Part shown: piece after piece, positions 1-64,000 of the stretch | How the letters are laid out: the number at the start of each line of letters is the position of its first letter | Position numbering within the stretch: the stretch's first letter is position 1 | Source of the DNA: an uncultured Chloroflexia bacterium | GTDB taxonomy: Bacteria; Chloroflexota; Chloroflexia; Chloroflexales; Herpetosiphonaceae | Length of the DNA: 64,000 nt | Reading direction: 5' to 3' | NCBI GenBank assembly: GCA_963767035.1 | Contig: CAVYBW010000001.1 | Coordinates: forward strand, 2,502,547 to 2,566,546 | Program-made: the position numbers and the translations under genes | Notes under the pieces: model-generated | Told to the model about the DNA's origin: nothing | What the model saw: the letters and a program-made list of their open reading frames with translations, nothing else | Databases searched by the model: none

Positions 1-658
1 GCGTTTGATGAGCATGTTGTTGTTGACGGGCAACTTCCCCAATATTTATGAATTAGCCAACGGCGTTACCCCAACCAACACACCAGTTCCAACCAGCGTG
101 CCACCAACCAACACGCCAATCCCAACAATTCGTCCAACTAATACAACCGTGCCACCAACCAACACACCAGTTCCAACCAATGTGTTGCCAACCAATACAC
201 CAGTCCCAACCAATGTGTTGCCGACCAACACACCAGTCCCAACCAATGTATTGCCAACCAATACTCCCGTTCCAACAATTCGACCAACCAACACACCAGT
301 CCCAACCAATGTATTGCCAACCAACACCCCGATTGCTGGCGCATGCCAAATCACCTACACCATCAGTAATCAATGGGGCAACGGCTTTACCGCCGATGTC
401 AGCATTCGTAATAATGGTGCGGCCATCAACAGCTGGAATGTCGCTTGGACGTTCGCTGGCAATCAACAAATTAGCAATCTCTGGAATGGGGTTGTGAGCC
501 AAACTGGCCAAGCGGTCAGCGTCAATCACGCTGGCTGGAACGGCTTTATCGCTAATGGTGGTACTGCCAGCTTTGGCTTCCAAGGCACCTACAGCGGCAG
601 TAATCCCAAACCAACCAGCATTAGTTTGAATGGCGTCGCATGTAGCGTAACGCCATAG
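1..658 (+). CDS. C-terminal fragment (5' end lies outside the window) of a secreted glycoside hydrolase: end of a GH8-like catalytic domain, Pro/Thr-rich linker, CBM2 carbohydrate-binding module
   Basis: The frame is open from base 1. 'LLLTGNFPNIYEL' parallels the catalytic-domain end of the next gene ('LLLTGNFPNLYEM'). There are about 8 'PTNTPVPTNVL' linker repeats. The CBM2-like segment reads 'CQITYTISNQWGNGFTADVSIRNNGAAINSWNVAWTF...GWNGFIANGGTASFGFQG...GVACS', with conserved Trp residues and flanking Cys. Confidence 0.7.
   Translation, partial: RLMSMLLLTGNFPNIYELANGVTPTNTPVPTSVPPTNTPIPTIRPTNTTVPPTNTPVPTNVLPTNTPVPTNVLPTNTPVPTNVLPTNTPVPTIRPTNTPVPTNVLPTNTPIAGACQITYTISNQWGNGFTADVSIRNNGAAINSWNVAWTFAGNQQISNLWNGVVSQTGQAVSVNHAGWNGFIANGGTASFGFQGTYSGSNPKPTSISLNGVACSVTP
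64..345 (+). repeat. in-frame 33-nt tandem coding repeat (about 8 units) encoding the PTNTPVPTNVL linker
   Basis: Near-identical 33-nt units are visible directly in the DNA; the antisense ORFs over this region are artefacts of the repeat. Confidence 0.8.
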
Positions 659-740
659 GATTCTTGGTATACTAACCGTCGGTTATTGCAAGGATGCAGC
701 CAAAACTGCATCCTTGTTTTTGTGTCTAGGAGCAAACGCG

Positions 741-2249
741 ATGAAGCAAGCATTCCACTCCCGTTGGATCATTTTGGCAATGTTGGTTGGCCTAGGGTTC
801 ACGCTGCCTCGTGATCAACCAGCAAGCGCCAGCCCGCAAGCATTTAGTTTCCCCTACAATCAAGCTTCAGGCATTAATTACAATGTGACCGATCTCACGC
901 AAGCCTGGAACGAATGGAAAAGTGCTCAAGTGACCAGCAACAACGCTGGGGGCGGCAATCGCTTACGCGTGCTGGGTGGGGTCAGCAATAGCAGTACCGT
1001 CTCCGAAGGTCAAGGCTATGGCATGTTGTTTGCCTCGTTATTCGATGATCAAACGACCTTTGATGGTTTATGGCTCTTCACTCGCGATTATCTCAATACT
1101 CGCGGCTTGATGCATTGGCACATCGGCAATCCCGGCCAAATTAATGGTAGCGGTGCGGCCACCGATGGCGATGAAGATATGGCCTTAGGCTTAGTCAATG
1201 CTTGTGTCAAAGTGCAACAAGGGGTTTGGCCCGCCAGCAGCAATGGCTTGAATTATTGCAGCCTTGCCACAACCATGATCAACAATATTTATACTTACGA
1301 GGTTGATCATGCTGGCAGCAACCCACCCGCCGGCTTGCCTAACAACGAAGGCAACGAGCTACTGCCAGGTGATTCTTGGTCATCAGCGACCGAATATACG
1401 CAAGGTATTGTTAATCTCTCATATTTCTCACCTGGCTATAGCACAGTCTTTGGCAAATTTACCAACAAAAATACTGAGTGGGCTGCCGTCAACACCCGCA
1501 ACTACGCCATCACCAATTTGGTGCAAGCCAAGGCTGGCAATTGCTCCAAACTTGTGCCGAATTGGAACCAATATGATGGCGATGTGCAATATGTTTCGTG
1601 GCAGCCCGAAGAATCGGCATGGTGGAGCTACGATGCCGCTCGCTTTGCATGGCGTGTTGCGATCGATAAGGCTTGGTACAACACCGCTAGCTCACGCGAA
1701 ACCATGAATGAAATTGGTGGTTTTTTCAGCAGCGTGGGCATCGACAACCTGCAAGCGCGCTATCGGCTTGATGGCACCTCGGTCGATAATTATCGCGGCG
1801 TGTTCTTCGTCGCCAATGCTGCTGCCGCAATTTGGGCCGCACCAGCTCCGCAAGCGGTCAATTGTGGAGCGGCGACCGCCAGCCTAAAAACCACGCCCCA
1901 ACAAGCTTACAACGCAGTGCTGACCACCAAAGATACGCCCAACAGCTATTATCCCAATGCGTGGCGCTTGCTGAATATGTTGCTGCTCACGGGCAATTTT
2001 CCCAATTTGTATGAAATGGGCTTAAATGGCAATGGCGGCACCGCCACTCCAACCGCTAGCGCAACAATCACCCAAACAGCAACCGCTACCCCAACCAGAA
2101 CGGCCACGGCAACCCCCAGCCGCACCCCAACTGGCACGCCTGCGACGATCACACCAGCGACAATCACGATCACGCCTAGTCGCACGCCAACGGTTATACC
2201 AAACCTGAATTATCGAATCTATCTGCCTTTTGCCAAATCGAATAGTTAA
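741..2249 (+). CDS. secreted glycoside hydrolase family 8 (endoglucanase/chitosanase-like) with a C-terminal Thr/Pro/Ala-rich tail and no CBM
   Basis: There is a signal peptide ('MKQAFHSRWIILAMLVGLGF') and the GH8 signature 'ATDGDEDMALGLVNA'. RBS 'aggag' precedes the ATG at 741; the 714 start given by the ORF track is probably too long. The tail is 'TATPTASATITQTATATPTRTATATPS'. Confidence 0.8.
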   Translation: MKQAFHSRWIILAMLVGLGFTLPRDQPASASPQAFSFPYNQASGINYNVTDLTQAWNEWKSAQVTSNNAGGGNRLRVLGGVSNSSTVSEGQGYGMLFASLFDDQTTFDGLWLFTRDYLNTRGLMHWHIGNPGQINGSGAATDGDEDMALGLVNACVKVQQGVWPASSNGLNYCSLATTMINNIYTYEVDHAGSNPPAGLPNNEGNELLPGDSWSSATEYTQGIVNLSYFSPGYSTVFGKFTNKNTEWAAVNTRNYAITNLVQAKAGNCSKLVPNWNQYDGDVQYVSWQPEESAWWSYDAARFAWRVAIDKAWYNTASSRETMNEIGGFFSSVGIDNLQARYRLDGTSVDNYRGVFFVANAAAAIWAAPAPQAVNCGAATASLKTTPQQAYNAVLTTKDTPNSYYPNAWRLLNMLLLTGNFPNLYEMGLNGNGGTATPTASATITQTATATPTRTATATPSRTPTGTPATITPATITITPSRTPTVIPNLNYRIYLPFAKSNS

Positions 2250-2299
2250 CGCCAAAACGGCGGCAGTTGGGTGGAACTGCCGCCGTTCTCCAAGTTCAA

Positions 2300-2791
2300 T
2301 TAGACAAGCTTGGGTTTACGCGCCACAAACACAATACTGGTTACAAATAACACTAAACTTGTAGCTAAGAGTAACCAAAACCCAAAACCTGCTACAATAT
2401 CACGTTTTTCTGCAAAACCAACGCTTAATAAACCATGAAATGCAGCAATTAAGAAACTTACAATAATACTGAAGATTCCAAAAACTTTCTTACCAGTTAG
2501 GCTCAATAATGCGAATAAGCCACCAATTGCTACTGCTACACCAATAATCATGTAGATTGTTTTACTTGATGCTGGAATAAGATCGCTAATTTCGCCACCA
2601 AGCACTTGAAAAACGCTAATCTTCAAATCTGGCGAGCTTACACTTTGAATATAGGGCAAGAATAATCCAATCAGCATAATCAAACCCAAAGCTGCCATTA
2701 ACATTGTCGAAATACGTCGGGTAGCCATAATTACGTTCCTCCATAAACAACTATCTGTTGATGTAGGCACTATAATTGGCTTGTGTGTCAA
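2300..2791 (-). CDS. hypothetical integral membrane protein (about 4-5 TM helices)
   Basis: Hydrophobic helical segments run throughout; no recognisable family motif. Confidence 0.45.
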   Translation of the reverse strand: MTHKPIIVPTSTDSCLWRNVIMATRRISTMLMAALGLIMLIGLFLPYIQSVSSPDLKISVFQVLGGEISDLIPASSKTIYMIIGVAVAIGGLFALLSLTGKKVFGIFSIIVSFLIAAFHGLLSVGFAEKRDIVAGFGFWLLLATSLVLFVTSIVFVARKPKLV

Positions 2792-2841
2792 AATCTGTCA
2801 CGAATTGAGCAATCGTGCTGTGAAGTAGTTCACAGCTCAAT

Positions 2842-4602
2842 TTAGCGCCGTTTCAAACGCCCAAGAATCCGTTGTTGCCAAACTGCGGCTTCGGGCGCAC
2901 CCAAGGCACTAGAACAGGCAAAATAGCTGCCGATTGCCAGCAGGCCTTGAAAAATCAACGAACCAAGCAAATTCCAGAGGCTTTGGGTTTGCGGCGCAAT
3001 CTGCATCCATGCCGCTCGATTAAATAATTGCAGCTGCCACGCCAAGCCCAAACCGCCAATTAAGCCGATTGCCAGCCCTAGCCAGCGTGGAAATGGCTCG
3101 GCACGCAAACGCCGCCACCCATAGTTCAAGCCGAGCAAGCCAACAATCAGGAGCGCAAATACTGGCGCTTGCAACACCAAAACCATCGCCAACGAGCTAA
3201 CCAGGGTTATCAGCAACGAGCGCCGCAGTTGGCCAGCCCGATCAAGATTGCCATTGCGTCGCCGCCACATGAACAGGAGCAGCAGTAATTCAAGGTTGTT
3301 GGTAACGCTAAATGCTCCCGCCAGCACAATATGGCTGGTGCTATAACGTGTTAGTATCCAACACAGACCAATATTCAGCACCACAGTCACTACCCCAATC
3401 ACCACTGGAATTGTCGTTTCTTGACGGGCATAAAAGCCGCGAATCAGAATTTCGGCGGCACCGAAGGCTGGGAGCGCTGTGGCATACATCATCAATGCCT
3501 GCACCACCCACAAGGTCGATTGGCTATCGAAGTTGCCACGTTGAAACAACACTTGAACAATCGGCGTGGCGAGGAGTATCAAGCCAGCAGCGGCAGGAAT
3601 AATCGCCCATAACACGGTGCCCAAAGTGCTGCGGGTGGTTTGATTAAAGCCCGCGTGATCGCCCGCCGCATCCAAGCGGCTCAGTTGGGGAAACATCACG
3701 GTAGCTAGGCTTAGGGCAAAAATGCCATGCGGTAGTAGCATCAAGGTCAGAGCATTGCTCAAGGCCGTGGCGCGGCCATCGCCAAGCAATTTGGCAAAGC
3801 TAAAAATCGCAATCGTGTTGATTTGCATCGCTGCTTGGCCAAACACCCTTGGCCCCATCAATAGGCCAATTCGACGCAGTGCCGCATCGCGCCAATTGAA
3901 GAGCACTTGATAACGAAAGCCAGATCGATAGAGCACTGGCAATTGACACAGCAAATACAGCAAGGCTCCCAAGACCACGCCCCAAGCAGCACCCTCGATC
4001 GAAACCAATTGGCCATTATGCTCAACCACGCTAATCGGGTGCTGCACCCAACCAAAACGCACCAACAACGGCCCGATCAGTACAATCCCAGCAATAATCG
4101 CCACGTTATAAATCACGGGAACCAAGGCTGGCAGCGTAAAATGATCAAGCGCATTCAGCGTTGCCATCGCCAAGCCACCCAAACCCAGCAGCAACGGCGA
4201 GAGCATAAACAACCGCACCAAATAAATTGCCAAGCCTAGTTGTTCGGGCGTATAGGTGGGGTTGAGCCAACGCAACAGCGGGTCGGCCAGCAGCAAAATT
4301 GCCAGCGACACCACGCTCAATACCGCCAATGCCGCGTTGATTACCAAATTAGCGACTTGCCAAGCCCGTTCATGGGTTTCTTTGGTATAGGCTTCGATAA
4401 AAATTGGAATAAAGGCTGTACCCAAGGCTCCGCCAATAATCACCAAATACAATAAATCGGGAATTTGAAAGGCTGTGGTATAGATATCGCTAATACTATT
4501 TGTGCCAAAATAGCTTGATAAGACCGTTTGGCGCACAATTCCAATCACCCGGCTTAATAAATAGCCCAACATCACAATTGCGCTATTCAGAACAGCACTC
4601 AT
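2842..4602 (-). CDS. murJ: lipid II flippase MurJ (MviN family)
   Basis: The N-terminus 'MSAVLNSAIVMLGYLLSRVIGIVRQTVLSSYFG' is the canonical MurJ start. There are about 14 TM helices and a long C-terminal extension. The ORF runs on to 4704, but the internal ATG at 4602 matches the family N-terminus. Confidence 0.75.
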   Translation of the reverse strand: MSAVLNSAIVMLGYLLSRVIGIVRQTVLSSYFGTNSISDIYTTAFQIPDLLYLVIIGGALGTAFIPIFIEAYTKETHERAWQVANLVINAALAVLSVVSLAILLLADPLLRWLNPTYTPEQLGLAIYLVRLFMLSPLLLGLGGLAMATLNALDHFTLPALVPVIYNVAIIAGIVLIGPLLVRFGWVQHPISVVEHNGQLVSIEGAAWGVVLGALLYLLCQLPVLYRSGFRYQVLFNWRDAALRRIGLLMGPRVFGQAAMQINTIAIFSFAKLLGDGRATALSNALTLMLLPHGIFALSLATVMFPQLSRLDAAGDHAGFNQTTRSTLGTVLWAIIPAAAGLILLATPIVQVLFQRGNFDSQSTLWVVQALMMYATALPAFGAAEILIRGFYARQETTIPVVIGVVTVVLNIGLCWILTRYSTSHIVLAGAFSVTNNLELLLLLFMWRRRNGNLDRAGQLRRSLLITLVSSLAMVLVLQAPVFALLIVGLLGLNYGWRRLRAEPFPRWLGLAIGLIGGLGLAWQLQLFNRAAWMQIAPQTQSLWNLLGSLIFQGLLAIGSYFACSSALGAPEAAVWQQRILGRLKRR

Positions 4603-4767
4603 TGATCGTTTGCGTAACGGGCTGGGATTCGGCGCGGGATTCGGCGATAAGGCCTCGTTGCTCATTTTGATTCTTTCTGGTATAATCCATCGTCGCGAAA
4701 CCAAATTAGCCGCAGGCTGCGTGGCCTCGGCGTTTTCTTATGATACCAAACCTTCGAGGAGGTCACG

Positions 4768-5055
4768 TTGGCTAATACAGCTTCCGCCCGCAAACGTATT
4801 CGGACTACTGCTCGCCGCTATGCTCGTAATGTCATGGTGCGATCACAACTCAAAACCTTGGTCAAAAAATCAGCGCAAAGCGTCAATGCCAAAAACGAAG
4901 CTAGCAAAGAATCGTTGACAGCAGCGTTGAAGGCCTTGGATCAAGCAGCCGCTAAAGGCATCATTCACAAAAACCAAGCAGCCCGCCGCAAATCACGGTT
5001 GGTTCGCCGCTTCAACATTGCTAACGGCATCGGCACTCGCACCACTGTGCAATAA
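4768..5055 (+). CDS. rpsT: 30S ribosomal protein S20
   Basis: 'ANTASARKRIRTTARRYARNVMVRSQLKTLVKK' is the S20 signature. TTG start with 'ggagg' RBS upstream. Confidence 0.9.
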   Translation: MANTASARKRIRTTARRYARNVMVRSQLKTLVKKSAQSVNAKNEASKESLTAALKALDQAAAKGIIHKNQAARRKSRLVRRFNIANGIGTRTTVQ

Positions 5056-5086
5056 GCTAGGCCATTTTTAGCACTGTTCTGCAATG

Positions 5087-5111
5087 AAAGCCCCATCTGT
5101 GGGCTTTTTTG
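5087..5111 (+). terminator. rho-independent terminator after rpsT
   Basis: Hairpin 'aagcccca tctg tgggctt' followed by a T6 run. Confidence 0.6.
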
Positions 5112-5252
5112 CGTTAATGCAGGCAAGAAGAACAAAGAGCATAGAACAAAGAGCATAGAAATTGAGGATCAGGGGGCTAGGATTTTTAACGCAGAGGATA
5201 CGAGGCTAATAGCTATTTGTAACGGTTCATTGGCTTGGCAAAGATAGGCATT

Positions 5253-5395
5253 CCCTCACCTCCCAACCCCCTCTCCCACTGAACGCAGGCGAGGGGGAGC
5301 CATCGTGGATTGACCGATTGACCATGCATCATGCGAAAACCACGAGGTTAAAGCCCCTCTCCCGCGCCATGGGAGAGGGGTTGGGGTGATGGGAC
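5253..5395. repeat. composite palindromic REP/MITE-like element: unit 1 'CCCTCACC..CCCCTCTCCCACTGAACGCAGGCGAGGGGGAGCC', spacer, unit 2 'CCCTCTCCCGCGCCATGGGAGAGGGGTTGGGGTGATGGGA'
   Basis: Outer arms 'tccctcacctcccaacccc' and 'ggggttggggtgatggga' are reverse complements. Inner hairpins are 'cctctccc gcgccatg ggagagg'. The family recurs at 15443, 27490, 31078, 31245 and 36895. Confidence 0.7.
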
Positions 5396-5482
5396 GCAAG
5401 TTCTTGTCAATCTAATGAACCAACTGCTTTTTACCTTCTAATTTCATCTCTCAGCCTTCATAATTTATCCTTCGCTCAACTC

Positions 5483-7594
5483 CTATTCATCATCGTCGTG
5501 TTGCTGCTTGGCATTGGCGATGATCGTTTGGGCCACGCTGTGCGGCACATCATCATAATGATCAAGCCGCATCACAAAATCGCCGCGCCCTTGAGTAATC
5601 GAACGCAGATCGGTGGAATAGCGTTGGCACTCAGCTAATGGCACATGGGCTGTGATCAAGGTGCGACTATGGCCGATTTGCTCCATCCCTTGCACCCGAC
5701 CACGTTTATTGCCATTCAAATCGCTCAAAATATCGCCAACATATTCATCGGGAACATTGATGTTGAGCGCATAAATTGGCTCGATAATCACCGGATTGGC
5801 TTTGCGTGCAGCCTCGCGGAAGGCAAATTTACCAGCAGTTTTGAAGGCAATTTCTTTGCTATCGACTGGATGTTCCTTGCCATCGTACAGCACTGCCTTC
5901 ACGTCAACGACCGGGTGGCCAGAAAGCACGCCCAAGACCATCGATTCACGCACGCCCTTTTCGATCGCTGGCCAGAACGAGCGCGAAACTACGCCACCCA
6001 CGATTTCGCTGGCAAATTCGAGCGGGTCGGCGCGATTAGGATCAGTTGGCAATGGCTCCAGCCGCAGCGAAATTTCAGCAAATTGGCCAGCCCCGCCAGT
6101 TTGTTTTTTGTGGCGATAGGTCGAGCTAGCGGTGCTACTGATGCGTTCGCGATAGGGCACGCTGGGAATTGCCAAATCAAAATGCACATCGAATTTACGC
6201 TTAACTCGCTCAGCGACAAAATTCAAGTGGGTTTCGCTCAGGCCCGCAAGCAAGGTTTCGCCGGTTTGGATGTCACGACCAAGCTGCAAAATCGGGTCTT
6301 CTTCAATGATTCGATGCAATGCATTGCCTAACTTGTCGAGGTCGTTTTTGGAGTGAGGTGTGACTTTGGCAGTAAAAGCAGCTTCGGGGTAGCTAATGCC
6401 GCGCAAGCGCAACGGATTGTCGGAACTATAGAGCGTGTCGCCGCTGAGGGTATCAGCGAGCTTGGCCACAGCTCCGAGGTCGCCAGCACTAACCACCGAG
6501 ACAGGCATTTGCTCCTTGCCACGTAGCTGAAAGAGCTGGCCGATCCGTTCTTCGCGTCCTGTACGCGCGTTACGCACGACTGAGTTGGCGTGGATTTCGC
6601 CGCTAAATACGCGGAAGCAACTCAAACGCCCAACATATTGATCGACATGGGTTTTGAACACTAAGGCACTCAGTGGCTCATCGGCTTTGCCTTCGAGGAA
6701 ATAATCATCATCATTGCGCAAATCGTGGGCGGTAGTCAAACGGTTGGCAGCCGATGGAATTGCATCAAGAATCCCATCGAGCAACTGAGGAATGCCCGAA
6801 AGTGTCGTCGCCGAGCCAATAAACAGCGGCATAATCGTATGCGCATTGATCGCAGCCTGAAACCCTTGGCGAATTTCTTCATCGCTGAGCGCTTCTGCGC
6901 CACCTTCCAAATATTCCTCAATCAAGTGATCGTTGGTCATGGCGATTTTTTCGATCAAGCCATCGGCCATTTGCAACGCTGCTGAGCGAATCTCGGCTGG
7001 AATTTCGGCAATTTCGTAAGCGCCATCTTTGCCGTTGTGATGCAACCATGCTTTGCGTTTGCGCAACGACACAATGCCCTTAAAATTGGCACCGCTACCG
7101 ATTGGCATATGCATTGGCGTAATCGCCTCGCTCAGCAAACCTTTGGCTTGTTCGACGGTACGCTGGAAATTGGCATTTTCGCGATCAAGTTTGTTAATAA
7201 AAACAACTCGTGGGATATTCGCCTCACGAGCCATTTGCCAAAGCAATTCTGCGCCAACTTCGACCCCGCCAGCGGCATCGAGCACCAGCACCATGCCATC
7301 GATAACCCGCAGCGCAGCAGCGGCTTCGCCTCGGAAATCGGCATAACCAGGCACATCGATAAAATTGAACTTGTTGCCATTCCATTCGATTGGAATCACC
7401 GAGAGGTTGATTGAGGCGTGGCGTTTGACTTCATCGGGGTCGTAATCGCTCACTGTCGAGCCATCTTCGACGCGCCCCATGCGTGGGAGAGCTTTGCTGG
7501 CGAAAAGTAGGGCTTCAGCGAGGGTTGTTTTGCCAGCACCGCCATGGCCAAAAAGGCCAATTGTGTGGATACGATCCGGACCGTACTCTTTCAT
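5483..7594 (-). CDS. elongation factor G family translational GTPase (EF-G paralogue, EF-G2-like)
   Basis: G1 motif 'GHGGAGKTT', 'DVPGYADF' and 'NKLDR', with full EF-G domains II-V. RBS 'aaaggagga' upstream. Confidence 0.85.
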   Translation of the reverse strand: MKEYGPDRIHTIGLFGHGGAGKTTLAEALLFASKALPRMGRVEDGSTVSDYDPDEVKRHASINLSVIPIEWNGNKFNFIDVPGYADFRGEAAAALRVIDGMVLVLDAAGGVEVGAELLWQMAREANIPRVVFINKLDRENANFQRTVEQAKGLLSEAITPMHMPIGSGANFKGIVSLRKRKAWLHHNGKDGAYEIAEIPAEIRSAALQMADGLIEKIAMTNDHLIEEYLEGGAEALSDEEIRQGFQAAINAHTIMPLFIGSATTLSGIPQLLDGILDAIPSAANRLTTAHDLRNDDDYFLEGKADEPLSALVFKTHVDQYVGRLSCFRVFSGEIHANSVVRNARTGREERIGQLFQLRGKEQMPVSVVSAGDLGAVAKLADTLSGDTLYSSDNPLRLRGISYPEAAFTAKVTPHSKNDLDKLGNALHRIIEEDPILQLGRDIQTGETLLAGLSETHLNFVAERVKRKFDVHFDLAIPSVPYRERISSTASSTYRHKKQTGGAGQFAEISLRLEPLPTDPNRADPLEFASEIVGGVVSRSFWPAIEKGVRESMVLGVLSGHPVVDVKAVLYDGKEHPVDSKEIAFKTAGKFAFREAARKANPVIIEPIYALNINVPDEYVGDILSDLNGNKRGRVQGMEQIGHSRTLITAHVPLAECQRYSTDLRSITQGRGDFVMRLDHYDDVPHSVAQTIIANAKQQHDDDE

Positions 7595-8006
7595 AGAGAC
7601 TCCTCCTTTGGAGTTACTTGAAACGACGACGGAATCAATCTGAGGTTGATTGTCTGTCGATTATAGCGCCGTCGTAGCCGAACGGCAAGCCTCGCCAGCA
7701 CAATTACTCAACCAAACCAAAGCTTGAGCTTCTGGTTTAGGCCTTGAGCATAGCATGAGCCAACTGGCAGAAAGTTATAGTTTCGCTACCGTTGGGTTTA
7801 AATCAAAAATTTTTAAGCGCAAAAGCAAAGAGTTTTGGATTGAGGCAAATAAAAAGTTTTTTAAACCACAAACGGCTCGCATAATGGAGCCGCTTGTGGG
7901 AGAGAAGAGAGAGGAGAAGGTTTGAATATATAGTACACCACCATCTACTCTCTGTCAAGAGGGTCTTTGGTGTTTTAGGCGAGCAATTTTCGCAACGTGG
8001 CACAAA

Positions 8007-10289
8007 CTAGTTGCTTTGGGTTTCCATACCAGCCCAAAAGGCTTGGAGTTTTTCACGCACCTTGGCATGTTCAGGCAATTCCAATTCAGGATCGATCTTC
8101 AAAATCCGTTCGGATTCAATCCGTGCCGCATGCAGCAAGCGCGTATCAGTCAATTGAGCCACCTTGAGATCGGGCGTACCGCTCTGGCGAATGCCAAAAA
8201 ATTCGCCCGGCCCGCGCAGTTCAAGATCAACTTCGGCTAAGCGAAAGCCATCTTCGCTCTCTTCCATCGACGAAAGCCGCGCGACTGTCACGTCATTATC
8301 TTCTTTGTCGCTGACCAAAATACAGAATGATTGATGGCTGCCACGGCCAACCCGCCCACGGAATTGATGCAACTGCGCCAAACCAAAGCGCTCAGCACCT
8401 TCGATCATAATTGTGGTCGCGTTGGGAATATCAATCCCGACTTCAACCACCGCTGTCGCGACCAAAATATCAAATTCACGGTCGCGAAACTGGGCCATAA
8501 TCGTGTCTTTTTCGCTCGAAGTCATACGGCCATGAATCAAGCCCACTTTCAAATCAGGGAAAATCTCGTGCTGCAAATGCTCTTGCTCAACAATCGCCGA
8601 TTTTACATCTTCGAGTTTTTCGCTTTCCTCGACTAGTGGGCAAATTACAAAGGCTTGGCGGCCAGCCGCAATCTCCTTGCGCATATGTTTGTAGGCCTTG
8701 CTGCGCTCGCCTGAGCTGATCCATTTGGTGCGAATCGGCATACGGCCTGGTGGGCGTTCATCGATCACCGAGACATCGAGATCACCATAAATCGTCAAGG
8801 CCAGCGAGCGGGGAATTGGCGTGGCAGTCATCACCAACAGATGCGGATTGAAGCCCTTGCGTTTGAGCGCCTCACGTTGTTCAACTCCAAAACGATGCTG
8901 CTCATCGACCACCGCCAAACCAAGCGCCTGATAATCGACATTGGCTTGAATCAGCGAATGGGTGCCAATGATGATGTCAACTTCGCCATCGGCGATTAAT
9001 TTCAGGGCTTCACGCCGTTGACGGGCTTTGAGGCTACCAGTCAAAAGTGCTACTCGAATGCCACCTGGCTCTGGCTCTGGCTCATCGGCAAGCATCAGCA
9101 ATTGCTTAATTTGGGCGAGCCGATTGCGTTTTTCTTGATCAAGCTCGCTGCGCCAATCGCCATTCGTAGGAATCTCGCGGCCAGGAATTTTGACATTCGC
9201 CAGCAATTTTTTCAACCCACGATAATGTTGTTCAGCCAGAATTTCGGTTGGAGCCATCATCGCACCTTGGAAGCCAGCCGCAACTGCTTGCACCAAGGCT
9301 GCCGCTGCAACTGCCGTCTTGCCCGAACCAACATCGCCCTGGACAAGACGGGTCATTGGTACAGGCCGCTCCAGATCGCGGCAAATTTCGGTAAAAGTGC
9401 GGGCTTGGGCATTGGTCAAGGCAAAGGGCAGCGAAGCCAAATAGGCATCATGAATTGCTTGATTAAAGGCAATTGGCTGGCCTTGGACTCCTTGATAGAG
9501 CCGTTTACGCTGCAATACGCCCAACTGAATATACAGAAATTCATCAAAACCCAAGCGTTGGCGCGCTCGTTGCACCATCGCCCAGCTATCGGGGAAATGA
9601 ATTTGGCTGATTGCAACGCCCAAAGGTAATAATCCAGCCCGTTCACGCAGCTCAATTGGCAATGGATCAGGCATTGTTGGGGTTAGCACATCAACGACCC
9701 GTTTAATTACTTGGCGAGCGTTGCGATCTTGCAGGCCTTTGGTCAGCGGGTGGACTGGCACAAGGCGGCCAGTATGCACCAAATCATCTTCGACAAATGG
9801 CTCCCATTGCGGGTTGCTCATCGATTTCATTTCGCGAAACATACTAACTTTGCCACTGAGCACAATCCGCATGCCTTCGCGAAATTGCTTGGCCATCCAA
9901 GTGCCGCGAAACCACGAAGCTTTGAGCACGCCTGTATCATCGCCAACCGTAATTTCAACCCCTTGACGACCTTTGGCATTAAAGCTTTTAATCGTATCGA
10001 CGGTCACAATCACGGTGTCGGTTTCACCCACCACCAAATCGCAAATTTGCTTGCGTTTACTAAAATCGTCGTAGCGATGAGGAACGTGATAGAGCAAATC
10101 TTCGAGCATATGCACGCCCAAGCGGGCGAACGAACGCGCGGTGCTTGGCCCAATGCCCTGCAAATTTTTCAGCAAGGTATCGAGTGGCGGCACTGCGCCC
10201 ACCGGTTCAGCAGTAGCCTTGGGCTGTTTACGAAACAAATTGCGCAGCCGATCAAGCGCGACGCTCAAGCGAGCTTCACGTTCGGGCAT
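8007..10289 (-). CDS. recG: ATP-dependent DNA helicase RecG
   Basis: N-terminal wedge/OB region. Helicase motifs 'GDVGSGKT', 'VVDEQHRFG', 'LVMTATPIPRSL', 'IIVGTH', 'QFRGRVGRG'. About 760 aa, which is RecG-sized rather than Mfd-sized. Confidence 0.85.
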   Translation of the reverse strand: MPEREARLSVALDRLRNLFRKQPKATAEPVGAVPPLDTLLKNLQGIGPSTARSFARLGVHMLEDLLYHVPHRYDDFSKRKQICDLVVGETDTVIVTVDTIKSFNAKGRQGVEITVGDDTGVLKASWFRGTWMAKQFREGMRIVLSGKVSMFREMKSMSNPQWEPFVEDDLVHTGRLVPVHPLTKGLQDRNARQVIKRVVDVLTPTMPDPLPIELRERAGLLPLGVAISQIHFPDSWAMVQRARQRLGFDEFLYIQLGVLQRKRLYQGVQGQPIAFNQAIHDAYLASLPFALTNAQARTFTEICRDLERPVPMTRLVQGDVGSGKTAVAAAALVQAVAAGFQGAMMAPTEILAEQHYRGLKKLLANVKIPGREIPTNGDWRSELDQEKRNRLAQIKQLLMLADEPEPEPGGIRVALLTGSLKARQRREALKLIADGEVDIIIGTHSLIQANVDYQALGLAVVDEQHRFGVEQREALKRKGFNPHLLVMTATPIPRSLALTIYGDLDVSVIDERPPGRMPIRTKWISSGERSKAYKHMRKEIAAGRQAFVICPLVEESEKLEDVKSAIVEQEHLQHEIFPDLKVGLIHGRMTSSEKDTIMAQFRDREFDILVATAVVEVGIDIPNATTIMIEGAERFGLAQLHQFRGRVGRGSHQSFCILVSDKEDNDVTVARLSSMEESEDGFRLAEVDLELRGPGEFFGIRQSGTPDLKVAQLTDTRLLHAARIESERILKIDPELELPEHAKVREKLQAFWAGMETQSN

Positions 10290-10494
10290 GGCTTAAATCG
10301 GAGTAGCCATCGAGCGCATCAAGCACGCCCTGCACAACAGGTTCGTGCAACGCTTGCGGATTCTGGGATTGCCATTCGCGCAAAAACGCACTGATACCTT
10401 GGGCACTCGCGGTATCGTCACAACCGGCCTTTTCCTCGGCGGCCAAGGTTTTGCCAAGTTCAATGATGTGGTGATTTGCTTGCATAGCCATCAA
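10276..10494 (-). CDS. small hypothetical protein (about 72 aa) immediately upstream of and overlapping the recG start
   Basis: ORF 'MAMQANHHIIELGKTLAAEEKAGCDD...'. The longer ORF-track version extends into the heptamer-repeat DNA and is unlikely to be real. Confidence 0.25.
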   Translation of the reverse strand: MMAMQANHHIIELGKTLAAEEKAGCDDTASAQGISAFLREWQSQNPQALHEPVVQGVLDALDGYSDLSHART

Positions 10495-10559
10495 AACAAA
10501 GAACATAGAAACTGGCTCTATGTTCAAATCGAGTCGCTCAACTGTGCGTATATTGTACC

Positions 10560-10599
10560 AGAACATAGAACATAGAACATAGAACATAGAACATAGAGC
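10560..10599. repeat. tandem heptamer repeat (gaacata) x5
   Basis: 'cagaacatagaacatagaacatagaacatagaacatagagc'. Related 'catagaac/agagcat' motifs occur at 5140-5160, 35060-35095, 59779-59805 and 59904-59933. Confidence 0.8.
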
Positions 10600-10611
10600 A
10601 AAGGATGAACG

Positions 10612-10903
10612 CAAAAGGCAGAAGGCAAAAATCCTTCTTGGCGAGACTAAATTCAACATGGCTCTAGGCTATGGGCTTTTGGCTAGTGGAACTCGCTTCG
10701 GGCAATTCGTGGAATTCGTGGCAAAAAACCCTCGCATCTGCGGAATCTGTGGCCAAAAACAAAACTTCGTAGTTGGACAACAGTTTCTATTAACGCAGCG
10801 GCGCAGAGCACCAAAGGCACTCGACTGATGGATAGCGGCTATCAACGATTGGTTGGAGATTTCAACATCCCATAGACTAGAGCCTCATCACTTCGTGGAG
10901 CAA
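10612..10903 (+). repeat. copy A of a ~300-bp direct repeat flanking the low-GC cassette
   Basis: Aligns with 11323-11636 with a few indels; begins 'caaaaggcag..aaaaatccttcttg.cgagactaaattcaa' and ends 'agagcctcatcacttcgtggagcaa'. Confidence 0.85.
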
Positions 10904-10906
10904 CTA

Positions 10907-11269
10907 TTAAATCTTTTTCAATTGTAAATACCACAGTGCCCGATCCCAAGTCAATAGATGTACATTTTCAACAATTTTGAGTGCCTCAGCCAGAATATAG
11001 AAATTTTGCGAAAAAACTTGCTCGCCAGTATGAATATGCTGAATCATCACCCAAAAATTTTTGCCCTCGCTGGTCTGCTTTTTTGCTTGATCATAGGTAT
11101 TGGTTGGATACAAACAGATAATTGGTTTGTCGGATAACAATTGCTTAGTAGCAGTTACTAGCTCATGACCTTTGGGGCAATAATAATCGTCCGGCAATTC
11201 CCAATCATCATCGTGAAATTCTTGCCATGGCAAACAATAATCACAATGAAAACTCCAGATTACTTTCAT
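10907..11269 (-). CDS. hypothetical 120-aa Cys-rich protein encoded by a low-GC (~37%) gene
   Basis: Strong RBS 'aaggag' 5 nt before the ATG. Motifs 'HCDYC...CPKGHE'. The gene is markedly AT-rich compared with its surroundings and sits exactly between two direct repeats. Confidence 0.6.
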   Translation of the reverse strand: MKVIWSFHCDYCLPWQEFHDDDWELPDDYYCPKGHELVTATKQLLSDKPIICLYPTNTYDQAKKQTSEGKNFWVMIQHIHTGEQVFSQNFYILAEALKIVENVHLLTWDRALWYLQLKKI

Positions 11270-11322
11270 TTTTACTCCTTAGCATTCATCAGCATACACA
11301 CCAAACCATTATAAGAAAATTT

Positions 11323-11636
11323 CAAAAGGCAGCAGCAAAAATCCTTCTTGTCGAGACTAAATTCAATTGCGCAGAGCAATAATTGCTCTAGGCTATGGGC
11401 TTTTGGCTAGCGGAACTCGCTTCGGGCAATTCGTGGAATTCGTGGCAAAAACCCTCGCATCTGCGGAATCTGTGTCAATCTGTGGTCAAAAACAAATTTT
11501 CGTGGTTGGACAACAGTTTCTATTAACGCAGAGGGTCAGAGGAACCATGGATAGCGGCTATCAACGATTGGTTGGAAATTTCAACATCCCTAGCCAAAAG
11601 CCCATACCCTAGAGCCTCATCACTTCGTGGAGCAAA
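11323..11636 (+). repeat. copy B of the ~300-bp direct repeat
   Basis: See copy A. Insertions relative to A: 'ttgcgcagagcaataattg', 'tgtcaatctg', 'tagccaaaagcccataccc'. Confidence 0.85.
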
Positions 11637-11710
11637 CTGCGGCTTGCATTTTAGCAATACTGAAAATATACTTCAAATCAATTTGAATCATTTCAATTTG
11701 GAGTATAGTT

Positions 11711-12484
11711 ATGCCGAGCCTTGTAGTTGAACCACCAGCAGTGCTCAAATTGCTGGCTCACGAGTTACGCTGGCGCTTGCTGCAACTTTTAGTTCATAGC
11801 GATTATCGGGTGCATGAATGTGTTGCGGCGCTGCAAGCCCCGATGAACGTGGTTTCCTATCATTTGCGATTATTGCGTGAGGCTGCTTTGGTGAGCGAAC
11901 GACGGAGCGAAGCCGATGGCCGCGATGTCTATTACCACCTCGATTTGCCAGCCTTGCAAACTGCCTACCAAGCTAGTGCCCAAGCACTGCACCCCGATCT
12001 CGATCCGTTTGCCAGCAAACCAACCAATCAAACCTATCAAATCAGCAAACCTGTGCGCATTTTATATTTGTGTACCCATAACAGCGCCCGTTCGCAATTG
12101 GCCGAGGCAATTACCCGCCATATTGGCGGCCCAATGCTCGATGTGGTCAGCGCCGGAACTCAGCCTAGCGAGGTGCATCGACTTGTGCTCGCTACCTTAG
12201 ATGAAAAAAAGATTTCCAGCGTTGGCCTGTATTCCAAAGCGCTCCAGCCCTACCTTGAGCAGCATTTTGATTATGTGATTACGGTCTGTGATCGGGCACG
12301 TGAGCAATGCCCGACGCTTGCTGGTCATCCTACGGGTCTGCATTGGAGCTTTGCCGATCCGTTGCTCGAAACCAGTGAGCTAGCCCAAGCTGCCGCGATC
12401 GATGCGACCGCCCGCCAATTGATGACGCGGATTCGCTTTTTGCTGACCACGATTGAGCGCCAACAGCATGTAGGCCACAAATAA
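11711..12484 (+). CDS. ArsR-family HTH regulator fused to an LMW-PTP/ArsC-type (thioredoxin-coupled) arsenate reductase domain
   Basis: N-terminal 'LAHELRWRLLQLL...ECVAALQAPMNVVSYHLRLLREAALV' is an ArsR wHTH. The C-terminal 'ILYLCTHNSARSQLAEA' is the CX5R P-loop of LMW-PTP/ArsC. Confidence 0.75.
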   Translation: MPSLVVEPPAVLKLLAHELRWRLLQLLVHSDYRVHECVAALQAPMNVVSYHLRLLREAALVSERRSEADGRDVYYHLDLPALQTAYQASAQALHPDLDPFASKPTNQTYQISKPVRILYLCTHNSARSQLAEAITRHIGGPMLDVVSAGTQPSEVHRLVLATLDEKKISSVGLYSKALQPYLEQHFDYVITVCDRAREQCPTLAGHPTGLHWSFADPLLETSELAQAAAIDATARQLMTRIRFLLTTIERQQHVGHK

Positions 12485-12513
12485 TGGCAATTCAGGGGTT
12501 ATAGGAGCCAGCG

Positions 12514-13731
12514 ATGCAGCAACAACACAAAGAGTATGCAATTGTCACGGCGGCATATTGGGCTTTTACCTTGACTGATGGCGCATTACGCATGCTGGTG
12601 CTGTTTCATTTTCATGAACTTGGCTATAGCGCATTGGCTGTGGCAACGCTCTTTATTTTCTATGAATTTTTTGGGGTGATTACCAATTTGGTTGGTGGCT
12701 GGTTTGGTGCACGCTTTGGGCTAAACCGCACCTTGCAGGCTGGGCTAGTCTTGCAGGTGTTCGCCTTGGCGATGATGATTGTGCCCAGTGGCTGGCTAAG
12801 CGTGCCATATGTGATGCTTGCCCAAGCTGGCTCAGGCATCGCCAAAGATTTGACCAAAATGAGCGCCAAAAGCAGCATCAAAATGCTTGTCGCCCAAGAT
12901 GCCCAATCGACGTTATTTAAATGGGTAGCACTATTGACTGGCTCGAAAAATGCACTCAAAGGCGTGGGCTTTTTCCTTGGCAGCCTATTATTAAGCACAA
13001 TTGGCTTTCGGAGTGCCTTCGCAGCGCTGGCGAGCCTCATCGCCCTAGCGGCACTTGGCACTTGGCGCTTTTTACACCACGATTTGGGGCGCAGCAAAGC
13101 AAAGCTCAAATGGCAACAGCTATTTGCCAAAAGCCGCGCAATCAATCTGCTTTCGGCAGCACGCTGTTTTCTTTTTGCGGCGCGGGATGTTTGGTTTGTG
13201 GTCGGATTGCCAGTGTTTCTCAGCGAGGTGTTGGGCTGGTCGTTTTGGCAGGCTGGAGGCTATTTGGCCTTGTGGGTGATTGGCTATGGCCTGATTCAAG
13301 CGCTTGCGCCCCAAATTACCCGTCGCTGGCAAGCAACACCCAATGGCTTGGCGGCAACGATTTTGGCTGGTGTGCTGACCCTGATTATGGCAAGCCTAGC
13401 CAGCGTTGTGCAAATCAATCAACAAGCAGCAGGCGTAGTGGTGTTGGGATTAATTGGCTTTGGGATTATTTTTGCGCTCAATTCTGCCGTGCATTCCTAC
13501 TTAATTCTGGCCTATACCGATCAGGCTGAGGTGGCGTTGAATGTGGGCTTTTACTATATGGCCAATGCATTGGGCCGTTTGCTTGGCACGATTTTATCGG
13601 GGCTGCTCTACCAAAGTTTTGGCTTAGCTGGTTGTTTATGGGCGGCGGCAAGTTTAAGCGCAATTACGGCGATTATCTCGTTGAGCTTACCCCGCTTGCC
13701 AAGCACGCAAAGCGTAGGAATTGGCCTATAA
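12514..13731 (+). CDS. MFS-type permease (about 12 TM); possibly arsenic-related given its neighbour
   Basis: 12 hydrophobic helices; the loop 'GGWFGARFGLNRT' between TM2 and TM3 is MFS motif-A-like. The functional link to arsenic is inferred from context only. Confidence 0.55.
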   Translation: MQQQHKEYAIVTAAYWAFTLTDGALRMLVLFHFHELGYSALAVATLFIFYEFFGVITNLVGGWFGARFGLNRTLQAGLVLQVFALAMMIVPSGWLSVPYVMLAQAGSGIAKDLTKMSAKSSIKMLVAQDAQSTLFKWVALLTGSKNALKGVGFFLGSLLLSTIGFRSAFAALASLIALAALGTWRFLHHDLGRSKAKLKWQQLFAKSRAINLLSAARCFLFAARDVWFVVGLPVFLSEVLGWSFWQAGGYLALWVIGYGLIQALAPQITRRWQATPNGLAATILAGVLTLIMASLASVVQINQQAAGVVVLGLIGFGIIFALNSAVHSYLILAYTDQAEVALNVGFYYMANALGRLLGTILSGLLYQSFGLAGCLWAAASLSAITAIISLSLPRLPSTQSVGIGL

Positions 13732-13856
13732 GCAGCAGGCCAAAGTTCCACGTGGAATGGAACCAAATTGCTACTTGTAAGTTAGCATGAATCTACTACA
13801 ATAGAGCCAAGCACCAGACGTGGTAAAGACCACGAGGCATTTTGGAGGAAACCCCA

Positions 13857-14093
13857 ATGACTGATAATGAACCAGGGTTTTTCGAAAATTTGGTTGATAA
13901 AGCCAAGGATGTTGCCGGGTCGGTCGGTGAGTTTTTAGGCGACGCAGCTGAAAAAGCTGGCGATCTTGCCGAACAAGCCGCAGAAAAAATTAGTGATGTT
14001 GCCGAAGTCGTTGGTGATAAAGCCAGCGATGTGTATGAAGCTGCCAAAGATAAATTAGGCATCGACGGCGACGAAACTCCTCCAGTCGCCTAA
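13857..14093 (+). CDS. small acidic repeat protein (CsbD-like general stress protein?)
   Basis: RBS 'ggagg' 8 nt before the ATG at 13857. Repeated 'A-x-K-A-x-D-x-A/AEKAGDLAEQAAEKISDVAEVVGDKASD' periodicity. A strong terminator follows. Confidence 0.5.
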   Translation: MTDNEPGFFENLVDKAKDVAGSVGEFLGDAAEKAGDLAEQAAEKISDVAEVVGDKASDVYEAAKDKLGIDGDETPPVA

Positions 14094-14120
14094 GCTTCGC
14101 ATACACTCAAAAAAAATCAA

Positions 14121-14160
14121 CACCCTCAGCATAAATCAGGTGCTGAGGGTGTTTTTTGTT
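14121..14160 (+). terminator. rho-independent terminator
   Basis: 'caccctcagc ataaatcaggt gctgagggtg' followed by tttttt. Confidence 0.75.
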
Positions 14161-14338
14161 TTAGCGATCAGTTTTTAGGGATTAGGGATCAGGTTTTTAG
14201 CTCCAGATGAGCATGATTATTTCTGCTTTTGCAAGCCGCTCACTAGACGATCTCTGCGACTCTGCGTTAAGACAACTACTAATTGCCTTTTTCTCTGCCA
14301 CCTATTCCCTTACCCCTAGTAACCCTAGCCCCTAGAAA

Positions 14339-15268
14339 CTACTCAGCATCAAACAGTGGGGTGCTGAGGTAGCGTTCGCCATTGCTTGGCACAATAAACA
14401 CAATCGTTTTGCCAGCATTTTCGGGGCGGGCAGCGACTTGCAAGGCAGCCCAAGCGGCAGCCCCTGAGCTAATGCCCACCATCAAGCCTTCTTCTTGGGC
14501 CAATTTGCGCGCCCATTCAAAAGCATGTTCATTGGTCACCTGAATCACTTCATCGATCAAGTTGGTATCAAGCACATCGGGGATAAAACCAGCGCCAATG
14601 CCTTGAATTTTATGTGGCCCCATCTTGCCACCAGAAAGCACTGGTGACGCGGTTGGCTCAACGGCAATTGCCTTAAAGCTTGGCTTGCGCTCTTTAAGCA
14701 CCGAAGCCACCCCAGTGATGGTACCGCCAGTGCCAACACCTGAAACCAAAATATCAACCGCACCATCGGTATCATTCCAAATTTCTTCAGCGGTTGTACG
14801 TTGGTGCACTGCCGGATTGGCTTTATTTTTGAATTGCTGTGGAATAAAGCTGCCAGGTCGTTCGGCGGCCAATTCTTCAGCTTTGCGAATAGCACCAGAC
14901 ATGCCTTCGGTGCCAGGGGTCAAAACTAATTCAGCCCCAAAGCCTTTGAGCAATTTGCGCCGTTCCAAGCTCATGGTTTCTGGCATGGTGAGCACAATCC
15001 GGTAGCCTTTGGCGGCTGCCACAAAGGCCAGGCCAATGCCCGTATTGCCACTGGTTGGCTCGATAATTGTGGTATCGGTTGGATTGATCAGACCGGCGGC
15101 CTCCGCTGCCTCGATCATGGCCAAGCCAATTCGATCCTTCACGCTGCTTGCTGGGTTGAAGAACTCAAGCTTAGCTAATACCGTCGCCCCCGTGGTATTA
15201 ACTTTGCCCAAGCGCACCAGCGGCGTGTTGCCGACAAGTTGGGTAATGTTTTCGTAAATCCGCGCCAT
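14339..15268 (-). CDS. cysK: cysteine synthase A (O-acetylserine sulfhydrylase)
   Basis: '[20 protein letters not shown]...[16 protein letters not shown]...GTGGTITG'. The ORF track starts further upstream, but the family N-terminus 'MARIY' fixes the start at 15268. Confidence 0.9.
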
Positions 15269-15284
15269 GGTTCGGGTCCTTTTG

Positions 15285-15297
15285 TTAACTAAGTTAA
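15285..15297. promoter_or_regulatory. 6-1-6 palindrome TTAACT-A-AGTTAA in the cysK 5' leader (operator-like)
   Basis: Perfect inverted repeat about 17 nt upstream of the cysK ATG, abutting the RBS-like 'aaaagga'. Confidence 0.3.
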
Positions 15298-15442
15298 ACG
15301 ACAAACCTAACAATAATAGTAGCATAGCTTAGGTTACTGTCAATATTTAAACTTTCACGCGTAGGGTTGTTCTTCACCCCTAGCATCCTCCTTTCAAGGG
15401 TAGGTTTTTAATAACGGTGTCGTGGAGGCGTAGTGGTACATT

Positions 15443-15578
15443 CCCTCACCCCCTAGCCCCCTCTCCCACTGCACGCGGGCGAGGGGGAGCCGATTGCACC
15501 CTACCACGAATTATGCCAAAACCACTACATGAATCCCTTCGTTCGCGCCGTGGGAGAGAGGTTGGGATGAGGGAACCA
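15443..15578. repeat. composite palindromic REP/MITE-like element (same family as 5253-5395)
   Basis: 'ccctcaccccctagccccctctcccactgcacgcgggcgagggggagcc ... cgcgccgtgggagagaggttgggatgagggaacc'. Confidence 0.7.
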
Positions 15579-15657
15579 TAGGCTATGCGATCCGATCGCT
15601 TGACATCCAGCCTGCAATCTACTACTGTCAGCAGCAACTAGCCTGAGAGAGTACCAC

Positions 15658-16737
15658 ATGAAACGAGCCAAAACTCCTGGTCGTAAAGCCCGTTGGAAAC
15701 GCCTCATCGCCGCCTCGTTGCGCGATGGCTGGATTGTATTTTGCGATTCGTGGGTGTGGTTGGGTTTGTGGCTCTTGCTCTGGCTGGGCTTTACCATGAC
15801 AATTTGGGCTGGCACGCGGCCAGTTTTGGCCTTTCACGAAGCATTGTATCAAGCATTTAGTCAAATGACATTAAACCCTGTGCCCTTGCCTGAGCCTTGG
15901 TGGCTGCAACTTTTATTTTATCTCGCACCAGCTTTGAACATTATTTTGCTAGCCCGCGGCGCACTCAACATGGGCATTTTGCTATTCGATAAACGCAATC
16001 GACGGGAGGCTTGGCAGATGGCGTTAGCATCAACCTATCGCGACCATATTATTGTCTGTGGTTTGGGCAAGATTGGCTATCGGGTGGTGGGCCAATTGCT
16101 CGCCAGCGGCTGCGATATTGTCGTGATCGATGCGCATAACGATGGGCCGTTTCACGAATTGGTGATGGGCCAGCATGTGCCAGTGATTATTGGCGATGCC
16201 CGCCAGCCAGAGCTGTTGCAACAAGCAGGCATCCGGTATGCAACCTCGCTAACTGTCGTAACTGGCGATGATTTGACCAACCTCGATATTGCCTTGACCG
16301 CCCGTGAACAACACCCGGATATTCATATTGTGATGCGGGTTTTCAACGATTCGTTAGCTGGCAAGCTTAGCTCAGCCTTTAATATTCAGACTGCGTTTAG
16401 CACCTCGGCGTTGGCAGCGCCAACACTCGCAGCCGCTGCCTTGGGTCGTGGCATCACCAACGCCATGTATGTTGCAGGCAAATTGCTCTCAACCGTGGAA
16501 ATTGTGGTCGAACGCGATGGCATTTTTGATGGGCGCTTGATTCAGACGGTCGAAAATCAACACGATATTTCGGTGCTCTATCGGCGTGGGCGCAATGGCG
16601 AAGATTTACGCCCACGCGGCGATGAACGATTAAGCAGCGGCGATCAGCTGGTAATTATTGGGCCGCTGGCAGCCATTAATCATATTCAAGCACTGAATAA
16701 ACCAAATGCAGCCCCGCATGCGCCCTATCGGCTTTAA
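15658..16737 (+). CDS. membrane protein with TrkA-N/RCK NAD-binding and TrkA-C domains (potassium channel/transporter regulatory-type protein)
   Basis: N-terminal TM helices; Rossmann 'IIVCGLGKIGYRVVGQLL...DIVVID'; C-terminal 'DISVLYRRGRNGEDLRP...GDQLVIIGP' TrkA-C. Confidence 0.7.
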   Translation: MKRAKTPGRKARWKRLIAASLRDGWIVFCDSWVWLGLWLLLWLGFTMTIWAGTRPVLAFHEALYQAFSQMTLNPVPLPEPWWLQLLFYLAPALNIILLARGALNMGILLFDKRNRREAWQMALASTYRDHIIVCGLGKIGYRVVGQLLASGCDIVVIDAHNDGPFHELVMGQHVPVIIGDARQPELLQQAGIRYATSLTVVTGDDLTNLDIALTAREQHPDIHIVMRVFNDSLAGKLSSAFNIQTAFSTSALAAPTLAAAALGRGITNAMYVAGKLLSTVEIVVERDGIFDGRLIQTVENQHDISVLYRRGRNGEDLRPRGDERLSSGDQLVIIGPLAAINHIQALNKPNAAPHAPYRL

Positions 16738-16739
16738 GC

Positions 16740-17807
16740 TTAATCGTTAGGATCTTGCCACATGCCCAACGAACGCGTTGGCGTGCGGCCACCATACTCA
16801 GGCGGCGCTGCTCCAAATGTGGTTGGTTGCTCATCGCTATTGCCTGATGCGTAGTCCGCTGGTTTGGGAGCATAGGCCGAAACGCTATCACTTGGTTGAT
16901 AGCCTTCAGGCTTCGGAGCATAGGCTGAAACGCTATCACTTGGTTGATACTGTTCAGGTTTGGGCTGATAGTTGGTTGGTGGCGTGAGCGGCGTGGTTTG
17001 GCTGCCAACTTGATAGCCAGTAGCTACAACATCATAGGGCTGATATTGATAGGCAGGTTTACGGCGGCTCAATACAAAGCCCAGCCCAACCAAGATTAAG
17101 CCAACCCCAACCAAGCCGCCAACCAACCACAGTGCCCATTGTGGCACGCCAGACTTTAATCTGCCAACAATGTCAAGCTGATAATCACGGGTTAGCGGGT
17201 AGGAAAAATCATAGGTTAAGCTTTTTTGATCGTCGCTCAGCGTGGCAATTTCGCGTTCGCTCCACGAATTAATGCTTTCAGGAAAGCGAATTGTCCAGCT
17301 AGTGGTGGGGTTAGCGACCAAACCTGAACCTAACAAATCGCCAGAATCTTGGCTATCAAACATATCGCTTTGGCCATTTTTGACGATTGCCCGAAGGCGA
17401 ACATCGTTGCCATCCTGCTCAATTTCCACAGCTTCAAAGCGCACCAAACTATACAATTCATTCAATTCGGTGCTGGTCAATTGCTCGCGCAGCATCGCCA
17501 AATCGCGAAATTGCATACGAATCAGGGTGCCACGATACTTGCCATCGTCGCTCGTCCAAGCCTCATTGCTCGCTTGCCATTCAGCGGGCAGGCCATCGGC
17601 GATTGAGCCTAATTCGGCCATTGCTTCATCAAGCACATCGCTACCACCACCAGAACTGCCCATCATGGCAAAATCGAGCATCTGTTGCGAAAAGCCCAGT
17701 CGAATTTCATACGAACCGCTGGCATCGGAATTAAATTCAGTTTGTTGTTGCTGACTCACACACCCACTCAACAACACCAGACCGAGAAGCAACAACCAAT
17801 AGCGCAT
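16740..17807 (-). CDS. lipoprotein with an extracytoplasmic domain, single TM anchor and a Tyr/Gln/Pro-rich cytoplasmic tail ending DPND
   Basis: Lipobox 'LLSGC'; RBS 'ggagg'; TM 'LWLVGGLVGVGLILVGLGFVL'. The tail has the repeat 'QPSDSVSAYAPKP' x2 and ends 'WQDPND'. Confidence 0.6.
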   Translation of the reverse strand: MRYWLLLLGLVLLSGCVSQQQQTEFNSDASGSYEIRLGFSQQMLDFAMMGSSGGGSDVLDEAMAELGSIADGLPAEWQASNEAWTSDDGKYRGTLIRMQFRDLAMLREQLTSTELNELYSLVRFEAVEIEQDGNDVRLRAIVKNGQSDMFDSQDSGDLLGSGLVANPTTSWTIRFPESINSWSEREIATLSDDQKSLTYDFSYPLTRDYQLDIVGRLKSGVPQWALWLVGGLVGVGLILVGLGFVLSRRKPAYQYQPYDVVATGYQVGSQTTPLTPPTNYQPKPEQYQPSDSVSAYAPKPEGYQPSDSVSAYAPKPADYASGNSDEQPTTFGAAPPEYGGRTPTRSLGMWQDPND

Positions 17808-17921
17808 AACAGCCTCCGTTGATCAAAAATCGCTCGCTATCATCGTACCGCAAATTTGCTTGCTAAAATGCCAACACTCCGCCATAAAGACGGAGCGTTG
17901 ACCAAAAGGTTTCAGGCTAGC

Positions 17922-18797
17922 TTATGGTTTGCGATTTGGGTCATTTGGGTCGGAATAGTTTTGTTGCGCGTTGGGATCGTAGGTTTGACCACCATATTGC
18001 TGATAGCCAGCGGCAACTGGAGCAGCTTTGCGACGGTTCAGCACAAAGAAGGCCACGCCTGCCAAAACTACCAACAAGCCAATGCCCCCAAGGATCAATG
18101 GCAAACTGCTGCTACCGCCACCACTCTTCGATGAGACAGCCTTCAAGCTATAGGTTGCAGCCTTGTCGGCAGGAATCTTCCAGGTTACAGTATTACCATT
18201 AACCGTGGTAATGTCGGCTGGGCCTGACTCGGTGACTTCGCCGGGCAAAGTTACTTGCCAAACAATTACGGCTTGGTTCAATTTTTCCATTCCAGGCATG
18301 CCAGCTGTTTCGCTACCACCCTCTGCCGCAGCTGCGGCCAAATCGGTGGCAACAGCGTCACCAGTAACGATAAATGTCTTACCATCATCAGTAACTTTCA
18401 AATTGGATAAAGCTTGGCCAGTAGGATTGGTCTCACCGCCTGAATCGCTCAAAAACTTGCTAAGTTGCTCATTTAACGTGGCAAGATTAGCAAACTTCAT
18501 ATCAATTTTAACGCCTTTGAAGGCTTGGCCATTGATGGTTTCTTGCCAATCGCTGGTCGTAGCGCCCCATTCTGCGGGATATTCAGCAGTGCTATCTTTC
18601 ACATCCTTAAATGGGTCTTGCATTTCCTCACCACCCATACTTTGTAGCATGGCTAGTGATTCTTCTTCAAAACCAACTTTAAAGGTGTTCGTGCCGCTGC
18701 CATCGCTGGTGATTTTGGTTTCGGCTTGTGAAGCAACACAACCACTCAAGGAAAGTGCTAAAACGCCTAGTAAAATACGGCTCATCCATTGTTTCAT
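17922..18797 (-). CDS. paralogue of the preceding lipoprotein (same architecture; tail ends DPNDPNRKP)
   Basis: 'MKQWMSRILLGVLALSLSGC' lipobox with RBS 'ggag'. Paralogous motifs 'GFEEESLAMLQSMGG' vs 'GFSQQMLDFAMMGSSGG'. TM helix plus 'AGYQQYGGQTYDPNAQQNYSDPNDPNRKP'. Confidence 0.6.
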   Translation of the reverse strand: MKQWMSRILLGVLALSLSGCVASQAETKITSDGSGTNTFKVGFEEESLAMLQSMGGEEMQDPFKDVKDSTAEYPAEWGATTSDWQETINGQAFKGVKIDMKFANLATLNEQLSKFLSDSGGETNPTGQALSNLKVTDDGKTFIVTGDAVATDLAAAAAEGGSETAGMPGMEKLNQAVIVWQVTLPGEVTESGPADITTVNGNTVTWKIPADKAATYSLKAVSSKSGGGSSSLPLILGGIGLLVVLAGVAFFVLNRRKAAPVAAGYQQYGGQTYDPNAQQNYSDPNDPNRKP

Positions 18798-18918
18798 GGG
18801 TTTCGCTCCTTCAATAAACTGTCTAACGGAGGATACTGCGATTATAGATGGCAAACTACGCCATGTCTACCAAAGTTCTGTGCTATCCTGATAGCAAAAT
18901 TGCGATAAGGATAATGGT

Positions 18919-20781
18919 ATGCGTCGCTGGCGAATCTGCCTTTTGCTTTTGATCGTGGTTGGTTGTAGCACAACCGCACCTCCAAATAGCACCCAGACCT
19001 CAACTCAACCAAGTCTGCCAACTCCAACTCAGGCACTCAAGCCAACCCAAGTGTTAGCCACAACGCTGCCAGCAATTGCTGATGAAGCTGCTGTGGAGCA
19101 GGCCAACCAACAAGCGCTTGAACGCGATTTGGCGCAATTAGCGGTTGATTGGCGCTTGATCGGCGAAAAACCGCAAGCCTTGCGTTCGGAAACGCCCCCA
19201 CCCTACGAGCGGCGCAGCTTTTGGGTTACCGACTTGACCAGCAATCAACAGCGCAATATCAGTGCCACCCTTCAATTGAGCACAACCCACTTGTTGATTT
19301 ATGTGGCCGATGATCTACCAGTTGACCAACAAGCCCTCAACAATGCAGCCCAGCAATTTGAGCAAGTTGGTTGGCCTGTACTGGCCAAGTGGTATCCACA
19401 AACGGCTTGGCCCCACGTGCCCGTAACCGTTTTGAATACCAGCATCAGCGGAGCTGGCGGTTATTACGCCAGCGATAACGAATTGCCCCAGGCAATCAAC
19501 CCATTCTCCAACGAACGCGAGATGTTGGTGATCAACGCTGCCGCAATGCCGCCAAGCGATCCTAGCTATATCGCCACCTTGATTCACGAGATGCAGCATT
19601 TGTTGCATCGCAATGTGCTAAGTCACCCCGCTACATGGATTAACGAGGGCGCTTCGATGTTGAGCGAACAGCGTTCAGGCTATGGCAACGATAGCTTAGC
19701 ACTCGATTTTCTGGCCTCACCCGATACCCAACTCAATGCTTGGGCCAGCAGCCCAGGCACTGCGCTCAAACACTACGGCGCGGCGCAGCTCTTTCTGAAC
19801 TACCTTGATCAACAATTGGCTGGATTGCCAATGGGCACCTTGGCCGCTGCCGATGCTGGTGATAATCTGACCAGCATTACCAGTCTGATGGCCACGCGCT
19901 ACCCCGATTTAACCAATTTTGATCAGCTATTTGCAGCATGGTCGGTTGCCAATTTAGTTAATGATCAAAGCTTGGCGGATGGCCGTTATGGCTATGATTT
20001 GCCGCGACCCGTCGTGCCAGAGCCAGCCCAAACCAGCGGGCAAAATCTAAGCATTCAGCAATTTGGCAGCGATTATTTGGCCTTTGATAATGCCAGCAGC
20101 GAACGGTCAATCGAATGGCAGGGCAACAACACTGTGCCTATTTTCGCCGCCGATGTGACAAGTAGCGCCACATGGTGGAGTGGTCGCGGCGACGCACGAG
20201 TGAGCACGCTGACCACAGCAATCCAAGTGCCGAGCAATGGCAGTAAATTGAGCTATCAACGCTGGTTTGATTTAGAGCAAGATTACGATTATGCCTATCT
20301 CAGTGTCTCGCAAGATAACGGCCAAACTTGGCAGGCAATCGCGACCCAAGCCAGCACTGGTGCAAATCCCGTCGGCTTGAATATTGGCGCTGGCTGGACA
20401 GGCCAACAACCCAATTGGCAGCCAGAAAGCGTTGATCTCAGGCCATGGGCTGGCCAAGCCATTCAATTGCGCTTTTGGGTGATTAATGATGAAGCCTACA
20501 ATGCAGCCGGTTTAGCGTTGAGCGATCTCAGGATCGAGGGTCTAAACCCAGAATGGACTGGCGCTGGGTTTGTGCCAGTTCGCAATCAATTGGCGCAGCG
20601 CTGGATACTAACCGCAGTGCTCTACGATCAAACTGGCGCTATCAAAATCATGGCAATTCCAACTGATAGTGGCAAGACACGATGGGTGATTCCGGCCAAC
20701 CAGCGAGCGGTTTTGGTAATTAATGCTACGACCCAAGGCACGACCGAAGCCGCCGATTACAGCTATAACGTCACACCGTAG
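18919..20781 (+). CDS. secreted lipoprotein, gluzincin-type zinc metallopeptidase (HEXXH...NEG)
   Basis: Lipobox 'VVGCS'. 'LIHEMQHLLH' followed 16 residues later by 'WINEGASM', a thermolysin/M1-like third Glu ligand. Large C-terminal beta-rich domain. Confidence 0.55.
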   Translation: MRRWRICLLLLIVVGCSTTAPPNSTQTSTQPSLPTPTQALKPTQVLATTLPAIADEAAVEQANQQALERDLAQLAVDWRLIGEKPQALRSETPPPYERRSFWVTDLTSNQQRNISATLQLSTTHLLIYVADDLPVDQQALNNAAQQFEQVGWPVLAKWYPQTAWPHVPVTVLNTSISGAGGYYASDNELPQAINPFSNEREMLVINAAAMPPSDPSYIATLIHEMQHLLHRNVLSHPATWINEGASMLSEQRSGYGNDSLALDFLASPDTQLNAWASSPGTALKHYGAAQLFLNYLDQQLAGLPMGTLAAADAGDNLTSITSLMATRYPDLTNFDQLFAAWSVANLVNDQSLADGRYGYDLPRPVVPEPAQTSGQNLSIQQFGSDYLAFDNASSERSIEWQGNNTVPIFAADVTSSATWWSGRGDARVSTLTTAIQVPSNGSKLSYQRWFDLEQDYDYAYLSVSQDNGQTWQAIATQASTGANPVGLNIGAGWTGQQPNWQPESVDLRPWAGQAIQLRFWVINDEAYNAAGLALSDLRIEGLNPEWTGAGFVPVRNQLAQRWILTAVLYDQTGAIKIMAIPTDSGKTRWVIPANQRAVLVINATTQGTTEAADYSYNVTP

Positions 20782-20824
20782 TATAATTGGTTAGCCCTAG
20801 CTTAGATGGATTGAGGATTGGCTC

Positions 20825-22498
20825 ATGACTGAAAGCGTCGCAATTGCAGAGCAGCCTAGTCAAACGGCTGCAATCACCATCCCACGTTCGCCTTTAAGTC
20901 GGTTGTTATTGCCAATTGCCTTGGTGGTGTTGGCGCTTGGCGCAGGGCTAGCAGCGTGGTGTGGGCTTAACTTTGGTTCTCAAACGATGCTGATTGGCGC
21001 AATTGCTGGTGGCGTTGGTGCCCTAGCAGCCTTGGTCGGCTTGATTGCTGGCCTCCGTCGGCGCTTGCCATTGAGCGGTTGGGCCTTGGTGATCGGCACC
21101 TTGAGCATCGCCCTCGGTGCAACTATGGTCTTCCCCGACCAACGCGAATTGGCGATCATCAGCGCAGCACTGCCGGTGTTGTGTGCCGCCTTGACTTTAC
21201 GCCCTTTGCACACTGTTATTGTTACGGTTGTTAGTTTAGCCAGTTTATGGGCAGCTGCCTATTTTGCTGCCGCCGAACCAAGCCAAAACCAATTAATTCA
21301 ATGGGGCTTGCTAAGTGCCTTTGTCTTGGTGATTAGCATTTTTGGCTTGGTTTGTAGCGCAGCGTTACAGACCTTTGATCGCCAACAAACTGTAGGCCAT
21401 GAATCAACCACCCAACTCAACAAGCAGCTGGGCGAAGAACAAGAGCGGGTTGAACGCGCTGCTCAATTGCTGGTGCAAGAGCGCGATCGGCTGGCGGCGG
21501 TGCTTGGTGCTGCTAGCGATGGCGTGGTGTTGGCCGATAGCAATGGTGTAATTGTGCAAGCCAATGCTGCTGCCCGCCAATTATTGAATGAGACGTTTGG
21601 CGGCACCCTCGAAGGCCAAGCGCTCAACCAATGGAGCCAAGAAAACACTGGTCGGCTGCGCGTGATCAGCAACGAACGCGAAGGCGAACGCCAACGAGTG
21701 GTGTTTGAGCAACAACAAGGCACCCGTAAACCAGTCATTGGCCTGAATCAAGTGCCAATTCGCAGCAGCGCTGGCAGCGTTTTGGGCTATGTTGGGGTGT
21801 TCCACGATAAAACCAGCGAATTGGAAGTTGAGGAAATGCGCTCGCAATTGCTCGATTTCTTGGTGCAAGATATGCATGATCCGCTCAACTCGGTGTTGGC
21901 GGCGCAAGATACTTTGCTGGCAGGCGAACTTGGCGATGGCAATGAGCGCGTCTTATCAACTGCTCGACGCACCACCTCACGCTTGGTTGAGCTAACCAAC
22001 ACCTTGATGGAAATGAGCCGCTTGCATGGCGACACCAATAGCCTGCACCGCTTGGCTAACCCATTGCGACCCTTGATCGAAGGCAGCATTGCCCAATCCA
22101 CGCCGCAAGCCCAGCAACGAGCAATTAACTTGGTGTTGGAGTATGGCGCTGATAGTGGTGCGCTTGCCTTCGATGCCGATCGGATGCGGCGGGTGATGAG
22201 CCACCTATTGGATAATGCCTTGCGCCGCAGCCCAGCCTATAGCACGGTGCGGGTACAAGTGAGCAACACTGGCGGCAATGCTCAAGTGCGGATTGCCGAC
22301 CAAGGTCCAAGTATTCCAGTGGAACTCGCAGGTCGAATTTTTGACCGTTTTAGCAAACAGGTTGGTGAGCAACGCATCGGCGGGGTTGGCTTGGCCTATT
22401 GCAAACAAGTGATCGAGGCCCATGGTGGCCGAATTTGGGTTGATAGCACCCCTGGCAAAGGCAGTACCTTTATCTTTAGCTTGCCCTCAGCAGCATAA
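20825..22498 (+). CDS. membrane sensor histidine kinase (multi-TM N-terminus, PAS, HisKA, HATPase_c)
   Basis: 4-5 TM helices; PAS '[21 protein letters not shown]'; HATPase G-boxes '[31 protein letters not shown]'. Confidence 0.8.
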
Positions 22499-22512
22499 CG
22501 AGGAGTAGTTCC

Positions 22513-23487
22513 ATGGCAAAAATAGGCCGCAACGATCCCTGCCCATGTGGCAGTGGCAAGAAATACAAACAATGTCATGAAGCAACTGATCGTGCGCAAG
22601 AAGACCAGTTGCGCTTATTACGCCGTGCTCAAGATCGGCTGTTTCCCAAATTAATCGAGGCGACCCAAAGCCCAGAATTAGCGCCCACCACGCCAGCATT
22701 ATTTGAGCAATATTGGGGTGGGCGCTACACCGCCGCCGATATGAACGACCTCGATGAGCAAGAAGATCGTGGCTCGGAACGCTTTTTGACCTGGATGGCT
22801 TTCGATGCCCAAAGTGGCGACGATGGCTCAACGCTCGTCGAACGTATCGCTGCCAATCCACCGGCTGAGCTTGAGCTTGACGCGCATGAACTTGATTTGC
22901 TGCCAACATGGGCTGGCATTCGGCTGCGGCCTTACCTGATTGTGGAAATTATCAAAGGTAAAGGGGCCTTGATTCAAGAGGTTTTGACCAAAGAAACCTT
23001 TACTTTGCGCGACCATGCCGCCGCCAAGCGTTTGGAAGAAAACGAATTGATTTTCGCCCATCTTGTGCCAGTTGGCGATGAATATTACATTGCTGGCGCT
23101 GCCGCTCAAACCACACCTGACACCGTGGAAAAATTGGCCGAATTTTTGGCTGTTAGCTTAGAAGATTGGCAATTGCGCAACCCCGATGCCGATTTGAACC
23201 AGTTTGTGCGCGAAAATAGTTATCTGTTCAATCATTTTATCTCGGTGTTGCCACGCGAAGAAAAAGAACCATCGAAGTTTGACGATTTGATGTTGCGTGG
23301 CCGGGCAGCCTTGTTGATGACCAAACAAACGTTAGGTTTGGGCAATGACGATGATGACGACGATGATGACGACGATGATGAATTTGACGATGATGTTGAC
23401 GACGACAGCGACGATGATGCTGAAGTTGACGATGACGATGATCAAACTGAAGCATTAGCCGATTCGAGCGCAGCGCCAACCAACTAA
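22513..23487 (+). CDS. SEC-C motif (zinc-binding) domain protein with an extreme poly-Asp C-terminal tail
   Basis: N-terminal '[18 protein letters not shown]' SEC-C metal-binding motif. The C-terminus '[35 protein letters not shown]' is the direct translation of gat/gac runs at 23341-23445. RBS 'aggag'. Confidence 0.65.
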
Positions 23488-23592
23488 GCAAGCGGCCACG
23501 TTTAATCAGGGGTAGGAATGAGCCTAGGCCACATTCCGCCCCTGATTGTTGATTAAACCTTTGACTTTGCTCCAGCGTTCAGCTACCATGCA

Positions 23593-25017
23593 ATGGATAG
23601 AGAGTTGGCTCAGGAATTGAGGAATATGTCTGAACAATCACCACTCAGCGAGCGTGAAATTGAGGTTTTGAAGCAACTAGCGCTTGGTGCCAGTAATAAC
23701 GAAATTGCCAATACGCTTGTCATCAGCCCCAACACGGTTAAAGTGCATATCCGCAATATCTACGCGAAGCTTGGGGTGTTATCGCGAGCCGAGGCAACCC
23801 TCGAAGCTGTACGCCGTGGCTTAATTGAAGTTGCTATCAATCCAATTGCAACGCCTGAAGCGGAAATCGTGCAGCCTGAGATCGAGCCAGTTGTTAGCCC
23901 AGTTAAACTTGAGTCAATTGAGCTAAACCCGCTCCCAGACCCAATTAATCTCCAACCTGCAATCACTCCAACCCCTGATCCGATTACCCCAGTCATAACC
24001 CAACCAACCAATCAGATTACGATTCCGCGTGCGTATGCCTTGGCAATTGTGGGCGTGCTGTTTGGGCTAATCGTGGCGGTGTTTGCGATTGGCTGGTTTG
24101 TGGTAAGCGGCAATAATTCCGCAACCAACGAACCTGTCACGACCATGATTGTGAGCAATGTTTGGCAGCCGTTGACTGCATTGCCCCAACCAACCTATCA
24201 ACATGCCGGAGTTTTCGTGGCCGATAGCTTGATTGTGATTGGTGGCAATACTGATACTGGCGTGGTGGCGCATACCCGCCAGTTAAATCTTGCAACTGGC
24301 GCATGGCGCGATCTAGCTGCCAAACCAACCGCTGTGGCCGCCAGCGGAGCAGTGCAGATTGCTGGCCAAATTTATGTTGCTGGGGGCCGCGATAAAAATG
24401 GCGCTGCTAGTGCGACCTTCGAGATTTTTGATTTGGCACAAAATCGTTGGCAAACTGGCCCAGCCATGCCAGCACCTCGGGCCAATGCCATGGTTGCGGC
24501 GATTGATGGCAAAGTCTATGTCTTTGGGGGCGAAGCCGAGAGCGTAATTGCCGATACCAGCTTCATGTATAGCCCCGATACCAAAAGTTGGAGCCAAGGC
24601 GCGAGCCTGCCCTTGCCCTTGCGCGATGCGGCAATAGCCCAAAGTGGCAGCGATATTGTGCTAACTGGCGGCCAAACAACGACTGGCACAAACCTCGGCA
24701 CATGGCGCTTACAAACGGGTACATGGCAAAAGCTGGCCGACCTGCCAGGCCCACGAATTGACGCTGGCGCAGTCTATATTACCAATCAAGTCTATTTGGT
24801 TGGCGGGGCGGAGGGCGATCAACCGATTTTGGTGTTGCAAAACGGCATCTGGAATGCCACTGATTTGCGCACTGGACATGCCATCAGCGAACACCTCGTG
24901 CTATCAAATGCTCGTGATATCTATAGCATTGGTGGGTGGAATGGCACGAATGCGCTCGCTGAAACCCGTAGTTGGACACCAATTACCAATATTTTCTTGC
25001 CGAGTGTTGGCAAGTAG
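23593..25017 (+). CDS. one-component transmembrane regulator: LuxR-type HTH, Pro-rich linker, TM helix, extracytoplasmic Kelch-repeat beta-propeller
   Basis: 'LSEREIEVLKQLALGASNNEIANTLVISPNTVKVHIRNIYAKLGV' is LuxR/FixJ. TM helix 'YALAIVGVLFGLIVAVFAIGWFVV'. Repeated '...GG.....G.......L..G.W' Kelch-like blades ('IYVAGGRDKNG', 'VYVFGGEAES', 'VYLVGGAEG'). The true start may be the ATG at 23626. Confidence 0.65.
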   Translation: MDRELAQELRNMSEQSPLSEREIEVLKQLALGASNNEIANTLVISPNTVKVHIRNIYAKLGVLSRAEATLEAVRRGLIEVAINPIATPEAEIVQPEIEPVVSPVKLESIELNPLPDPINLQPAITPTPDPITPVITQPTNQITIPRAYALAIVGVLFGLIVAVFAIGWFVVSGNNSATNEPVTTMIVSNVWQPLTALPQPTYQHAGVFVADSLIVIGGNTDTGVVAHTRQLNLATGAWRDLAAKPTAVAASGAVQIAGQIYVAGGRDKNGAASATFEIFDLAQNRWQTGPAMPAPRANAMVAAIDGKVYVFGGEAESVIADTSFMYSPDTKSWSQGASLPLPLRDAAIAQSGSDIVLTGGQTTTGTNLGTWRLQTGTWQKLADLPGPRIDAGAVYITNQVYLVGGAEGDQPILVLQNGIWNATDLRTGHAISEHLVLSNARDIYSIGGWNGTNALAETRSWTPITNIFLPSVGK

Positions 25018-25752
25018 CTACATTCCAAAGCTCAAACGGGCAGCCAAAATATTGGGCAAGCCATGTTCAAGCATCAAGGTTTGGGTGCGCCGAATATTGT
25101 AAGTTGTGCGATGGAAGGTGACCGTTTGTTGTTCATCGTCGTAAATTGCCCAACCGGAACGTGCATCGCCATCGCGTGGTTGGCCAACGCCACCAGCATT
25201 GATGATATAGCGCTTGTCGGGTTGCAACTTAAGCACTAATTGATCGCTTGGAATCGTGGCAGTGCAATGATCGCCAACGAAATCGGCAGTGAAGATCACT
25301 GGCTGATGGGTATGGCCAACAAAGCAAATAGGTGTGCTAAAATGATCAAACGAATAACTTGCACCCACCGTATCAAGTAAATATTCCCAAACTGGGTCGC
25401 GTGGGCTGCCATGAGCTAAAGTAACGGTATCGTTAACCTGCTGCATGGGGCTAAGACTCAGCAAAAATTCGCGATGCTCTTCGGTTAATTGCGAGCCATT
25501 CCACTCGTTGGCAATCCGAGCATCACGATTAAAATTGCTGAGGGAAATCGAGCCAAGGCAGCCAAGGTCGTGATTGCCGACCAACATCGCTTGCTGGCGT
25601 TCACGCATGAGCGCAACACATTCATTTGGTTGAGGCCCGTAGCCAACCGTATCACCCAAACACCAAACCGAATCGACCTCGCCTGCTGCTCCAAGAACAG
25701 CTTCTAGTGCGGCTAAGTTAGCATGTATATCAGCAAGAACCAGAACCCGCAT
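25018..25752 (-). CDS. calcineurin-like metallophosphoesterase
   Basis: 'MRVLVLADIHAN', 'WCLGDTVGYGP', 'GNHD', 'VGHTH' motifs. Confidence 0.8.
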   Translation of the reverse strand: MRVLVLADIHANLAALEAVLGAAGEVDSVWCLGDTVGYGPQPNECVALMRERQQAMLVGNHDLGCLGSISLSNFNRDARIANEWNGSQLTEEHREFLLSLSPMQQVNDTVTLAHGSPRDPVWEYLLDTVGASYSFDHFSTPICFVGHTHQPVIFTADFVGDHCTATIPSDQLVLKLQPDKRYIINAGGVGQPRDGDARSGWAIYDDEQQTVTFHRTTYNIRRTQTLMLEHGLPNILAARLSFGM

Positions 25753-25849
25753 GTGTTACCTTTCTGCAATCAAGTGCTGTTTCTGTGGCAAGGGTTGGTA
25801 GAGTATAATGGCAGTCAGAAGCCTTTGTTGAGCTTGAACGAGGAACGTC

Positions 25850-27145
25850 GTGGAACCAGTGCATCACTGCCCATATGTGGGCCTTAAACAAAATCGTGCG
25901 ATTCGTTTTGCGAGTCCTACGCCGGAGCACCGCTGCTACATCACTGGTGAGGCCCACGATATTCCAGTGCCCCAGGCCTCGTTTTGTCTGAGCAGCAACC
26001 ATGTGCGTTGCCCATTATATTCAGGTGAGGATCTACCGGTTGCTCAGGTCGTTAGTACGCCTACGCCAGTTGCGGTTGGTGGTTGGCGTGGGTGGCTGGC
26101 GGGGTTATCAACCCGTGATCGCCGGATTTATGCCACCTTGGTGGGCTTACTAGGCTTAATTATTGTGGCCTATGCAATTAGCGGCGTTGTGTTATTTAGC
26201 AACCCCGACTCTACGACCACACCTAGTGCTACCACACTCGTGCTCCAACCAACCAACAATAGCCCAACATTAACGGTTTCGCCATCGCCAAATGCCTTTG
26301 CCACAGCAGCGGTTCGTCAAACTCAAACAGCCGAAGCTATTGCGCTAACCACTACTGCCACTCCCTCGGTCTCTGCTACGCCATCGGCTTCTGCAACCAC
26401 ACAGGTGATTCTTGCATCGCCTACTTTTGTTATTGTACCGCCAACTGACGATGTGATTGTTGCTTCTGCTACTCCTAGCATTCCGTTTGCCACCGATCCA
26501 CCAACATTTGAGCCAATTGCAACAACCACAGTGCCAACGATTGAGCCAACTGTTGAATCAACGATCGCGCCAACGATTGAACCAACAATCGAACCGACCA
26601 TTGAACCAACTGCCGAACCAACCGCCGAGCCAACCAATGAGCCAATCCCAGAACCAACTGCCCAGCCAACTGAGGAAACCGGTAGCCGTGAGGTGAATCA
26701 ACTGACGCTCTTCTTTAGTGATAGCACTGGCCAAGTGTTAGTGCCAGTTTCACGCCAGATTGGAGCGACCCGTCAGCCACGTACCGCCGCAATCCAACAG
26801 TTGATTTATGGGGCACGCAGCGATTTGCGCAGTTTGCTGCCCAGCGATACCCAATTGCTTGGGTTGTGGCTCCAGAATGGCATTGCTACGGCTAATTTTA
26901 ACCGTATCCCGACGTTTGGCAATTCAAGCTTTGAAGATTTGGGCTTGCGTTCGATTGTCTTGGCGCTGACTGAACAATCAGACATCACCCAAGTCCAGAT
27001 CCAAGTTCAAGGCCAAAATTTGGGTGGTTTGCGCTATCGGCCAAACGTCAACCCCGATAATCCGCAGGGTTTAATGGTCAGTTTAACACAACTTCGTTCT
27101 TGCCGTTGTATTTCCAACAAAGCACTGGCCGCTGGGTGCGGGTGA
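25850..27145 (+). CDS. membrane protein, part 1: Cys/His-rich cytoplasmic N-domain, TM helix, Pro/Thr/Glu-rich linker, first GerMN domain (the frame breaks near 27060-27100)
   Basis: 'CPYVG...HRCYITG...FCLSSNHVRCPLY' has 4 Cys. TM 'IYATLVGLLGLIIVAYAISGVVLF'. 'PTIEPT' repeats. GerMN-like 'LTLFFSDSTGQVLVPVSRQIG'. The tail 'LTQLRSCRCISNKALAAGCG' looks out of frame. Confidence 0.6.
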   Translation: MEPVHHCPYVGLKQNRAIRFASPTPEHRCYITGEAHDIPVPQASFCLSSNHVRCPLYSGEDLPVAQVVSTPTPVAVGGWRGWLAGLSTRDRRIYATLVGLLGLIIVAYAISGVVLFSNPDSTTTPSATTLVLQPTNNSPTLTVSPSPNAFATAAVRQTQTAEAIALTTTATPSVSATPSASATTQVILASPTFVIVPPTDDVIVASATPSIPFATDPPTFEPIATTTVPTIEPTVESTIAPTIEPTIEPTIEPTAEPTAEPTNEPIPEPTAQPTEETGSREVNQLTLFFSDSTGQVLVPVSRQIGATRQPRTAAIQQLIYGARSDLRSLLPSDTQLLGLWLQNGIATANFNRIPTFGNSSFEDLGLRSIVLALTEQSDITQVQIQVQGQNLGGLRYRPNVNPDNPQGLMVSLTQLRSCRCISNKALAAGCG

Positions 27146-27483
27146 TGCGACTGGTGCCAAGCACCAAAACCGAGGCCCGCGCCACTGTCGATGAGCTGAT
27201 TCGCGGCGCTGGCCGCTATAGTAATCTGGTTAATAATGCCATTCCCAGCAGCAGCCAAGTACGACGCTTGGTCGTTGTTGATGGCGTAGCACAGCTAGAC
27301 CTCAGCGCCGAATTTAGCCAAACCAGCAATCCCCACGCAGCCGTCGATGCCTTGGTGCTGGCATTAACGTCATTCAGCAGCGTCCAACAGGTGTTGATCA
27401 CGGTCGAAGGTCAGCCACTCAGCACTCTTTGGGGCGCATCATTTAGCAATCCCTTCTTGCGCCCACAACTCAACCCCGAATAG
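27061..27483 (+). CDS. part 2 of the same protein in another frame: second GerMN domain
   Basis: The frame is open from 27061 ('SAGFNGQFNTTSFLPLYFQQSTGRWVRV...VVVDGVAQLDLSAEFSQ...VQQVLITVEGQPL'), a canonical GerMN. There is no independent RBS or ATG. Confidence 0.55.
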   Translation, partial: SAGFNGQFNTTSFLPLYFQQSTGRWVRVMRLVPSTKTEARATVDELIRGAGRYSNLVNNAIPSSSQVRRLVVVDGVAQLDLSAEFSQTSNPHAAVDALVLALTSFSSVQQVLITVEGQPLSTLWGASFSNPFLRPQLNPE

Positions 27484-27489
27484 CTGATT

Positions 27490-27545
27490 CCCCAACCCCC
27501 CAACCCCCCAACCCCCTCTCCCACTGAGCGCGGGCGAGGGGGAGC
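27490..27545. repeat. partial REP/MITE-like element (unit 1 only), followed at 27601-27690 by 'gggatgagggatgaag...cacgaag'-type repeats
   Basis: 'ccccaaccccccaaccccctctcccactgagcgcgggcgagggggagc'. Confidence 0.6.
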
Positions 27546-27876
27546 TGCCTGATCTCTTCCAACGCCCACAACTCAAACCCCGAATAGCCGTAATTGGGTA
27601 AAGAATGAGGGATGAGGGATGAAGTTTATAATTCGTGGCTAAAAGCTTAATCTTTGTGATCTTCGTAGTTAAAGCGTCATTTTTTAGCCCCAGATTTTAC
27701 AGATTTGTTTGCTTATCTGCGATGCTCAAAGCCCAACTTCGTGTCTTTCGTGGTTCCGATCCCCGACCGCTAACAACCGATCCCCAATTAGATTAAGCCC
27801 TTTGGCGCATGGCGCTGCATTGCCAAGCCTGCTATGCTAAAATCAGCGTATTGGTTTAGCTAGATTGAGAACTGCC

Positions 27877-29997
27877 ATGGATTATGCCCATTTAATTGCC
27901 AAAAGTTTGACGGTGCGCGCCGAACAGGTTACCGCCGCAATTCAACTGTTTGATGCCGGCAATACCTTGCCGTTTATCGCTCGTTACCGCAAGGAGCAAA
28001 CCAGCGGCTTGGATGAGGAGCAGTTGCGCACGATCCAAAGCCAAATTGCCCGTTTACGTGAGCTTGATGAACGTCGCGAGGCGATTTTCAATGCCCTGCG
28101 CGAACAAGGCAACTTGACCGATGCCCTCGCCCAAGCCTTGGCCGAAGCCAGCGATAAAACGAGCCTCGAAGATTTGTATGCACCGTTCAAGCCCAAACGC
28201 CGTACTCGCGCCAGCATCGCCCGCGAACGGGGCCTCGAAGGCTTGGCCGAAATCATGCAAATGCAGCCGAATGATTCAATCGAGGCAACTGCCCGTAATT
28301 TCCTCAACGATCAAGTTGCAAGCATTGACGATGCCTTGGCTGGAGCACGCGATATTGTGGCCGAGCAGATGAGCGAGCATCCTGAGGTGCGCCGCCAAAC
28401 GCGCGAACGTGCCTTACGTTGGGGCGTTGCTCGCAGTGAATTGATTGCCGATGCCGACGATAGCAAGGGTGTATATCAGACCTACTATCAATTCGAGAGC
28501 ATCGCCAATCGGCTCAAGCCCTACCAAGTGTTGGCGCTCAATCGGGGCGAAACTGAACATATTTTGCGCTTCAAAATTCAGGTTAGCGAACGCGATTGGG
28601 CTGATGTTGTTGCCAGATATTTTCCGCTCGATCAGCGTTCGCCTTGGGCTGAACAACTACGTTTGGCTGTCCACGATGGCGCTGAACGCTTGCTCTTGCC
28701 AGCAATCGAACGCGATGTGCGCCGCGCCTTGACCGAGCAGGCCGAAAGCCACGCAATTACGGTCTTTGCAAAAAATGTACATTCATTGTTGTTGCAAGCG
28801 CCAATTGCCAATAACGTCGTTTTAGGGCTTGACCCAGGCTTTCGCACTGGCTGTAAGGTGGCAATTATTGGCCAAACTGGCAATGTACTGACCACCGCCA
28901 CAATCTATCCCCACAGCGGCGCGGCGGCACGTGAACGCGCTTTTCAAGAATTGCAGGGCTTGATCAAACGCTATGCTGTCAGCTTAATTGCCATCGGCAA
29001 TGGCACAGCTTCGCGTGAAACCGAGCAATTGGTCGCCGATGTGATTCGCCAGAACGCTGGCTTGCACTATTTGATTGTTAGCGAAGCGGGAGCCAGCGTC
29101 TACAGCGCCAGCACGCTCGCTCGCAACGAATTGCCTGAGCTTGATGTAAGCCTGCGTGGCGCGGTTTCGATTGCGCGACGGGTGCAAGATCCGTTGGCGG
29201 AGTTGGTTAAAATCGAGCCAAAAGCCATCGGCGTGGGCATGTATCAACACGATGTTGATCAATCGGCGCTGAGCAATGCGCTTGATGGAGTTGTCGAAAG
29301 CGCGGTTAATAATGTTGGAGTCGATGTTAACACCGCTTCGCCTGCGCTCTTGCGCTACGTCGCGGGCATTGGCCCCAAACTTTCAGCCCAAATTGTCAGC
29401 CATCGCGAAGAGCATGGCCCGTTTCGTTCGCGCGTCGCGCTCAAAAAAGTCAAAGGGCTTGGGCCAAAAGCTTTTGAGCAAGCCGCTGGATTCTTGCGCA
29501 TCCGCGATGGCGATGAGGCCTTGGATGCCAGCGCAATTCACCCTGAAAGCTATGCAGTAGCACGAAATTTGCTAGCCAAACTCAATATTATCGCCAAAAC
29601 AGGTCGCAACGAGCGGATCAAACGCTTGGAAGATTTGAAAAACCAGCCTTTGCATGGCATTGCTGCCGAATTAGGCACCGGCGTGCCAACCCTGAGTGAT
29701 ATTATTGATCAGCTGTTGCAGCCAGGTCGCGACCCACGCGAAGATGTGCCAGCACCAATTTTGCGCAGCGATGTGCTGGCATTTGAAGATTTACAGCCAG
29801 GTATGCAGCTCAAAGGCACGGTACGCAACGTTGTCGATTGGGGCGCATTCATCGATTTGGGGGTCAAGCACGATGGGCTATTGCATCGCTCGCAAATTCC
29901 ACGCGGCTTGACACTCAGCGTTGGCGATATTTTGGATGTAAGCATTCAATCGATTGACCCTGAACGCAAACGAATTGCCCTTGTTCTAGCACAATAA
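27877..29997 (+). CDS. tex: transcription accessory protein Tex (YqgF/RNase H-like, HhH and S1 domains)
   Basis: 'LPFIARYRKEQTSGLDEEQL' Tex N-terminus; YqgF-like 'VLGLDPGFRTGCKVAII'; C-terminal S1 'GMQLKGTVRNVVDWGAFIDLGVKHDGLLH'. Confidence 0.85.
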   Translation: MDYAHLIAKSLTVRAEQVTAAIQLFDAGNTLPFIARYRKEQTSGLDEEQLRTIQSQIARLRELDERREAIFNALREQGNLTDALAQALAEASDKTSLEDLYAPFKPKRRTRASIARERGLEGLAEIMQMQPNDSIEATARNFLNDQVASIDDALAGARDIVAEQMSEHPEVRRQTRERALRWGVARSELIADADDSKGVYQTYYQFESIANRLKPYQVLALNRGETEHILRFKIQVSERDWADVVARYFPLDQRSPWAEQLRLAVHDGAERLLLPAIERDVRRALTEQAESHAITVFAKNVHSLLLQAPIANNVVLGLDPGFRTGCKVAIIGQTGNVLTTATIYPHSGAAARERAFQELQGLIKRYAVSLIAIGNGTASRETEQLVADVIRQNAGLHYLIVSEAGASVYSASTLARNELPELDVSLRGAVSIARRVQDPLAELVKIEPKAIGVGMYQHDVDQSALSNALDGVVESAVNNVGVDVNTASPALLRYVAGIGPKLSAQIVSHREEHGPFRSRVALKKVKGLGPKAFEQAAGFLRIRDGDEALDASAIHPESYAVARNLLAKLNIIAKTGRNERIKRLEDLKNQPLHGIAAELGTGVPTLSDIIDQLLQPGRDPREDVPAPILRSDVLAFEDLQPGMQLKGTVRNVVDWGAFIDLGVKHDGLLHRSQIPRGLTLSVGDILDVSIQSIDPERKRIALVLAQ

Positions 29998-30081
29998 TTG
30001 GTACAGCCTGCGGTACAATAGACGGCGGCGCTAGCTCAATCTAGCGCCTCAATTTTTGCATTATCAATAAAGAGGTAGCTC

Positions 30082-31059
30082 GTGAGCACAACTCCTATAA
30101 GCGATTTTTTGCGCCACAACTTTCGTCACTTCAATGCAGCAGCCTTGATCGATGCCAGCGATGGCTATGTGCAGCACCTTGCCAACAATGGCAAAATGAT
30201 GATTACCCTTGCTGGCGCGATGAGCACCGCCGAATTGGGCCTCTCGTTGGCCGAAATGATTCGCCAAGATAAAGTGCAGATTATTTCGTGTACCGGAGCC
30301 AACCTCGAAGAAGATTTATTCAATTTGGTGGCTCACGATTACTATGAACGCGTGCCGCATTATCGCGATTTAACCCCCGATGATGAAGCAGCATTGTTGG
30401 CGCGCCACATGAATCGCGTCACCGACACCTGTATTCCTGAAGAAGAAGCCATGCGCCGCTTGGAACGGGCCTTGGTCGATGAATGGACATCAGCCGATGC
30501 CGCTGGCGAGCGCTATTTTCCCCACGAATTTTTGTATCGCATTTTGCGCAAAGGCGTTTTAGAAGAATTCTTCCAAATCGATATCAAAGATTCGTGGATG
30601 TACGCCGCGATGGAGAAAAACCTGCCAATCATCGTGCCAGGCTGGGAAGATTCGACCACTGGCAATATGTATGCAGCCCACGTTATGCAAGGCGAAATTA
30701 AAAACGTCCACACCGTGCGCACTGGCATCGAATACATGACCTACTTGGCCGGATGGTATATCGAGAATAGCAAAACCCATTCAATTGGCTTCTACCAAAT
30801 TGGCGGCGGCATCGCTGGCGACTTCCCAATTTGTGTTGTGCCAATGTTGCACCAAGATATGCTTATGGGCAACGTGCCAGTGTGGGGCTATTTCTGCCAA
30901 ATCAGCGATTCAACCACCAGTTATGGCTCGTACTCAGGCGCTGTGCCAAACGAGAAAATTACTTGGGGCAAGTTGGAGCCAACCACGCCCAAGTTTATCG
31001 TCGAATCAGATGCTTCAATCGTGGCTCCCTTGATGTTTGCTTTGATTTTAGGGCAGTAA
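30082..31059 (+). CDS. deoxyhypusine synthase-like protein (DHS family)
   Basis: 'ISCTGANLEEDLFNL', 'YQIGGGIAGDFP' and the general DHS fold signature. GTG start. Confidence 0.75.
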   Translation: MSTTPISDFLRHNFRHFNAAALIDASDGYVQHLANNGKMMITLAGAMSTAELGLSLAEMIRQDKVQIISCTGANLEEDLFNLVAHDYYERVPHYRDLTPDDEAALLARHMNRVTDTCIPEEEAMRRLERALVDEWTSADAAGERYFPHEFLYRILRKGVLEEFFQIDIKDSWMYAAMEKNLPIIVPGWEDSTTGNMYAAHVMQGEIKNVHTVRTGIEYMTYLAGWYIENSKTHSIGFYQIGGGIAGDFPICVVPMLHQDMLMGNVPVWGYFCQISDSTTSYGSYSGAVPNEKITWGKLEPTTPKFIVESDASIVAPLMFALILGQ

Positions 31060-31077
31060 ACAGAATATAGTATTTGT

Positions 31078-31408
31078 TCCCTCACCCCCTCGCCCACTGA
31101 ACGCGGGCGAGGGGGAGTCGAACCAGCCAAAACGCTGGTTGATCCGTCTAATGTCGCTGAAACCACCGCGTGAAGCCTCAACCTCGCGCCACGGGAGAGG
31201 GATTGGGGTGAGGGGATCTTCATTACCTACCCTTGTAAGCTAGCCCCCGCTCCCACTGAACGCGGGCGAGGGGGAATCGATCCTTTATTCCAAATGTATC
31301 ACGTAAAAACCACGGGTTTAAACTTGCTCCCGCCGGCGATGGGCAACCACGAGGCCAGCGCTCTCCTTGCCCGCATGCAGTGGGAGCGGGGTTGGGGGTG
31401 AGGGAACA
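31078..31408. repeat. two adjacent composite REP/MITE-like elements (31078-31220 and 31245-31408)
   Basis: 'ccctcaccccctcgcccactgaacgcgggcgagggggagtcg...cgcgccacgggagagggattggggtgaggggatc' and 'cccccgctcccactgaacgcgggcgagggggaatcg...gcagtgggagcggggttgggggtgagggaac'. Confidence 0.7.
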
Positions 31409-31491
31409 CGGTTGCCAATCCAATGAACCATTACAAATAGCCTATAGCCCAAAACCCGAACTTCGTGCTCTTCGTGGTTAAATTAATTCCT

Positions 31492-32848
<1,357 letters not shown>

Positions 32849-33094
32849 CTAGGCCAACCAGTAACTACTGTTAGCGCAATGTTAAAGAGTAGTCGAAAAA
32901 GATATTTCCTAGGAACGTTCGACGTTACCAAACGTTCTACTTACAACGAAAGCAAATTGGGTAAATTAGTTGGTTAACTTGAAATCGTACTCTTACATCA
33001 TAGGCCATCTGGTGGAGAAAACGGTTCCAACCATCAGGGGAAATTAAAAAGGCCGAAGGGTGAATAGCACTAACGAAAGGGTAGTAGCAAACGA

Positions 33095-33319
33095 ATGAGC
33101 ATTATGATTGAGACCCAAACATATACAATCAAAATCTCGCCAAATATAAATGACCATAGCATTTCAATTATCCGTTCCGATGGCATCGAAGCCACATGTT
33201 ACCAACTTAACGAGGTCATTACCGTTGTAGAGGTGCTGGGTGGGCACGGTTGGTGGCAACACCATCAAGCCCAAATTCTCAGCCAACTGCAAGCATGCTT
33301 CGGGGAAACAGTCTGTTAA
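33095..33319 (+). CDS. hypothetical small protein (74 aa)
   Basis: ORF only, followed by a terminator hairpin; no recognisable motif. Confidence 0.25.
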   Translation: MSIMIETQTYTIKISPNINDHSISIIRSDGIEATCYQLNEVITVVEVLGGHGWWQHHQAQILSQLQACFGETVC

Positions 33320-33336
33320 ACCCCAAGCAATAGATC

Positions 33337-33370
33337 AAACAGGGCGGAGCCACCATCCGCCCTGTTTTTA
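33337..33370. terminator. bidirectional terminator hairpin
   Basis: 'aaacagggcgga gccaccat ccgccctgtttt', with A-run and T-run on opposite sides. It lies between convergent genes. Confidence 0.6.
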
Positions 33371-33376
33371 GTTAAA

Positions 33377-35006
33377 CTAGCCTAATTCGCCATTGGCATA
33401 GCGTGCACGCAGCACTTTTTTATCAAACTTGCCAACGCTGGTTTTGGGAATTTCGCTCAGGAAGATAACTCGCTCAGGTAGCCAGAATTTTGCCACCAAC
33501 GGCTCCAAATAGGCCAATAATTCATCTGGCTCAACCGCGCCTGCATCGTTGGTCAAAACCACACACGCCAACGGTCGCTCGCTCCAACGATCATCAGGAA
33601 TCGCAATTACTGCCGCTTCGGTCACTTTGGCATGGCCCATCAAGGCATTTTCTAGCTCGACCGAGGAAATCCATTCGCCGCCAACTTTAACCAAATCTTT
33701 GGTGCGATCGGTAATGCCCAAATAGCCCTCGTGGTTGATCGTGGCCACATCGCCAGTGCGAAACCACCCATCGGCGGTAAAATGCTCGGCGGTTGGCTCA
33801 ACTTTGTAATACCCAGCAGTCACCCACGGGCCACGCGCCTGCAACTCGCCGACCGTCGTGCCATCCCATGGCAATTCATCACCAGCATCGTTGACGATTC
33901 GCAGTTCAACGCCGCCAATTGGATAGCCCTGCCGAGCACGCAAATCCCAGCGCTCGTGGTCGCTCAAATGGCGATGTTGTGGTTGCAAGCCCGAAATTGT
34001 GCCTAATGGCGAAAGTTCGGTCATGCCCCACGCGTGCAGCACTGGCACGCCAAAATCACGTTCGTAGGCTTCGATTAAGCCGCGTGGCATGGCCGCGCCG
34101 CCAACCGCCAAACAGCGCACATGCGAAAAATCGCGTGGCCTAGCCCGCATTTCTTGATACATCGCCGTCCAAATCGTCGGCACGCCAGCGGGAAAGGTAA
34201 TTTTTTCATCGGCAATTAAATCAGCCAAGGCCACCGGATTCAAGTGTAATCCAGGCATGACTAAATCTGCGCCAGCAAACATGGCCCGAGTAGGGTAAGC
34301 CCCAAGCCATGGCATGAAATTGGGGCACAACTGGCATCACAATATCATCGGGGGTAAAGGCCAAGGCAGTGGCTTGATTTTCGCCCATGGTATGCAAATA
34401 GAGCGAGCGATGGCTATACAACACGCCTTTGGGATTGCCGGTCGTGCCACTGGTGTAGCACAAGCCCATTGCTTGGCGCTCGTCGGTGACTGGCCAGTCG
34501 AATTCGGCCTCGGCGGCGGCCATCAGATCTTCATAATGCAGCACGTTGGGGAAGGGGAGTTCAATCCCAGCTTGGCCATTAATCAAGACAATTGTTTCGA
34601 CAGCTGGAATAGTATCGGCAAGCTTGGAGAACAACGGCAGCAAGGTTGCATCAACAAAAATCACCTTATCTTCGGCGTGATTGATGATATAAGCCAATTG
34701 CTCGCTGGAAAGCCGAATATTCAAGGTGTGACACACAGCGCCAGCACAGGGAATTGCATAGTAGAGTTCAAGATGTTGGTAGTTGTTCCATGCAAAGGTG
34801 CCAACTCGATCGCCTTGGTTGATGCCAAGTTTGTGCAGAACATTGCCTAAGCGTTTCACCCGGTGGTATAAATCGGCGAATGAGTAGCGGTGGAGCGAGC
34901 CATCTGGTTGCTTGGTGGTCACGCGTTTGTGGGGGTAGAGTTTATAAGCGTGGTCGAGCAACCGATCAACGGTCAACGGATAGTCCATCATCAGGCCACG
35001 TAGCAT
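33377..35006 (-). pseudogene. AMP-dependent synthetase/ligase (long-chain acyl-CoA synthetase-like) interrupted by a frameshift near 34290-34320 (pseudogene or sequencing indel)
   Basis: N-terminal ORF 34221-35006 ends '...[12 protein letters not shown]...[14 protein letters not shown]' then garbage. C-terminal ORF 33377-34330 resumes '[12 protein letters not shown]...WGMTE...GWFRTGD...'. Removing one C from the 'ccc' run would restore '[15 protein letters not shown]'. RBS 'aaggagg' lies at the 5' end. Confidence 0.7.
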
Positions 35007-35329
35007 GCAATGCCTCCTTGCACTCCAAAACGGGTCTGGCTCTCAGCTATAAATTTGCGCCATGATACCATATTGATAGAACATAGAACATAGCAGTAAG
35101 GGATGAGAGCTTGGAGAAAAGATGAGGGATGAAATTATGAATATAGGGCTAAAGATTTAACGCAGAGGCGCAGAGAATGGGAGGCTATTGGCTGAGGGTG
35201 ATAGGCTATGGGTTTTGATTCCCCATGTATCGCCGCTAGCCAACAGCCTCAACTTTGTATCATTCGTGCCCTTTGATCCACGAAGGGCACGTCCAACCAT
35301 TGTTCCGCTAGCCAAGAGCCTAGAGCCAT

Positions 35330-36655
35330 TCAATTTCTTTGTTCTATGCTCTTCGTGCGTGGCTCAGGCAGGCGGCGCGAGAGCAACAAGCCAACAAAAG
35401 CACTGGCGGCGCTGATCCAAAACAATGGCAAATAGCCGAATTGGGCCAACAATAAGCCACCCAAAACTGGAAAGAAGGTTGCAATACCCATCAAGGTGTT
35501 ACAAACGCCTACATATACAGGCCGCTGCTCGGCTGGAGCAAGCTCCATCACATAGGTTAAACTGGCGGTGTTTGAGCCATCAACGCTCAAGCCAATCAAC
35601 AAAAAGATTACCCCAAACAGCCAACCCAAGGCTTCCGTGCCCAAAACGCTGGCAAATGGCATAATCAGCAAGGCCCAGGTTGGCACGGTAATAATCAACG
35701 CTCCAGTCAGCACAACCAACAAGCGATTGCCGCGTTGATCGCCGATGCGCGACCAAAACAGGTTCGATAGCGCTGCTGCCAAAACTCGCACCGCCAAATA
35801 AACCCCAATCATGCGTGGCGAAACATGCAGCACTTCCCGGGCATACAAAATATAAAATGGATCGGCCAAGCCACCCAAGCGCGTGACCATGCGCGAAAGC
35901 ACATATTGACGAAAGTTGCGATCATGCTTGAGCAACAGCGGAATCTTGGCAAACATCTGTTTGGCCGAAATTGCCGCAGGTGGGTTGGTCGTCGGTGGCT
36001 CGGCAAACAGGCTAAACGAAATAATGCCAAAGCCAATCAGCACAAACGAAATACACAGCAAGATGCCATAGTTATACGGAAAGACCAAGGGACTGCCGCG
36101 GCTGAGCAGCCAGCCAACCAATGGGCTAACCAAGACAAACGAAAGCAAACCGCCGATTAAATTGCGCGAGCCAAAAAACTTGCCACGCTGGCGAGCAGGA
36201 ATCGTCTTGGCCACAACCTCTTGAAAGGCGACCGAACCAGAGCCGCCAGTGAAGTTGTACATGGCGTAGCCGAGCAAAAACAAGGGCAATAGCACCAAAA
36301 CCGGCAAACTGGTCGCATTCCAAACCACCAAAATCATTGCCAGCCAAATGAAAAAGCGTACAATCCCCACTTGGCGATAGACTGGTAATTTGTAGGTCAT
36401 GCCTTGCAAACGCCCAGCGCTTAATAATTGCGGTAACAGCCACCCCCCCGATTTGAGCGATGGCAACAAGCCCACCACCCATGGCGCAGCACCCAACTCG
36501 CGCACAAACACGGTCAAAACCAAATTCGCATCGCTAAATGCGTCGGCTAAAATAAATAAAACTCCATTGGCCACTCCTAAGCGCATGTTGCGGCGCAAAG
36601 TTTCTTCATTGCTCGCTCGGGGAGCAATTGGCCGATGAAGTGCTAATTTCCATTG
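35330..36655 (-). CDS. MFS transporter (12-14 TM)
   Basis: Regular hydrophobic helices throughout. The probable start is 'MQWKLALHRP'; the upstream extension of the ORF runs into repeat DNA. Confidence 0.65.
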   Translation of the reverse strand, partial: QWKLALHRPIAPRASNEETLRRNMRLGVANGVLFILADAFSDANLVLTVFVRELGAAPWVVGLLPSLKSGGWLLPQLLSAGRLQGMTYKLPVYRQVGIVRFFIWLAMILVVWNATSLPVLVLLPLFLLGYAMYNFTGGSGSVAFQEVVAKTIPARQRGKFFGSRNLIGGLLSFVLVSPLVGWLLSRGSPLVFPYNYGILLCISFVLIGFGIISFSLFAEPPTTNPPAAISAKQMFAKIPLLLKHDRNFRQYVLSRMVTRLGGLADPFYILYAREVLHVSPRMIGVYLAVRVLAAALSNLFWSRIGDQRGNRLLVVLTGALIITVPTWALLIMPFASVLGTEALGWLFGVIFLLIGLSVDGSNTASLTYVMELAPAEQRPVYVGVCNTLMGIATFFPVLGGLLLAQFGYLPLFWISAASAFVGLLLSRRLPEPRTKSIEQRN

Positions 36656-36894
36656 CATAGCACGTCTGTCCTTGGCAACGAGCCATTTCCCGCTGCTTAC
36701 AAAAAAACGCCCAAGAACCCAGTTGTTCCCGAACATTTGCTTAATGTACGGCACTGCCGCACCAGATTCAATTAACCCCCATTCTACTGCGATCTGCTGT
36801 GCTATGCAAATATGCGAAAATTGTAATAGGGAGTAGAGGTCAGCTTTCAAGCATAGGCTTTTAATAAATCATTATCCGGCAACATGGATCGATG

Positions 36895-36960
36895 GTCACC
36901 ACCCTCCCGTCCCGCCTCAAGGCGGGAAACGCAGGGGGCTTAATCCCCCTGCACCCCCTA
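36895..36960. repeat. variant REP-like palindromic element
   Basis: 'caccctcccgtcccgcctcaaggcgggaaacgcagggggcttaatccccctgcaccccc', with hairpin 'cccgcct caa ggcggg'. Confidence 0.55.
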
Positions 36961-37074
36961 AAATACACGTGGTGGATGGCAAGCATCTTCTAATGAACCA
37001 CTCATGCCTCGGTTCGCATCAGAACGTAGTATTACGCGACAATTGGGCTATTTGGTACTAGGCTATGGGCTAGC

Positions 37075-37200
37075 GGAACATGCCTTCAACCTTCAACCTT
37101 CAACCTTCAATCTTCATCCTTCATCCTTCAACCTTCATCCTTCAACCTTCATCCTTCAACCTTCAACCTTCATCCTTCAACCTTCATCCTTCTCTGCGTT
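37075..37200. repeat. 7-bp tandem repeat array (ccttcaa/ccttcat, about 17 units)
   Basis: 'ttcaaccttcaaccttcaaccttcaatcttcatccttcatccttcaaccttcatcc...'. A partial copy of the 10612-type repeat ('ctaggctatgggctagcggaac') is immediately upstream at 37040-37072. Confidence 0.85.
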
Positions 37201-37378
37201 AAATGTCGCCTTTTGATTTTGCGGTGATCCTTCGTAAGCCCGATGCTGCGCTGATTGGGGCTATGGTAGGCTTGAAATATTGATTCTGTTAGGGAGTTAC
37301 ACCAATGAAAATCACCAGTTTGATGATCCTGAATCGCGCTTTTATGCCTATCCACCTACATGGGAGATCATCGAACAT

Positions 37379-39022
37379 ATGTTATTACAAATCAACAACC
37401 TCAATAAAGCCTATGGCCCACATCAAATCCTCAACGATATTGGGTTAATTATCAATCGTGGCGAACGCGTTGGTCTCGTTGGAGCCAATGGCGTTGGCAA
37501 ATCGACCTTACTGCGCTTAATTATTGGTCAAGAGCAAGCCGACGCTGGCACAATTCGCTGGGGCGAAGGTTGCGAATATGGCTATTTAACCCAGCAATTG
37601 ACCACACCCGCTGGGCTGAATGTTGAGCAATTGCTGGCTGCTAGCCAACAACAACTAAGCGATCTAGCCCAACAGCTTGAACAATTAAGCAGCCAAATGG
37701 CCAATGCCGAACCCGATCAACTCCCAACTATCTTAGAACGCTATGGCGATGTGGCGCAACGCTTTGAGTTGCGTGGTGGCTACGAGCTTGATTATCGGAT
37801 TGATCAAGTGCTGCAAGGCTTGGGATTAAGCCATCTGCCCCGTGAACGCTTGGTGCATGAGCTATCTGGTGGTGAGAAAACCCGCCTCGGTTTAGCTGCA
37901 TTGCTGATTAGCAACCCCGACTTATTGTTGTTGGACGAACCAACCAATCACCTTGATCATCAGGCCAGCGCATGGCTTGAAACGTGGCTCCAAGCCCATA
38001 CTGGCGCAATGTTGGTGGTTTCGCACGATCGGGCTTTTCTCGACCAAGTGGCAACCAGCATTATTGAGCTTGATGAACACACCCACCAACTCAAAACCTA
38101 CCCTGGCAACTACAGCGCTTATTTTGCCGCCAAGCAAGCCGAACGCCACCGCTGGGAAGCTGATTATCAACGGCAGCAGGCCGAAATTCGCCAATTGCAA
38201 ATGCGCGCCAAAGCCCAAAATCAGCAAGTTGCCCACAATCGAGCACCGCGCGATAACGATGGGTTTATCTACCACACCAAGGGCGAAAATGTGGCGACGG
38301 CGGTTTCGCGCAATGTGCGTTCAGCCCAACAAGCCCTCGATCGCATTTTGGCCGATCCAATTGCTGAGCCACCCAAGCCCTTCGCGATCAACCCAACCTT
38401 TAATCCCAGCCCCGATGGCAGTCAACAAATCTTGTCGATCGAACATTTAAACTCTCAGCGAGAGCAACAAAGCTTGCTTGAACAGATCGATTTGGAATTA
38501 CGCCCAGGCCAGCGTATCCTGATTACTGGTGCTAATGGCAGTGGCAAAACCACCTTGCTTGAGCTAATTGCAGGCAAGTTGCAACCAAGCAGCGGCCAAA
38601 TTCGCTATGGCCCGAATTTACAAATTGGCTATTTACGCCAAGAATATCAGCGGACCAAGCCTGAGCAAAGCCTATTTGAGGCCTATCGTGAGGGCTTGAT
38701 TGGCTTTAACAAAGACCTGATTAACGAGCTGGTTTGGTCGGGTCTCTTTCGCTATGCCGAGGTCAATCGCCCGGTTGGTGGCATTAGCACAGGTCAGTTG
38801 CATAAGTTACAATTAGCACGATTGATTGCGTTACGGGCCAATTTGCTGTTGCTCGATGAACCGACGAACCACCTTAGTTTTGATGTTTTAGAGCAATTCG
38901 AGGCTGCGCTCAATCAATTTGCTGGGCCAATCATCGCAGTTTCGCACGATCGGCGCTTTATCCAGCAATTTGCTGGCGAGATTTGGCACTTACACGAGGG
39001 ACGGTTAACGCGCCTATGCTGA
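37379..39022 (+). CDS. ABC-F family ATPase (two ABC nucleotide-binding domains, no transmembrane domain; EttA/Uup-like)
   Basis: Walker A 'GANGVGKST' and 'GANGSGKTT'. Signature 'LSGGEKTRLGLAAL'. Walker B 'LLLDEPTNHLD' x2. An inter-domain linker is present. Confidence 0.8.
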   Translation: MLLQINNLNKAYGPHQILNDIGLIINRGERVGLVGANGVGKSTLLRLIIGQEQADAGTIRWGEGCEYGYLTQQLTTPAGLNVEQLLAASQQQLSDLAQQLEQLSSQMANAEPDQLPTILERYGDVAQRFELRGGYELDYRIDQVLQGLGLSHLPRERLVHELSGGEKTRLGLAALLISNPDLLLLDEPTNHLDHQASAWLETWLQAHTGAMLVVSHDRAFLDQVATSIIELDEHTHQLKTYPGNYSAYFAAKQAERHRWEADYQRQQAEIRQLQMRAKAQNQQVAHNRAPRDNDGFIYHTKGENVATAVSRNVRSAQQALDRILADPIAEPPKPFAINPTFNPSPDGSQQILSIEHLNSQREQQSLLEQIDLELRPGQRILITGANGSGKTTLLELIAGKLQPSSGQIRYGPNLQIGYLRQEYQRTKPEQSLFEAYREGLIGFNKDLINELVWSGLFRYAEVNRPVGGISTGQLHKLQLARLIALRANLLLLDEPTNHLSFDVLEQFEAALNQFAGPIIAVSHDRRFIQQFAGEIWHLHEGRLTRLC

Positions 39023-39834
39023 CATCATTTGAACAAACAATTATCGAACCAGCCCGGTATCAACTAGAAACGCTGATTATTGGCCAAGAATTGCTTGGAC
39101 TTGAACAAACTGCTTCGACCAATAGCCTGATTCGCGAACGCGCGTTTGCTGGGGTCGCCGAGGGTTTAGTAATTGTGGCCAATGAGCAAACCGCAGGCCG
39201 TGGGCGCCGTGGCCGCAACTGGAGCGCGCCTGCTGGCAGCAGTTTGTTGCTTTCGCTGCTCTTGCGCCCAACCTGGTTAGTGCCAAGCGAAAGCTTTTTA
39301 TTAACCATGCTGGCCGCCGTCGCCATTAGCGAGGCGATCGAGCGCGAAACTAGCTGCAAGGTCGAGCTGAAATGGCCCAACGATCTGCTGATCAAGGGGC
39401 GTAAATTAGCTGGCATCTTGGTCGAGCTAGAAACCGCCGGCCCCGAACGGTTGCGCTGGGCAGTGATTGGGAGCGGTATCAACGTCAATTGGCAGCCAAC
39501 CAGCGATCCAACGATTAACCAAGCGGCAACCTCGTTGGCAATCGAATGTGGTCATGATGTTGATCGGGCAGGTTTACTACGCGCAATCCTGCAAAGCTAC
39601 GATCGCCAATACCTCAGTTTGCGCAGTGGTCGTCGCGAAGCGTTACGTCAAGCATGGCTGAATCGGCTAACCACCTTGGGCCAAAGCGTTGAAGTCGAAT
39701 TAAGCAGCCACAGCTTTACTGGCGTGGCCGAATCGGTTGATGCCTATGGTGGTTTGCAAGTACGCGATAGCGCTGGTCAACTGCAAACAGTCTATGCAGG
39801 CGATGTGAAAATTCGCCCATTAGCCCAAGCCTAA
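39016..39834 (+). CDS. birA: biotin--[acetyl-CoA-carboxylase] ligase (BirA catalytic and C-terminal domains, no N-terminal HTH)
   Basis: 'ANEQTAGRGRRGRNWSAPAGSSLLLSLLL' is the BPL signature. The ATG overlaps the ABC-F stop (ATGCTGA). Confidence 0.8.
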   Translation: MLTSFEQTIIEPARYQLETLIIGQELLGLEQTASTNSLIRERAFAGVAEGLVIVANEQTAGRGRRGRNWSAPAGSSLLLSLLLRPTWLVPSESFLLTMLAAVAISEAIERETSCKVELKWPNDLLIKGRKLAGILVELETAGPERLRWAVIGSGINVNWQPTSDPTINQAATSLAIECGHDVDRAGLLRAILQSYDRQYLSLRSGRREALRQAWLNRLTTLGQSVEVELSSHSFTGVAESVDAYGGLQVRDSAGQLQTVYAGDVKIRPLAQA

Positions 39835-39954
39835 CCCAGCCAGAAACCTGCAATAGCCTAGCGTTGCCCAAGCCTTAAGGTTTGACAGCGTTTTAGGCTA
39901 TTGTTATACTCGCCACGTTGTGACAGCTGTCACATGGATTAAAGGCCACGATGC

Positions 39955-42003
39955 ATGCAGATCAATTCCCATCCTTCAACCCGACCTAAGCAATCAGTTT
40001 GGCAAACCTATCAGCCAATCTTAACCATTGTGAGTGCAGCGCTGGCCATCCTCTTGGCCCTAATCAGCTTTGGCTTTATGCAGAGTATCGATTGGCTTGC
40101 GACCAACACCCAGCAGATCGTTGGTTTTGGCAGTTTTTTGCTGCTGGTGATATTGATCCCTGGCTGGGCGACCATTCGTTGGCTAACCCCCAAACAATTG
40201 CTAAGCCGCAGTGAACGCTGGGCTTTGAGCTGGTGCGTTGGGATTGCGCTGCCGCCAATTAGCTTGAACTTATTTCATCTTGTTGGGCTATCAATTAATC
40301 GCTGGGTGATCATCGCCTATGCTTTGCTTGGGCTTTTAGGCGCAATCTGGCCGGAACCGCGCTCGACTTGGAACCTGCGGTTCGTGCAACTCAAACAAAT
40401 CCGAATCAGCGGTCATGCTTGGCTCTTATTCAGCATTGCGCTGGTCAGCATCATTCAACGGCTGTTGGCAGTGCGCAATTTAAGCGTGGCCCAATGGAAC
40501 GATGCCTATCATCATACTATTATTACTCAGCTCTTTTTAAATAACGGTGGTATTTTCGAGACTTGGCAACCCTATGCCGATTTAAATACATTTAGCTACC
40601 ATTATGGCTTCCACGCCAATAGTGCCTTTTTGGCTTGGTGGAGCCAGCTCGCCGCCACAACCAGCGTTCTGTATACCGGCCAATTGCTGGGCGTTGCTGC
40701 TGGCGTAATGGCCTATTTGCTAGGCCGACGATTAAGCGGGCGGCCAAGCATAGGCTTGATTGCCTTTGCGCTGACCAGTTTCTACAACTTAATGCCAGCC
40801 TATTATGTTAACTGGAGCCGCTTTACCCAATTAATCGGCCAAGTTATTTTGGTTGGGTTGGTTGTGGTTTGGTTTATCGCCTTGGAATATCCACGCTTTT
40901 CGTGGAAGTTAGTTGGTTTAGCCACGATCCTAACGACCAGCCTGCTGCTCACGCATTATCTTGTGACTCTGTTCGCGGTCGTAATGGTTGGGTTGATCAT
41001 CTTGGCATTATTAGCGCTACGGCCAACATTTGAGAATTTAAAGCAATTGAGCCTACGGGCTGGCGCAATTACAATCGCCAGCGCAATCATCGCCGCGCCA
41101 TGGTTATATACGATTATTCAGAGTAAGCTCACGGCGATTGCCCGCAACTACGTCACTGGCTATAGTTCGGGCTACGCCGCAACGGTTGCCACCCTCGACC
41201 AAATTGTGCCAACCTATATTAAAGGGCCAATTATGCTTTTGGCAGTGATTGGCATTTGGCTAGCATGTGCTCAGCGCTCGTGGCGCATGCTGTTGCTGGT
41301 GGGTTGGAGCCTTGGAATTGAAATTTTGGCAGTGCCGTATGTTTTTAACTTACCAATTAGCGGCATCATTAGTGGCTTCGCTGTTTCGATCATGTTATAC
41401 CTTACAATTATCCCACTCGCTGCCTATCCTTTGGGCCTGCTGCTCGATCGATATAGCCGCCCATGGTATATCAAAGCATTGGCTTTAGCAGGCTTGTATG
41501 GCTTGATTGTTTGGTCTACGCCATGGCAAACCGCAATTGTCAACGAGCAAAATCGTTTATTGACAACTGCCGATGAGCAAGCAATGCAATGGATTCGTGA
41601 AACGACGGAGCCAGATGCCCGCTTTTTAATTAATGGGCTATCGAGCTATGGCGATGCATTAATTATTGCCGATGATGGTGGCATGTGGATTCCATTTCTG
41701 ACTGGTCGCCAAACCACGATTCCACCATTGACCTACGGCTCGGAAAAAGCCATCAATCCACAGCTTGATCGCGAAGTTTATGCGTTGTATGCAGCGTTGC
41801 GTTCAACCGCCTTAGAAAGCGCGGAAGGCATCGCATTGCTTCACAAAAATCAGGTTGATTACATTTATGCTGGCCCGCATATGGGCAAGAATGCCCAAAA
41901 CACTCAGCTTAACATTCAAGCACTCCGCTATCGGCCAGAGCAATTTCCGATTGTCTATGAGCGTGATGGAGTGGTGATCTTTGCAGTAAAGGCGCAACAA
42001 TGA
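39955..42003 (+). CDS. large polytopic membrane protein (about 14 TM plus a C-terminal extracytoplasmic domain); putative GT-C-type glycosyltransferase/polymerase or oligosaccharyltransferase-like component
   Basis: 682 aa with many TM helices and a soluble C-terminal roughly 160-aa domain. It is the first gene of the operon, start/stop-overlapped with the GT4 genes. No diagnostic motif was recognised; the function is inferred from architecture and context. Confidence 0.45.
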   Translation: MQINSHPSTRPKQSVWQTYQPILTIVSAALAILLALISFGFMQSIDWLATNTQQIVGFGSFLLLVILIPGWATIRWLTPKQLLSRSERWALSWCVGIALPPISLNLFHLVGLSINRWVIIAYALLGLLGAIWPEPRSTWNLRFVQLKQIRISGHAWLLFSIALVSIIQRLLAVRNLSVAQWNDAYHHTIITQLFLNNGGIFETWQPYADLNTFSYHYGFHANSAFLAWWSQLAATTSVLYTGQLLGVAAGVMAYLLGRRLSGRPSIGLIAFALTSFYNLMPAYYVNWSRFTQLIGQVILVGLVVVWFIALEYPRFSWKLVGLATILTTSLLLTHYLVTLFAVVMVGLIILALLALRPTFENLKQLSLRAGAITIASAIIAAPWLYTIIQSKLTAIARNYVTGYSSGYAATVATLDQIVPTYIKGPIMLLAVIGIWLACAQRSWRMLLLVGWSLGIEILAVPYVFNLPISGIISGFAVSIMLYLTIIPLAAYPLGLLLDRYSRPWYIKALALAGLYGLIVWSTPWQTAIVNEQNRLLTTADEQAMQWIRETTEPDARFLINGLSSYGDALIIADDGGMWIPFLTGRQTTIPPLTYGSEKAINPQLDREVYALYAALRSTALESAEGIALLHKNQVDYIYAGPHMGKNAQNTQLNIQALRYRPEQFPIVYERDGVVIFAVKAQQ

Positions 42004-43145
42004 AACTCTGTGTGGTTGGACCAACCTATCCCTATCGTGGGGGGATTGCTCATTACACCACGCTTTTGGTCAAACACTTGCGCGAAGTTGGCCATCAGGT
42101 GCGATTTTATTCGTATACCCGCCAATATCCGCGCTGGCTTTTTCCAGGCAAAACCGATAAAGACCCCAGTGCTACGCCATTGCGGGTTGAATGCGAATAT
42201 GTGCTCGACCCAACCAATCCAATTACTTGGTGGCGTTTGTGCCGCAAAATTCGCGCCGATAATCCCGATTTGGTGGTGTTGCAATGGTGGGTTCCCTACT
42301 GGACACCCTCGCTGAGCTATATTTCGCGCTGGCTCAAAAAACACACCAAAGCCAAGATAGTCTATATTTGCCACAATGTTATGCCGCATGATGGCGGTGG
42401 CTTTTTGGATCGGCGCATGGCTTCGACGGTGCTCAAGCAGGGCGATGCCTTGATTGTGCATAGCGACCAAGATTTGCATCGGGCGCAAGCGCTCTTGCCG
42501 CAAGCCGCCGTGCTTAAATCGCAGTTGCCCACCTTTGAAGAAGTGGCCAAACACACCGATGCGGCGGCGATTGAGCGTTTGCGTGCGCACCTTAATATCG
42601 CTACCGATCACGATATTTTGCTGTTTTTTGGCTTTGTACGGCCCTATAAAGGCTTAGAATATTTGATTCAAGCGTTGCCGTTGGTGGTGCAGGAGCGACC
42701 TGTACATTTGCTGGTAGTTGGCGAGTTTTGGGCTTCGCCCGAATTTTATCAGCGCTACACCCGCGAATATGGGGTTGAGGCCAATGTCACCTTTATCAAT
42801 CGCTATGTGCCGAATGAAGAGCTTGGCCCCTATTTCGATGTCGCCGATGTGGTAGTGCTGCCCTATATTTCGGCCACTCAAAGCGCAGTGGTGCAATTGG
42901 CGTTTGGGCTTGGCAAGCCAGTTATCACCACCCGGGTTGGTGGTTTGCACGAAGTTGTGCGCGATGGAGTCAATGGTTTGGTCGTGCCGCCCCAAGATGA
43001 AGTGGCCTTGGCCAAGGCAATTGTGCGCTACTTTAAGGATGAACTCCAAGCTCCGATGACCGCCGCCGTCCAAGCTGAACGCGGCCAACAACTGCATGGC
43101 TGGGAAAATTTGATCAACTGCCTTGAACAAATTGGGGCCAAATAA
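42000..43145 (+). CDS. glycosyltransferase family 4 (GT-B, retaining)
   Basis: 'LPYISATQSAVVQLAFGLGKPVITTRVGGLHEVVRDGVNGLVVPP' is the EX7E-type GT4 C-domain. ATGA overlap with the upstream gene. Confidence 0.8.
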   Translation: MKLCVVGPTYPYRGGIAHYTTLLVKHLREVGHQVRFYSYTRQYPRWLFPGKTDKDPSATPLRVECEYVLDPTNPITWWRLCRKIRADNPDLVVLQWWVPYWTPSLSYISRWLKKHTKAKIVYICHNVMPHDGGGFLDRRMASTVLKQGDALIVHSDQDLHRAQALLPQAAVLKSQLPTFEEVAKHTDAAAIERLRAHLNIATDHDILLFFGFVRPYKGLEYLIQALPLVVQERPVHLLVVGEFWASPEFYQRYTREYGVEANVTFINRYVPNEELGPYFDVADVVVLPYISATQSAVVQLAFGLGKPVITTRVGGLHEVVRDGVNGLVVPPQDEVALAKAIVRYFKDELQAPMTAAVQAERGQQLHGWENLINCLEQIGAK

Positions 43146-44377
43146 TGCGGCGGATTGTCTTTCTGATTACCATGGGCATTGAGCGGCCTTCGGGCCAGCG
43201 CTACTTTAATTTGGCCCGTGAACTGGTGCGCCATGGTGATCAGGTGCGAATTTTGGCGTTACACCCCGATTTAGCCCAATGCCAGCAACGCCGCTTGCGC
43301 CAAGCTGGAGTTGAAATTTGGTATGTTGGCCAAATGCATTCGCGCAAACGCCATGGCGAGGTCTTGCCATTTTCGCCGTTGCAATTGCTGTGGGTCTTAA
43401 TCACTGCCACGTTGGGAATGCTTTGGGCCATTGTTTGCTCGCCTGCTGAGATTTATCATCTTGGCAAGCCGCAACCTGTCAATGGTTTGGCAGCGCTATT
43501 AGGCGTGTTGTTGGGTCGTGGCCAGCGTTTTTGGGTCGATTGCGACGATGATGAAGTTGGCAGCAATCGCCTCACCAACCAAGCCCAGCGCATGGTCTTT
43601 GGCTTTTGGCAATGGCTCTTGCCGCGCTTGGCCAAGGGCGTAACGGTTAATACCCAAGCATTGGCCCAGCGCATGCTTCAAGCGCGAGTGCCCAAAATTG
43701 TCTACGTGCCCAATGGCGTTGATTTAGGGTTGTTCCAAGCACCGGAGCCTGTGATCTTGGCAGGTTTGCGCAGCAGTTTGGGCTTAGATGGTAAAAAAGT
43801 AATCGCCTATGTTGGCACGATTGCCTTGCACAATCACCCAATTAACTTATTGCTCGAAGCCTTCGACCTGCAATTAAAGCATGATCCGCTGATTCGTTTG
43901 CTATTAGTTGGCGGTGGCGAAGATTTGGGTTATGTTCAAAGCTGGATTCGCCAGCATGGCTACCATGATCGAATCAGCTGTTTGGGGCATCAAGATCGGC
44001 GCACGATTCCCATGTGGATGGCGCTTGCCGATGTTACGGTTGACCCCGTGTATGATGATGCGGTGGCCCAAGCCCGCTCGCCCTTGAAGCTGTTTGAAAG
44101 CTTGGCCTTGGGAATTCCCCCCGTCACTGGCGATGTGGGCGATCGTCGGCTTGTGTTGAATTTTGCAGCTGATCGCTTGATCGCTCCTGCTGGCGATGCG
44201 TTGGGTTTGGCTCAAACCTTACAAACGGTGCTGGCAACCTGGAGCGACGCAGATCGCCAAGCCTGCTTTGAACGAGCGGCTGACTATGCGTGGTCGGCGT
44301 TGGCGCTACGTTGGCGAGCAGGCTATGAGGAATATTATGCGCAACATCCGCTTGAACCAAGCCCTGCACATGAGTGA
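43145..44377 (+). CDS. glycosyltransferase family 4
   Basis: 'ARSPLKLFESLALGIPPVTGDVGDRR' C-domain. TAATG overlap with the upstream gene. Confidence 0.75.
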   Translation: MRRIVFLITMGIERPSGQRYFNLARELVRHGDQVRILALHPDLAQCQQRRLRQAGVEIWYVGQMHSRKRHGEVLPFSPLQLLWVLITATLGMLWAIVCSPAEIYHLGKPQPVNGLAALLGVLLGRGQRFWVDCDDDEVGSNRLTNQAQRMVFGFWQWLLPRLAKGVTVNTQALAQRMLQARVPKIVYVPNGVDLGLFQAPEPVILAGLRSSLGLDGKKVIAYVGTIALHNHPINLLLEAFDLQLKHDPLIRLLLVGGGEDLGYVQSWIRQHGYHDRISCLGHQDRRTIPMWMALADVTVDPVYDDAVAQARSPLKLFESLALGIPPVTGDVGDRRLVLNFAADRLIAPAGDALGLAQTLQTVLATWSDADRQACFERAADYAWSALALRWRAGYEEYYAQHPLEPSPAHE

Positions 44378-45657
44378 GCTTAGTAATGATTAAGGATTCC
44401 ACGCCAACCCAAACCAGCGTAGCCGAAACGCAATCATCAGCCAAATTGCCACGCGATCGGCTTTTTCAGATTAGCTTTGGGGTTGGCGGCGTGCTGCTAG
44501 CGCGGCTTTTGGGTATTTTTACCCAAATTATTTTGGCCCGTCGCATGGGCGCTGAGCAATATGGTTTGTTCAACTCACTGTATGCGCTCCTTAACCCGTT
44601 GATTATTCTGGCCAATTTGGGTTTGGATAATTGGTTGCTGCGCCAAAGCTCTGATCGGGTATTGCTGAATAAATCGGTTAGTCGGGTGTTTGCCTTGCGC
44701 GGCTTTGTGCTGGCAGGATTGTTATTAGTCGCTGCGCCGTTTGTGAGCATGCGCAACCCGGCCTTTACGCCGTACCTGATTGCCTTGGCCTGCGCGGGGA
44801 TTATTGGCGATTTGTTGGTTGGCACGGCGGATACCTCCTTGCGGGCCTCGATTCAGGTGCTCAAAGCCTCAAGCCTGCAAATTGTGGTGGCGCTGAGTTT
44901 ATTTGCTCCAATTTGGTTTACGCCAGAATTGCCATTTTCAACCGTGGTAATCTATCGCTGTATTGCGGTATCGCTTGGTTTCGGCCTCAGCGTCTACTAT
45001 TTGCATGGCATTTTGCGCTGGGTTTGGCAGCCGCGCCAATGGATTAATACAATTCGTGAGGCCCGTTTTTACTTCGTTTCCGAGGTAATGGCCTACTTAA
45101 CCTTACGGGTTGATCTGTTTTTGGTGGCCTTGTTGTTACCAACAATCAATTCGGCAATTTATGCACCGCCACTGGCAATCATCAACAACACCTTTTTAGT
45201 GCCCAGCATTACCGCCCAAATTTTGCTGCCCATGATTGTCAAACATCCGCCGCGTTCGCCACTGTATCGGCGGGTCATCAGCTTGGCGATTGGCTTGAGT
45301 TTGCTCTATGGTTTGGCATGGTTGGCAATCCTGAGCTGGCATTCGGATTGGATCATCAATCTGATGTATGGTGCTGAGTATGCCGAGGCCATTCCATTGT
45401 TGCAAATTATGGCGATTATTCCCTTGCTCAAAAGCCTTAATTTTTGCTGGGCCACCTTTATGGTTTCCAATGATCAGCAGCCATTGCGGGTTAAATTGCA
45501 AACCATTGGTGCAACGATTAGCATTCTTGGTAATTTTGTGGTCATTCCATTGTATGGATTGCAGGGCGTGGCGATTATTAATATGATCACCGAAATTGCC
45601 CTGTTTATCTCATATGGCTATGGTGCTTGGCTGACCTATCGGAAGGTAATGCGATGA
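44374..45657 (+). CDS. polysaccharide biosynthesis protein / oligosaccharide flippase (Wzx, MOP superfamily)
   Basis: About 12-14 TM. N-terminal 'LLARLLGIFTQIILARRMGAEQYGLF' is typical of Wzx. GTG start overlapping the upstream stop (GTGA). Confidence 0.7.
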   Translation: MSLVMIKDSTPTQTSVAETQSSAKLPRDRLFQISFGVGGVLLARLLGIFTQIILARRMGAEQYGLFNSLYALLNPLIILANLGLDNWLLRQSSDRVLLNKSVSRVFALRGFVLAGLLLVAAPFVSMRNPAFTPYLIALACAGIIGDLLVGTADTSLRASIQVLKASSLQIVVALSLFAPIWFTPELPFSTVVIYRCIAVSLGFGLSVYYLHGILRWVWQPRQWINTIREARFYFVSEVMAYLTLRVDLFLVALLLPTINSAIYAPPLAIINNTFLVPSITAQILLPMIVKHPPRSPLYRRVISLAIGLSLLYGLAWLAILSWHSDWIINLMYGAEYAEAIPLLQIMAIIPLLKSLNFCWATFMVSNDQQPLRVKLQTIGATISILGNFVVIPLYGLQGVAIINMITEIALFISYGYGAWLTYRKVMR

Positions 45658-46961
45658 AGGTTTTGTTATTAAATGCCCATTCGCCGCAAAATGCTGGCGA
45701 TTTGGCCTTGCTTGAGCAATCGTTGGCCCATTTACAGGCGGCGTTTCCCCACGCCGATCTGAGTTATGTGATTAATCAGCCCGAGCCGCCAGCATGGTTG
45801 CCTGCTGCTGTGCCATATCTTCGTTCGATCCATGAACATAAAACCAATTTGATCAAAGATGCACCCAAACCACGCCGTAAATGGCTGATGATGGGTTTAG
45901 CGATCTGGTTGGTTAGCATCAGCCTGCTCTATCGCTGGACTGGGATCAAACTCAAACCACGGGCAAGCAGTGCTTGGCGCGAATTGCTTGAGCATTATTT
46001 TGAGGCCGATGCTACCGCAGCGATTGGCGGCGGCTATTTGTATGCCACCAAAGCCTTTGATTTAAACTATATTTGGGTTTGGTTGGGAGTTGCATTGCCG
46101 GTGCTGATGGGCAAGCCGTTGGTGTTGTTGCCGCAATCGTTTGGGCCAGTTACGGGCAAAATCAACCAACTGCTCTTGGCGTGGTTGGTCAATCGCTCGG
46201 TGCTGGCCTATGCACGTGAGGAGCGCTCGCAGCAATATCTGTATAGCATCGGGGTCAATCAACCGGTGCATGTTGTACCCGATGTGGCCTTCAATTGCCC
46301 AACCGTCGAGCCAGCGCAGGCCGAGCAGTATCTGGCGCGTTGGTGGCAACCAGCCAAACGCCCAGCCTTGCTAGTTGGCATTACGGCGATGGATTTTGGC
46401 ATTCAGCACCCAGGCTCGGGGTTTAGCCATAGCCAACGCTATGAGCAAGCGCTGCTTGATCTGATTCAGCATATCAGCCAATGTGATGATGTACATATCT
46501 TGTTGTTTGCCCAATGCGTTGGCGCAAGCGAGGCCGAGGATGATCGGGTGGTGGCGCGGCGCTTGATGGCCCAATTGCCAGCTGAAACCCCGATAACCTT
46601 TATTGATGATCGCTTGCAGCCCGCGATGCTCAAGCAATTGTATAGCCAACTTGATCTGCTGATTGCAACCCGTTTACATTCGGCAATTTTTGCCTTGAGC
46701 ACCACCACGCCTAGTTTTGTGATTGGCTATTTGCACAAATCGGCGGGAGTGATGCAGATGCTCGGCTTGGCTGATTATCAAATTCCGATTGAATCGATTG
46801 ATAGTGATAACATTATTCGTGCCTTTGACCAAACTTTAGCCGCGCGCGGCTTGATTAAAACCATGATGCAGAGCGCGATTCCAGCGCTGCAACGCCAACT
46901 TGAGCGCTTGCCAAGCCAAATTCGGGCAGCGGTTGGCGATTGGTTACGAGGAGCAAACTAG
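45654..46961 (+). CDS. polysaccharide pyruvyl transferase family protein (CsaB/WcaK-like)
   Basis: N-terminal 'MKVLLLNAHSPQNAGDLALLEQSL' is the PS_pyruv_trans signature. ATGA overlap with the Wzx stop; RBS 'ggaagg'. Confidence 0.75.
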   Translation: MKVLLLNAHSPQNAGDLALLEQSLAHLQAAFPHADLSYVINQPEPPAWLPAAVPYLRSIHEHKTNLIKDAPKPRRKWLMMGLAIWLVSISLLYRWTGIKLKPRASSAWRELLEHYFEADATAAIGGGYLYATKAFDLNYIWVWLGVALPVLMGKPLVLLPQSFGPVTGKINQLLLAWLVNRSVLAYAREERSQQYLYSIGVNQPVHVVPDVAFNCPTVEPAQAEQYLARWWQPAKRPALLVGITAMDFGIQHPGSGFSHSQRYEQALLDLIQHISQCDDVHILLFAQCVGASEAEDDRVVARRLMAQLPAETPITFIDDRLQPAMLKQLYSQLDLLIATRLHSAIFALSTTTPSFVIGYLHKSAGVMQMLGLADYQIPIESIDSDNIIRAFDQTLAARGLIKTMMQSAIPALQRQLERLPSQIRAAVGDWLRGAN

Positions 46962-46969
46962 CAAACCAT

Positions 46970-48136
46970 ATGGATAAAATAACTGTAGCCCATGTAATTA
47001 CTGGCTTTGCCAGCGCAGAAGGAGCAGGCGGCTCGGCCTTGTTTGGCATCGAAGTTGCGCGTGCGCTCGATAAAAGCCGATTTCGACCCATTTTGTGTGG
47101 CATTCATCGCTTTGATACGCCCTCGGAACAGCGTTGGCTCAAAACCTTGGCCGCTGAAGCGATTGAAACGCGGATAATGGTGCCAGAGCGCAGCAAATTG
47201 CGCTACGATATGGTGCGATTTAGCGCCTTGCTCAATCAACTTGTGCGCGATCAAGCAGTCGATATTATTCATACCCATGTTGAGCGGGTTGAATTTTTTA
47301 TTAGCCTGCAAAAATTGTTAAACCCAAGCTACTACCCCAAATTGGTGCGAACGCTGCATGTTAATTCGATGTGGGTAACGCGGCCAATGGTGCGACGCTT
47401 GATGAATCTTGTCTATACGCAATTGTTTAGTGAAGAAATTGCGATTTCTCAAGCCACCAAAACCATGCTTGATCAGCGCAAGGCAGCCCGTATATTTGGC
47501 CGTTCGGCGACTGTGATTCAAAATAGCCTACCCTTGGCGCGGTTAAAAAATTTCGATTTGCCCAAACAGCACACGCCATTCAACCCACCACGCTTTTTAC
47601 TGATTGGCCGCTTAGAAATTCAAAAAGCCCAAGATATTTTTATTCAAGCGGCGGCGTTGGTGTTGCAACACTACCCACATGCTGAGTTTTGGTTGGCAGG
47701 CGAAGGCATGCAAGAGGCCAATTATCGCCAACTTGCGGCCAATTTAGCGATTGAGCATGCGATTAAATTCCTTGGGCCACGCGGAGATATCCCCGCTGTG
47801 CTCAGTCAGGTTGATGTGTTGGTCTCAACCTCGCGCTGGGAAGGCTTTGCAACCGTTATTTTAGAAGGTATGGCAGCTCGCACGCCGGTAATTGCGACCG
47901 ATATTGGCGGCAACAACGAGCAAGTTGTTGATCGTGAGACCGGGCTTTTGGTTGAGGTGGATAATCCAAGTGCAGTGGCAGAGGCGATGATTTGGATGCT
48001 GGAACACCCAACTGAAACTGCTGTGATGGCCCAGCGAGGCTACGAATGGGGGCAGCAGTTCACTATGGAACGTACTGCTGCCCAGTATGGTGCGATCTAT
48101 GAGCGGCTAATTACGGCGCAAAAATATCGACCTTGA
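46970..48136 (+). CDS. glycosyltransferase family 4
   Basis: 'VLVSTSRWEGFATVILEGMAARTPVIATDIGGNNEQVVDRETGLLV' is the GT4 motif. The ATG at 46970 is preferred over the upstream TTG. Confidence 0.8.
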   Translation: MDKITVAHVITGFASAEGAGGSALFGIEVARALDKSRFRPILCGIHRFDTPSEQRWLKTLAAEAIETRIMVPERSKLRYDMVRFSALLNQLVRDQAVDIIHTHVERVEFFISLQKLLNPSYYPKLVRTLHVNSMWVTRPMVRRLMNLVYTQLFSEEIAISQATKTMLDQRKAARIFGRSATVIQNSLPLARLKNFDLPKQHTPFNPPRFLLIGRLEIQKAQDIFIQAAALVLQHYPHAEFWLAGEGMQEANYRQLAANLAIEHAIKFLGPRGDIPAVLSQVDVLVSTSRWEGFATVILEGMAARTPVIATDIGGNNEQVVDRETGLLVEVDNPSAVAEAMIWMLEHPTETAVMAQRGYEWGQQFTMERTAAQYGAIYERLITAQKYRP

Positions 48137-48632
48137 TTTTACCTAAATCAAGCTTTTGATCAGTAACTGCATCAATGACCAAAGTTACCTGATCAGGGCC
48201 GAGCAAAATCTTATAATTCCCATAGACATCGCCCACAACTACAACATAACGATGGGGTGAAATATTCTCAAACACAAAATCGCCTTGATCATCGGCAACT
48301 GTCACCGGGCTTTGGGCCGTGTTGAGCACAAAATTAGTTTCGCCCTTCTCGTTATCATAGGCTTCAGCTAATTGGACTTGAACTTGGCTATAAGGTTGGT
48401 TGTTGGTAGGGTTACTGACATTGCCAAAGACCGTTGCGCGGCCACTTTCAGGATCTTTAATTTGGCCTAAATCATGATCTTGAACAGCGACAAAAGTCGG
48501 TGTTGCCAAGACTTCAGCCGTTGGTAAGTTACTATTAACCGTCGGTAATGGATTCGATGTAGCCGGCAGACTACTATCGCTACAACCAACCAATGCTCCG
48601 ATCATCAACCCGGTTAGGATTATTTTGCGCAT
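48111..48632 (-). CDS. small secreted lipoprotein with a carboxypeptidase-regulatory/transthyretin-like beta-sandwich
   Basis: 'MRKIILTGLMIGALVGCS' lipobox; 'YVVVVGDVYGNYKI'. Confidence 0.5.
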   Translation of the reverse strand: MRKIILTGLMIGALVGCSDSSLPATSNPLPTVNSNLPTAEVLATPTFVAVQDHDLGQIKDPESGRATVFGNVSNPTNNQPYSQVQVQLAEAYDNEKGETNFVLNTAQSPVTVADDQGDFVFENISPHRYVVVVGDVYGNYKILLGPDQVTLVIDAVTDQKLDLGKIKVDIFAP

Positions 48633-48658
48633 GGAAAGCTACCTCTTATAACACTAAT

Positions 48659-49399
48659 TTAGCGGCGCGTAATATGTAAGCGACTTTTATGCTCAAAGCG
48701 AAATTCGGCTTGGCGGTCGCGGAAGAAATCGTCAACAGCTTGGCGACAACCAGACCAACTAATATAGTCGTCGATCACCAAGATGCCACCTGGCACGAGC
48801 TGGGGCACAATCCGTTCAAGGCAGACCATTACCGAATCATACCAATCGCAATCAATATGGGCCAAGGCGACTGGCTGATCGATTTGCAAACTATCTTCAT
48901 ATAAACCTTTGACAAGGCTCACCTGATGCGCCTCAATCGGGTAACCAGCCTCGGCAAATGCAGCAATCACCTTTTGATCAAGCGACTCTTCGTAGCCATA
49001 GTAACGCCGATCGCCCAGCCCCGCTGATTGACCACTGCTGATCACCTCGTAGCGTTGATGCACATCGTGGCCATCACGTTCTGAGGGTGGCGGAATCATG
49101 CCAAACACATCATAAATTGCAAACGGGCGCTGTTTGGCTTTGACGCTGGTGATGACAATCGCAGAACCTCCAGCAGCACAGCCCAATTCGAGCATTTGGC
49201 CAGCAATTGCGTCTTGTTCAAGCTGACGAACCGCCGACCCAAGATCAATCAAGGCTTGTTGATCAAGGTAGGTTAAGTGCTGCTTTTGAACATACTCGAT
49301 GGCATTTACTAGCTTTGGCTGAACCCGATTGAGCGTCCTCAATTGCCATGTATTGATCACGGTTGGCTTAATGTTCTTCAATGCTGCTTTGATTCCCAA
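48659..49399 (-). CDS. TylF/MycF-family sugar O-methyltransferase (class I SAM-dependent)
   Basis: 'LELGCAAGGSAIV' SAM motif I. 'LAHIDCDWYDSVMVCLERIVPQLVPGGILVIDDY' matches the macrocin-O-methyltransferase family. Confidence 0.7.
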   Translation of the reverse strand: MGIKAALKNIKPTVINTWQLRTLNRVQPKLVNAIEYVQKQHLTYLDQQALIDLGSAVRQLEQDAIAGQMLELGCAAGGSAIVITSVKAKQRPFAIYDVFGMIPPPSERDGHDVHQRYEVISSGQSAGLGDRRYYGYEESLDQKVIAAFAEAGYPIEAHQVSLVKGLYEDSLQIDQPVALAHIDCDWYDSVMVCLERIVPQLVPGGILVIDDYISWSGCRQAVDDFFRDRQAEFRFEHKSRLHITRR

Positions 49400-49485
49400 G
49401 TGTGGCTACTCCTCTGTAATTGATGCTAATTAACCCCTCTAAACAAGGCTAAACCACCTGATTAACCCAAAAGGATTAGTGGATT

Positions 49486-50205
49486 TTAGGCTATTTTACG
49501 GGCGATTAGAGCATAATTTTTGCACATGCCAGCTTCGGTAAACTTATATTGCAAGTCGAGGCGACTAAACAGCAACGATGTAAGCACGAGGATTGGTCGC
49601 AGCAGCAGTGCTGTCAAACTTCCGCCGAAGCCAGCCCAGCCACCGCCATAAAAGCGCGGATTGAGCCGCAAACTGCGCACGGCTAAATCGGCCTGATACG
49701 CTAAGGTGCCGTAATAGCCTTCAAGCCACTGGGTTTGCACAACCTGAAAGCCTGCTAGGGTTAGTTGATGCTTAAACCCAAACTGCGTATAGCGATAGAA
49801 ATCGTAAGGCACTTCGTGTTCTTCATAGAACAAAGGAGCCGAGAGCCAAAGCGTGCCATTCGGCTTGAGCAGCCGCAGCATCTCCTTTAATACCTGCTGA
49901 GGATCGGGCAAATGTTCCAAAACTTGAGTCAGCAAAATCAAATCATAGCGCTCAGATTCAACCGGAACTGCGGCCAGATCACAGACATAGGTCATAGGCG
50001 CATAGGCTTTATCAACCTGACAAAAATCGGCTGATTCATAGTGCACATGGCGAAAAAAACGCTGATATGCCGCATCGCCAGCCCCGGCATCGAGCATCAT
50101 TTGGCCTGGTTGAAGGCTTTGGGCAGCCTGCTGAACAAACTGCTCAAGATAGACCCGCGATGAGTTTTTGGCATAACGACGCAAGATTTTTGGCAAAATT
50201 GCCAT
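49486..50205 (-). CDS. class I SAM-dependent methyltransferase
   Basis: 'MLDAGAGDAAY' motif I; 'LILLTQVLEHLPDP...LKPNGTLWLS' (Methyltransf_11/23-like). Confidence 0.7.
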   Translation of the reverse strand: MAILPKILRRYAKNSSRVYLEQFVQQAAQSLQPGQMMLDAGAGDAAYQRFFRHVHYESADFCQVDKAYAPMTYVCDLAAVPVESERYDLILLTQVLEHLPDPQQVLKEMLRLLKPNGTLWLSAPLFYEEHEVPYDFYRYTQFGFKHQLTLAGFQVVQTQWLEGYYGTLAYQADLAVRSLRLNPRFYGGGWAGFGGSLTALLLRPILVLTSLLFSRLDLQYKFTEAGMCKNYALIARKIA

Positions 50206-50329
50206 AGCAACTTCCTAAAACAATAGTTAACGAACTGCCGCCAAGCATACCATGCTGTTATGTCATCAGCAAACCATGGCAACTCCACAAAAACCAAGGA
50301 ATAATCCCCCGATTAGCCAAGATGGAGTA

Positions 50330-50358
50330 TTGCGCTGAGCCTATGATCTTGTGATACT
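50330..50358 (+). promoter_or_regulatory. candidate sigma70-type promoter for the secreted repeat protein gene
   Basis: 'ttgcgc' -35, 17-nt spacer, 'TGtgatact' extended -10; located about 70 nt upstream of the RBS 'aaaggag'. Confidence 0.3.
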
Positions 50359-50428
50359 ATAGGCAGCATAACAAGGGAATACCTAAAAGCGTTTAGGTAG
50401 ATTAACGGTCTTATAAAGGAGTTCATCA

Positions 50429-51847
50429 ATGACGTTTGCGAAGCTGCGTGTACGGGCAATGATGGTTGCATTGTTGCTTTCAATCTTTGCAGTAGGCGGT
50501 CGGGGCGTATCAGCTCAAACCAATGCCTATGCAACCGCTTTCACCACCTCGATCACCTACCAAAACATTGGTACTGGTCCTGCCAACATTAACTTGACTG
50601 TTTACAGCTCAACTGGTACCCCATCAGCCATTCCATCATCAACCTTGGCTCAAAATGGCGCTGGCTCATACTTCGTTGGCTCAGTAAGCGGCTTGGGAAC
50701 CACCTTCAATGGTTCAGCTGTTATCTCAGCTGATCAACCAATTGCTGCCACCTTGGTCCAAATCCCAGCAGCAGCTTCATCTGTCAAGAACCGCCCATTG
50801 TCAAATGGTTTCACTAGCGGTTCAGATGTTGTGTTGATTCCAACCGTTTTGAAGTCATTTGCTAACTACACCAGCAAATTTGTGATTCAAAACACCGACT
50901 CAGTTGCGAACGACTTTGTCGTGCAATTCATCACCTCAGCTGGTGTTGCTCACACTGTCAATCCAACCAACGTGTTGCCAAATACCTCAGTCTATTATGA
51001 CGCTGGTACGATTGCAGCTCTTACGGGAACCTTCAATGGTTCAGTCAAAGTAACGGCAACCAAAACTGGCACCAGCAACCCTGGTAACGCTGTTGGTACG
51101 GCCCTTGAATTGCAAACCAACGGTGTTGGCGCTTATGCTTCACAAGCATTCCCAGCAAGTGCTGCTGCAACCAAAGTGTTCATGGCAACATCACTTTGTA
51201 ACTTGGTAATTCCAAGTGGTGCAACCACCTCGTTCTATGCTGTGCAAAACGCAGGGACTGCTTCAGCAAGTGTTACCGTTAACTATGTTGGTACTGCTGC
51301 TGGCAGCCCAGTCAACGTAACCTCATCAGCCGTAACGATTGCTGCTGGCGCTAAGGGTAGCTTCAACCCATGTGGTTTGGCACCAAGTGGCTTCAGTGGT
51401 TCAGCAACCATCAACTCAACCCAACCAATCTTGGCGATTGGTAAAGTTAGCGGTGGTGGCTTGTTCACCGCATTCGAAGGTGCAACCGCTGGTAGCGCCA
51501 AGACTGCATTGCCATACGTTCGCTGGTTAGCCCCAGCTCAAGGTGGCCAACAAACCTTCATCGCTATTCAAAATGTTGGTACTGCTGCTGCAACCAACGT
51601 AACCGTCAAGTACTACAGCGGTGCAGGTGCATTGCTCGGTACCCACACCATCCCAAGCATTGCTGCTGGCGCTAAAGCTAGCTCAAACCCAACGTTGGCA
51701 AGCCCAAGTGCTTCAGGCATGGGTGTTGGCGGTGGTTCAGCCGTGGTTGAAGGCGCAGGCGCAACCTTGATCGTGGTTACTCGTGTAACTTCACCTGTTG
51801 GTACAAGCACCACCGGCGAAGACTACAACGGTATTCCTTTCAACTAG
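50429..51847 (+). CDS. abundant-type secreted Thr/Ser/Gly/Ala-rich protein with four ~85-aa internal repeats (candidate surface/sheath/S-layer-like glycoprotein)
   Basis: Signal peptide 'MTFAKLRVRAMMVALLLSIFAVGGRGVSAQ'. Repeats centred on 'ITYQNIGTG', 'FVIQNTDS', 'FYAVQNAGTA', 'FIAIQNVGTA'. Many N-x-S/T sequons. Codon usage (ggt/gct/tca/gtt/caa) resembles rpsT rather than neighbouring genes. Strong RBS and a strong terminator follow. Confidence 0.7.
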   Translation: MTFAKLRVRAMMVALLLSIFAVGGRGVSAQTNAYATAFTTSITYQNIGTGPANINLTVYSSTGTPSAIPSSTLAQNGAGSYFVGSVSGLGTTFNGSAVISADQPIAATLVQIPAAASSVKNRPLSNGFTSGSDVVLIPTVLKSFANYTSKFVIQNTDSVANDFVVQFITSAGVAHTVNPTNVLPNTSVYYDAGTIAALTGTFNGSVKVTATKTGTSNPGNAVGTALELQTNGVGAYASQAFPASAAATKVFMATSLCNLVIPSGATTSFYAVQNAGTASASVTVNYVGTAAGSPVNVTSSAVTIAAGAKGSFNPCGLAPSGFSGSATINSTQPILAIGKVSGGGLFTAFEGATAGSAKTALPYVRWLAPAQGGQQTFIAIQNVGTAAATNVTVKYYSGAGALLGTHTIPSIAAGAKASSNPTLASPSASGMGVGGGSAVVEGAGATLIVVTRVTSPVGTSTTGEDYNGIPFN

Positions 51848-51870
51848 GCTAAACCTTTGGTATTCCCTTG

Positions 51871-51902
51871 GGCCTGCTCCATAATTGGAGCAGGCCTTTT
51901 TT
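51871..51902 (+). terminator. rho-independent terminator
   Basis: 'ggcctgctcc ataatt ggagcaggcc' followed by tttttt. Confidence 0.8.
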
Positions 51903-51908
51903 GTACAT

Positions 51909-51940
51909 CCAAAAACGCCAGTTCGCTTGAACTGGCGTTT
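51909..51940 (-). terminator. rho-independent terminator for ilvE (minus strand)
   Basis: 'aacgccagttc gctt gaactggcgtt', with a T-run on the minus strand. Confidence 0.65.
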
Positions 51941-51960
51941 GGCTTTGGTGTAAGGTTTAT

Positions 51961-52896
51961 TTATGCTAGCACAGAGGTATAAACCGGGCTGCACCATTCG
52001 CGACGCTTGGGATCTTGGCCATGGGTTACCGCATAGTACAGGCTACGCAGTTGGGTAAAGATTGGCCCAATCTCGCCATTGCCAACGGCTCGATGATCCA
52101 CCTCAACTACTGGCGTAACCTCAACTCCCGTGCCACAAAAGAAGATTTCATCAGCAGCATAGAGTTCGGTGCGGTCAATCGAGCGCTCGACAACGTGCAG
52201 ACCAAGCTCTTCAATTGCCAGTTGCTTGATTACATGGCGGGTGATGCCTTCAAGAATATTATCGGTAATGCCTGGCGTATACAGCACGCCATTGCGCACC
52301 ACATAAATATTTTCGGCGCTGCCTTCGCAAACATGGCCATCTTGGGTCAATACAATGCCTTCATCAAAGCCATTTTGCATGGCTTCGCTCTTCACCAACG
52401 CTGAATTGACATACGAGCCTGTCGCTTTCAAGCGAGCTGGAATTGCATTATCGTCGATGCGGCGCCATGAACTAATGCCAACTTTCAAGCCAGCTTCTTT
52501 TTCAATGTATTTGCCAAACGGAATCGCCCAAATTGTGAAATCGTCGCTAATGTCGTGGAGCCGCACCCCAATGCCTTCAAATGATTTATAGGCCAGCGGG
52601 CGAATATAGACATCGCTGCGAAATTCTTCACGCCGCAATAGTTCGAGCGTGGTTTCGACGAGTTGCACAGCGCTATAGGGCAAGCGAATTTGCAGCACTT
52701 TGCATGAGCGCAATAAGCGTTCGTAGTGGGCTTGCAAATGAAACACATACAATTGCTCATCGGCCTCGTTCCAATAGGCGCGAATGCCTTCAAAACAGCC
52801 TGTACCATAATTCAAGGCATGATTCATGACACTGACTTTGGCATCAGCAATCGGCACAATTTCCCCTTTGAAAAAGGCAAAACGATTGGTTGACAT
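51961..52896 (-). CDS. ilvE: branched-chain amino acid aminotransferase (class IV PLP fold)
   Basis: 'FFKGEIVPIADAKVSVMNHALNYGTGCFEGIRAY', 'YIRP', 'VKSEAMQNGFDEGIVL'. Confidence 0.85.
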   Translation of the reverse strand: MSTNRFAFFKGEIVPIADAKVSVMNHALNYGTGCFEGIRAYWNEADEQLYVFHLQAHYERLLRSCKVLQIRLPYSAVQLVETTLELLRREEFRSDVYIRPLAYKSFEGIGVRLHDISDDFTIWAIPFGKYIEKEAGLKVGISSWRRIDDNAIPARLKATGSYVNSALVKSEAMQNGFDEGIVLTQDGHVCEGSAENIYVVRNGVLYTPGITDNILEGITRHVIKQLAIEELGLHVVERSIDRTELYAADEIFFCGTGVEVTPVVEVDHRAVGNGEIGPIFTQLRSLYYAVTHGQDPKRREWCSPVYTSVLA

Positions 52897-52929
52897 AGAT
52901 TCTCCTTAAACTAGGCAACAACAGATTCA

Positions 52930-53844
52930 TTAGCTGCTCGATGCAGCAACGGTTTGACGACGAAATGGCCATTTGCCATTCACAATGATCACGCCCAGCA
53001 AAATCAAACACAGGCCAATCAGCATATCGCTGCGAATGGCTTCATTCAAAAAGAGCCAGCCCCAAAAAATCGCGAAGATTGGCAAAATATAGGTCACTTG
53101 CGATGTGCGCGCAGCCCCAACTTGCTTGACCAACCAGAAATAGAGAATTTGGGCAACCCCAGTGCCTAAAATGGCCAAACCAAACAGCGACCCGATCGAA
53201 ACCAAACTTGGCATTTGCCAACTGTTGTGATCGACCACGATCGCGATTGGCAAGAGCATCACCGCACCACTGGCCATCTGACCAAAGGCTGGAATCAGCG
53301 CTGGCAAACTGCCAAAGTTGCGGCGCACATACAATGTGCCAATGCCATACATCGCCGCAGCAATAATACAGGCAATTTGGCCCCACGTATCCAAGCTATC
53401 AATGTTGCCAATCGAACGCGAGAATAGATAGACCACGCCCGCAAAGCCTAAGACAATGCCAAAGGTACGCACACCAGTCAAGCGTTCTGAACGCACAAAA
53501 GCAAAGGCCAGAATGATTGTCCATAACGGCGTTGTAGCATTATAGATCGATGCTAGACCGCTGGCGTTAGCGCCCATTTTGTGCTCGCCCCAAGCAAATA
53601 AACAATAGGGCAAGGCCGCATTGATGAAGCCAACAAAACCAAGCGAATACCAAAGCTTGCGCTCGCGCGGCAAACTAATTTTTTGCCAGCGCAAGACTGC
53701 ATAAATCAACACCGCAGCAATCGCCAAACGCAGAAATACAAAGCTAATTGGTGGAATAGTTTCAACGCCAAGTCGAATAAATAAAAATGATGCTCCCCAA
53801 ACTAACGCCAAAATCATCAATACCCCGGTTTGCCGCAGTGTCAT
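52930..53844 (-). CDS. EamA/DMT-family transporter (10 TM)
   Basis: Two EamA repeats. The start is 'MTLRQTG', with RBS 'aaggaagg' 9 nt upstream. Confidence 0.75.
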   Translation of the reverse strand: MTLRQTGVLMILALVWGASFLFIRLGVETIPPISFVFLRLAIAAVLIYAVLRWQKISLPRERKLWYSLGFVGFINAALPYCLFAWGEHKMGANASGLASIYNATTPLWTIILAFAFVRSERLTGVRTFGIVLGFAGVVYLFSRSIGNIDSLDTWGQIACIIAAAMYGIGTLYVRRNFGSLPALIPAFGQMASGAVMLLPIAIVVDHNSWQMPSLVSIGSLFGLAILGTGVAQILYFWLVKQVGAARTSQVTYILPIFAIFWGWLFLNEAIRSDMLIGLCLILLGVIIVNGKWPFRRQTVAASSS

Positions 53845-53933
53845 ACCAAAAATTCCTTCCTTGAAAGCCGAGCAATCTATCAATCAACCGAGGCTGAGCA
53901 GCGCTCTTTAAGCATCGTTTTGGATCACCAGCG

Positions 53934-55430
53934 TTACATCAGCGGGGTGGTTTCGCGCCAAGCACGGGCGGCAAGCTGGCCGCAACGCAAGACATGGCGG
54001 GTCAAAACATCACCGAGTAGGCGAATTCCGCGATCGATCATTTCTGGTGATTGGGTGGCAAAACAAAGCCGCAAGTGGGCGTTGCGTGGCGGTTGGGGAA
54101 AGAAGACGTTACCAAGGGTTACGCCAACGCCTGCTTCAATCGCCTCGGCGTAAATATCGGTCCCATTCAATCCAGCAGGCAAGGTCAGCCAGTAGCATAA
54201 CCCGCCACGTGGATGCGTCCATTGAATATCACGGGGACAATAACGGTTTAACGCGCGGGCCATCGCATCGCGGCGCTCGCGGTAGAGTTCGCGCACATAG
54301 CGCAAATGGGCCGCCAACTGGCCCCGACCAAGATAATCGGCCAAGGCACGTTGCAGCAATGGCGAGCAATGCAAATCGTTGCCACGCTTGGCGGCCAGCA
54401 ATGGGTGCAACAGTTCATCACGGGCAACCAAATAGCCCAAACGTAAGCCAGGAGTCAGAATTTTGGAAAAACTGCCAAGATAGACCACTCGCCCATTGGT
54501 ATCACGAGCCTTAATCGGATGAGGTGGCTGAGAATCGTAGCTCAATGGCCCATACACATCATCTTCTAAAATAATCAGATTATGTTCTTCGGCCAGTTGC
54601 AGCAGTGCTGCTTGACGCTCGGCTGAAAGGCAAACGCCAGTTGGGTTGTGAAAGGTCGGCACGGTATAGAGCAACCGTGGTTTATATTCGCACAGCACCC
54701 GTTGCAAAATATCCAGCCGCATACCTTGATCATCCAATGGAATGCCGATCAAGCGCACACCCAAGGCTGTAGCTTGCTCGATAAAGCCCAAATAGGTTGG
54801 CTCCTCGACCAAAACCACATCGCCTTGGCGCACAAAGGCCTTTAATGCCAACGATACACCTTGCTGCGCCCCAGTTGTCACCAGCACATGGTCGGGCGAG
54901 GTAACCACATTGCGATCAAGCAGCCATGTGGCAATAGCTTCGCGCAAGCATAATTCACCTTGGGTTGGGCCATACCCCAACGAGCTAGGGTCGCGTAGGG
55001 CTTGTTGAATCGCACGGCCAATTTCACGCACAGGAAAGGTTTCTTCGGCAGGTGAGGCTTGGGCAAAGGAGATCAGATTGGGCTGTTGGGCCAGGCGCAG
55101 CATATCAGCCAGCATGCCTTGGCTAATCCATGGCGTTTGCAGCTCATCAACAGCCCGCTGGCGTAGCTCATATTCGGGGATAATCGGCTTCGATCGTTCG
55201 GCGACGAAGGTGCCACGGCCAACGTAGGCCTCAACCCAACCACTCGCTTGCAATTCACTATAGGCATTATGCACCGTCAAACGGGTCAGGCCAAGCGATC
55301 CAGCTAAATCGCGTACCGGTGGAAGTTTGGTGCCAGCCGGCAAAGAGCCACTGCGAATCCGTTCTTGCAGTTGTTCAGATAATTGAATGTACAGTGGCTT
55401 AGCATGATGGCGATCGAGCTGGAATTCCAT
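53934..55430 (-). CDS. MocR/PdxR-type regulator: GntR wHTH fused to a class I aminotransferase-like PLP domain
   Basis: 'KPLYIQLSEQLQERIRSG...LPPVRDLAGSLGLTRLTVHNAYSELQASGWV' is the GntR domain. The aminotransferase domain has 'SFSKILTPGLRLGYLV' as its PLP-Lys region. Confidence 0.8.
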   Translation of the reverse strand: MEFQLDRHHAKPLYIQLSEQLQERIRSGSLPAGTKLPPVRDLAGSLGLTRLTVHNAYSELQASGWVEAYVGRGTFVAERSKPIIPEYELRQRAVDELQTPWISQGMLADMLRLAQQPNLISFAQASPAEETFPVREIGRAIQQALRDPSSLGYGPTQGELCLREAIATWLLDRNVVTSPDHVLVTTGAQQGVSLALKAFVRQGDVVLVEEPTYLGFIEQATALGVRLIGIPLDDQGMRLDILQRVLCEYKPRLLYTVPTFHNPTGVCLSAERQAALLQLAEEHNLIILEDDVYGPLSYDSQPPHPIKARDTNGRVVYLGSFSKILTPGLRLGYLVARDELLHPLLAAKRGNDLHCSPLLQRALADYLGRGQLAAHLRYVRELYRERRDAMARALNRYCPRDIQWTHPRGGLCYWLTLPAGLNGTDIYAEAIEAGVGVTLGNVFFPQPPRNAHLRLCFATQSPEMIDRGIRLLGDVLTRHVLRCGQLAARAWRETTPLM

Positions 55431-55815
55431 GATTGGCCTTTCACTGGATGGATTGTCATTTGAAGCTAACGGCGTAGGCCACTATTGTACCAGCCCTACG
55501 CCGTTATTGTCATCTAGGCCATGACAAGTGAAAATACAAGCAGGACAATTGGTAGGACAATAAAGACATTCAAAGGATTTTTGATTGTCCAATGGGCTTC
55601 AATATCAATCGGCATCCATGATTGTTGGCTAGCAGGGCTAAATATATTGGTAGAATTGGTTGATTCGTACTTATTCATGATTAGTTCCTTTATGGTGTAA
55701 TCGTTAGCTGGAACTAATGTATCATTTGGCTAAGACATTGTAGAGAGACAATTTCAGATTGTACACTAGGACATATTGTCAACATTTGTTAATAAATGTG
55801 CTTAAAATTGAGGAT

Positions 55816-56889
55816 TTAGGCTTGGAGTGGCAAGTAGATGCTAAACACACTGCCTTGGCCAATCTGGCTGGTCACTTCGATGCTACCACCGTGCAGATCG
55901 ACAATTTCTTTGACTACAAACAGGCCAATGCCCAGCCCTGACACATGGCTGCGGGCGGCGTTGCTAGCGCGATAAAAACGGGTAAAGAGGTTGGGCAACG
56001 ATTCAGGCGGAATCCCAATGCCCTGATCACGAATTTGGACAATCGCTTGCTGGGCATTGCGATCAACACTCACCAGCACTTCGGTTTGTTCGGGGCTATA
56101 TTTCAGCGCATTGTTGATCAAATTAACAAATACTTGTCTGAAACGCGTTAAATCGCCTGCCACATGGATGGGCTGGTTGCTGCTACAGTGATAACGAATC
56201 TGATGATGATCGATGGTGATCGCCAAATCATTGACCAAATTTTGCAAGAGTTGGGCCAAATCGATCTGATCGTGCTGAATATCAAGTTGGCCGGTTTCGA
56301 TGCGTGAAACATCGAGCAAGGCGGTAACCATCTTATTCATGCGATTGGCTTGGGCCTCAATCGCTTGGAGCGAACGCTGGAGCCGTTCATCCTCAAAGTT
56401 GAGCCGTTCTAAGCGCCGCAAGCTTAATTGCGATTGACCAAGCAAGGTGGTAAGTGGGTTTTTCAGCTCGTGCGAGGCAATCGATAAAAACACATCGCGC
56501 AAACGCACAGCATCTTGGGCCTGACGATAGAGATGCGCCTGTTCAAGCGCTAAGACCATCCGCTGGCCTAATTCTTCGGCCAATTCAAAATCAGTTTGAT
56601 CAAAGGTGTGCTGATCGTGTAAAAAGACAATCGCTCCACTCAGTTGATGTTGATCGCGAAATGGGATGATGATTGCCGATTGATAGGGCGCTGGCAGAGC
56701 GTGATCGATAATTTGGGCTTGGCCGCTCGCAATCGCCGGTGCAAACGCCGGATGCGCTTGCCAATTGATCAACGGTTCAGCAGCGCTACTATAGCTACAC
56801 AGTGGCTCATCGTCGGGATCAAGCACCAAATACAAGCCGCAGGCAGTGCTAAAACTTGGGGTTGGCACGCCAGCGCTGGTTTCTAACAC
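55816..56889 (-). CDS. C-terminal portion: GAF remainder, HisKA, HATPase_c
   Basis: GTG start overlapping the upstream stop by 7 nt, in another frame. 'ACGLYLVLDPDD...AIVFLHDQHTF' GAF; 'FLSIASHELKNPLTTL' H-box; 'VRIRDQGIGIP...GLGIGLFVVKEIVDLHGGSIEV'. Confidence 0.65.
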   Translation of the reverse strand: MLETSAGVPTPSFSTACGLYLVLDPDDEPLCSYSSAAEPLINWQAHPAFAPAIASGQAQIIDHALPAPYQSAIIIPFRDQHQLSGAIVFLHDQHTFDQTDFELAEELGQRMVLALEQAHLYRQAQDAVRLRDVFLSIASHELKNPLTTLLGQSQLSLRRLERLNFEDERLQRSLQAIEAQANRMNKMVTALLDVSRIETGQLDIQHDQIDLAQLLQNLVNDLAITIDHHQIRYHCSSNQPIHVAGDLTRFRQVFVNLINNALKYSPEQTEVLVSVDRNAQQAIVQIRDQGIGIPPESLPNLFTRFYRASNAARSHVSGLGIGLFVVKEIVDLHGGSIEVTSQIGQGSVFSIYLPLQA

Positions 56890-58004
56890 GTGGACAGATC
56901 AATTGTAGCCGCCAATTGATTATGTAATGTTCGTAACAAGCGTTGGCCAAACTCATCACGATAGCGCTCGGTCACATCGCGAAACACCATAACCGCGCCA
57001 ATTACTTGCTGCTCGCGGTCATAAATTGGGGCGGCGCTATCCTCAATTGCCACATAGCCATTGCCGTGGCGCATCACCACCGAATTGCTCAAGGTAACAA
57101 TTTGTTCCTGCTCCAAAGCCGTATTGACGGGATGGGCAAGCGGTTGCTTGGTTATTGGATCAAAAATTGCTGCGACCGTGTTGATTGATTGGCCGACTGC
57201 TTGATCTTCAGGCCAGCCGGTAATTGTACTGGCTATATAATTCATAAAACTAATGGTGCCATCATTATCAGTGGTAAGCACAGCATCACCGATGCTCGCC
57301 AGCGTCACCGCAAACCATTCGCGCTGGTTGCGTAACTCATTAGTCGCTTGTTCACGACGACGCACATCACGTTCATTTAAGGCCATTGTGACAATCACAA
57401 AACTTGTCGCAATCAAAGTTGCAAAGGCTAAGGCCAAGCCTGCTCGCTGCACATTGAGCCTTGTCTGGGCAGCCCGATCAAGCGCGCGGCCATTCTCGCG
57501 CACCAGCAACTGACCGACAATCTGACGAATTGTATCCATATGCTGTTTGCCTTGATTTTCCAGCACGATAACTTGGGCGGCCTCAAAGCCTTGGCTACGC
57601 CGCAAATCGATGGTGGTAATCAACTCTTGTTGTTGCTGGGCAATCAGGTTTTTTAGCTCTGGTAGGCGGGAGTGGAAAATTGGGCGATTTCTACTGTGGG
57701 CTTCAATCTCAGTCAATAATCCGGGAAGTTCATTTTTGGCAATATGATACGGCTCTAAATACTGCTCGCTGCCAGTAATAATAAAGCCCCGTTGGCCGGT
57801 TTCGGCATCGGTAAGCAGCAGCAACAGCCGATTCAAGCGGTTGGTCATCGTTTCCGACTCAATCACATTGGCATTATTGGCTTGAATGGTTTGGAGATAT
57901 TGCCACGAAAGGAGGCCATTGACGATAATGACAAGTGCTGCTAGCATGAACCAACGATTTAATTTGTGCGACACTAATGTTTTCATCGTAGACCATCGCA
58001 ACAC
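56883..58004 (-). CDS. sensor protein N-terminal portion: TM, CHASE3, TM, PAS, start of GAF (probably the 5' part of one frameshifted sensor kinase gene)
   Basis: 'QYLQTIQANNANVIESETMTNRLNRLLLLLTDAETGQRGFIITGSEQYLEPY' is CHASE3. PAS 'AVLTTDNDGTISFMNYIASTITGW'. Ends '...LAATIDLSTC*'. Confidence 0.65.
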   Translation of the reverse strand: MLRWSTMKTLVSHKLNRWFMLAALVIIVNGLLSWQYLQTIQANNANVIESETMTNRLNRLLLLLTDAETGQRGFIITGSEQYLEPYHIAKNELPGLLTEIEAHSRNRPIFHSRLPELKNLIAQQQQELITTIDLRRSQGFEAAQVIVLENQGKQHMDTIRQIVGQLLVRENGRALDRAAQTRLNVQRAGLALAFATLIATSFVIVTMALNERDVRRREQATNELRNQREWFAVTLASIGDAVLTTDNDGTISFMNYIASTITGWPEDQAVGQSINTVAAIFDPITKQPLAHPVNTALEQEQIVTLSNSVVMRHGNGYVAIEDSAAPIYDREQQVIGAVMVFRDVTERYRDEFGQRLLRTLHNQLAATIDLSTC

Positions 58005-58247
58005 ATAACAACTCCACCTTCAATATGATATGCAAGCAGTTCATACCGAATCATCGCTTAGCAAGCTTGACGCACGGTAGGACTGTCGCCAGAAAGCATT
58101 GTTGCAGCCGATTGCAACCTATTGAGTGCTCGGTGTGATTGAATTGTAGCATATTCATGCCACATCTTTGCTACATAGCCGTTTCAACATCCACTGATAA
58201 CTGATCTGCGTAGCCTTGGCTATGGCAATCACAGGAAGGAGCATTGT

Positions 58248-58517
58248 ATGTTCAATGCCCAAGAACGAACCACTCTAGAACAACAAGCAGTTGGGATTTT
58301 TCGCCAACATGTTGAAGACCTATGGCATGGTTTTATTCCCCCGCAACGCTATGGCATTCTTGATGGCGATTCGTTGCAGCCTCCCCAATTTCCAGCGATT
58401 CGGCGTAGTTCATTCGAAATCGAAGCCCACCCTTTGGATACCCAATCGTTCTTTGTGGTGTATCAACGTCGTGATGACAAAGATGGTGGATGGTATCGAT
58501 TACAACGGCTGTTTTAA
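58248..58517 (+). CDS. hypothetical small protein (89 aa)
   Basis: Good RBS 'aggaaggag'; no recognisable family. Confidence 0.4.
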   Translation: MFNAQERTTLEQQAVGIFRQHVEDLWHGFIPPQRYGILDGDSLQPPQFPAIRRSSFEIEAHPLDTQSFFVVYQRRDDKDGGWYRLQRLF

Positions 58518-58698
58518 CTATCAAATTTTAGCTAATTTGGTTGTACGTTAAGCAAAAACGCGCCAAAATAGGCTCTTCGATCAGCACAGCTTGAATAAGC
58601 TGTGCAATTTGCTATGTTTGCTTGCCAATGGATTTTAACTGGAGTACAATTTTTCCTTGGATACAGCTTCCGTTAAACCTTCAAGGAGTTGAGTCGTT

Positions 58699-59772
58699 TT
58701 GAGTAAGAAAATTCGAGTAGCCATTATTGGCGTGGGCAACTGCGCCTCGTCACTCGTCCAAGGGATTGAGTTCTACAAAAATGCCAACGAGGGCGACCAT
58801 GTACCAGGCTTGATGCACGTTAATCTTGGTGGGTATCACGTCAGTGATATCGAATTCACCGCTGGCATTGATATTAATATTACCAAGGTCGGCAAGGATT
58901 TATCTGAAGCGATTTTCGCTGAACCCAACAACACCTACAAATTCTCTGAAGTCCCACACTTAAACGTACCAGTCTATCGCGGCATGACCCACGATGGTTT
59001 GGGTAAATATCTTTCGCAAGTGATTGAAAAAGCACCTGGCTCAACCGACGATATTGTTAAAATTCTGCGCGATACCAAAACCGATGTCGTGATCAGCTAT
59101 CTGCCAGTTGGCTCAGAAATGGCCACCAAGTGGTATGTTGAGCAAATTCTCGAAGCTGGCTGCGCCTTCATCAACTGTGTGCCAGTCTTTATTGCCAGCC
59201 AAGACTATTGGCGCAAGCGCTTCGAAGAAAAGAACTTGCCAATTATCGGCGACGATATCAAATCGCAAGTTGGCGCAACCATCGTTCACCGTGTGCTAAC
59301 CAACTTGTTCGAGCAACGTGGCGTGCGTTTGGATCGCACCTATCAATTGAACTTTGGTGGCAACACTGACTTCTACAATATGCTCGAACGCGAACGCTTG
59401 GAATCGAAAAAAATCTCCAAGACCAACGCTGTTACCAGCCAATTGCCCTATGCCTTGCCCGCCGATAGTGTTCACGTTGGCCCAAGCGACTATGTGCCAT
59501 GGTTGACCGACCGCAAGTGGTGCTATATTCGCATGGAAGGCACAACCTTTGGCAACGTGCCATTGAATGCCGAAGTCAAGCTCGAAGTCTGGGATTCGCC
59601 CAACTCGGCTGGCGTGGTAATCGATGCCATTCGCTGTGCCAAATTGGCGCTTGATCGTGGTGTCGGTGGTGCGTTGTATGCACCGTCATCATACTTTATG
59701 AAAACCCCACCTGAACAATACACCGATGACGAAGCTCACCGCCGCACCGAAGCCTTTATCGCTGGCGAATAG
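58699..59772 (+). CDS. ino1: myo-inositol-1-phosphate synthase (bacterial/archaeal short form)
   Basis: '[24 protein letters not shown]' Rossmann N-terminus; '[14 protein letters not shown]'; about 357 aa, typical of the prokaryotic MIPS family. TTG start after 'aaggag'. Confidence 0.8.
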
Positions 59773-59778
59773 CTGAGG

Positions 59779-59933
59779 GAGAACAGAGAGCATAGAGCAT
59801 AGAACAAATTGAGAGTGCAGGGGTCAGGGGCTAGCTATCAGTACGGAGGGTTTGGCCTATTAAACTTCGCTACTGCGAAAGCTGGCTTCCTAGCTCCTAA
59901 TCCCTCTGTTCTATGCTCTCTGTTCTATGCTCT
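59779..59933. repeat. MITE-like element: inverted terminal blocks built from 'catagaac/agagag' units flanking a ~98-bp core
   Basis: Left 'gagaacagagagcatagagcatagaac'; right 'ctctgttctatgctctctgttctatgctct', a reverse-complement composition. It occupies the ino1/acyltransferase intergenic region. Confidence 0.5.
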
Positions 59934-59941
59934 AATTACGT

Positions 59942-60808
59942 ATGAACACACTAGCACTCTATCGTTTGGCCATCCGTTGGTTGCCGCGTTTCCCCAATTG
60001 GCTGGTGTATGCAGCCTGCGATCTCTTCGGCCTCTTGGCGTTGTTTAGTCCTAAATTACGCCGCAACACGCGCGCGAATTTGGCTCGGGTTAGCCCCAAA
60101 ACCCAAGGCTTGGCACGCTGGTATATGCAATGGCGGGTTGTGGCCAATGTTTTGCGCCATTATGCCGATCTCGTGCGCTTGCCAGCGTGGAGCCTTGAGC
60201 ACATGCGCGAACGCTTCGATTACTCTGGTTTAGCGCATTTGCAAACGCTCGCCGAAACTGGCGGGTTGTTGGTGGTTGCCCATACCGGCGCATTTAGCAC
60301 TGGGCTTTCGGTCTTAGCCGCCCATGGCTTGCCGGTAGTATTGGTGGTCGAAGCAATTGAGCCGCCTGAATTTCTAGAATTAATCAAAGAATTGCGCCAA
60401 GCCCATGGCGGCGAATTGATTGTGCTCGGGCCAAATGCAGGCCGCGAAGTGCTCAAAGCCCTGCGAGCCAAGAAAATCGTAGTTTTGGCTGGCGATCGTG
60501 ATTTAGCGTCGCAATCAGTCAACGTGCCATTCTTTGGTGAGTTGGCCGAGGTGCCGATTGGTCCAGCCCGCTTGGCGTTACGTGGTTGGCCCGTGGCACT
60601 TGGCAGCTGTGCGTGGTTTGGAGCCAATCAACCATTTTTTCGCGTCGATCCAATTCGCTATTTTCAGGCCTTGCCTGGCGAAAACGCCGATCAAGCAGCA
60701 GAGCGGGTTGCTAGCGAAATGCTCAGCTATCTGGAAGGCTGGATTCGCACATGGCCTGAAAGTTGGGGTGTGCTGCAACCAGTTTGGCCTGAGCGCACCA
60801 TTGATTAA
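59942..60808 (+). CDS. lysophospholipid/lipid acyltransferase of the LpxL/HtrB/PatA family (PF03279-like)
   Basis: 'LVVAHTGAFSTGLSVLA', 'VVLAGDRDLASQSVNVPFFGELAEVPIGPARLALRGWP' (conserved DQ/DR plus FFG region); about 290 aa. Confidence 0.65.
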   Translation: MNTLALYRLAIRWLPRFPNWLVYAACDLFGLLALFSPKLRRNTRANLARVSPKTQGLARWYMQWRVVANVLRHYADLVRLPAWSLEHMRERFDYSGLAHLQTLAETGGLLVVAHTGAFSTGLSVLAAHGLPVVLVVEAIEPPEFLELIKELRQAHGGELIVLGPNAGREVLKALRAKKIVVLAGDRDLASQSVNVPFFGELAEVPIGPARLALRGWPVALGSCAWFGANQPFFRVDPIRYFQALPGENADQAAERVASEMLSYLEGWIRTWPESWGVLQPVWPERTID

Positions 60809-60886
60809 ATTTCGTGCTACTATTGGGCCGAACCATGCAATTTGCTGATTCGCTGAACAACTAGCATACAAAGGAAGGCCAAGCAC

Positions 60887-61936
60887 ATGGCCACGATGCC
60901 AATGAGTGAAACCTATATTCAACCGAGCGAACCAACGCGCAGCCATCCATGGCGAGTGATTATTCAAATTCCCTGTTTGAATGAAGAGGAAACGCTGCCG
61001 GCAGTGTTGAATGATATTCCCTTGGATTTACCCAATGTGCATTTTGAAACCTTAGTGATTGACGATGGCTCGACTGATCGCACGGTTGAAGTTGCCCGCG
61101 AACTTGGGGTCAACTATATTGTGCGCCATCGTGGTCGCAAAGGCTTGCCAGCCGCCTTTCAATCGGGCATGGATGCGGCGCTGAAGCTCGGCGCTGATAT
61201 CATTGTCAACACCGATGGCGATCATCAATACCCTGGTTCGGCGATTCCAGATTTGATCAAGCCAATTTTAGAGGGCAAGGCCGATATTGTGATTGGCGAC
61301 CGCCAAACCCAAAATGTCGAGCATTTTTCGACCCAAAAGAAATTACTACAACGGGTTGGTAGTTGGGTTGTGCGCGTTGCCTCCGATACCGATGTGCCCG
61401 ATGCGCCCAGTGGTTTTCGCGCCTATTCCAAAGAAGCAGGCTTGCGTTTGTATGTTACCAGCGAATTTTCCTATACGATTGAAAATTTAATTCAGGCTGG
61501 CAAACGGCGGCTGCATGTTGATCATGTGGCGATTACCACCAAGCCAACCCGACCATCGCGCTTGCATCGCGGCAATTTTAATTTTGTTAAGCGCCAAGGT
61601 GCAACGATTATCCGCACCTATGCCCAATATGAACCGCTGAAAACCTTTACCTACTTTGCGCTGCCATTTTTGCTGATCGGCGGCGGCCTGCTGCTACGCT
61701 TTATGATCTACTATTTACTTGATCCCAATCAGACCTATACCCGCTATTTACAATCGGTTTTTATTGGCGGCGTGTTTATGATTGTCGGAATTTTAACCTT
61801 CTTCATTGGCATTTTGGCCGACTTGAGCGGCAACAATCGCCGAATCAACGAAGAAATTCTCTATCGTTTGCGCAACCTTGAAGTTGAGGTTGCCCGCCGC
61901 TCACCGCCCAATGATGGCGAAGAAATCCGCGATTAG
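60887..61936 (+). CDS. GT2 polyprenol-phosphate glycosyltransferase (DPM1/GtrB/ArnC-like) with two C-terminal TM helices
   Basis: 'IIQIPCLNEEETL', 'LVIDDGSTDRT', 'DGDHQY' (DXD), and C-terminal helices 'FALPFLLIGGGLLLRFMIYYLL' and 'FIGGVFMIVGILTFFIGILADL'. Confidence 0.8.
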   Translation: MATMPMSETYIQPSEPTRSHPWRVIIQIPCLNEEETLPAVLNDIPLDLPNVHFETLVIDDGSTDRTVEVARELGVNYIVRHRGRKGLPAAFQSGMDAALKLGADIIVNTDGDHQYPGSAIPDLIKPILEGKADIVIGDRQTQNVEHFSTQKKLLQRVGSWVVRVASDTDVPDAPSGFRAYSKEAGLRLYVTSEFSYTIENLIQAGKRRLHVDHVAITTKPTRPSRLHRGNFNFVKRQGATIIRTYAQYEPLKTFTYFALPFLLIGGGLLLRFMIYYLLDPNQTYTRYLQSVFIGGVFMIVGILTFFIGILADLSGNNRRINEEILYRLRNLEVEVARRSPPNDGEEIRD

Positions 61937-62150
61937 GGGTCAGGGATCAGGTGCTAGGGTTCAGTTTTTGATTCACGAAGGACACGAAGGCCGAAACCGC
62001 GAAGATCACGAAGATCGCGAAGGTTAAGTTTTTAGCCACAGATTCCACAGATTTCTGGATTAGCTACGAGCGATGTCCAACGTGTTGGCTGATCCCTGAC
62101 TGCTGACCTCTTTTCCTCCTTCATCCCTCATCCCTCATCCTTTATCCCTT
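61937..62150. repeat. intergenic short-repeat cluster ('gggatcagg', 'cacgaag' x4, 'catccctcatccctcatcc')
   Basis: Same motif family as 14160-14200, 27601-27690, 35100-35300 and 63940-64000. Confidence 0.6.
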
Positions 62151-62200
62151 TCAGCTTATAATAAGCCCATCGTCCCGCACTTTGTTTTGGGAGGCTTAGA

Positions 62201-62974
62201 ATGAATCAGTTTGATGATGTACGTGCCGTGTTATGCGATATGGATGGCGTATTGGTCCACGGCGCGCAAATTATTCCTGGCGCGCCAGAGTTTTTGGGTC
62301 GGCTCCGCGCTTCAGGCCGCAAATTTTTAGTCCTGACCAACAATTCAATTTATACTCCGCGCGATTTGCAGGCCCGTTTGGCGCGAATCGGCTTGCCCCT
62401 AGAAATTGAAGATATTTATACTTCGGCCTTGGCCACCGCCAAATTCCTCGATTCGCAACGGCCCAATGGCACAGCCTTTGTGATTGGTGAAGCCGGCCTG
62501 ACTAATGCGCTCTACGATGTTGGCTACACCATGACCGAGCATGATCCTGATTATGTGGTAATTGGCGAAACCACATCCTACAGCTTTGAACGCATCACCC
62601 AAGCTGTGCGCTTAGTGGCAGCTGGCTCACGCTTGATCGGCACCAATCCTGATGTTTCGGGGCCATCAGAGCGCGGCATTTTGCCAGCCTGTGGCGCAGT
62701 TGTGGCCTTAATTCAGGCTGCCACCAACGCCGAAGCTTATTTTGTGGGCAAGCCCAACCCCGTGATGATGCGAACTGCGCTGCGAACGATCGACTCGCAT
62801 GCCGCCGAAGCGATGATGATTGGCGACCGCATGGATACCGATATCATTGGCGGCACGGAGTCTGGGATGCGCACAGCGCTGGTGCTTTCGGGCATGATGA
62901 CCCGCTTGGATGCCGAACGCTATCCTTACCGTCCAACCGCAATTATTGAATCAGTCGCTGAATTGTTCAATTAA
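62201..62974 (+). CDS. HAD-superfamily subfamily IIA phosphatase (NagD-like sugar-phosphate phosphatase)
   Basis: 'VLCDMDGVLVHG' motif I; 'LVLTNNS' motif II; 'GKP...GDRMDTDI' motifs III/IV. Confidence 0.8.
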   Translation: MNQFDDVRAVLCDMDGVLVHGAQIIPGAPEFLGRLRASGRKFLVLTNNSIYTPRDLQARLARIGLPLEIEDIYTSALATAKFLDSQRPNGTAFVIGEAGLTNALYDVGYTMTEHDPDYVVIGETTSYSFERITQAVRLVAAGSRLIGTNPDVSGPSERGILPACGAVVALIQAATNAEAYFVGKPNPVMMRTALRTIDSHAAEAMMIGDRMDTDIIGGTESGMRTALVLSGMMTRLDAERYPYRPTAIIESVAELFN

Positions 62975-62979
62975 AAACC

Positions 62980-63011
62980 AAATGTCCGCTGATCAAAACC
63001 AGCGGACATTT
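62980..63011. terminator. bidirectional terminator hairpin between the HAD gene and panB
   Basis: 'aaatgtccgctg atcaaaac cagcggacattt', flanked by A and T runs. Confidence 0.65.
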
Positions 63012-63026
63012 GATTTAATGCGTGAT

Positions 63027-63893
63027 TTAGACTGCGAATTTGGCGTTTGCCCCGATACTGACCGATTGTTCTCCCAGCGCTTCGGCTAAGGTTTTGGCAT
63101 CGATCACGCTGCTGTTAGCGGCTGTTGGAAAGCTACGTTCGCGCACTTCTTGGGCATATTGATTGAGTGCTTGCTCAATCGTGCTGCCCAAATCGGCATA
63201 GCGCTTGGTGTGACGTGGTAGATGATCGCTATACAAGCCCAAAATATCGTGCCAAACTTGTACCTCGCCATCGCAACCAACCCCGGCCCCAATCCCAATC
63301 GTTGGAATATTCAAACGGGCAGTGATTGCTTTGGCCAACGCCGCTGGAATTAACTCCAAAACGATCGCAAACGCGCCAGCGGCCTCAAGCGCCAAGGCAT
63401 CTTCGAGCAATTGTCGTGCATGGACAACGGTTTTGCCCTGCACACGCATCCCAATTTGGTTAACTGATTGCGGCGTAAAGCCTAAATGGCCAATGACTGG
63501 AATGCCCAAATCGACGAGACGACGCACAGTCGAAGCCATATTGACTCCACCTTCGAGCTTGACCGCGCCACAACCACCAATTTGCATCAATTTGCCAGCA
63601 TTTTGAATCGCTTGCTCAGGGCTGGTATAGCTCAAAAATGGTAAATCGCCAACCACCAGCGCTTTGCTGCTGCCGCGCATCACGGCCTTGGTGTGATAGA
63701 CCATTTCATCGATAGTTACGGGCACGGTTGAGCTATTGCCCTGAATTACCATGCCCAACGAATCGCCGACCAAAATCAAGGGAATATCGGTGCGATCAAC
63801 CAGTTGGGCACTGGTGTAATCGTAAGCGGTAACCATCACCAAGCGTTCGCCACGCTCTTTCATCCGTTGAATATCGCTCAATTGGGTGCGCAT
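63027..63893 (-). CDS. panB: 3-methyl-2-oxobutanoate hydroxymethyltransferase (ketopantoate hydroxymethyltransferase)
   Basis: '[40 protein letters not shown]', 'GHLGFTPQS'. RBS 'aaggag' 6 nt before the ATG at 63893; the ORF-track start is too long. Confidence 0.85.
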
Positions 63894-64000
63894 GCTTAGC
63901 TCCTTTGCTTGGCTGATAAAGAATTGTTTAACGTTCTGATCCACGAAGGGCACGAAAGGGTTCAGATATCAGTTGTCAGGGATCAGCCACTGAAACCACG

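Follow-up and report, generated by a model that had tools for sequence, protein, structure and literature searches.

What kind of element is the G/C-rich palindromic repeat that recurs between the genes of this stretch of DNA, and by what route do its copies come and go? The original prediction, made for the whole 64,000-nt stretch analysed here (the window), described a composite family of REP or MITE type with six listed copies, and proposed a role as terminator, insulator or recombination site.

Copies in the window

The left-hairpin, right-end and other sequences quoted in the original prediction were present where it had placed them. The 32-nt left hairpin CCCCTCTCCCACTGAACGCGGGCGAGGGGGAG matched five times at up to two mismatches (0 expected), at 5268, 15458, 27513, 31086 and 31245, always on the + strand. 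The right end GGGAGAGGGGTTGGGGTGAGGG matched three times (0 expected), with a variant at 31381–31404. A profile HMM of the element, built from 77 full-length copies, returned five members in the window (5250–5394, 15440–15575, 27503–27555, 31076–31217 and 31228–31407). By this profile, one family accounts for five of the six listed copies. The sixth, at 36895–36960, had no profile match and was rejected as a member. It belongs to a distinct repeat of 64 nt with two tandem hairpins, which recurs at loci L033 (three copies), L059, L037 and L040.

Copy 1 (5253–5392, + strand) is a full core element with the left arm at 5253–5299, the spacer at 5300–5352 and the right arm at 5353–5392. It scored 118.8 bits against the profile and folds as one long hairpin (−80 kcal/mol, z = −6.6). 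To its left lies an accessory outer arm, 'Y' (GTAACGGTTCATTGGCTTGGCAAAG, inverted repeat I1), at 5219–5243 on the + strand, and the inverted partner of this arm (TTGTCAATCTAATGAACCAACTGC) is found at approximately 5405–5430. Copy 2 (15443–15573, + strand, 104.5 bits), also a full core, is situated in the divergent cysK–trkA intergenic region, with an exact match to another accessory motif, 'Z' (CTTTCAAGGGTAGGTTTT), upstream of it at 15391–15408 (+ strand). Copy 3 (27503–27555, + strand) consists of a left arm only, aligned to profile positions 11–62; its outer block is gone, and a (CCCCAACC)3.4 tandem repeat is found at 27490–27516 instead.

The remaining two profile matches form a tandem pair. 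Copy 4 (31079–31214, + strand), a full core with a shortened left arm, starts 17 nt past the stop codon of a deoxyhypusine-synthase-family gene. A Z-type linker (GATCTTCATTACCTACCCTTGTAAGCTAG; 31215–31243, + strand), which also connects tandem copies in many other loci, separates it from copy 5 (31244–31404, + strand). Copy 5 is without the left outer block and contains about 45 extra nt. Its right-arm loop is the complement of its left-arm loop (inverted repeat I21, arms 89% complementary), and a Y arm is located to its right at 31410–31434 on the − strand (I1, one mismatch).

All five members are intergenic, as predicted. Two lie between genes of the same direction, one lies between divergent genes and the tandem pair lies between convergent genes. 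The neighbours are ordinary housekeeping genes, namely murJ, fusA, cysK, trkA, tex and the deoxyhypusine-synthase-family gene.

Architecture and accessory motifs

The canonical core has a modal length of 133–136 nt, and conservation drops steeply at either end. Two inverted arms flank a conserved spacer of about 50 nt. The arms are mutually inverted but the spacer is asymmetric, so the unit has polarity. The consensus reads TT-CCCTCACCCC-CCAA-CCCCCTCTCCC-ACTGAACGC-GGGCGAGGGG-GAG on the left side and CCCCTCGCCC-GCGCCAC-GGGAGAGGGG-TT-GGGGTGAGGG-GATC on the right side, with AGAACCAC and TTAAAG as the conserved parts of the spacer. Each arm contains three blocks, CCCTC[T/G]CCC, GGG[C/A]GAGGG and GGGTGAGGG. 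The G-rich strand of each arm bears four G-runs (GGGAGAGGGGTTGGGGTGAGGG) and mirror symmetry, and the mirror repeat GGGAGAGGGG-TT-GGGGTGAGGG adjoins its own C-rich complement. The sequence of this strand is suited to a putative purine-motif intrastrand triplex or G-quadruplex.

Many cores carry an extra pair of inverted accessory arms, either Y (GTACTGGTTCATTGGATTGGCAACC) or Z (CTTTCAAGGGTAGGTTTT); a core lies within 60 nt of 40 of the 46 Y motifs and of 48 of the 51 Z motifs. The Z motif doubles as the linker of tandem arrays, for example between copies 4 and 5. Heptamer tandem repeats are frequent just outside the elements. The architecture is that of a REP doublet (REPIN-like), to which the accessory motifs give BIME-like mosaics. 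The original REP-like label is supported in this respect, but the original prediction missed the nearest known relative, BoxC (see below).

The mosaics resemble E. coli BIMEs in that a few kinds of accessory motif accompany a palindromic core, with orientations that alternate, in tandem arrays and at gene 3' ends. The sequences are unrelated, and the Herpetosiphon repeat is not known to bind IHF, gyrase or Pol I. A similar crowding of intergenic DNA with short repeat families, with heptamer tandems beside palindromic units, exists in cyanobacteria, although the sequences and the phylum are different. For the filamentous members of that group, small dispersed repeats and heptamer STRR repeats were reportedly described by Elhai and colleagues in 2008.

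Predicted folding

The consensus had a minimum-energy fold of −82 kcal/mol as RNA (z = −7.9) and −44 kcal/mol as DNA (z = −7.5). For the consensus as RNA or DNA, and for copy 1 on either strand, the lowest-energy structure was one long hairpin formed by pairing between the two arms. The outer repeat with two hairpins inside it, as originally drawn, is one of two competing folds, but not the one of minimum energy. Each local hairpin holds a central mismatch, T.C on the left and G.A on the right. The same centre letters pair perfectly across the arms (T-A and C-G, plus A-T in the outer block), and this master combination occurs in 41 of the 69 distinct full copies.

In an alignment of 61 sequences, the long-hairpin model paired 94.6% of the cells and the local-hairpin model 88.2%, a conserved structure that bears out the prediction of a REP-like dispersed palindromic family. 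Changes on both sides of a pair exceeded shuffled controls in both models alike. Co-variation is seen at the first 'loop' position of the right hairpin (G-C 32, G-U 19, A-U 6, unpaired 4), and 17 of 21 single changes at four centre positions restore local pairing, where one third would be expected. The local hairpins are thus independently supported, by this co-variation and by the centre-position changes. Conversion between direct-repeat blocks would give the same changes, so they do not prove hairpin extrusion. As a single strand, the element is predicted to have available both a very stable long hairpin and, alternatively, the two local hairpins.

Distribution and copy number

When one genome per species was searched for the pattern CCCACTGNNCGCRGGCGAGGGGG, at least 78 loci were obtained. 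Among the matches listed (78 loci), all belonged to Herpetosiphon, represented by sp. NSE202, H. giganteus and H. llansteffanensis. The window itself is Herpetosiphon DNA, and its flanking proteins were 95–98% identical to those of named Herpetosiphon species. The same pattern had no match in 2.9 million viral contigs and a single one in a metagenome collection; together with the listed genome loci, all from Herpetosiphon, this confines the family as such to the genus within these collections.

The left hairpin matched 126 times in the window and the 78 loci. The profile recovered 172 distinct copies there, 95 full and 77 partial, so the family is not restricted to the region in which it was first noticed. 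The copies fall into 91 arrays, of which 56 hold a single copy, 28 hold two, 6 hold three and 1 holds four. Unselected sequence, comprising the window and eight syntenic loci of 12–21 kb (approximately 223 kb), contained 14 copies. This density of about one copy per 15 kb suggests, as a rough estimate, a few hundred copies per genome. We found no report of this repeat family in the literature on Herpetosiphon with REP, REPIN or RAYT, and neither Holder 2015 nor the HUH survey mentions the genus in its supplementary material.

Genomic setting

Based on crude longest-ORF gene calls in the loci, 165 of the 172 copies were intergenic. The remaining seven were inside spurious ORFs traversing elements, which can seed such ORFs. 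The intergenic background comprised 474 regions (307 same-direction, 90 convergent and 77 divergent). Compared with this background, the copies counted by setting (75 same-direction, 44 convergent and 15 divergent; 134 in total) were enriched in convergent regions and depleted in divergent ones. There was no strand bias, as same-direction regions held 38 copies in one orientation and 37 in the other, and orientation had no link to local GC skew (p = 0.48). The location of all five window copies on the + strand is probably due to chance.

Within same-direction regions, 42 of 53 arrays were closer to the upstream stop codon, with a median distance of 38 nt to that stop versus 141 nt to the next start. 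In convergent regions, the median array was 8 nt from the nearest stop. No T-tract was found 3' of the hairpins, where the conserved flank reads GATCTTAA or GATCAAGC, and scans for intrinsic terminator-like and promoter-like consensus sites found none within any of the five window copies. The suggested function as an intrinsic terminator was rejected, given the missing T-tract and since no terminator-like site overlaps a window copy. A covariance-model search for a small RNA, also suggested, matched no Rfam family in the window at the gathering score; a search by E-value yielded nothing beyond sub-threshold hits to models of eukaryotic hairpins.

Variation between species

Syntenic regions were compared in H. 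aurantiacus, H. geysericola, strain NSE202, H. gulosus, H. llansteffanensis and a Herpetosiphonaceae MAG. Depending on the species, copies were present, absent or truncated at each of the four orthologous sites. In the window, two copies follow the deoxyhypusine-synthase-family gene on its 3' side, compared with one in NSE202 and none in three species. Between a Germane-domain gene and tex, full orthologous copies were found in H. aurantiacus, H. gulosus and NSE202, none in H. geysericola and the left arm only (copy 3) in the window. The cysK–trkA region contains the element in the window only, the orthologous site being without copy 2 in four relatives. Compared with H. llansteffanensis, a block of approximately 245 nt (core, Z motif and flanks) stands there in place of 44 nt of unrelated sequence, and it stops about 10 nt upstream of a conserved cysK promoter-like site. 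On the 3' side of fusA, a Y-core-Y block of approximately 210 nt in the window takes the place of about 130 nt of other repeats. Conversely, window positions 61936–62125 are without a copy that is common to H. llansteffanensis and NSE202.

Neither a clean empty site nor a clean insertion was found among the loci or at the four orthologous sites in up to five relatives. Instead, whole blocks (core and accessory arms) were present, absent, truncated or internally rearranged between species. The compared genes share 95–98% protein identity, yet the intergenic DNA around them is unalignable. In the closest species pair, deletions and duplications within the element were bounded by internal direct G/C blocks. 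Of the roles originally proposed, that of a recombination site fits these indels between internal G/C blocks and the block replacements between species. The element is positioned just behind genes and undergoes rapid gain, loss and rearrangement.

Search for signs of transposition

A target-site duplication of 2–9 nt was sought in 75 full copies at 49 boundary offsets by 7 lengths, with no enrichment. For 42 of 75 copies the nearest neighbour in sequence came from the same genome (approximately 26 expected), and some dispersed pairs were 95–97% identical despite unrelated flanks, which points to ongoing copying or homogenisation within genomes.

Transposase probes were IS200 TnpA (checked by its match to Pfam Y1_Tnp, PF01797, 131 bits), E. 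coli TnpA-REP (checked as 100% identical to PDB 4ER8) and 25 RAYT/TIRYT sequences (Di Nocera 2013, PMC3733652). At E ≤ 1e-3, no IS200, RAYT or TIRYT gene was detected among 22,703 ORFs from 2.85 Mb, made up of approximately 0.85 Mb of Herpetosiphon DNA around copies and 2 Mb of viral loci with BoxC-type motifs. The ORFs found between split arms in the genome sample were ordinary genes, with Pfam matches to chitinase, MscS, metallo-beta-lactamase fold and YhhN. In the DNA examined, the element showed no hallmark of DDE-type MITEs, of intrinsic terminators or of known RNA families.

Relationship to BoxC

The nearest known relative of the arms is an E. coli element with three names, BoxC, PIT and TMECO, reportedly the subject of work by Bergler in 1992 and by Hoyne and Maher in 2000. 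The three names denote the same 'intrastrand triplex motif', with the published pattern CCCTCNCCC-N3-6-GGGNGAGGG-N3-GGGNGAGGG (Holder 2015, PMC4666352). Its commonest E. coli type, 'A mm', reads CCCTCGCCCC-TTT-GGGGAGAGGG-TTA-GGGTGAGGGG, and the centre letters of the three blocks are (T,A,T) or, in the 'mm' types, (G,A,T) (Holder 2015, PMC4666352). The motif has been reported in Proteobacteria only, with no transposase nearby and with raised local variability between strains (Holder 2015, PMC4666352). It is also called the HPG1/HPG2 G-quadruplex motifs, for which a switch between G-quadruplex and hairpin was predicted (bioRxiv 10.1101/032615).

The Herpetosiphon right arm reads CCCCTCGCCC-GCGCCAC-GGGAGAGGGG-TT-GGGGTGAGGGG. 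The strict published pattern (N3-6, N3) had no match in Herpetosiphon because the loops are longer there. With the loops relaxed, the three-block pattern had 96 matches in the Herpetosiphon loci and was shown by both consensus arms. Of these 96 arms, 77 had the centre letters (G,A,T) and 5 had (T,A,T); the commonest loops were GCGCCAC / GCGTTCAGT and GTTG. As in BoxC, the order within the arm is CCCTCGCCC, loop, GGGAGAGGG, a short linker starting with TT, and GGGTGAGGG. The centre letters (G,A,T) agree in every block, the 'mismatch' included, and the logic of the spacing is shared too. Both elements are intergenic, without strand bias and without a linked transposase in the DNA examined, both lie in locally unstable DNA, and both sometimes occur as inverted pairs. 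The instability between Herpetosiphon species is comparable to the strain variability of E. coli BoxC.

The two elements could also be distinguished. The Herpetosiphon loops measure 6–9 and 4–6 nt, compared with 3–6 and 3 nt in E. coli. Herpetosiphon arms are nearly always found as doublets with the third block outward, whereas it points inward in the one E. coli pair examined. The Herpetosiphon unit additionally has the polar spacer of about 50 nt (AGAACCAC ... TTAAAG), the Y and Z arms and tandem arrays. Its copies are estimated at hundreds per genome versus 23 in K-12, and the host phylum is Chloroflexota.

The three-block motif also occurs beyond these two hosts. The exact (G,A,T) pattern had at least 120 matches in a viral contig collection, in contigs of 36–70% G+C and with varied loops. 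When the centre letters were left free, at least 120 matches were again obtained, and 23 of those listed were (G,A,T) loci from the first scan. In the 97 newly listed loci, 87 instances were (T,A,T) and 21 were (T,A,A). Among the matches listed, alternative centre pairs of equal pairing ability were almost absent (C-G three times, A-T never and G-C once), which indicates that the sequence itself is conserved, beyond structure alone. At least 217 viral contigs bear the motif. The only protein families recurring near it in these contigs were phage genes common to small groups of contigs.

The Herpetosiphon repeat is a genus-wide, non-coding, strongly self-complementary family built from BoxC-type units. 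The building block was known; what appears to be new is its arrangement in doublets with a conserved spacer, together with the accessory arms, the abundance and the host phylum.

Discussion

The reading we prefer, and to which we give about an even chance, is that of a non-coding, structure-forming, selfish or neutral repeat that is spread by recombination or template switching. The element would have no gene-specific function and would survive at the least harmful positions, immediately past stop codons. It would spread and decay as blocks of approximately 135–245 nt, without cut-and-paste transposition, and the turnover of these blocks may involve recombination, replication slippage or template switching where replication intermediates stall or form hairpins. 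The main effect would be unstable intergenic DNA. As a side effect, read-through transcripts would acquire a strong 3' stem-loop. Some points weigh against this reading. No clean empty site was found, so a dedicated transposase may act in trans. The position behind stops and the very strong conservation of three 9-mers across phyla could also reflect a selected function, either mRNA 3'-end protection or a protein-binding site.

Some E. coli REPs have been shown to act as protective or terminating 3' stem-loops. The repeat could likewise be a host-selected RNA element, its stem-loop shielding mRNA from 3' exonucleases or aiding the end of transcription. We consider this unlikely, although the location of the arrays (a median of 38 nt past stops, 42 of 53 nearer the stop, 8 nt between convergent genes), the enrichment in convergent regions (44 of 134 copies versus 90 of 474 background regions) and the predicted high stability of the RNA fold in either orientation are in its favour. 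However, selection against insertions near promoters can also explain the position. Neither a T-tract nor a terminator-like site accompanies any copy, about one in nine copies is found in a divergent promoter region (window copy 2 among them), and close species gain, lose or truncate copies while the flanking genes stay unchanged. The E. coli PIT elements, moreover, had no promoter or terminator activity in earlier work (cited in Holder 2015, PMC4666352).

The repeat might, alternatively, be a strict REPIN, a non-autonomous element copied via single-stranded hairpins by a single-copy HUH/Y1 transposase (RAYT/TIRYT) encoded elsewhere. Like REPINs, it consists of short imperfect palindromes inverted around a spacer, with the whole unit forming a long hairpin, and its copies are abundant, intergenic, vertically inherited and persistent across species, with no target-site duplication (Bertels & Rainey 2011, PMC3116915). 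The lack of target-site duplication is what Y1 enzymes predict. Copies cluster by genome and persist at orthologous sites in several species. The terminal GGGGTGAG fits GGGGWSAS, a motif reported in the inverted repeats flanking TIRYT genes, but this match is short and could be chance (Di Nocera 2013, PMC3733652). REP palindromes carry a conserved GTAG or CGTC tetranucleotide at their foot (Di Nocera 2013, PMC3733652), whereas neither tag adjoins the palindromes in the consensus or in the conserved flanks, which read RTT directly before CCCTCACC and GATC directly after GGTGAGGG. In addition, the transposase probes found no RAYT in the DNA examined, orientation is not linked to local GC skew, and species differ by block replacement and internal slippage rather than by precise insertions. 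Taken together, we regard a strict REPIN as improbable.

A more far-reaching proposal, which we put forward as doubtful, is that the BoxC-type motif is sequence-specific and pan-bacterial, and that some machinery, either a replicator independent of transposases or a host factor of universal occurrence, copies or binds it. The centres of its three GGGNGAGGG blocks are constant at C (on the complementary strand), A and T, and the motif occurs in E. coli, in Chloroflexota and in hundreds of phage or prophage contigs. If true, Herpetosiphon would have amplified the motif into a REPIN-like doublet with hundreds of copies, and would be the best system for finding that machinery.

If a widely conserved host factor recognised the repeat, as an array of binding sites or as a non-B-DNA device of the triplex or G-quadruplex type, this would account for centre letters of the 9-mers that stay constant across phyla. 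We know of no such binding factor, which counts against this reading. The same centre letters are found in E. coli, in Herpetosiphon and in the at least 217 viral contigs across their whole G+C range (36–70%), other Watson-Crick-compatible centre pairs are almost absent, and each arm combines its four G-runs (GGGAGAGGGGTTGGGGTGAGGG) with mirror symmetry. The E. coli motif formed a stable triplex in vitro, but none was detected in vivo (Holder 2015, PMC4666352), and the G-quadruplex and hairpin predictions (bioRxiv 10.1101/032615) concern the same motif. The speed with which species gain and lose copies speaks against an essential role for any one locus, and we consider this explanation quite improbable.

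A classical MITE in the strict sense of the original label, moved by a DDE transposase recognising inverted terminal repeats of approximately 25 nt, is disfavoured to the point of being very improbable: the long inverted terminal repeats, the length below 300 nt, the lack of coding capacity and the many dispersed copies agree with it, but there was no target-site duplication of 2–9 nt at any of the 49 boundary offsets, orthologous sites show no clean insertion of element size, and in the genome sample the split arms enclose no transposase gene and no parent IS was found.

BoxC/PIT/TMECO has been known in E. coli for thirty years and, to our knowledge, neither its function nor its mechanism of spread has been established. 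The same three 9-mers, with their centre letters, are now found in a distant phylum, where they are far commoner, arranged in regular doublets around a conserved spacer and subject to quick turnover between sister species. The elements and their companion repeats account for the intergenic DNA of Herpetosiphon that is unalignable between species. The genus offers a much larger natural sample in which to ask what maintains these exact sequences and how the units move.

Other repeats in the window

The repeat at 36895–36960 belongs to a second intergenic family, unrelated to the BoxC-like elements (palindromic intergenic repeats of approximately 135 nt in Herpetosiphon). It consists of two hairpins in tandem, CCCGCC-TCAA-GGCGGG and CAGGGGG-CTTAAT-CCCCCTG, and its 64-nt core was also found at other Herpetosiphon repeat loci (L033 (n = 3), L059, L037 and L040). 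The repeat occupies the same kind of setting as the BoxC-like elements. It is accompanied by a sequence at 36844–36861 resembling the Z motif, an accessory outer arm often near BoxC-like cores, and by TAATGAACCA downstream.

Short tandem repeats were also present between genes: CCTTCAA (15.7 copies, 37083–37192), AGAACAT (5.4 copies, 10560–10597), a 14-mer (2.3 copies, 5129–5160), TCCCTCA (4.7 copies, 62117–62149) and CCCCAACC (3.4 copies, 27490–27516). Short tandem repeats of the same kinds also lie beside the elements in other species of Herpetosiphon. These arrays are reminiscent of the heptamer repeats known as STRRs in filamentous cyanobacteria. Additionally, a direct repeat of approximately 210 nt was observed at 10658–10871 and 11382–11590 (identity 85–98%, spacing 720 nt), together with 27-nt inverted arms (10660–10686 and 11590–11616) that were 96% complementary. 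Related pieces were located at 27630–27666 and 62008–62052.

Repeats within coding regions comprised Pro/Thr-rich 33-nt and 12-nt units (71–367 and 26517–26672, respectively) and an Asp-rich GAC/GAT run (23335–23460). The Pro/Thr-rich repeat of the Germane-domain protein corresponded to the Pfam PT repeat. These coding-region repeats are unconnected with the BoxC-like family.

Intergenic divergence between species

Intergenic DNA could not be aligned across Herpetosiphon species, although the flanking proteins were 95–98% identical, as determined by comparing window regions 27145–27865, 31059–31492 and 61936–62125 with loci L080–L083, L063, L065 and L301–L304. At one and the same intergenic site, the mix of short repeats differed from species to species. 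A glycoside hydrolase family 1 (GH1) gene on the minus strand, split into two ORFs (31492–31824 and 31829–32818), adjoins the tandem pair of BoxC-like elements at 31079–31404. The 110-aa ORF matched positions 345–453 of Pfam GH1. The gene was absent from the corresponding site in three relatives, and H. gulosus retained a 74-aa remnant.

BoxC-type motif in viral contigs

The BoxC-type three-block motif (a C-rich block followed by two G-rich blocks), with fixed centre letters, was detected in IMG/VR contigs of viral or prophage origin, at least 217 in number (L084–L300), with a G+C content of 36–70%. No Y1 transposase was found within 2 kb of the motif at these loci. Some viral contigs carried inverted pairs of the motif, and both arrangements occurred (e.g., L207 and L223).

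Follow-up and report, generated by a model that had tools for sequence, protein, structure and literature searches.

A conserved low-GC gene upstream of recG in Herpetosiphon is a candidate orphan immunity gene flanked by duplicated intergenic repeats

The window, which is the whole 64,000-nt stretch of DNA analyzed here, carries a recG gene and, upstream of it, a small gene on the same strand termed gene120. Judged from its sequence, the source organism is a Herpetosiphon, and its RecG is 97-98% identical to the RecG of five Herpetosiphon species. gene120 is bracketed by two direct repeats, U on its upstream side and D on its downstream side, and a heptamer array separates D from the recG promoter. 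The coordinates of these features are collected in Table 1.

Table 1. Features of the gene120 locus in window coordinates.
Feature	Coordinates	Strand	Remarks
recG promoter/leader	10489..10559	minus	TGGTACAAT extended -10 box; outside the repeat unit; kept in 6/6 genomes
recG leader hairpin, then T-tract	10525-10501	minus	Conserved
Heptamer array (AGAACAT)x5.4	10560..10597	minus	Outer edge of the unit
D repeat (downstream copy)	10612..10903	minus	Orthologous to the downstream flank in 5/5 Herpetosiphon with a recG-adjacent gene120
gene120, 120-aa ORF	10907..11269	minus	Predicted cytoplasmic protein
Unique 53-nt leader/promoter of gene120	11270..11322	minus	TATAAT box and AAGGAG, read from sequence
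U repeat (upstream copy, ~300-nt modular intergenic element)	11323..11636	minus	Alignment with D
Terminal inverted heptamer-array stem of U, 26 bp	arms 11385-11410 / 11590-11615	minus	

gene120 has a GC content of 0.37 against 0.504 for the window and ranks second-lowest in overall GC among the 50 likely window genes. Its GC3 is 0.38, whereas the same 50 genes average 0.52 (sd 0.054). The ATG is preceded by an AAGGAG Shine-Dalgarno sequence at 7 nt and by a TATAAT box at ~30 nt. Of six orthologous loci, five keep AAGGAG and five have a TATAAT ~25-45 nt ahead of the start codon. A sequence-only reading of this DNA had described a single low-GC gene with a good ribosome-binding site, precisely bracketed by direct repeats that align end to end, and these claims are borne out. 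The window also contains a second low-GC small gene, which encodes a membrane protein (2300-2791), is absent from H. llansteffanensis, and has no flanking repeats. Low-GC accessory genes in this region are thus not generally repeat-bracketed.

U and D align over their full length, with 78.4% identity over 329 gapped columns (BLASTN, E=2e-82). Their ungapped blocks are 28-74 nt long and 85-100% identical. D begins 3 nt past the gene120 stop codon, and U ends 53 nt ahead of the start codon. BLASTN finds no third long copy in the 64-kb window, and a supposed third partial copy at 37040-37072 turns out to be merely a module of ~22-29 nt (CTAGGCTATGGGCT..GCTAGCGGAAC, with 14- and 19-nt matches).

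The apparent 26-nt inverted repeat at the element ends (GGCTCTAGGCTATGGGCTTTTGGCTAG and its complement) consists of two opposed degenerate (GGCTnnn)n heptamer arrays. In the second copy, U, these arrays form a 26-bp stem (RNA fold z=-7.5) with 26-nt arms that are 96% complementary, whereas in the first copy, D, the arms are eroded (z=-2.9). The second copy carries terminal inverted repeats of the kind used to define a MITE. No target-site duplication is visible beside the inverted arms, and a MITE was rejected on this absence and on the lack of a further full-length copy in ~150 kb of Herpetosiphon DNA. Rfam gives no match across the whole window at gathering thresholds, and a structured-RNA reading of the repeat finds no support past the heptamer-array stem. 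The AGAACAT arrays were also considered as LexA/SOS boxes and rejected, as they are not palindromic at Cheo-box spacing.

Herpetosiphon spacers are a mosaic of heptamer arrays, including AGAACAT, CCTTCAA, TCCCTCA, AGCCCAT, and CTTTTGC. They also contain REP-like hairpins and short modules, among them CACGAAG repeats, GGTTAAGTTTTT.GCCACAGATT, GCCACGAATT.CACGAATT, and TAACGCAGAGGCGCAGAG. The U/D element is put together from these heptamer arrays and short modules, and 25-70-nt portions of it recur at window positions 61988-62056, 35157-35330, 27630-27644, and 37058-37079 and at other loci. The submotifs that the sequence-only reading noticed in the repeats do belong to dispersed, genus-wide intergenic modules, but they show no tie to gene boundaries. 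The ~300-nt long duplication is found solely flanking gene120, in the window genome and in H. llansteffanensis. No further full-length copy occurs in the 64-kb window and ~90 kb of relatives (~150 kb of Herpetosiphon DNA), and over this span the long bracketing repeat is indeed specific to the gene120 locus. The repeats are most likely a local duplication of genus-wide, modular, heptamer-rich intergenic DNA and not the ends of an active mobile element.

In five of six genomes, namely the window, H. geysericola, H. llansteffanensis, H. sp. NSE202, and H. giganteus, recG has gene120 as its immediate upstream neighbor. Close homologues are confined to Herpetosiphon and comprise the copies in these four named species and one in a further genome that is identical to the window's. 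Two metagenome contigs also hold a gene120 copy, with 83% identity. Each genome has one copy. The sixth genome, H. aurantiacus DSM 785, has recG and lacks gene120. Its homology to the window starts at ~10563, at the AGAACAT array and recG promoter just outside D, and beyond that point the two sequences differ throughout. This makes the point a rearrangement breakpoint and not a clean empty site, and the use of H. aurantiacus as an empty site failed. One of the metagenome contigs, L002, places the repeat-gene-repeat unit away from recG, with an ATPase-like gene on one side and an MscS gene on the other. The L002 unit is bracketed by inverted REP-like hairpins, and its D starts 5 nt after the stop codon.

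The two repeats differ in extent and similarity between genomes. Within-genome similarity of U and D is 92% over 320 nt in H. llansteffanensis and 78% over 329 nt in the window, compared with 93% over 76 nt in H. sp. NSE202, 96% over 68 nt in H. geysericola, 79% over 91 nt in H. giganteus, and 94% over 81 nt in L002. Only the window and H. llansteffanensis have U at full length, and U is cut to 68-91 nt of D-similarity in the three other species. The same two genomes are the only ones to carry a 2.2-kb arsR-LMWP and MFS gene pair, whose junction coincides exactly with the first position of U. Full-length U thus goes with the pair, and U is truncated in the three species without it. The gene on the far side of the unit from recG varies between genomes. 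Orthologous repeats of the window and H. llansteffanensis are ~71% identical over their shared part, below the identity of U and D within each genome. This indicates that, after speciation, either gene conversion homogenized the copies or they were duplicated anew, and one of these two processes would keep U and D alike within a genome.

gene120 itself evolves as a constrained and long-established gene. Pairwise dN/dS among six orthologues is 0.04-0.15, which marks a real gene under strong purifying selection; the corresponding range for recG is 0.00-0.03. Between the window and four species, dS is 0.60-0.76 for gene120 and 0.59-0.62 for recG, so the two genes have co-diverged since before the species split. 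The metagenomic copy of gene120 is more distant, with dS >1. GC3 is 0.32-0.38 for gene120 in all six lineages and 0.52-0.56 for recG, and in no lineage has gene120 shifted toward the host value. Its conserved recG-adjacent position and its low GC3 in every genome show that gene120 is not a recent insertion. It is a real, old, syntenic, and vertically inherited gene. The sequence-only reading had held that conserved synteny combined with normal GC3 in relatives would speak against a cassette; synteny is conserved, and GC3 remains abnormally low in the relatives. The lasting low GC3 suggests selection or a local AT-rich codon bias.

gene120 and its family have no match in Pfam, NCBIfam, PADLOC, or PHROGs, which agrees with the earlier description of a protein of no recognizable family. 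That description does not extend to deeper searches. An exhaustive HMMER search with the Herpetosiphon alignment as query against 1.84 billion representatives returns 44 matches at E<=1e-3, of which ~40 are full-length proteins of ~120-135 aa with 25-30% identity. Four long matches (P0035, P0036, P0042, and P0045) are repeat-protein artefacts. Named members of the family are annotated as "hypothetical" proteins of Polystyrenella longa (Planctomycetota) and of an Acidobacteria MAG, and the rest are metagenomic. A Herpetosiphon-only profile aligns with three toxin-linked members at an hhalign probability of 96-97% (E 2e-10 to 5e-9).

Residues conserved in the family are W5, C9, D10, W15, C31, G34, H35, E36, and P55, and most members contain the pattern C-D-x-G-H ... 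C-P-x-G-H-E. This Cys/His motif is a candidate metal site, and the gene120 protein is probably zinc-binding. Metal binding is not universal in the family, since the Cys/His residues are missing from P0031, a toxin-linked member. The AF2 model of gene120 has a pLDDT of 93, and it has no fold match in the PDB or among viral structures. Metagenome and viral scans reveal no relatives, and neither the protein nor the repeat finds a match among plasmids. Low GC is a trait of the family, whose homologues lie 3-11 GC points under their loci. gene120 looks foreign, with its low GC and its membership of a family that is patchily distributed and tied to polymorphic-toxin cassettes.

Seven gene contexts were inspected outside Herpetosiphon. 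In four of them, independent of one another, the homologue lies directly downstream of, and co-oriented with, a toxin gene, with gaps of 3-44 nt. The upstream gene in L058 encodes an 1880-aa Rhs protein (gap 23 nt), and a second Rhs fragment lies nearby. The Acidobacteria locus L056 has a 621-aa YD-shell protein upstream (gap 44 nt), accompanied by PT-HINT, HNH_5, and DUF4265. The upstream ORF is truncated in L059/L060 (gap 11 nt), where Imm42 lies two genes downstream, and in L063/L064 it is an ORF of 291 aa that runs into the end of the contig (gap 3 nt). Imm-NTF2 is a further neighbor of the homologues, besides Imm42, PT-HINT, and HNH_5. The remaining three contexts contain no adjacent toxin: L055 has a sigma-54 response regulator upstream and an acetyltransferase downstream, L057 has a pyruvate phosphate dikinase-type gene (PPDK_N) upstream, and L061 is surrounded by short unannotated ORFs.

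The four upstream proteins share one C-terminal (CT) domain. Their last ~110 aa are mutually homologous, with 37-48% identity (E 1e-13 to 1e-27), and contain the motifs KYGG, EGGW.F.N, R.A.KAA.EIAG, FRGG, GH, PH[IV]NV, and HL[FW]Y, followed by the stop codon. By eye, the spacing of these motifs looks HNH-like. In the Rhs proteins, the domain comes after the canonical DPxGL motif that closes the core, at residues 1599/1880 and 348/621, and in L063 it is preceded by a Hint-like ...LVHNSC. An Rhs fragment of Acinetobacter gerneri carries the same CT domain after DPIGL, and the gene downstream of this fragment bears a weak resemblance to the gene120 family (hhalign 34%). The CT domain has no meaningful match in Pfam or among PDB sequences. 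Searches of the window and of the orthologous Herpetosiphon loci gave no match to the domain, nor did a limited word-indexed search elsewhere in Herpetosiphon.

In Rhs/CDI systems, the small gene right after the variable C-terminal toxin domain is the cognate immunity gene (PMC3150448), and immunity genes that stand apart from their toxins are known as orphan immunity genes (PMC10539506, PMC12247911). Four homologues of gene120 occupy this immunity-gene position, each directly after a toxin gene with the common CT domain. The toxin is nowhere near the Herpetosiphon copy, and gene120 is accordingly best read as an orphan. No sequence or structure match places gene120 in a described immunity family (Pfam Imm*, SUKH, CdiI, and others). 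Its likely toxin-immunity function had no place in the sequence-only reading.

On this evidence, gene120 is fairly likely to be an ancient, vertically inherited orphan immunity gene, directed at an undescribed Rhs/polymorphic-toxin CT domain and held within locally duplicated, concertedly evolving intergenic repeats. The gene120 protein would bind and neutralize a CT toxin domain delivered by a competitor. An ancestor of Herpetosiphon may have acquired gene120, probably within a low-GC toxin-immunity cassette. The gene would have been kept without its toxin and then inherited vertically upstream of recG under strong purifying selection. The repeats would have arisen by local duplication of the modular spacer DNA of the genus, with their copies kept similar by gene conversion or re-duplication. 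The immunity function is suggested by gene neighborhood, and the three toxin-free contexts among the seven (L055, L057, and L061) count against it. Strict recG-adjacent conservation and purifying selection are also unusual for an orphan immunity gene and could reflect a housekeeping role instead.

A wider reading is offered more tentatively. The CT domain and the gene120 family may constitute an undescribed toxin-immunity pair, consisting of a ~110-aa CT toxin, carried on Rhs proteins or preceded by Hint in several phyla, and a ~120-aa Cys/His immunity protein. Herpetosiphon would then hold a genus-fixed orphan copy of the latter in a repeat-flanked unit with concerted flanks, which may occasionally relocate as a block, as in L002.

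Any movement of the unit bears on the proposal that [repeat + gene120] is an active or recently active mini-cassette, mobilized by repeat recombination through Campbell-type circle integration or repeat-mediated excision. Such a cassette would account for the precise direct-repeat bracketing of gene120, and the low GC of the gene is in keeping with it. A purely passive duplication accounts less well than a discrete movable unit for the position of D, which starts just 3 nt (window) or 5 nt (L002) past the stop codon, and for the L002 unit, which sits between the ATPase-like and MscS genes and not next to recG. H. aurantiacus DSM 785, without the gene and with homology that resumes just outside D, can be read in the same way. 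However, rearrangement at repeat-rich spacers explains both the L002 context and the H. aurantiacus break equally well, and the latter is no clean empty site given that its whole upstream region is different. The constant position in five of six genomes and a dS equal to that of recG point to vertical descent, with a single gene120 copy per genome. Three species have largely lost U, and gene120 is still in place in them. There is no second full-length repeat target in the 64-kb window and ~90 kb of relatives, no integrase or recombinase was found within +/-10 kb (window, L001), no target-site duplication was found, and the viral, plasmid, and metagenome scans contain nothing. A mini-cassette that is still active or was recently so is unlikely. 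What survives of the acquired mini-cassette first suggested for this locus is its foreign look, namely low GC and a toxin-cassette family, and not its recent or active state, with which the match of gene120 dS to recG is at odds.

Two further explanations assign a role to the repeats or to the neighboring recG. It is quite unlikely that the repeats are a regulatory duplication ("promoter propagation"), in which a copied ~300-bp operator/UP-type element places gene120 and the recG operon under shared upstream control. Neither gene has its -10 box inside the repeated segment, gene120 is retained in the three species in which U is cut to 68-91 nt, a promoter scan is not enriched over shuffles, and no transcription-factor motif was identified. 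These observations outweigh the arrangement of the locus, where each copy precedes a co-oriented gene (U before gene120, D before recG), and the presence of related modules upstream of other genes, such as window 61974-62055 ahead of the gene at 62201. L002 similarly has three module copies, one ahead of the MscS gene, and mobile promoter regions that become duplicated have been described (PMC3488235). It is very improbable that gene120 encodes a Zn-ribbon-like partner of RecG with a housekeeping or accessory DNA-repair role in Herpetosiphon, and not an immunity protein. Tight recG linkage in five genomes, strong purifying selection, and the conserved Cys/His motif would suit such a partner. 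Yet remote homologues in other phyla never adjoin recG and four of them follow toxin genes, the L002 copy lies away from recG, H. aurantiacus has recG without gene120, and the compositional signature is foreign.

With the orphan-immunity reading, a genus-restricted "hypothetical protein" gains a testable function. Curated libraries contain neither the toxin domain nor the immunity family, and defining the two is useful for annotating polymorphic-toxin loci. If the reading is true, gene120 is an unusually stable acquired interbacterial defense in a predatory phylum that has received little study, maintained by purifying selection genus-wide across lineages separated by a dS of 0.6 to >1. The persistent low GC3 and the concerted flanks are, in addition, small but clean cases in which to study amelioration and gene conversion of repeat-rich spacers. 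To our knowledge, polymorphic-toxin systems have been little studied in the filamentous predators of the Chloroflexota.

The locus resembles several known systems in part. Like an integron cassette, gene120 is a small promoter-proximal gene bounded by recombination-site-like repeats. Unlike integron cassettes, it has no integrase nearby, its repeats are 300-nt direct copies without the conserved-architecture imperfect palindrome of attC-type sites, and its position is stable across species. MITEs, REP-BIME-type repeats, and the STRR heptamer arrays of cyanobacteria share with U and D the 26-nt inverted arms, long hairpin, tandem heptamers, and modules scattered in spacers. U and D differ from these elements in lacking a target-site duplication and a further full-length copy in ~150 kb of Herpetosiphon DNA, and in that the duplicated segment runs past the inverted arms on both sides. 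The rAID system, in which low-GC orphan immunity genes are separated by conserved intergenic motifs in a cassette-like manner, is also similar to the gene120 locus. In contrast to rAID arrays of at least two genes, the locus consists of one low-GC gene and two repeat copies, a tyrosine recombinase is absent within +/-10 kb of gene120 (window, L001), the flanks are built of genus-wide intergenic modules, and the phylum is different.

Orphan immunity genes of Rhs/CDI/T6SS systems (PMC3150448, PMC10539506, PMC12247911) are likewise small, with a GC content below that of their host. The homologues of gene120 likewise occur directly after Rhs CT domains, with toxin and immunity sequences that vary together, and gene120 itself likewise has no adjacent toxin. 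Unlike these orphans, gene120 falls outside the Pfam and NCBIfam immunity models, and its cognate toxin domain is also unclassified. Rhs/CDI/T6SS orphans are variable and fast-evolving, whereas gene120 is fixed, syntenic, and strongly conserved genus-wide in a host that belongs to the Chloroflexota.

The recG ORF encodes 832-854 aa in Herpetosiphon relatives, and in the window it is split in two by a 1-nt insertion at ~10276-10290 on the minus strand. The window reads CATGCCCGAA at this site, whereas five other Herpetosiphon genomes read CATG-CCGAA (recG-region loci L004-L008, compared at about position 6000). The 760-aa RecG of the window starts at the ATG located at the junction of the split ORF. 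The insertion represents a genuine frameshift allele or else an error in sequencing. A hairpin that H. llansteffanensis and H. aurantiacus also carry lies between the TGGTACAAT -10 box and the start of the recG ORF; it is followed by TTTGTTTTGA, with a T-tract extending to about 10491. This hairpin may serve as an attenuator or operator.

The window and H. llansteffanensis both have the ArsR-LMW phosphatase/MFS pair, which H. geysericola, H. sp. NSE202, and H. giganteus lack. The indel junction coincides exactly with the start of the U repeat, one of the two ~300-nt direct repeats bracketing the 120-aa low-GC gene (gene120) upstream of recG. The gap between MurJ and GH8, only 118 nt in H. llansteffanensis, is occupied in the window by a second low-GC gene (GC 0.37, GC3 0.31), which no direct repeats flank. 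Its product, a small multi-pass membrane protein, matches nothing in Pfam.

Coordinates of features in the window and on other contigs
Feature	Location	Strand	Remark
ArsR-LMW phosphatase fusion and MFS transporter genes	window 11711-13731		2.2-kb indel
Second low-GC gene	window 2300-2791	minus	probable start ATG at 2729
Perfect 13-bp hairpin	window 2256-2287		beside second low-GC gene
33/84-nt tandem coding repeat	window 71-327		window start
recG-leader hairpin, 9-10 bp, GAACATAGAG-CCAGT-TTCTATGTTC	window 10501-10525	minus	conserved
70-aa ORF	window 10488-10276	minus	N-terminal piece of split recG ORF
REP-like hairpins	window 5253-5316, 15443-15506, 27498-27561, 31071-31134, 31230-31293; L002 551-590, 1256-1298; L005 4230-4272, 5590-5632
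Tandem heptamer or 14-mer arrays	window 10560-10597, 37083-37192, 62117-62149, 5129-5160, 59904-59933
Toxin C-terminal domain	L056 5613-5954; L058 5634-5975; L059 82-423; L063 ~553-873; L062 3214-3546

The toxin C-terminal domain is an uncharacterised module of about 110 aa with the pattern …GH…PH[IV]NV…HL[FW]Y-stop and no sequence match in Pfam or PDB. Its carriers are Rhs proteins from Acidobacteria, Acinetobacter, and metagenomes, together with one Hint-preceded protein.

The tandem coding repeat at the start of the window is a CCAACCAA-rich, low-complexity region of the Pro/Thr/Asn type. A family of REP-like G/C-rich hairpins, CCCTCACCCC..CCCCTCTCCCACTG.ACGCGGGCGAGGGGGAG, is scattered through intergenic regions, and inverted copies bracket the repeat-gene120-repeat unit on metagenome contig L002. 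Intergenic DNA is also rich in tandem heptamer or 14-mer arrays, including AGAACAT, CCTTCAA, TCCCTCA, and AGAACAAAGAGCAT. A full-text literature search found no paper linking Herpetosiphon and heptanucleotide repeats; the arrays of the window resemble the STRR repeats of cyanobacteria.

Follow-up and report, generated by a model that had tools for sequence, protein, structure and literature searches.

The 64,000-nt stretch of DNA analysed here (the window), derived from an uncultured bacterium of the Herpetosiphonaceae, contains an open reading frame on the forward strand (23593..25017, 474 aa) that raises the question of how a protein combining a DNA-binding domain with a Kelch propeller might act on transcription. 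The frame was present exactly as first described. The preliminary description had read it as a one-component transmembrane regulator, with a cytoplasmic LuxR-type helix-turn-helix (HTH) at the N-terminus, a Pro-rich spacer, a single transmembrane (TM) helix and an extracytoplasmic Kelch beta-propeller. The features located are compiled in the table.

Features of the regulator gene and its upstream region (window positions; residues in the numbering of the 474-aa frame)
Feature	Position	Strand	Residues and basis
GC-rich hairpin downstream of the SEC-C stop codon	23503..23548	+	RNA fold -26.9 kcal/mol, z -4.68
Sigma-70-type promoter	23561..23589	+	TTGACT (23561-23566), 17 nt spacer, TACCAT (23584-23589); consensus scan
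Purine-rich Shine-Dalgarno-like stretch AGGAATTGAGGAA	23612..23624	+	read from the sequence; invariant in 5 species
Probable true CDS	23626..25017	+	463 aa + stop; start conservation, 463-aa database version P0001
GerE/LuxR (NarL/FixJ-type) four-helix HTH	23641..23826	+	aa 17-78; Pfam, AF2, PDB relatives
Disordered Pro-rich tether	23830..24027	+	aa 80-145; ~19% Pro (aa 80-156), pLDDT 52-59
Single TM helix (predicted)	24028..24108	+	aa 146-172, R145 before it; hydropathy, AF2 helix
Short low-complexity stalk, putatively extracytoplasmic	24109..24162	+	aa 173-190; pLDDT about 61-63, no secondary structure
Six-bladed Kelch beta-propeller, putative extracytoplasmic sensor	24163..24987	+	aa 191-465; Pfam, AF2, PDB profile, Foldseek

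The profile search confirmed that the N-terminal HTH is of the GerE/LuxR type, as had been proposed. The Pfam family GerE (PF00196) matched aa 17-70 (E 1e-19; 70.3 bits, cutoff 23.5) over profile positions 2-55 of 57, and the AF2 model showed helices at residues 20-30, 35-42, 46-60 and 65-74 (pLDDT ~96). Among solved structures, it is closest to the DNA-binding domains of LiaR, VraR, ChrA, VpsT, GerE and NarL; the PDB matches, among them LiaR (4wt0, E 1e-10), VraR, GerE (1fse) and NarL (1je8), ranged from E 1e-10 to 7e-7. In the family alignment, T48, V49 and H52 of the recognition helix are invariant, and K50, V51, R54 and N55 are conserved to at least 90%. Homologues share 64-73% identity over the HTH, compared with about 30% over the whole protein. 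A nearly invariant recognition helix within such a strongly conserved HTH implies a conserved DNA target. The receiver domain of NarL/FixJ two-component regulators was not detected, since neither Pfam nor NCBIfam gave a Response_reg match, and the NCBIfam response-regulator models aligned only by their C-terminal HTH part and far below their cutoffs (NarL 40.9 vs 250). Likewise, the N-terminal autoinducer-binding domain of the quorum-sensing LuxR receptors was not found in the protein (the SdiA and PA1136-type models matched the HTH only), and neither was an OmpR-type winged helix (Trans_reg_C).

Pfam Kelch repeats cover about aa 195-470 (PF24681, E 4e-34; Kelch_1, E 2e-31, 107.5 bits vs cutoff 20.1). 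Six GG doublets (217/218, 264/265, 312/313, 359/360, 404/405 and 447/448) together with six conserved Trp residues (191, 238, 286, 333, 378 and 420) indicate six blades, in line with a closed propeller built from Kelch motifs, which are about 47 aa long and typically carry a GG doublet and conserved Y and W. A Kelch propeller on the C-terminal side of the TM helix, as originally suggested, was also obtained in the AF2 model, in which it reached a pLDDT of ~98 (whole model 87.4 on average; linker ~55); the TM helix was likewise modelled with high confidence. The profile search against the PDB returned Keap1 and the designed protein SAKe6 (E 1e-95 to 1e-114), and the closest folds in Foldseek were NS1-BP, KLHL17 and Keap1 (TM 0.83-0.88, normalised to the target). 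The conserved positions of the propeller correspond to the generic Kelch motif, and no candidate ligand-site residues were singled out among them.

Between both domains, the Kyte-Doolittle profile has one maximum (2.81 in a 19-residue window, aa ~146-172), and no other segment exceeds 1.6. This stretch of 27 uncharged residues is flanked by disorder, and its position, but not its sequence, is conserved in 109 proteins. Essentially every GerE-bearing homologue possesses one TM segment between HTH and Kelch domain. The length of the preceding tether varies widely in the family (TM start from 86 to 186), and P/T/A-rich stretches equivalent to the stalk follow the TM segment in the homologues. The HTH is placed in the cytoplasm because of the charge bias across the 109 proteins: the N-flank of the TM segment carries 2.31 K+R compared with 1.30 on the C-flank, and is the richer one in 73 proteins, whereas the C-flank is richer in 18 (p≈1e-9). 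The bias in the protein of the window itself is only 1 K/R vs 0. The propeller is placed outside because four of the six closest Kelch-only relatives begin with a signal peptide of the lipoprotein or export type. We infer an N-in/C-out orientation in vivo from these charge statistics and exported relatives; the predicted topology therefore agrees with the proposed one, and so do the spacer with its 19% Pro and the single hydrophobic segment.

Pfam and NCBIfam both confirmed the domains, and the combination of HTH and Kelch domain was present in all 94 aligned homologues. At least 80 full-length orthologues were verified from 80 different Chloroflexota genomes, including Chloroflexus and Roseiflexus; the family tree follows taxonomy, with members across Chloroflexia and Anaerolineae. 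Judged from these sequences, the design exists as described and has been conserved in filamentous Chloroflexota. A family expansion, which had been considered, was not observed: tblastn with the HTH half and the Kelch half matched only the gene itself in the window, and the 80 best Chloroflexota loci all came from different genomes, with one locus in each.

With a GerE domain and the predicted helix 146-172, the protein belongs to the transmembrane transcription regulators (TTRs), which combine a DNA-binding domain with at least one TM region. In the survey of Demey, Gumerov, Xing, Zhulin and DiRita (2023; PMC10269533), 50,302 TTRs were catalogued, of which 56% are single-pass. GerE is the third commonest DNA-binding domain (4,943 proteins, 9.8%), and Y_Y_Y occurs in 7.7%, but Kelch_1 in just 9 TTRs. 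Its main text never names Kelch, LuxR or GerE. In its supplement, Rcas_0145 of Roseiflexus castenholzii and Chy400_2071 of Chloroflexus sp. Y-400-fl (454 and 487 aa) are tabulated without comment as proteins with GerE, four Kelch repeats and one TM region. Both are orthologous to the regulator described here and have an identical architecture. The novelty implied by the preliminary description was thus overstated: the architecture is already catalogued, and the protein is an ordinary, uncharacterised member of the TTR class. The survey found TTR expansion to be lineage-specific and hybrid TTRs not to be conserved at genus, class or phylum level (PMC10269533); the spread over Chloroflexia and Anaerolineae, the single copy following taxonomy and the lack of a partner gene are shown only here. 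Our literature search for experimental work on LuxR-Kelch TM regulators of Chloroflexi or on Kelch proteins of Herpetosiphon returned nothing relevant.

The comparison with ToxR, which had been drawn at the outset, holds for the design but not for family membership. Like the ToxR-like receptors (ToxR, TcpP, CadC, PsaE, VtrA), the regulator has its cytoplasmic DNA-binding domain at the N-terminus and a putative extracytoplasmic sensor at the C-terminus, joined by a disordered linker and one TM helix, and would operate without phosphotransfer; the orientation derives in this case from charge and exported relatives. The TM helix of CadC (residues 160-183, PMC11484849) has a position comparable to the one at 146-172. 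However, the defining trait of that family is a winged-helix DNA-binding domain of the OmpR type (PMC5430869), whereas a four-helix GerE/LuxR HTH is present here, and therefore the protein is not a member of the ToxR family. It also differs from these receptors in its Kelch propeller as putative sensor, in its host lineage (monoderm Chloroflexota instead of Gammaproteobacteria) and in that no co-component of the ToxS, TcpH, VtrC or LysP type is encoded near the regulator at the five loci examined. With the effector domains of the NarL/FixJ family (LiaR, VraR, NarL, GerE, VpsT) it has the HTH fold and a TVKVH motif like that of NarL in common, but the HTH is N-terminal instead of C-terminal as usual, is tethered to the membrane and is joined to neither a receiver nor a ligand-binding domain.

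The canonical six-bladed Kelch fold is shared with the eukaryotic BTB-Kelch proteins (KLHL/Keap1/NS1-BP) and with bacterial NanM/YjhT. In contrast to the former, BTB and BACK domains are missing; in contrast to the latter, the protein scores below the curated family cutoffs. Its propeller forms one polypeptide with a TM anchor and a transcription factor. Reg_prop/Y_Y_Y sensors, which bind glycans, occur in hybrid two-component systems of Bacteroidota, and these resemble the regulator by architecture, as an outside beta-propeller is joined across the membrane to a DNA-binding output within a single protein. The same applies to BACINT_00711 of Bacteroides intestinalis (Kelch_6 and Trans_reg_C, 1 TM, 796 aa, listed in the supplement to PMC10269533). 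In these Bacteroidota proteins the order is reversed, as the sensor lies at the N-terminus and the output domain at the C-terminus, and most of them contain kinase and receiver modules with AraC- or OmpR-type outputs.

As had been noted before, the gene lies between those of a poly-Asp-tailed SEC-C protein (22513-23487) and of a metallophosphoesterase (25018-25752); the latter gene is convergent. The order InhA-MAM, PAS kinase, SEC-C, regulator, metallophosphoesterase, Germane and Tex is found only within Herpetosiphon. Among the five loci examined, the four more distant ones had unrelated neighbours, and no partner gene was conserved beyond the genus. Guilt by association therefore yields no functional clue, and the result fits a self-contained one-component system.

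The reading we prefer, with a probability of roughly 0.55, is a membrane-integrated one-component system, i.e. a single-pass N-in/C-out TTR that acts while tethered to the membrane. As a receiver domain is missing, no phosphorylation step would be involved. The HTH at the extreme N-terminus would reside in the cytoplasm, tied to the TM helix by the disordered Pro-rich linker of ~65 residues, and the stalk and the propeller would be exposed outside the membrane of a monoderm filamentous bacterium. An extracytoplasmic ligand (a protein, peptide or glycan, most likely a component of the cell envelope) would bind to the propeller and thereby alter the self-association or the availability of the regulator. 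As LuxR-type HTHs bind DNA as dimers, such a change would activate or silence the target promoters, and the regulator would remain in the membrane throughout, as CadC and ToxR do. For the disordered linker and a dimerisation-dependent, membrane-tethered activator, CadC provides the precedent (PMC5430869). The propeller as sensor, dimerisation as switch and the targets are what we infer.

A tethered mode of action is not the only one conceivable. The protein might be a latent factor sequestered at the membrane, in which a signal at the Kelch domain leads to proteolysis at site 1 in the stalk, perhaps with a second cut inside the membrane, and the HTH is freed or activated. This is possible, and we give it appreciable though minor weight. 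On either side of the TM helix, the disordered linker and the low-complexity stalk offer proteases natural points of access; moreover, CadC of E. coli, long seen as purely tethered, was reported to need cleavage by DegP/DegQ just past its TM helix in order to become active (PMC11484849), and TcpP is likewise under proteolytic control (PMC11323476). However, none of the five loci examined revealed a protease gene as a conserved neighbour, and the TM alignments showed neither a conserved cleavage motif nor a helix-breaking signature. It is unlikely that the ectodomain is mainly an enzyme (a mutarotase like NanM) or a binding or cell-wall/sheath module rather than an environmental sensor, with the HTH reporting its export or assembly or having another tethering role. 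Many members are indeed named 'N-acetylneuraminic acid mutarotase' by JGI, Pfam NANM is above its gathering score (61.6 vs 45 bits), YjhT/NanM (2uvk) is a fold match (Foldseek rank 45), and the exported, lipoprotein-type Kelch-only proteins mentioned above are among the closest relatives. But the NANM match is partial (121 of 350 profile positions, 5-125), the curated NCBIfam models of NanM/YjhT remain far below their cutoffs (NF010730, 49.9 vs 416; TIGR03547, 45.9 vs 256; TIGR03548, 60.8 vs 243), and the protein-binding Kelch domains of KLHL/Keap1 match better by fold and by sequence. Furthermore, a DNA-recognition helix that is nearly invariant across two classes points to transcriptional output as the selected function.

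Two further explanations are very improbable. If the hydrophobic segment did not span the membrane, or if the orientation were inverted, HTH and Kelch domain could share one compartment, as in a soluble or peripheral cytoplasmic regulator. The weak positive-inside signal of the window's own protein would be in line with this, but it is opposed by the family-wide charge bias, and an extracellular HTH would be out of reach of DNA. The uncharged, disorder-flanked segment (KD 2.8) at its conserved position also argues for a membrane span, and the independent pipeline of the survey called one TM region in Rcas_0145 and Chy400_2071 (PMC10269533, supplement). The N-terminal domain might otherwise mimic sigma-factor region 4, or be a partner-binding module in an anti-sigma-like circuit, and not bind DNA autonomously. 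As both families belong to one clan, weak Sigma70_r4_2 matches in 67 of 94 members come as no surprise; GerE ranks first among the HTH matches by a wide margin in 94 of 94, Sigma70_r2 is absent from the protein and from all 94 members (Pfam), and all four GerE helices are present, including the NarL-like recognition helix with TVKVH. A sigma factor is encoded near the regulator at only one of the five loci (L002) and is thus not a conserved neighbour.

Beyond the mechanism, it can tentatively be speculated, with considerable doubt, that the protein represents an ancient sensor of envelope state or cell contact, passed on vertically and in single copy in filamentous Chloroflexota (Chloroflexia and Anaerolineae), which controls a conserved core regulon. 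The propeller would then read a feature of the cell wall, the sheath or a neighbouring cell, and the recognition helix would govern core functions, e.g. envelope or filament maintenance. As no accessory partner gene was found and the recognition helix is unusually conserved, one regulon could hold across two classes. If this were true, Kelch domains would represent a genuine class of bacterial extracytoplasmic sensors, and the family would be the first TTR conserved at phylum level; a core envelope or filament function behind the conserved single-copy pattern would also make the family useful for approaching the cell biology of the Chloroflexota, of which little is understood. No transmembrane signalling device is simpler than a membrane-integrated one-component regulator, and how membrane-bound regulators find their DNA is an active question, which has been worked on almost entirely with ToxR/CadC-type proteins of Vibrio and E. 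coli. The family adds an example with LuxR output and Kelch input from a deep-branching monoderm phylum. At present, the result is the correct annotation of a catalogued but uncharacterised architecture.

The frame as first described probably begins too early. The true start is probably the ATG at 23626 (M12), 33 nt downstream of 23593. It is preferred because the ATG at 23593 is separated by a gap of only 3 nt from the conserved -10 box and is missing in 3 of 4 other Herpetosiphon species compared, whereas the ATG at 23626 is kept across the species compared, is directly preceded by the Shine-Dalgarno-like stretch and agrees with the database version. Moreover, it stands 6 codons ahead of the LSERE motif, as is likewise the case in 47 of 75 orthologues. 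A leaderless start at 23593 was ruled out by the same 3-nt gap and lack of conservation, and the 11 codons in between are probably 5' UTR.

An enumeration of inverted repeats in 75 upstream regions of orthologues revealed no operator common to more than close relatives (half-site 5; a maximum of 5 loci vs 2 in shuffles). With 47 dereplicated loci, the sole k-mer signal enriched upstream was TATAAT, the -10 box (24 of 47). Hence, these regions give no evidence that the gene regulates itself and offer no access to the regulon. An Rfam scan of 22400-26000 on both strands gave no match at E≤0.1. The hairpin behind the SEC-C gene is probably the intrinsic terminator of that gene, which would set the regulator apart as its own transcription unit. 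None of 200 shuffles folded as well, the loop differs among 5 Herpetosiphon species whereas the two arms are conserved, and no further copies were present in the window, so that it is not a repeated element. This hairpin, the conserved promoter and the convergent gene downstream mark an own transcription unit; on sequence grounds, the regulator gene is monocistronic. Both promoter hexamers are identical in 5 Herpetosiphon species, and TTGAC(A/T)-17-TACCAT also occurs, at the same distance to the start codon (-43), in MAGs of the Herpetosiphonaceae, in which the protein identity is only 40-47%.

The open reading frame at 23593-25017 on the forward strand (474 codons) was found exactly as given in the preliminary description, but its start codon has to be corrected. 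When the upstream region was aligned with those of four other Herpetosiphon species (five in all), both hexamers of a sigma-70-type promoter (TTGACT-17-TACCAT) were identical in 5/5. This promoter ends 3 nt before the ATG at 23593. Three of the four other species have GCG or ATA in place of that ATG. All five share an unchanged ATG at 23626 (M12), together with the purine-rich stretch in front of it. The database version of the regulator (P0001, 100% identical) comprises 463 aa. M12 lies exactly six codons ahead of the LSERE motif, a spacing that an ATG also has in 47 of the 75 orthologous loci. TTGAC(A/T)-17-TACCAT is retained, at the same distance from the equivalent ATG, in Herpetosiphonaceae MAGs whose proteins are only 40-47% identical. 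Due to the conservation of this ATG, the length of P0001, the ATG-LSERE spacing and the retained promoter distance, the coding sequence most probably begins 33 nt further downstream and encodes 463 aa, with the HTH starting almost at the N-terminus.

As described before, the regulator gene lies between a SEC-C gene whose product has a poly-Asp tail and a convergent metallophosphoesterase gene, which abuts its stop codon. A strong hairpin follows the SEC-C stop codon; in the five Herpetosiphon species both arms are conserved and the loop varies. Its T-tail is imperfect (UUGUUGAUU), and a direct repeat (TGATTGT/TGATTAA) comes after it. The hairpin is probably the terminator of the SEC-C gene, and with only 12 nt between its 3' arm and the -35 box downstream, it may also have a regulatory role. 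Hairpin, own promoter and abutting convergent gene indicate that the regulator gene is monocistronic. No Rfam family matched the locus on either strand, and nothing but promoter elements emerged when the regions upstream of the orthologues were searched for motifs in two ways.

Features of the regulator locus (window positions) and of the regulator protein (474-aa numbering)
Feature	Position	Basis
Orphan histidine kinase gene	20825-22498	
SEC-C gene	22513-23487	
Hairpin	23503-23548	-26.9 kcal/mol, z -4.7
Sigma-70-type promoter	23561-23589	alignment of five Herpetosiphon species
Regulator coding sequence (most probable)	23626-25017	conservation
Germane gene	25850-27483	
GerE/LuxR-type HTH	residues 17-70	profile search, E 1e-19, 70.3 bits vs curated cutoff 23.5
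HTH, four helices		AlphaFold2 model, pLDDT ~96
Unstructured linker	residues 80-145	AlphaFold2 model, pLDDT ~55
Hydrophobic stretch	residues ~146-172	Kyte-Doolittle 19-residue maximum 2.81
Single long helix	residues 146-172	AlphaFold2 model
Beta-propeller	residues 191-465	AlphaFold2 model, pLDDT ~98
Kelch repeats	about residue 195 to 470	profile search, PF24681 E 4e-34; Kelch_1 E 2e-31

The AlphaFold2 model, for which the family alignment of 94 sequences served as input, showed a mean pLDDT of 87.4. Exactly one strongly hydrophobic stretch lies between HTH and Kelch domain (no other segment >1.6, Kyte-Doolittle); R145 directly precedes it and the linker before it contains ~19% proline, which agrees with the Pro-rich spacer and single TM helix described earlier. 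Judged from the family alignment, in which six GG doublets are invariant or nearly so and six tryptophans are conserved, the propeller is six-bladed. It is a canonical Kelch domain. A profile search against the PDB yielded designed SAKe6 proteins and Keap1 (E 1e-95 to 1e-114), and Foldseek yielded NS1-BP, KLHL17, KLHL2 and Keap1 (TM 0.83-0.88, normalised to target), with bacterial YjhT/NanM lower in the list (rank 45).

The preliminary description depended on a LuxR-type HTH inside and a propeller outside the cytoplasm. The HTH, which matches the GerE profile, is of the NarL/FixJ kind, its nearest solved structures being the DNA-binding domains of LiaR, VraR, ChrA, VpsT, GerE and NarL; a sigma-region-4-like role of the N-terminal domain is less likely. 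Essentially all GerE-bearing homologues possess one hydrophobic segment between the domains, conserved in position and not in sequence. In 109 proteins, Lys+Arg averaged 2.31 in the 15 residues before the helix vs 1.30 in the 15 after, and the richer flank was the N-flank in 73 and the C-flank in 18 (Wilcoxon p 1e-9). By the positive-inside rule, this excess places the HTH in the cytoplasm; the bias in the window's own protein is 1 vs 0, and the argument on orientation rests on the family. Furthermore, among the six closest Kelch-only relatives, three have the signal peptide of a lipoprotein, with its lipobox Cys, and a fourth has a Tat/Sec-like signal, which suggests that this Kelch subfamily works outside the cytoplasm. 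An inverted topology is less likely. The observation is confirmed with the corrected start, and both proposed tests (HTH type, topology) support its interpretation.

With this architecture, the protein corresponds to a membrane-integrated one-component regulator, in which an extracytoplasmic sensor would be connected through one TM helix and a flexible tether to a cytoplasmic DNA-binding domain. Phosphotransfer is not expected because a receiver domain is absent (Pfam and NCBIfam profile searches). The HTH is much more conserved among the homologues (64-73% identity) than the whole protein (about 30%), and hardly any variation occurs in its recognition helix (94-sequence alignment), so that recognition of a conserved DNA motif is indicated as the selected function. 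LuxR/GerE-type HTHs bind DNA as dimers, as established for GerE and NarL. Binding of a ligand to the propeller might change self-association or availability of the regulator, and this would alter promoter occupancy while the protein stays membrane-tethered. Such tethered, ligand-responsive switching appears to be the most economical mechanism, with CadC, which has a disordered linker and requires dimerisation, as precedent (PMC5430869). The chief alternative is that the regulator is activated proteolytically, by cleavage in the stalk and/or membrane; even CadC of E. coli is now reported to be activated by proteolysis (PMC11484849). An enzymatic or structural ectodomain is less likely; a NanM/YjhT mutarotase was ruled out, as the curated cutoffs were missed by a wide margin. 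The propeller positions conserved in the family coincide with those of Kelch repeats in general. The signal would more likely be a cell-envelope feature than a niche-specific nutrient, as tentatively inferred from the single copy kept by phototrophs as well as by predators and anaerobic fermenters (best 80 of at least 577 related stretches).

By design, the regulator works like ToxR and CadC, and this part of the proposed ToxR-like nature stands. Membership of the ToxR family, which an OmpR-type winged helix defines (PMC5430869), does not, since the DNA-binding domain is GerE and profile searches of 94 members gave no OmpR-type domain; GerE and Kelch domains were both present in 94/94. A two-component response regulator and a quorum-sensing LuxR were ruled out, because receiver and autoinducer-binding domains, respectively, are absent. 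The regulator falls squarely in the class of transmembrane transcription regulators (TTRs) which, in the survey by Demey et al. 2023 (PMC10269533), comprises 50,302 proteins (56% single-pass), with GerE as third commonest DNA-binding domain (4,943 proteins, 9.8%) and Kelch_1 in only 9 of the 50,302. Among the proteins in its supplementary list, Rcas_0145 of Roseiflexus castenholzii (GerE, Kelch x4, 1 TM, 454 aa) and Chy400_2071 of Chloroflexus sp. Y-400-fl (487 aa) have exactly this architecture; Kelch, LuxR and GerE are never named in the main text (PMC10269533). BACINT_00711 of Bacteroides intestinalis (Kelch_6 and OmpR-type Trans_reg_C, one TM, 796 aa; supplementary file 2, PMC10269533) shows that Kelch-sensor TTRs arose in a second, different architecture too. 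No literature discussing or characterising the family was found. As the architecture is catalogued and LuxR-type output is common among TTRs, the regulator is a new member, as yet uncharacterised, of a known class and its novelty is modest. Added here are the family-wide topology evidence, the six-blade model, the monocistronic organisation with conserved promoter, the lack of a conserved partner gene, and the single-copy, taxonomy-following distribution in Chloroflexia and Anaerolineae (best 80 of at least 577), the sole feature that could lift interest above the architecture alone.

A search of a large protein collection (E≤1e-5) yielded 287 homologues, nearly all of 430-510 aa with both GerE and Kelch domains. 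Scanning one genome per species gave at least 577 related stretches, some possibly HTH-only matches; the best 80 are all full-length, all from Chloroflexota and from 80 different genomes, including Herpetosiphon, Chloroflexus, Roseiflexus, Oscillochloris, Ca. Ribeiella, Anaerolinea, Longilinea, Bellilinea, Ornatilinea, Thermanaerothrix and Ardenticatenales. The family expansion raised as a check was not borne out, the 64-kb window containing no paralogue either. In a neighbour-joining tree of 77 orthologues, Herpetosiphonaceae, Chloroflexales and Anaerolineae lineages grouped largely as in the taxonomy, which loosely suggests vertical inheritance (tree without bootstrap support). The orthologue of a MAG labelled Herpetosiphonaceae (L060, DASWTQ010000087.1) clustered with Chloroflexaceae MAGs instead; the MAG may be mislabelled, the gene transferred or the position an artefact of the tree.

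Synteny around the regulator gene stops at the genus level: the genes flanking four more distant loci are entirely different, so that the regulator gene has no conserved neighbour that could be a co-component, a protease, a sigma factor or a target operon. The SEC-C gene, encoding an N-terminal SEC-C zinc motif and a long Asp/Glu-rich run at the end, is the upstream neighbour throughout the Herpetosiphon compared, with an acidic tail of differing length between species. The multi-TM PAS-HisKA-HATPase kinase, without adjacent response-regulator gene, is likewise syntenic only within the genus. Downstream, the two-domain Germane (GerM-like) gene, which H. llansteffanensis has as one ORF of 544 aa, is split in the window; by tblastn, aa 1-408 and aa 407-544 fall in different frames that switch near 27067-27073, which points to either a pseudogene with a frameshift or an error in sequencing. 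In Longilinea arvoryzae and Bellilinea, a gene for an SLT-domain lytic transglycosylase (L003 8650-9345; L004 10183-10776) is located downstream, 1.3-2.9 kb from the orthologue, which may be residual synteny of related genera or hint at a cell-wall link.

Many Anaerolineae orthologues have a TATAAT box only 7-10 nt before the start codon, up to 16 nt in L049 (loci L014, L019, L020, L032, L042, L049, L051, L054, L063, L069, L076), and SD-like sequences occur in only 20 of 75 orthologous loci. The short gap and the few SD-like sequences suggest leaderless mRNAs in Anaerolineae, unlike Herpetosiphon and Chloroflexus with 5' UTRs of about 30 nt. Counted from the start codon, the Chloroflexus orthologues (L015, L016, L018, L022, L023, L026, L030, L031, L033, L040, L059, L075) share at -41 to -44 a 14-nt block (TGTTATGATCAACG), an extended -10-like element, which is retained even where the flanking sequence diverged.

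Follow-up and report, generated by a model that had tools for sequence, protein, structure and literature searches.

The secreted protein encoded at 50429..51847 most likely serves the cell envelope as a major structural protein associated with glycan. Of the candidates at present for the main protein in the outer envelope layer of filamentous Chloroflexota, it is the best. The fuller reading that we favor, in which a highly expressed, Sec-exported, non-enzymatic structural protein is the main constituent of a layer ensheathing the filament and is held there by glycan, by a lipoprotein or by both, we judge slightly better than an even bet. The initial annotation had proposed a major extracellular structural protein such as a sheath, S-layer or fibril subunit. 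Its core idea is supported by the abundance of an ortholog in a cell-surface fraction, by a codon bias found phylum-wide, by linkage to a lipoprotein gene and a glycan cluster, and by the lack of an enzyme fold, all of which point to an abundant, secreted, non-enzymatic envelope protein. Such a protein may form an S-layer lattice, a sheath or outer-layer matrix, or a fibril.

What the layers outside the peptidoglycan of filamentous Chloroflexota are composed of has for decades been part of the debate over whether these bacteria are monoderm or diderm, and recent cryo-ET papers still call their nature 'enigmatic' or 'unclear' (PMC7332563, PMC13319060). The protein described here is a concrete candidate that is conserved over the filamentous classes and comes with a confident model, a candidate anchor and a conserved glycan pathway, and one published proteomics dataset already points to its family. 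If the favored reading is correct, the gene would serve as a marker for envelope type in the many Anaerolineae and Caldilineae that live uncultured in wastewater, sediments and hot springs, and the ASRAH sugar-binding fold would be extended to a structural role.

Table 1. Features of the locus, in coordinates of the window (the whole 64,000-nucleotide stretch of DNA that was analyzed).
Feature	Position	Strand	Basis or remarks
CDS, secreted four-domain protein, 472 aa	50429..51847, stop included	+	ORF list
Sec-type signal peptide, residues 1-29	50429..50515	+	basic n-region, hydrophobic core, V-S-A before predicted cleavage site
Repeat/domain 1, residues 31-132	50519..50824	+	QN 45/46, FNGSA 93-97; hhalign against other repeats, E 2e-13 to 2e-7
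Repeat/domain 2, residues 133-248	50825..51172	+	QN 154/155, FNGSV 202-206; model strand beta2 ends at N155
Repeat/domain 3, residues 249-358	51173..51502	+	QN 273/274; invariant Cys257 and Cys315
Repeat/domain 4, residues 359-472	51503..51844	+	R365-W366, QN 381/382, terminal EDYNG motif
Conserved upstream region	50300..50428	+	~95% identical in six Herpetosiphon genomes
Candidate promoter	TTGCGC 50330-50335; GATACT 50353-50358	+	17-nt spacer ending TGT; inferred only
Short 5'-UTR hairpin	50380-50399	+	within conserved upstream region
RBS AAGGAG	50416-50421	+	7 nt upstream of ATG; read from sequence
Intrinsic terminator	51870..51903	+	12-bp stem with 8 G-C pairs, 4-nt loop, T-run
Partner lipoprotein gene, 173 aa	48111..48632	-	lipobox L-V-G-C, P/T-rich linker, C-terminal beta domain
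Two SAM-dependent methyltransferases	48659..50205	-	TylF-like 48659-49399, class I 49486-50205; Pfam
Glycan-biosynthesis cluster	39955..48136	+	Pfam and NCBIfam
Multi-TM protein	39955-42003	+	12-14 TM helices and C-terminal soluble domain; unclassified
GT4	42000-43145	+	Pfam/NCBIfam
GT4	43145-44377	+	Pfam/NCBIfam
Wzx-type flippase	44374-45657	+	Pfam/NCBIfam
Polysaccharide pyruvyl transferase	45627-46961	+	Pfam/NCBIfam
GT4	46940-48136	+	Pfam/NCBIfam

The open reading frame is a real gene, with a Sec signal peptide, a strong ribosome-binding site and a clean terminator, and a public protein collection contains one 100% identical protein together with orthologs at 82–91% identity, the named ones among which came from Herpetosiphon species. 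Cleavage of the signal peptide is predicted after V-S-A, and in the AF2 model a helix at residues 2–22 is followed by a stretch of pLDDT below 50 (residues 23–29) and then by a chain that is modeled confidently from residue 31 on. As initially noted, none of the usual anchors was found: the signal peptide ends in GRGVSA followed by Q and has no Cys of a lipobox (the first Cys is residue 257), no SLH match was detected in the protein or in 45 homologs, and LPXTG is missing from the chain, whose C terminus (...GEDYNGIPFN) lies within the final beta-strand of domain 4. The ribosome-binding site and terminator had both been called strong, which agrees with the features listed in Table 1, and the former is invariant across a six-genome Herpetosiphon alignment. 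The supposedly plausible sigma70-like promoter lost statistical support, as a consensus scan gave three weak matches against 1.9±1.7 in shuffled sequences and did not call the TTGCGC-17-GATACT element. This element, which has an upstream TG (50330-50358) and lies inside the block conserved in six Herpetosiphon genomes, is at best a weak candidate. The fold of the 5′-UTR hairpin was no better than those of shuffled sequences (z -1.05), and an Rfam search of the window found no RNA element.

The codon bias that had been ascribed to the gene was confirmed, and no other gene in the window is as extreme. On RSCU PC1 it scored 5.09, the most extreme value among the 45 window genes, compared with 1.77 for rpsT, and its Nc of 35.3 was undercut in the window only by that of rpsT (33.9). 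Its two-fold NNY codons were shifted to C (C fraction 0.64 versus ~0.27 in other window genes) and its four-fold codons to T or A, and because these shifts move GC in opposite directions, the bias is not a simple foreign-GC effect. The claimed match to rpsT held for the direction of the bias but not for each single codon (the three glycines of rpsT are all encoded by GGC and none by GGT), in a comparison that rests on only 95 rpsT codons and takes its reference from the genes of the window. The bias recurred in orthologs, which had the lowest Nc among their neighbors in 22 of 63 loci, compared with 8% by chance, and ranked first in all six Herpetosiphonaceae loci with enough neighbors to rank.

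The four-fold repeat that had been read from the sequence is likewise real, except that its unit is about 110 residues rather than ~85, successive QN motifs lying 108–119 residues apart (Table 1). Profile–profile comparison (hhalign) of the four segments yielded E values of 2e-13 to 8e-6 and was needed to reveal the repeats, which a blastp self-comparison did not. Of the pattern said to be shared by the repeats, Q-N and the G of F-x-G-S are present in all four and are invariant across the four repeats in eight species (pooled alignment), whereas Q-P-I occurs only in repeats 1 and 3. The suspected beta-sandwich structure was borne out by the AF2 model, which is all-beta with a pLDDT of 91.4 and a pTM of 0.86, and in which the mature chain of ~443 residues and ~45 kDa is composed of four tandem TM1070/ASRT-like (ASRAH, CARDB-like) beta-sandwich domains. 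The best structural matches were ASRAH domains and carbohydrate-binding modules. There was no whole-chain match in the PDB; Foldseek returned only strings of complement/macroglobulin domains at TM ≤0.17, which we rejected as generic beta-sandwich matches. The four domains would pack into one compact pseudo-tetrameric body, which a conserved disulfide in domain 3 may stabilize. The protein has exactly the one Cys pair initially reported, residues 257 and 315, and this pair is invariant in 45 of 45 homologs, as expected of an extracytoplasmic protein. Also as reported, T, S, G, A and N exceed 55% of the mature chain (57.8%); the full composition includes 15.5% A, 12.3% T, 11.7% G, 11.0% S and 6.1% N. 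Charged residues are very few (5.4%, with a family median of 10.2%). The pI is 9.0 within a family range of 4.2–9.4 that is not consistently acidic, and a non-acidic pI is atypical of a classical S-layer protein.

The homolog search that had been suggested uncovered a large unnamed family of 386 clusters at E≤1e-30, almost all of whose members are 455–510 residues long and aligned over nearly their full length. The family occurs across filamentous Chloroflexota, with members in Herpetosiphon, Anaerolineae, Caldilineae and Ardenticatenia. Whether the query was the protein itself, the profile of its family or that of the pooled repeats, searches of Pfam, NCBIfam and PDB sequences produced nothing significant beyond weak matches to CARDB. 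Cultured Roseiflexus and Chloroflexus, such as R. castenholzii and C. aggregans, have no S-layer by cryo-ET, and Ca. Viridilinea has an apical one; when we looked for relatives of a protein from a 'Roseiflexus sp.' MAG, no named Roseiflexus or Chloroflexus match appeared among the 120 closest listed, most of which were nameless.

The genes around the family are conserved as well. A partner lipoprotein was present in 66 of 80 loci and was encoded upstream of and divergently from the family gene in all 63 loci holding both; in Herpetosiphon the two methyltransferase genes are inserted between them. In the lipoprotein family alignment the Cys is conserved and the linker variable. The lipoprotein had a weak CarboxypepD_reg match in Pfam, its single-sequence AF2 model reached a pLDDT of only 35.6, and its beta domain was unrelated to the repeats of its neighbor (hhalign probability 0.1). 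A fusion protein, P0270, that combines repeat units with CarboxypepD_reg domains was considered as a 'Rosetta-stone' link to the lipoprotein and set aside as too distant and too repetitive. Genes of the glycan cluster adjoined the family as well: among the 80 loci, GT4 enzymes were present in 66, the pyruvyl transferase in 58, the flippase in 50 and the multi-TM membrane protein in 31, while a TylF-like methyltransferase recurred in 32 loci and a class I enzyme in 15. The lipoprotein and the glycan cluster were missing at some loci and beside some second copies of the gene.

Evidence on abundance comes from published proteomics of Litorilinea aerophila (PRIDE dataset PXD066799), in which the syntenic ortholog A0A540VDF2 ranked second by iBAQ copy number and third by weight among 1,272 proteins, with an LFQ intensity ~12 times that of EF-Tu. 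The sample was material that shearing had released from the cells and that had then sedimented at 200,000 g, formed a band in CsCl and failed to pass a 100 kDa filter; it was surface-enriched but not clean, being also rich in cytoplasmic proteins, with glutamine synthetase ranked first. The behavior of the ortholog in the centrifuge and on the filter is suggestive of large assemblies. According to the L. aerophila paper, the sides of the filament bear a protein layer that looks like a lattice; the paper calls the identity of the layers unclear and does not discuss A0A540VDF2. The gene for this ortholog adjoins the same glycan cluster, and its contig ends 361 nt upstream, which places any lipoprotein ortholog beyond reach; a 175-aa neighbor proved unrelated to the partner lipoprotein. 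The literature on Herpetosiphon proteomics and on Anaerolineae metaproteomics mentioning S-layers yielded nothing usable.

In the mechanism that we propose, the protein would be the main protein of a layer ensheathing the whole filament in filamentous Chloroflexota, and this layer would correspond to the 'protein layer' of lattice-like appearance, which either lies on the shared 'outer layer' or belongs to it. The protein would assemble into high-molecular-weight arrays, its sugar-binding-type domains may bind non-covalently to the pyruvylated, methylated wall glycan presumably made by the adjacent cluster, and the array could be retained at the surface, additionally or instead, through the divergently encoded lipoprotein acting as a stalk, with its flexible P/T linker running from the lipid anchor to the globular head. 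Older fine-structure work on Herpetosiphon reportedly showed filament ends that were empty. A 'sheath' in Herpetosiphon has itself been questioned by fine-structure work (PMC3368417). Going further, the protein family, the lipoprotein and the pyruvyl-/methyl-glycan cluster might constitute a module that builds both the non-lipid 'outer layer' and the protein layer common to all cells of the filament, giving a two-component, glycan-linked envelope made from an ASRAH pseudo-tetramer. We put this wider idea forward tentatively and consider it rather doubtful; if true, the module would explain the diderm-like look of these bacteria, which have neither LPS nor BAM genes.

A rival role for the protein is that of an abundant, secreted, lectin-like accessory protein that binds, cross-links, caps or chaperones the polysaccharide of the cluster and forms no ordered layer. 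The structural matches to ASRAH domains and carbohydrate-binding modules favor such a role, as do the fusion of Chloroflexi ASRAH tetrads to peptidoglycan amidases and the argument that the superfamily binds sugars (PMC2739507), the tight linkage of the gene to the glycan cluster, a rare family member with a weak GH25-like C-terminal domain, and a peptidoglycan–polysaccharide complex of Herpetosiphon that is cited in the reference list of the H. aurantiacus genome paper (PMC3368417). The mean column identity of 49% in a family alignment spanning Chloroflexota classes is far above what is usual for exposed S-layer proteins and counts against a layer. Conservation this high would be easier to reconcile with a ligand that is itself conserved than with a lattice exposed at the surface. 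What speaks for large assemblies instead is the very high abundance of the L. aerophila ortholog and its recovery in pelleted material retained above 100 kDa, an argument weakened by the fact that a protein attached to large pieces of glycan would be recovered in the same way. On balance we consider an accessory role unlikely, and the foremost competitor of the structural one.

The relationship of protein and cluster could also be the reverse, with the protein an S-layer-type glycoprotein that accepts, rather than binds, the glycan made by a neighboring 'slg'-type cluster. In Gram-positive bacteria, S-layer structural genes often adjoin S-layer glycan clusters, which counts in favor of this arrangement. 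The chain is rich in S and T (23%), the cluster has a flippase, GT4 enzymes and methyltransferases, and its multi-TM protein, which had no match in PDB sequences, Pfam or NCBIfam, could be a GT-C-type transferase. The initial annotation had moreover described the protein as sequon-rich, but its 8 N-x-S/T sites are no more than expected from composition-preserving shuffles (6.7±2.3, p=0.34), the family mean of 5.9 is close to the expected 5.6, and the only site conserved as a sequon, N203, belongs to the structural FNGS motif. These shuffling and conservation statistics led us to reject an N-glycosylation reading, and no oligosaccharyltransferase, Wzy_C or PglB/AglB domain was recognized in the adjacent cluster. 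We judge an acceptor role for the protein improbable.

Still less probable is that the protein builds surface fibrils or appendages as their subunit, or acts as an adhesin in gliding or cell–cell cohesion, and forms no continuous layer. The L. aerophila ortholog did copurify with sheared filamentous appendages, and Herpetosiphon glides (PMC3368417), but the compact four-domain body does not resemble any known subunit of the donor-strand or pilin kind, no usher, sortase or pilus-assembly genes occur at the loci, and the hooks, pili and archaella of L. aerophila were assigned to other proteins in its paper. A secreted enzyme with an unrecognized active site, for instance one modifying glycan or cell wall, would fit the predatory habit of Herpetosiphon, the enzymes encoded next door and several invariant charged residues of the family (R122, K142, E227, K309, K339, R365, K416, E464 and D465), yet it is very improbable given that the match to an enzyme family that would have spoken for it was sought and neither such a family nor an enzyme fold was found, that most of the conserved motifs are shared by each of the four repeats and so look structural, and that the family also occurs in non-predatory anaerobes.

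Among known systems, the structural protein that we favor is closest to the ASRAH superfamily (ASRT/TM1070-like), which has been argued to bind sugars and whose domains form tetrads in proteins secreted by Chloroflexi (De Souza, Iyer & Aravind 2009, PMC2739507); in the closest branch, secreted tetrads from Roseiflexus, Chloroflexus and Herpetosiphon are fused to an N-acetylmuramoyl-L-alanine amidase (PMC2739507). The model has a beta-sandwich with TM1070 topology, four mutually related domains lie in one secreted chain from the same phylum, and the compact model is consistent with a pseudo-tetramer. The hallmark Asn that ends strand 2 corresponds to the invariant QN of all four repeats in eight species, with model strands ending at N46, N155, N274 and N382. 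Unlike that branch, the protein has no amidase or other catalytic domain and its family has a conserved gene neighborhood of its own. It also showed no significant sequence-profile match to ASRT or TM1070: only one of 45 family members matched PF07100 (ASRT; E 0.003), and neither 1nc7 nor 2ii7 was retrieved from PDB sequences with the family and pooled-repeat profiles. The protein does not have the SHEshChhN ligand signature. Of its repeats, repeat 4 alone begins strand 1 with the hallmark Trp that follows a polar residue (R365-W366), the corresponding positions being P-T-V-L-K in repeat 2 and M-P-S-A-L-C in repeat 3, with no strand in repeat 1.

With CARDB (PF07705) the protein has in common a V-x-V-x-N-x-G...A strand pattern, and some database records name homologs 'CARDB domain-containing protein'. 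Repeat 4 alone scored 24.2 bits against a gathering score of 22.7, with partial coverage (profile positions 25–70 of 101), whereas the whole protein scored 20.0 bits, under the 22.7-bit cut-off; repeats 1–3 had no match, and matches were weak and limited to nine of 45 family members.

Three further systems offer parallels in organization. The subunits of archaeal sheaths have a low charge content. According to two reports on Methanospirillum and Methanothrix (PMC10593813, PMC6242892), these sheaths are proteinaceous tubes common to a chain of cells and built of beta-rich subunits, which resembles the ensheathing layer proposed here, but the subunits described there are amyloid-like and form hoops; the protein had no sequence or structural match to them and shows no sign of amyloid architecture. 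In the SLH/CsaB systems of Bacillus, Paenibacillus and Thermus, S-layer proteins are anchored by SLH domains to a secondary cell-wall polymer that is pyruvylated through CsaB. As there, a WcaK/CsaB-related pyruvyl transferase is here encoded beside an abundant secreted surface protein, and an S-layer-like protein layer has been seen in a species that bears the family; here, however, the protein is without an SLH domain, the pyruvyl transferase scored 74 bits against the 213-bit cut-off of the CsaB equivalog, and a pyruvylated glycan is a putative ligand. Finally, SlaA/SlaB of Sulfolobales form a two-component S-layer of a lattice subunit and a membrane-anchored stalk, in which the SlaB-type anchor is a coiled coil with a TM segment. 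We detected no relationship to these proteins in sequence or fold. In the present case the putative partner is a lipoprotein, its linker is rich in P and T, and the host is a bacterium with peptidoglycan. What the two systems would share is their logic, in which an abundant secreted subunit of multiple beta domains is paired with a small, co-encoded, membrane-anchored partner that has an extended linker.

The initial annotation had described the mature chain as four repeats of about 85 amino acids; the four-fold repetition held up, but the QN pairs at residues 45/46, 154/155, 273/274 and 381/382 put the period at 108–119 amino acids. Comparing the protein with itself by blastp did not detect the repeats. 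Profile–profile comparison of the four segments, taken from a 45-member family alignment, related all six pairs (E = 2e-13 to 8e-6), and the Q-N and the Gly of F-x-G-S were invariant in a pooled alignment of the four repeats from eight species. In the alignment, the C-terminal EDYNG takes the position of the AFEG and SNGF motifs closing repeats 1–3; it is the last strand of a domain, not a sorting signal. The composition proved as described, with T, S, G, A and N making up 57.8% of the mature chain, as did the single Cys pair (Cys257 and Cys315), both members of which were invariant in 45 of 45 homologs. Charged residues were strikingly scarce (5.4% in this protein, with a family median of 10.2%), and the pI of family members spanned 4.2 to 9.4.

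An AlphaFold2 model built with a 45-sequence alignment (pLDDT 91.4, pTM 0.86) was all-beta, with four similar, confidently packed sandwiches, in agreement with the beta-sandwich repeats that had been suspected. Searching the PDB with this model using Foldseek gave no matches besides the single-domain TM1070 and chains of macroglobulin-type domains with very low TM, and matches at the sequence level were limited to weak CARDB hits, of which that of repeat 4 alone lay narrowly above threshold. De Souza et al. defined the ASRAH superfamily of ASRT/TM1070-like domains, argued that it binds sugars, and gave as its hallmark a nearly invariant Asn closing strand 2; its secreted versions are dyads, or else tetrads, which in Roseiflexus, Chloroflexus and Herpetosiphon are fused to an amidase acting on peptidoglycan and possibly mimic the TM1070 tetramer (PMC2739507). 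As in ASRAH domains, the invariant QN ends the second strand of each modeled repeat, whereas the hallmark Trp occurs in repeat 4 only, and family sequence profiles compared with ASRT found no connection. The model supports a stand-alone tetrad of ASRAH-like (CARDB-like) domains, an assignment made from the fold and one hallmark residue and not from sequence-profile membership. Fusions of the four-domain module were rare: one homolog (P0242) has a weak GH25-like C-terminal domain, paralleling the published amidase-fused ASRAH tetrads, and another (P0201) has EGF repeats. A further homolog, P0270, is highly repetitive and ends in CarboxypepD_reg domains.

The repeat family proposed initially turned out to be large, with more than 900 proteins at E≤1e-3 in a word-indexed search. 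Among the 120 matches listed, proteins were 454–506 aa long with 92–100% query coverage, identity outside the Herpetosiphon orthologs was 41–59%, and those with a name were annotated as 'hypothetical' or 'CARDB domain-containing'. When 1.84 billion representatives were searched exhaustively with a profile, 2,803 proteins reached E≤1e-3, 386 of them E≤1e-30, and the full-length matches were uniform in length. The window belongs to a Herpetosiphon species: one database protein was 100% identical, and orthologs in H. aurantiacus, H. geysericola, H. giganteus and H. llansteffanensis were 81–87% identical. The genomes with family members comprised Herpetosiphon, Anaerolineae, Caldilineae, Ardenticatenia, Thermoflexales, Roseiflexaceae MAGs and Thermanaerothrix. 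The gene also appeared on short contigs labelled Methanomethylicaceae archaeon, Melioribacter sp. or Pelotomaculum sp. (P0069, P0084, P0072; locus L061), which probably reflect mis-binning rather than transfers because these proteins are 45–50% identical to Chloroflexota proteins and L061 has the same lipoprotein neighbor.

Features discussed in the text, in window coordinates unless a locus (L) is named
Feature	Position	Strand	Remarks
Secreted protein, C-terminal part	5-658	+	cut by left window edge; T/P-rich linker and CBM_2
GH8 glycoside hydrolase	714-2249	+	
rpsT	4768-5055	+	
EF-G-like paralog	5483-7594	-	GTPase motif region GHGGAGKTT
Deoxyhypusine-synthase family	30082-31059	+	Pfam DS E 2.5e-37
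Unclassified multi-TM protein	39955-42003	+	682 aa; ~12-14 predicted TM helices; ~170-aa soluble C-terminal domain
Conserved upstream block	50300-50428		
UACCUA...UAGGUA hairpin	50380-50399		
Four-repeat protein ORF	50429..51847	+	472 aa
Terminator	51870-51903		12-bp G+C-rich hairpin and T-run
LuxR-Kelch / M23	L007:1738-3051 and equivalents in 23 loci; L013:13138-14277	-	
ORF downstream of L. aerophila ortholog	L081:1904-2431	-	basic, 175 aa

The codon usage had been called that of a highly expressed gene; with the genes of the 64-kb window as reference, the gene was the extreme point on RSCU axis 1 (5.09) among 45 window genes; rpsT came fourth on the same side (1.77), and the Nc of the gene (35.3) was second only to that of rpsT (33.9), the lowest in the window. 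Compared with 43 other window genes, codon fractions rose for GGT (0.60 versus 0.19), TCA (0.56 versus 0.10), CCA (0.83 versus 0.46), GCT (0.48 versus 0.22), TTG (0.73 versus 0.41), TTC (0.75 versus 0.24), AAC (0.72 versus 0.39), GAC (0.67 versus 0.16) and TAC (0.57 versus 0.25). Because two-fold pyrimidine-ending codons shifted to C while four-fold families shifted to T or A, a foreign or shifted G+C content cannot explain the pattern, which looks like translational selection. Among 63 related loci with enough neighbors to rank, the ortholog had the lowest Nc of its neighborhood in 22 (chance expectation 8%), including all six ranked Herpetosiphonaceae loci. Elsewhere in the window, the truncated CBM_2 ORF (Pfam E 1e-31), which precedes the GH8 gene, had the second most extreme codon usage (RSCU PC1 3.15), and the deoxyhypusine-synthase-family gene had one of the lowest Nc values (37.7). 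The EF-G-like paralog adjoining rpsT has ordinary codon usage and so is probably not the housekeeping fusA.

Two of the expression signals claimed for the gene were found, namely a strong ribosome-binding site (AAGGAG, 7 nt before the ATG) and a strong terminator after the stop codon. The third, a sigma70-like promoter, was not supported by a consensus scan: there was no strong consensus, with three weak matches versus 1.9±1.7 in shuffles. The 130 nt upstream are near-invariant (~95% identity across six Herpetosiphon genomes) and hold TTGCGC, a 17-nt spacer ending in TGT, and GATACT, which is only a candidate promoter. A hairpin in this block has an invariant stem and a variable loop across the six genomes, with an unexceptional folding energy (z −1.05). 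The N terminus fits a cleaved Sec signal peptide, given its basic n-region, hydrophobic core and V-S-A ahead of residue 30, and the modeled helix at residues 2–22, disorder at 23–29 and confident structure from 31 on.

Evidence for abundance came from Litorilinea aerophila, whose full-length ortholog (P0109; WP_141611114.1; UniProt A0A540VDF2) is 45% identical and has beside it the same cluster of methyltransferase, GT4, pyruvyl transferase and flippase genes. In the data of Joest et al. (2026; PMC13319060, Supplementary Table 2), A0A540VDF2 ranked second by iBAQ copy number and third by weight of 1,272 proteins, with an LFQ intensity ~12 times that of EF-Tu, and is never mentioned in the text of that paper. 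Shearing had released the material from cells; it was then pelleted (200,000 g), collected as a band in CsCl and concentrated with a 100 kDa filter (PMC13319060). A 49-kDa protein recovered in this pelleted, filter-retained fraction must belong to large assemblies or be attached to them. These data speak strongly for abundance and less strongly for localization, the sample being impure, with glutamine synthetase at rank 1. The contig ends 361 nt upstream of the ortholog, and the lipoprotein partner could not be located in that genome; the ORF downstream is unrelated to the lipoprotein and possibly a mobile-element fragment.

The gene neighborhood was described from 80 loci, whose predicted ORFs were grouped by blastp. 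A gene for a ~175-aa lipoprotein was present in 66 of the 80, and in all 63 loci holding both genes it lay upstream of and divergent from that of the four-repeat protein, usually as its immediate neighbor, with two methyltransferase genes intervening in Herpetosiphon. The aligned lipoproteins share the lipobox Cys and a ~110-aa C-terminal beta domain, weakly CarboxypepD_reg-like, joined by a P/T-rich linker whose length varies greatly. Adjoining the pair were GT4 glycosyltransferases (66/80 loci), a WcaK/CsaB-related polysaccharide pyruvyl transferase (58/80), a Wzx-type flippase (50/80), and TylF-like (32) or class I (15) methyltransferases. In 31 of the 80 the glycan cluster was accompanied by an unclassified protein of 12–14 TM helices with a soluble C-terminal domain; the copy in the window had no match in Pfam, NCBIfam or PDB sequences, and its architecture resembles that of GT-C-type transferases or polymerases. 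Downstream in 23 loci, mainly of Anaerolineae (several labelled Anaerolineaceae), and in many of them directly 3′, lay a gene fusing a LuxR (GerE) HTH to a Kelch beta-propeller, often followed by an M23 peptidase gene, which recurred downstream in 9 loci, again mainly Anaerolineae. The LuxR-Kelch protein may serve to regulate this module specifically; Herpetosiphon loci had no such gene. Some Anaerolineaceae MAGs contain a second full-length copy lacking the lipoprotein and glycan cluster (L016, L019 and L025, in genomes also holding L014, L018 and L017).

The evidence best fits a non-enzymatic structural protein of the filament envelope that is secreted and highly expressed, and that would be coupled genetically, and probably physically, to a wall glycan and a small lipoprotein. 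It would make up the protein layer or the protein component of the outer layer, with its sugar-binding-type domains attaching to the pyruvylated and methylated glycan and the lipoprotein (lipid anchor, flexible linker, globular head) serving as stalk or organizer. One rival is an abundant accessory protein that would bind the glycan without building a lattice. Alternatively, the protein could be a glycoprotein that accepts the glycan of the neighboring cluster; its reported richness in sequons did not survive comparison with shuffled sequences (8 N-x-S/T sites versus 6.7±2.3, p=0.34), the family mean was 5.9 versus 5.6 expected, and the sole sequon-conserved site, N203, lies inside the structural FNGS motif. 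A fibril or adhesin subunit is a further rival, and an unrecognised enzyme the weakest.

The domain type and the concept of abundant surface-layer proteins are already known. Within the curated libraries searched and the literature covered, the family itself, the stand-alone ASRAH-tetrad architecture, the wide conservation across filamentous Chloroflexota classes, and the constant association with a divergently encoded lipoprotein and pyruvyl-glycan cluster all appear undescribed. Cryo-ET of L. aerophila revealed a lattice-like 'protein layer' over a shared 'outer layer' on the lateral filament surface, layers whose identity was stated to be unclear (Joest et al., 2026; PMC13319060), and the outer layer of Chloroflexales has been called 'enigmatic' in nature (Gaisin et al., 2020; PMC7332563); this family makes the question directly testable. 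Speaking against a classical S-layer are the family's high conservation, its variable pI and the doubt cast on a true sheath in Herpetosiphon.
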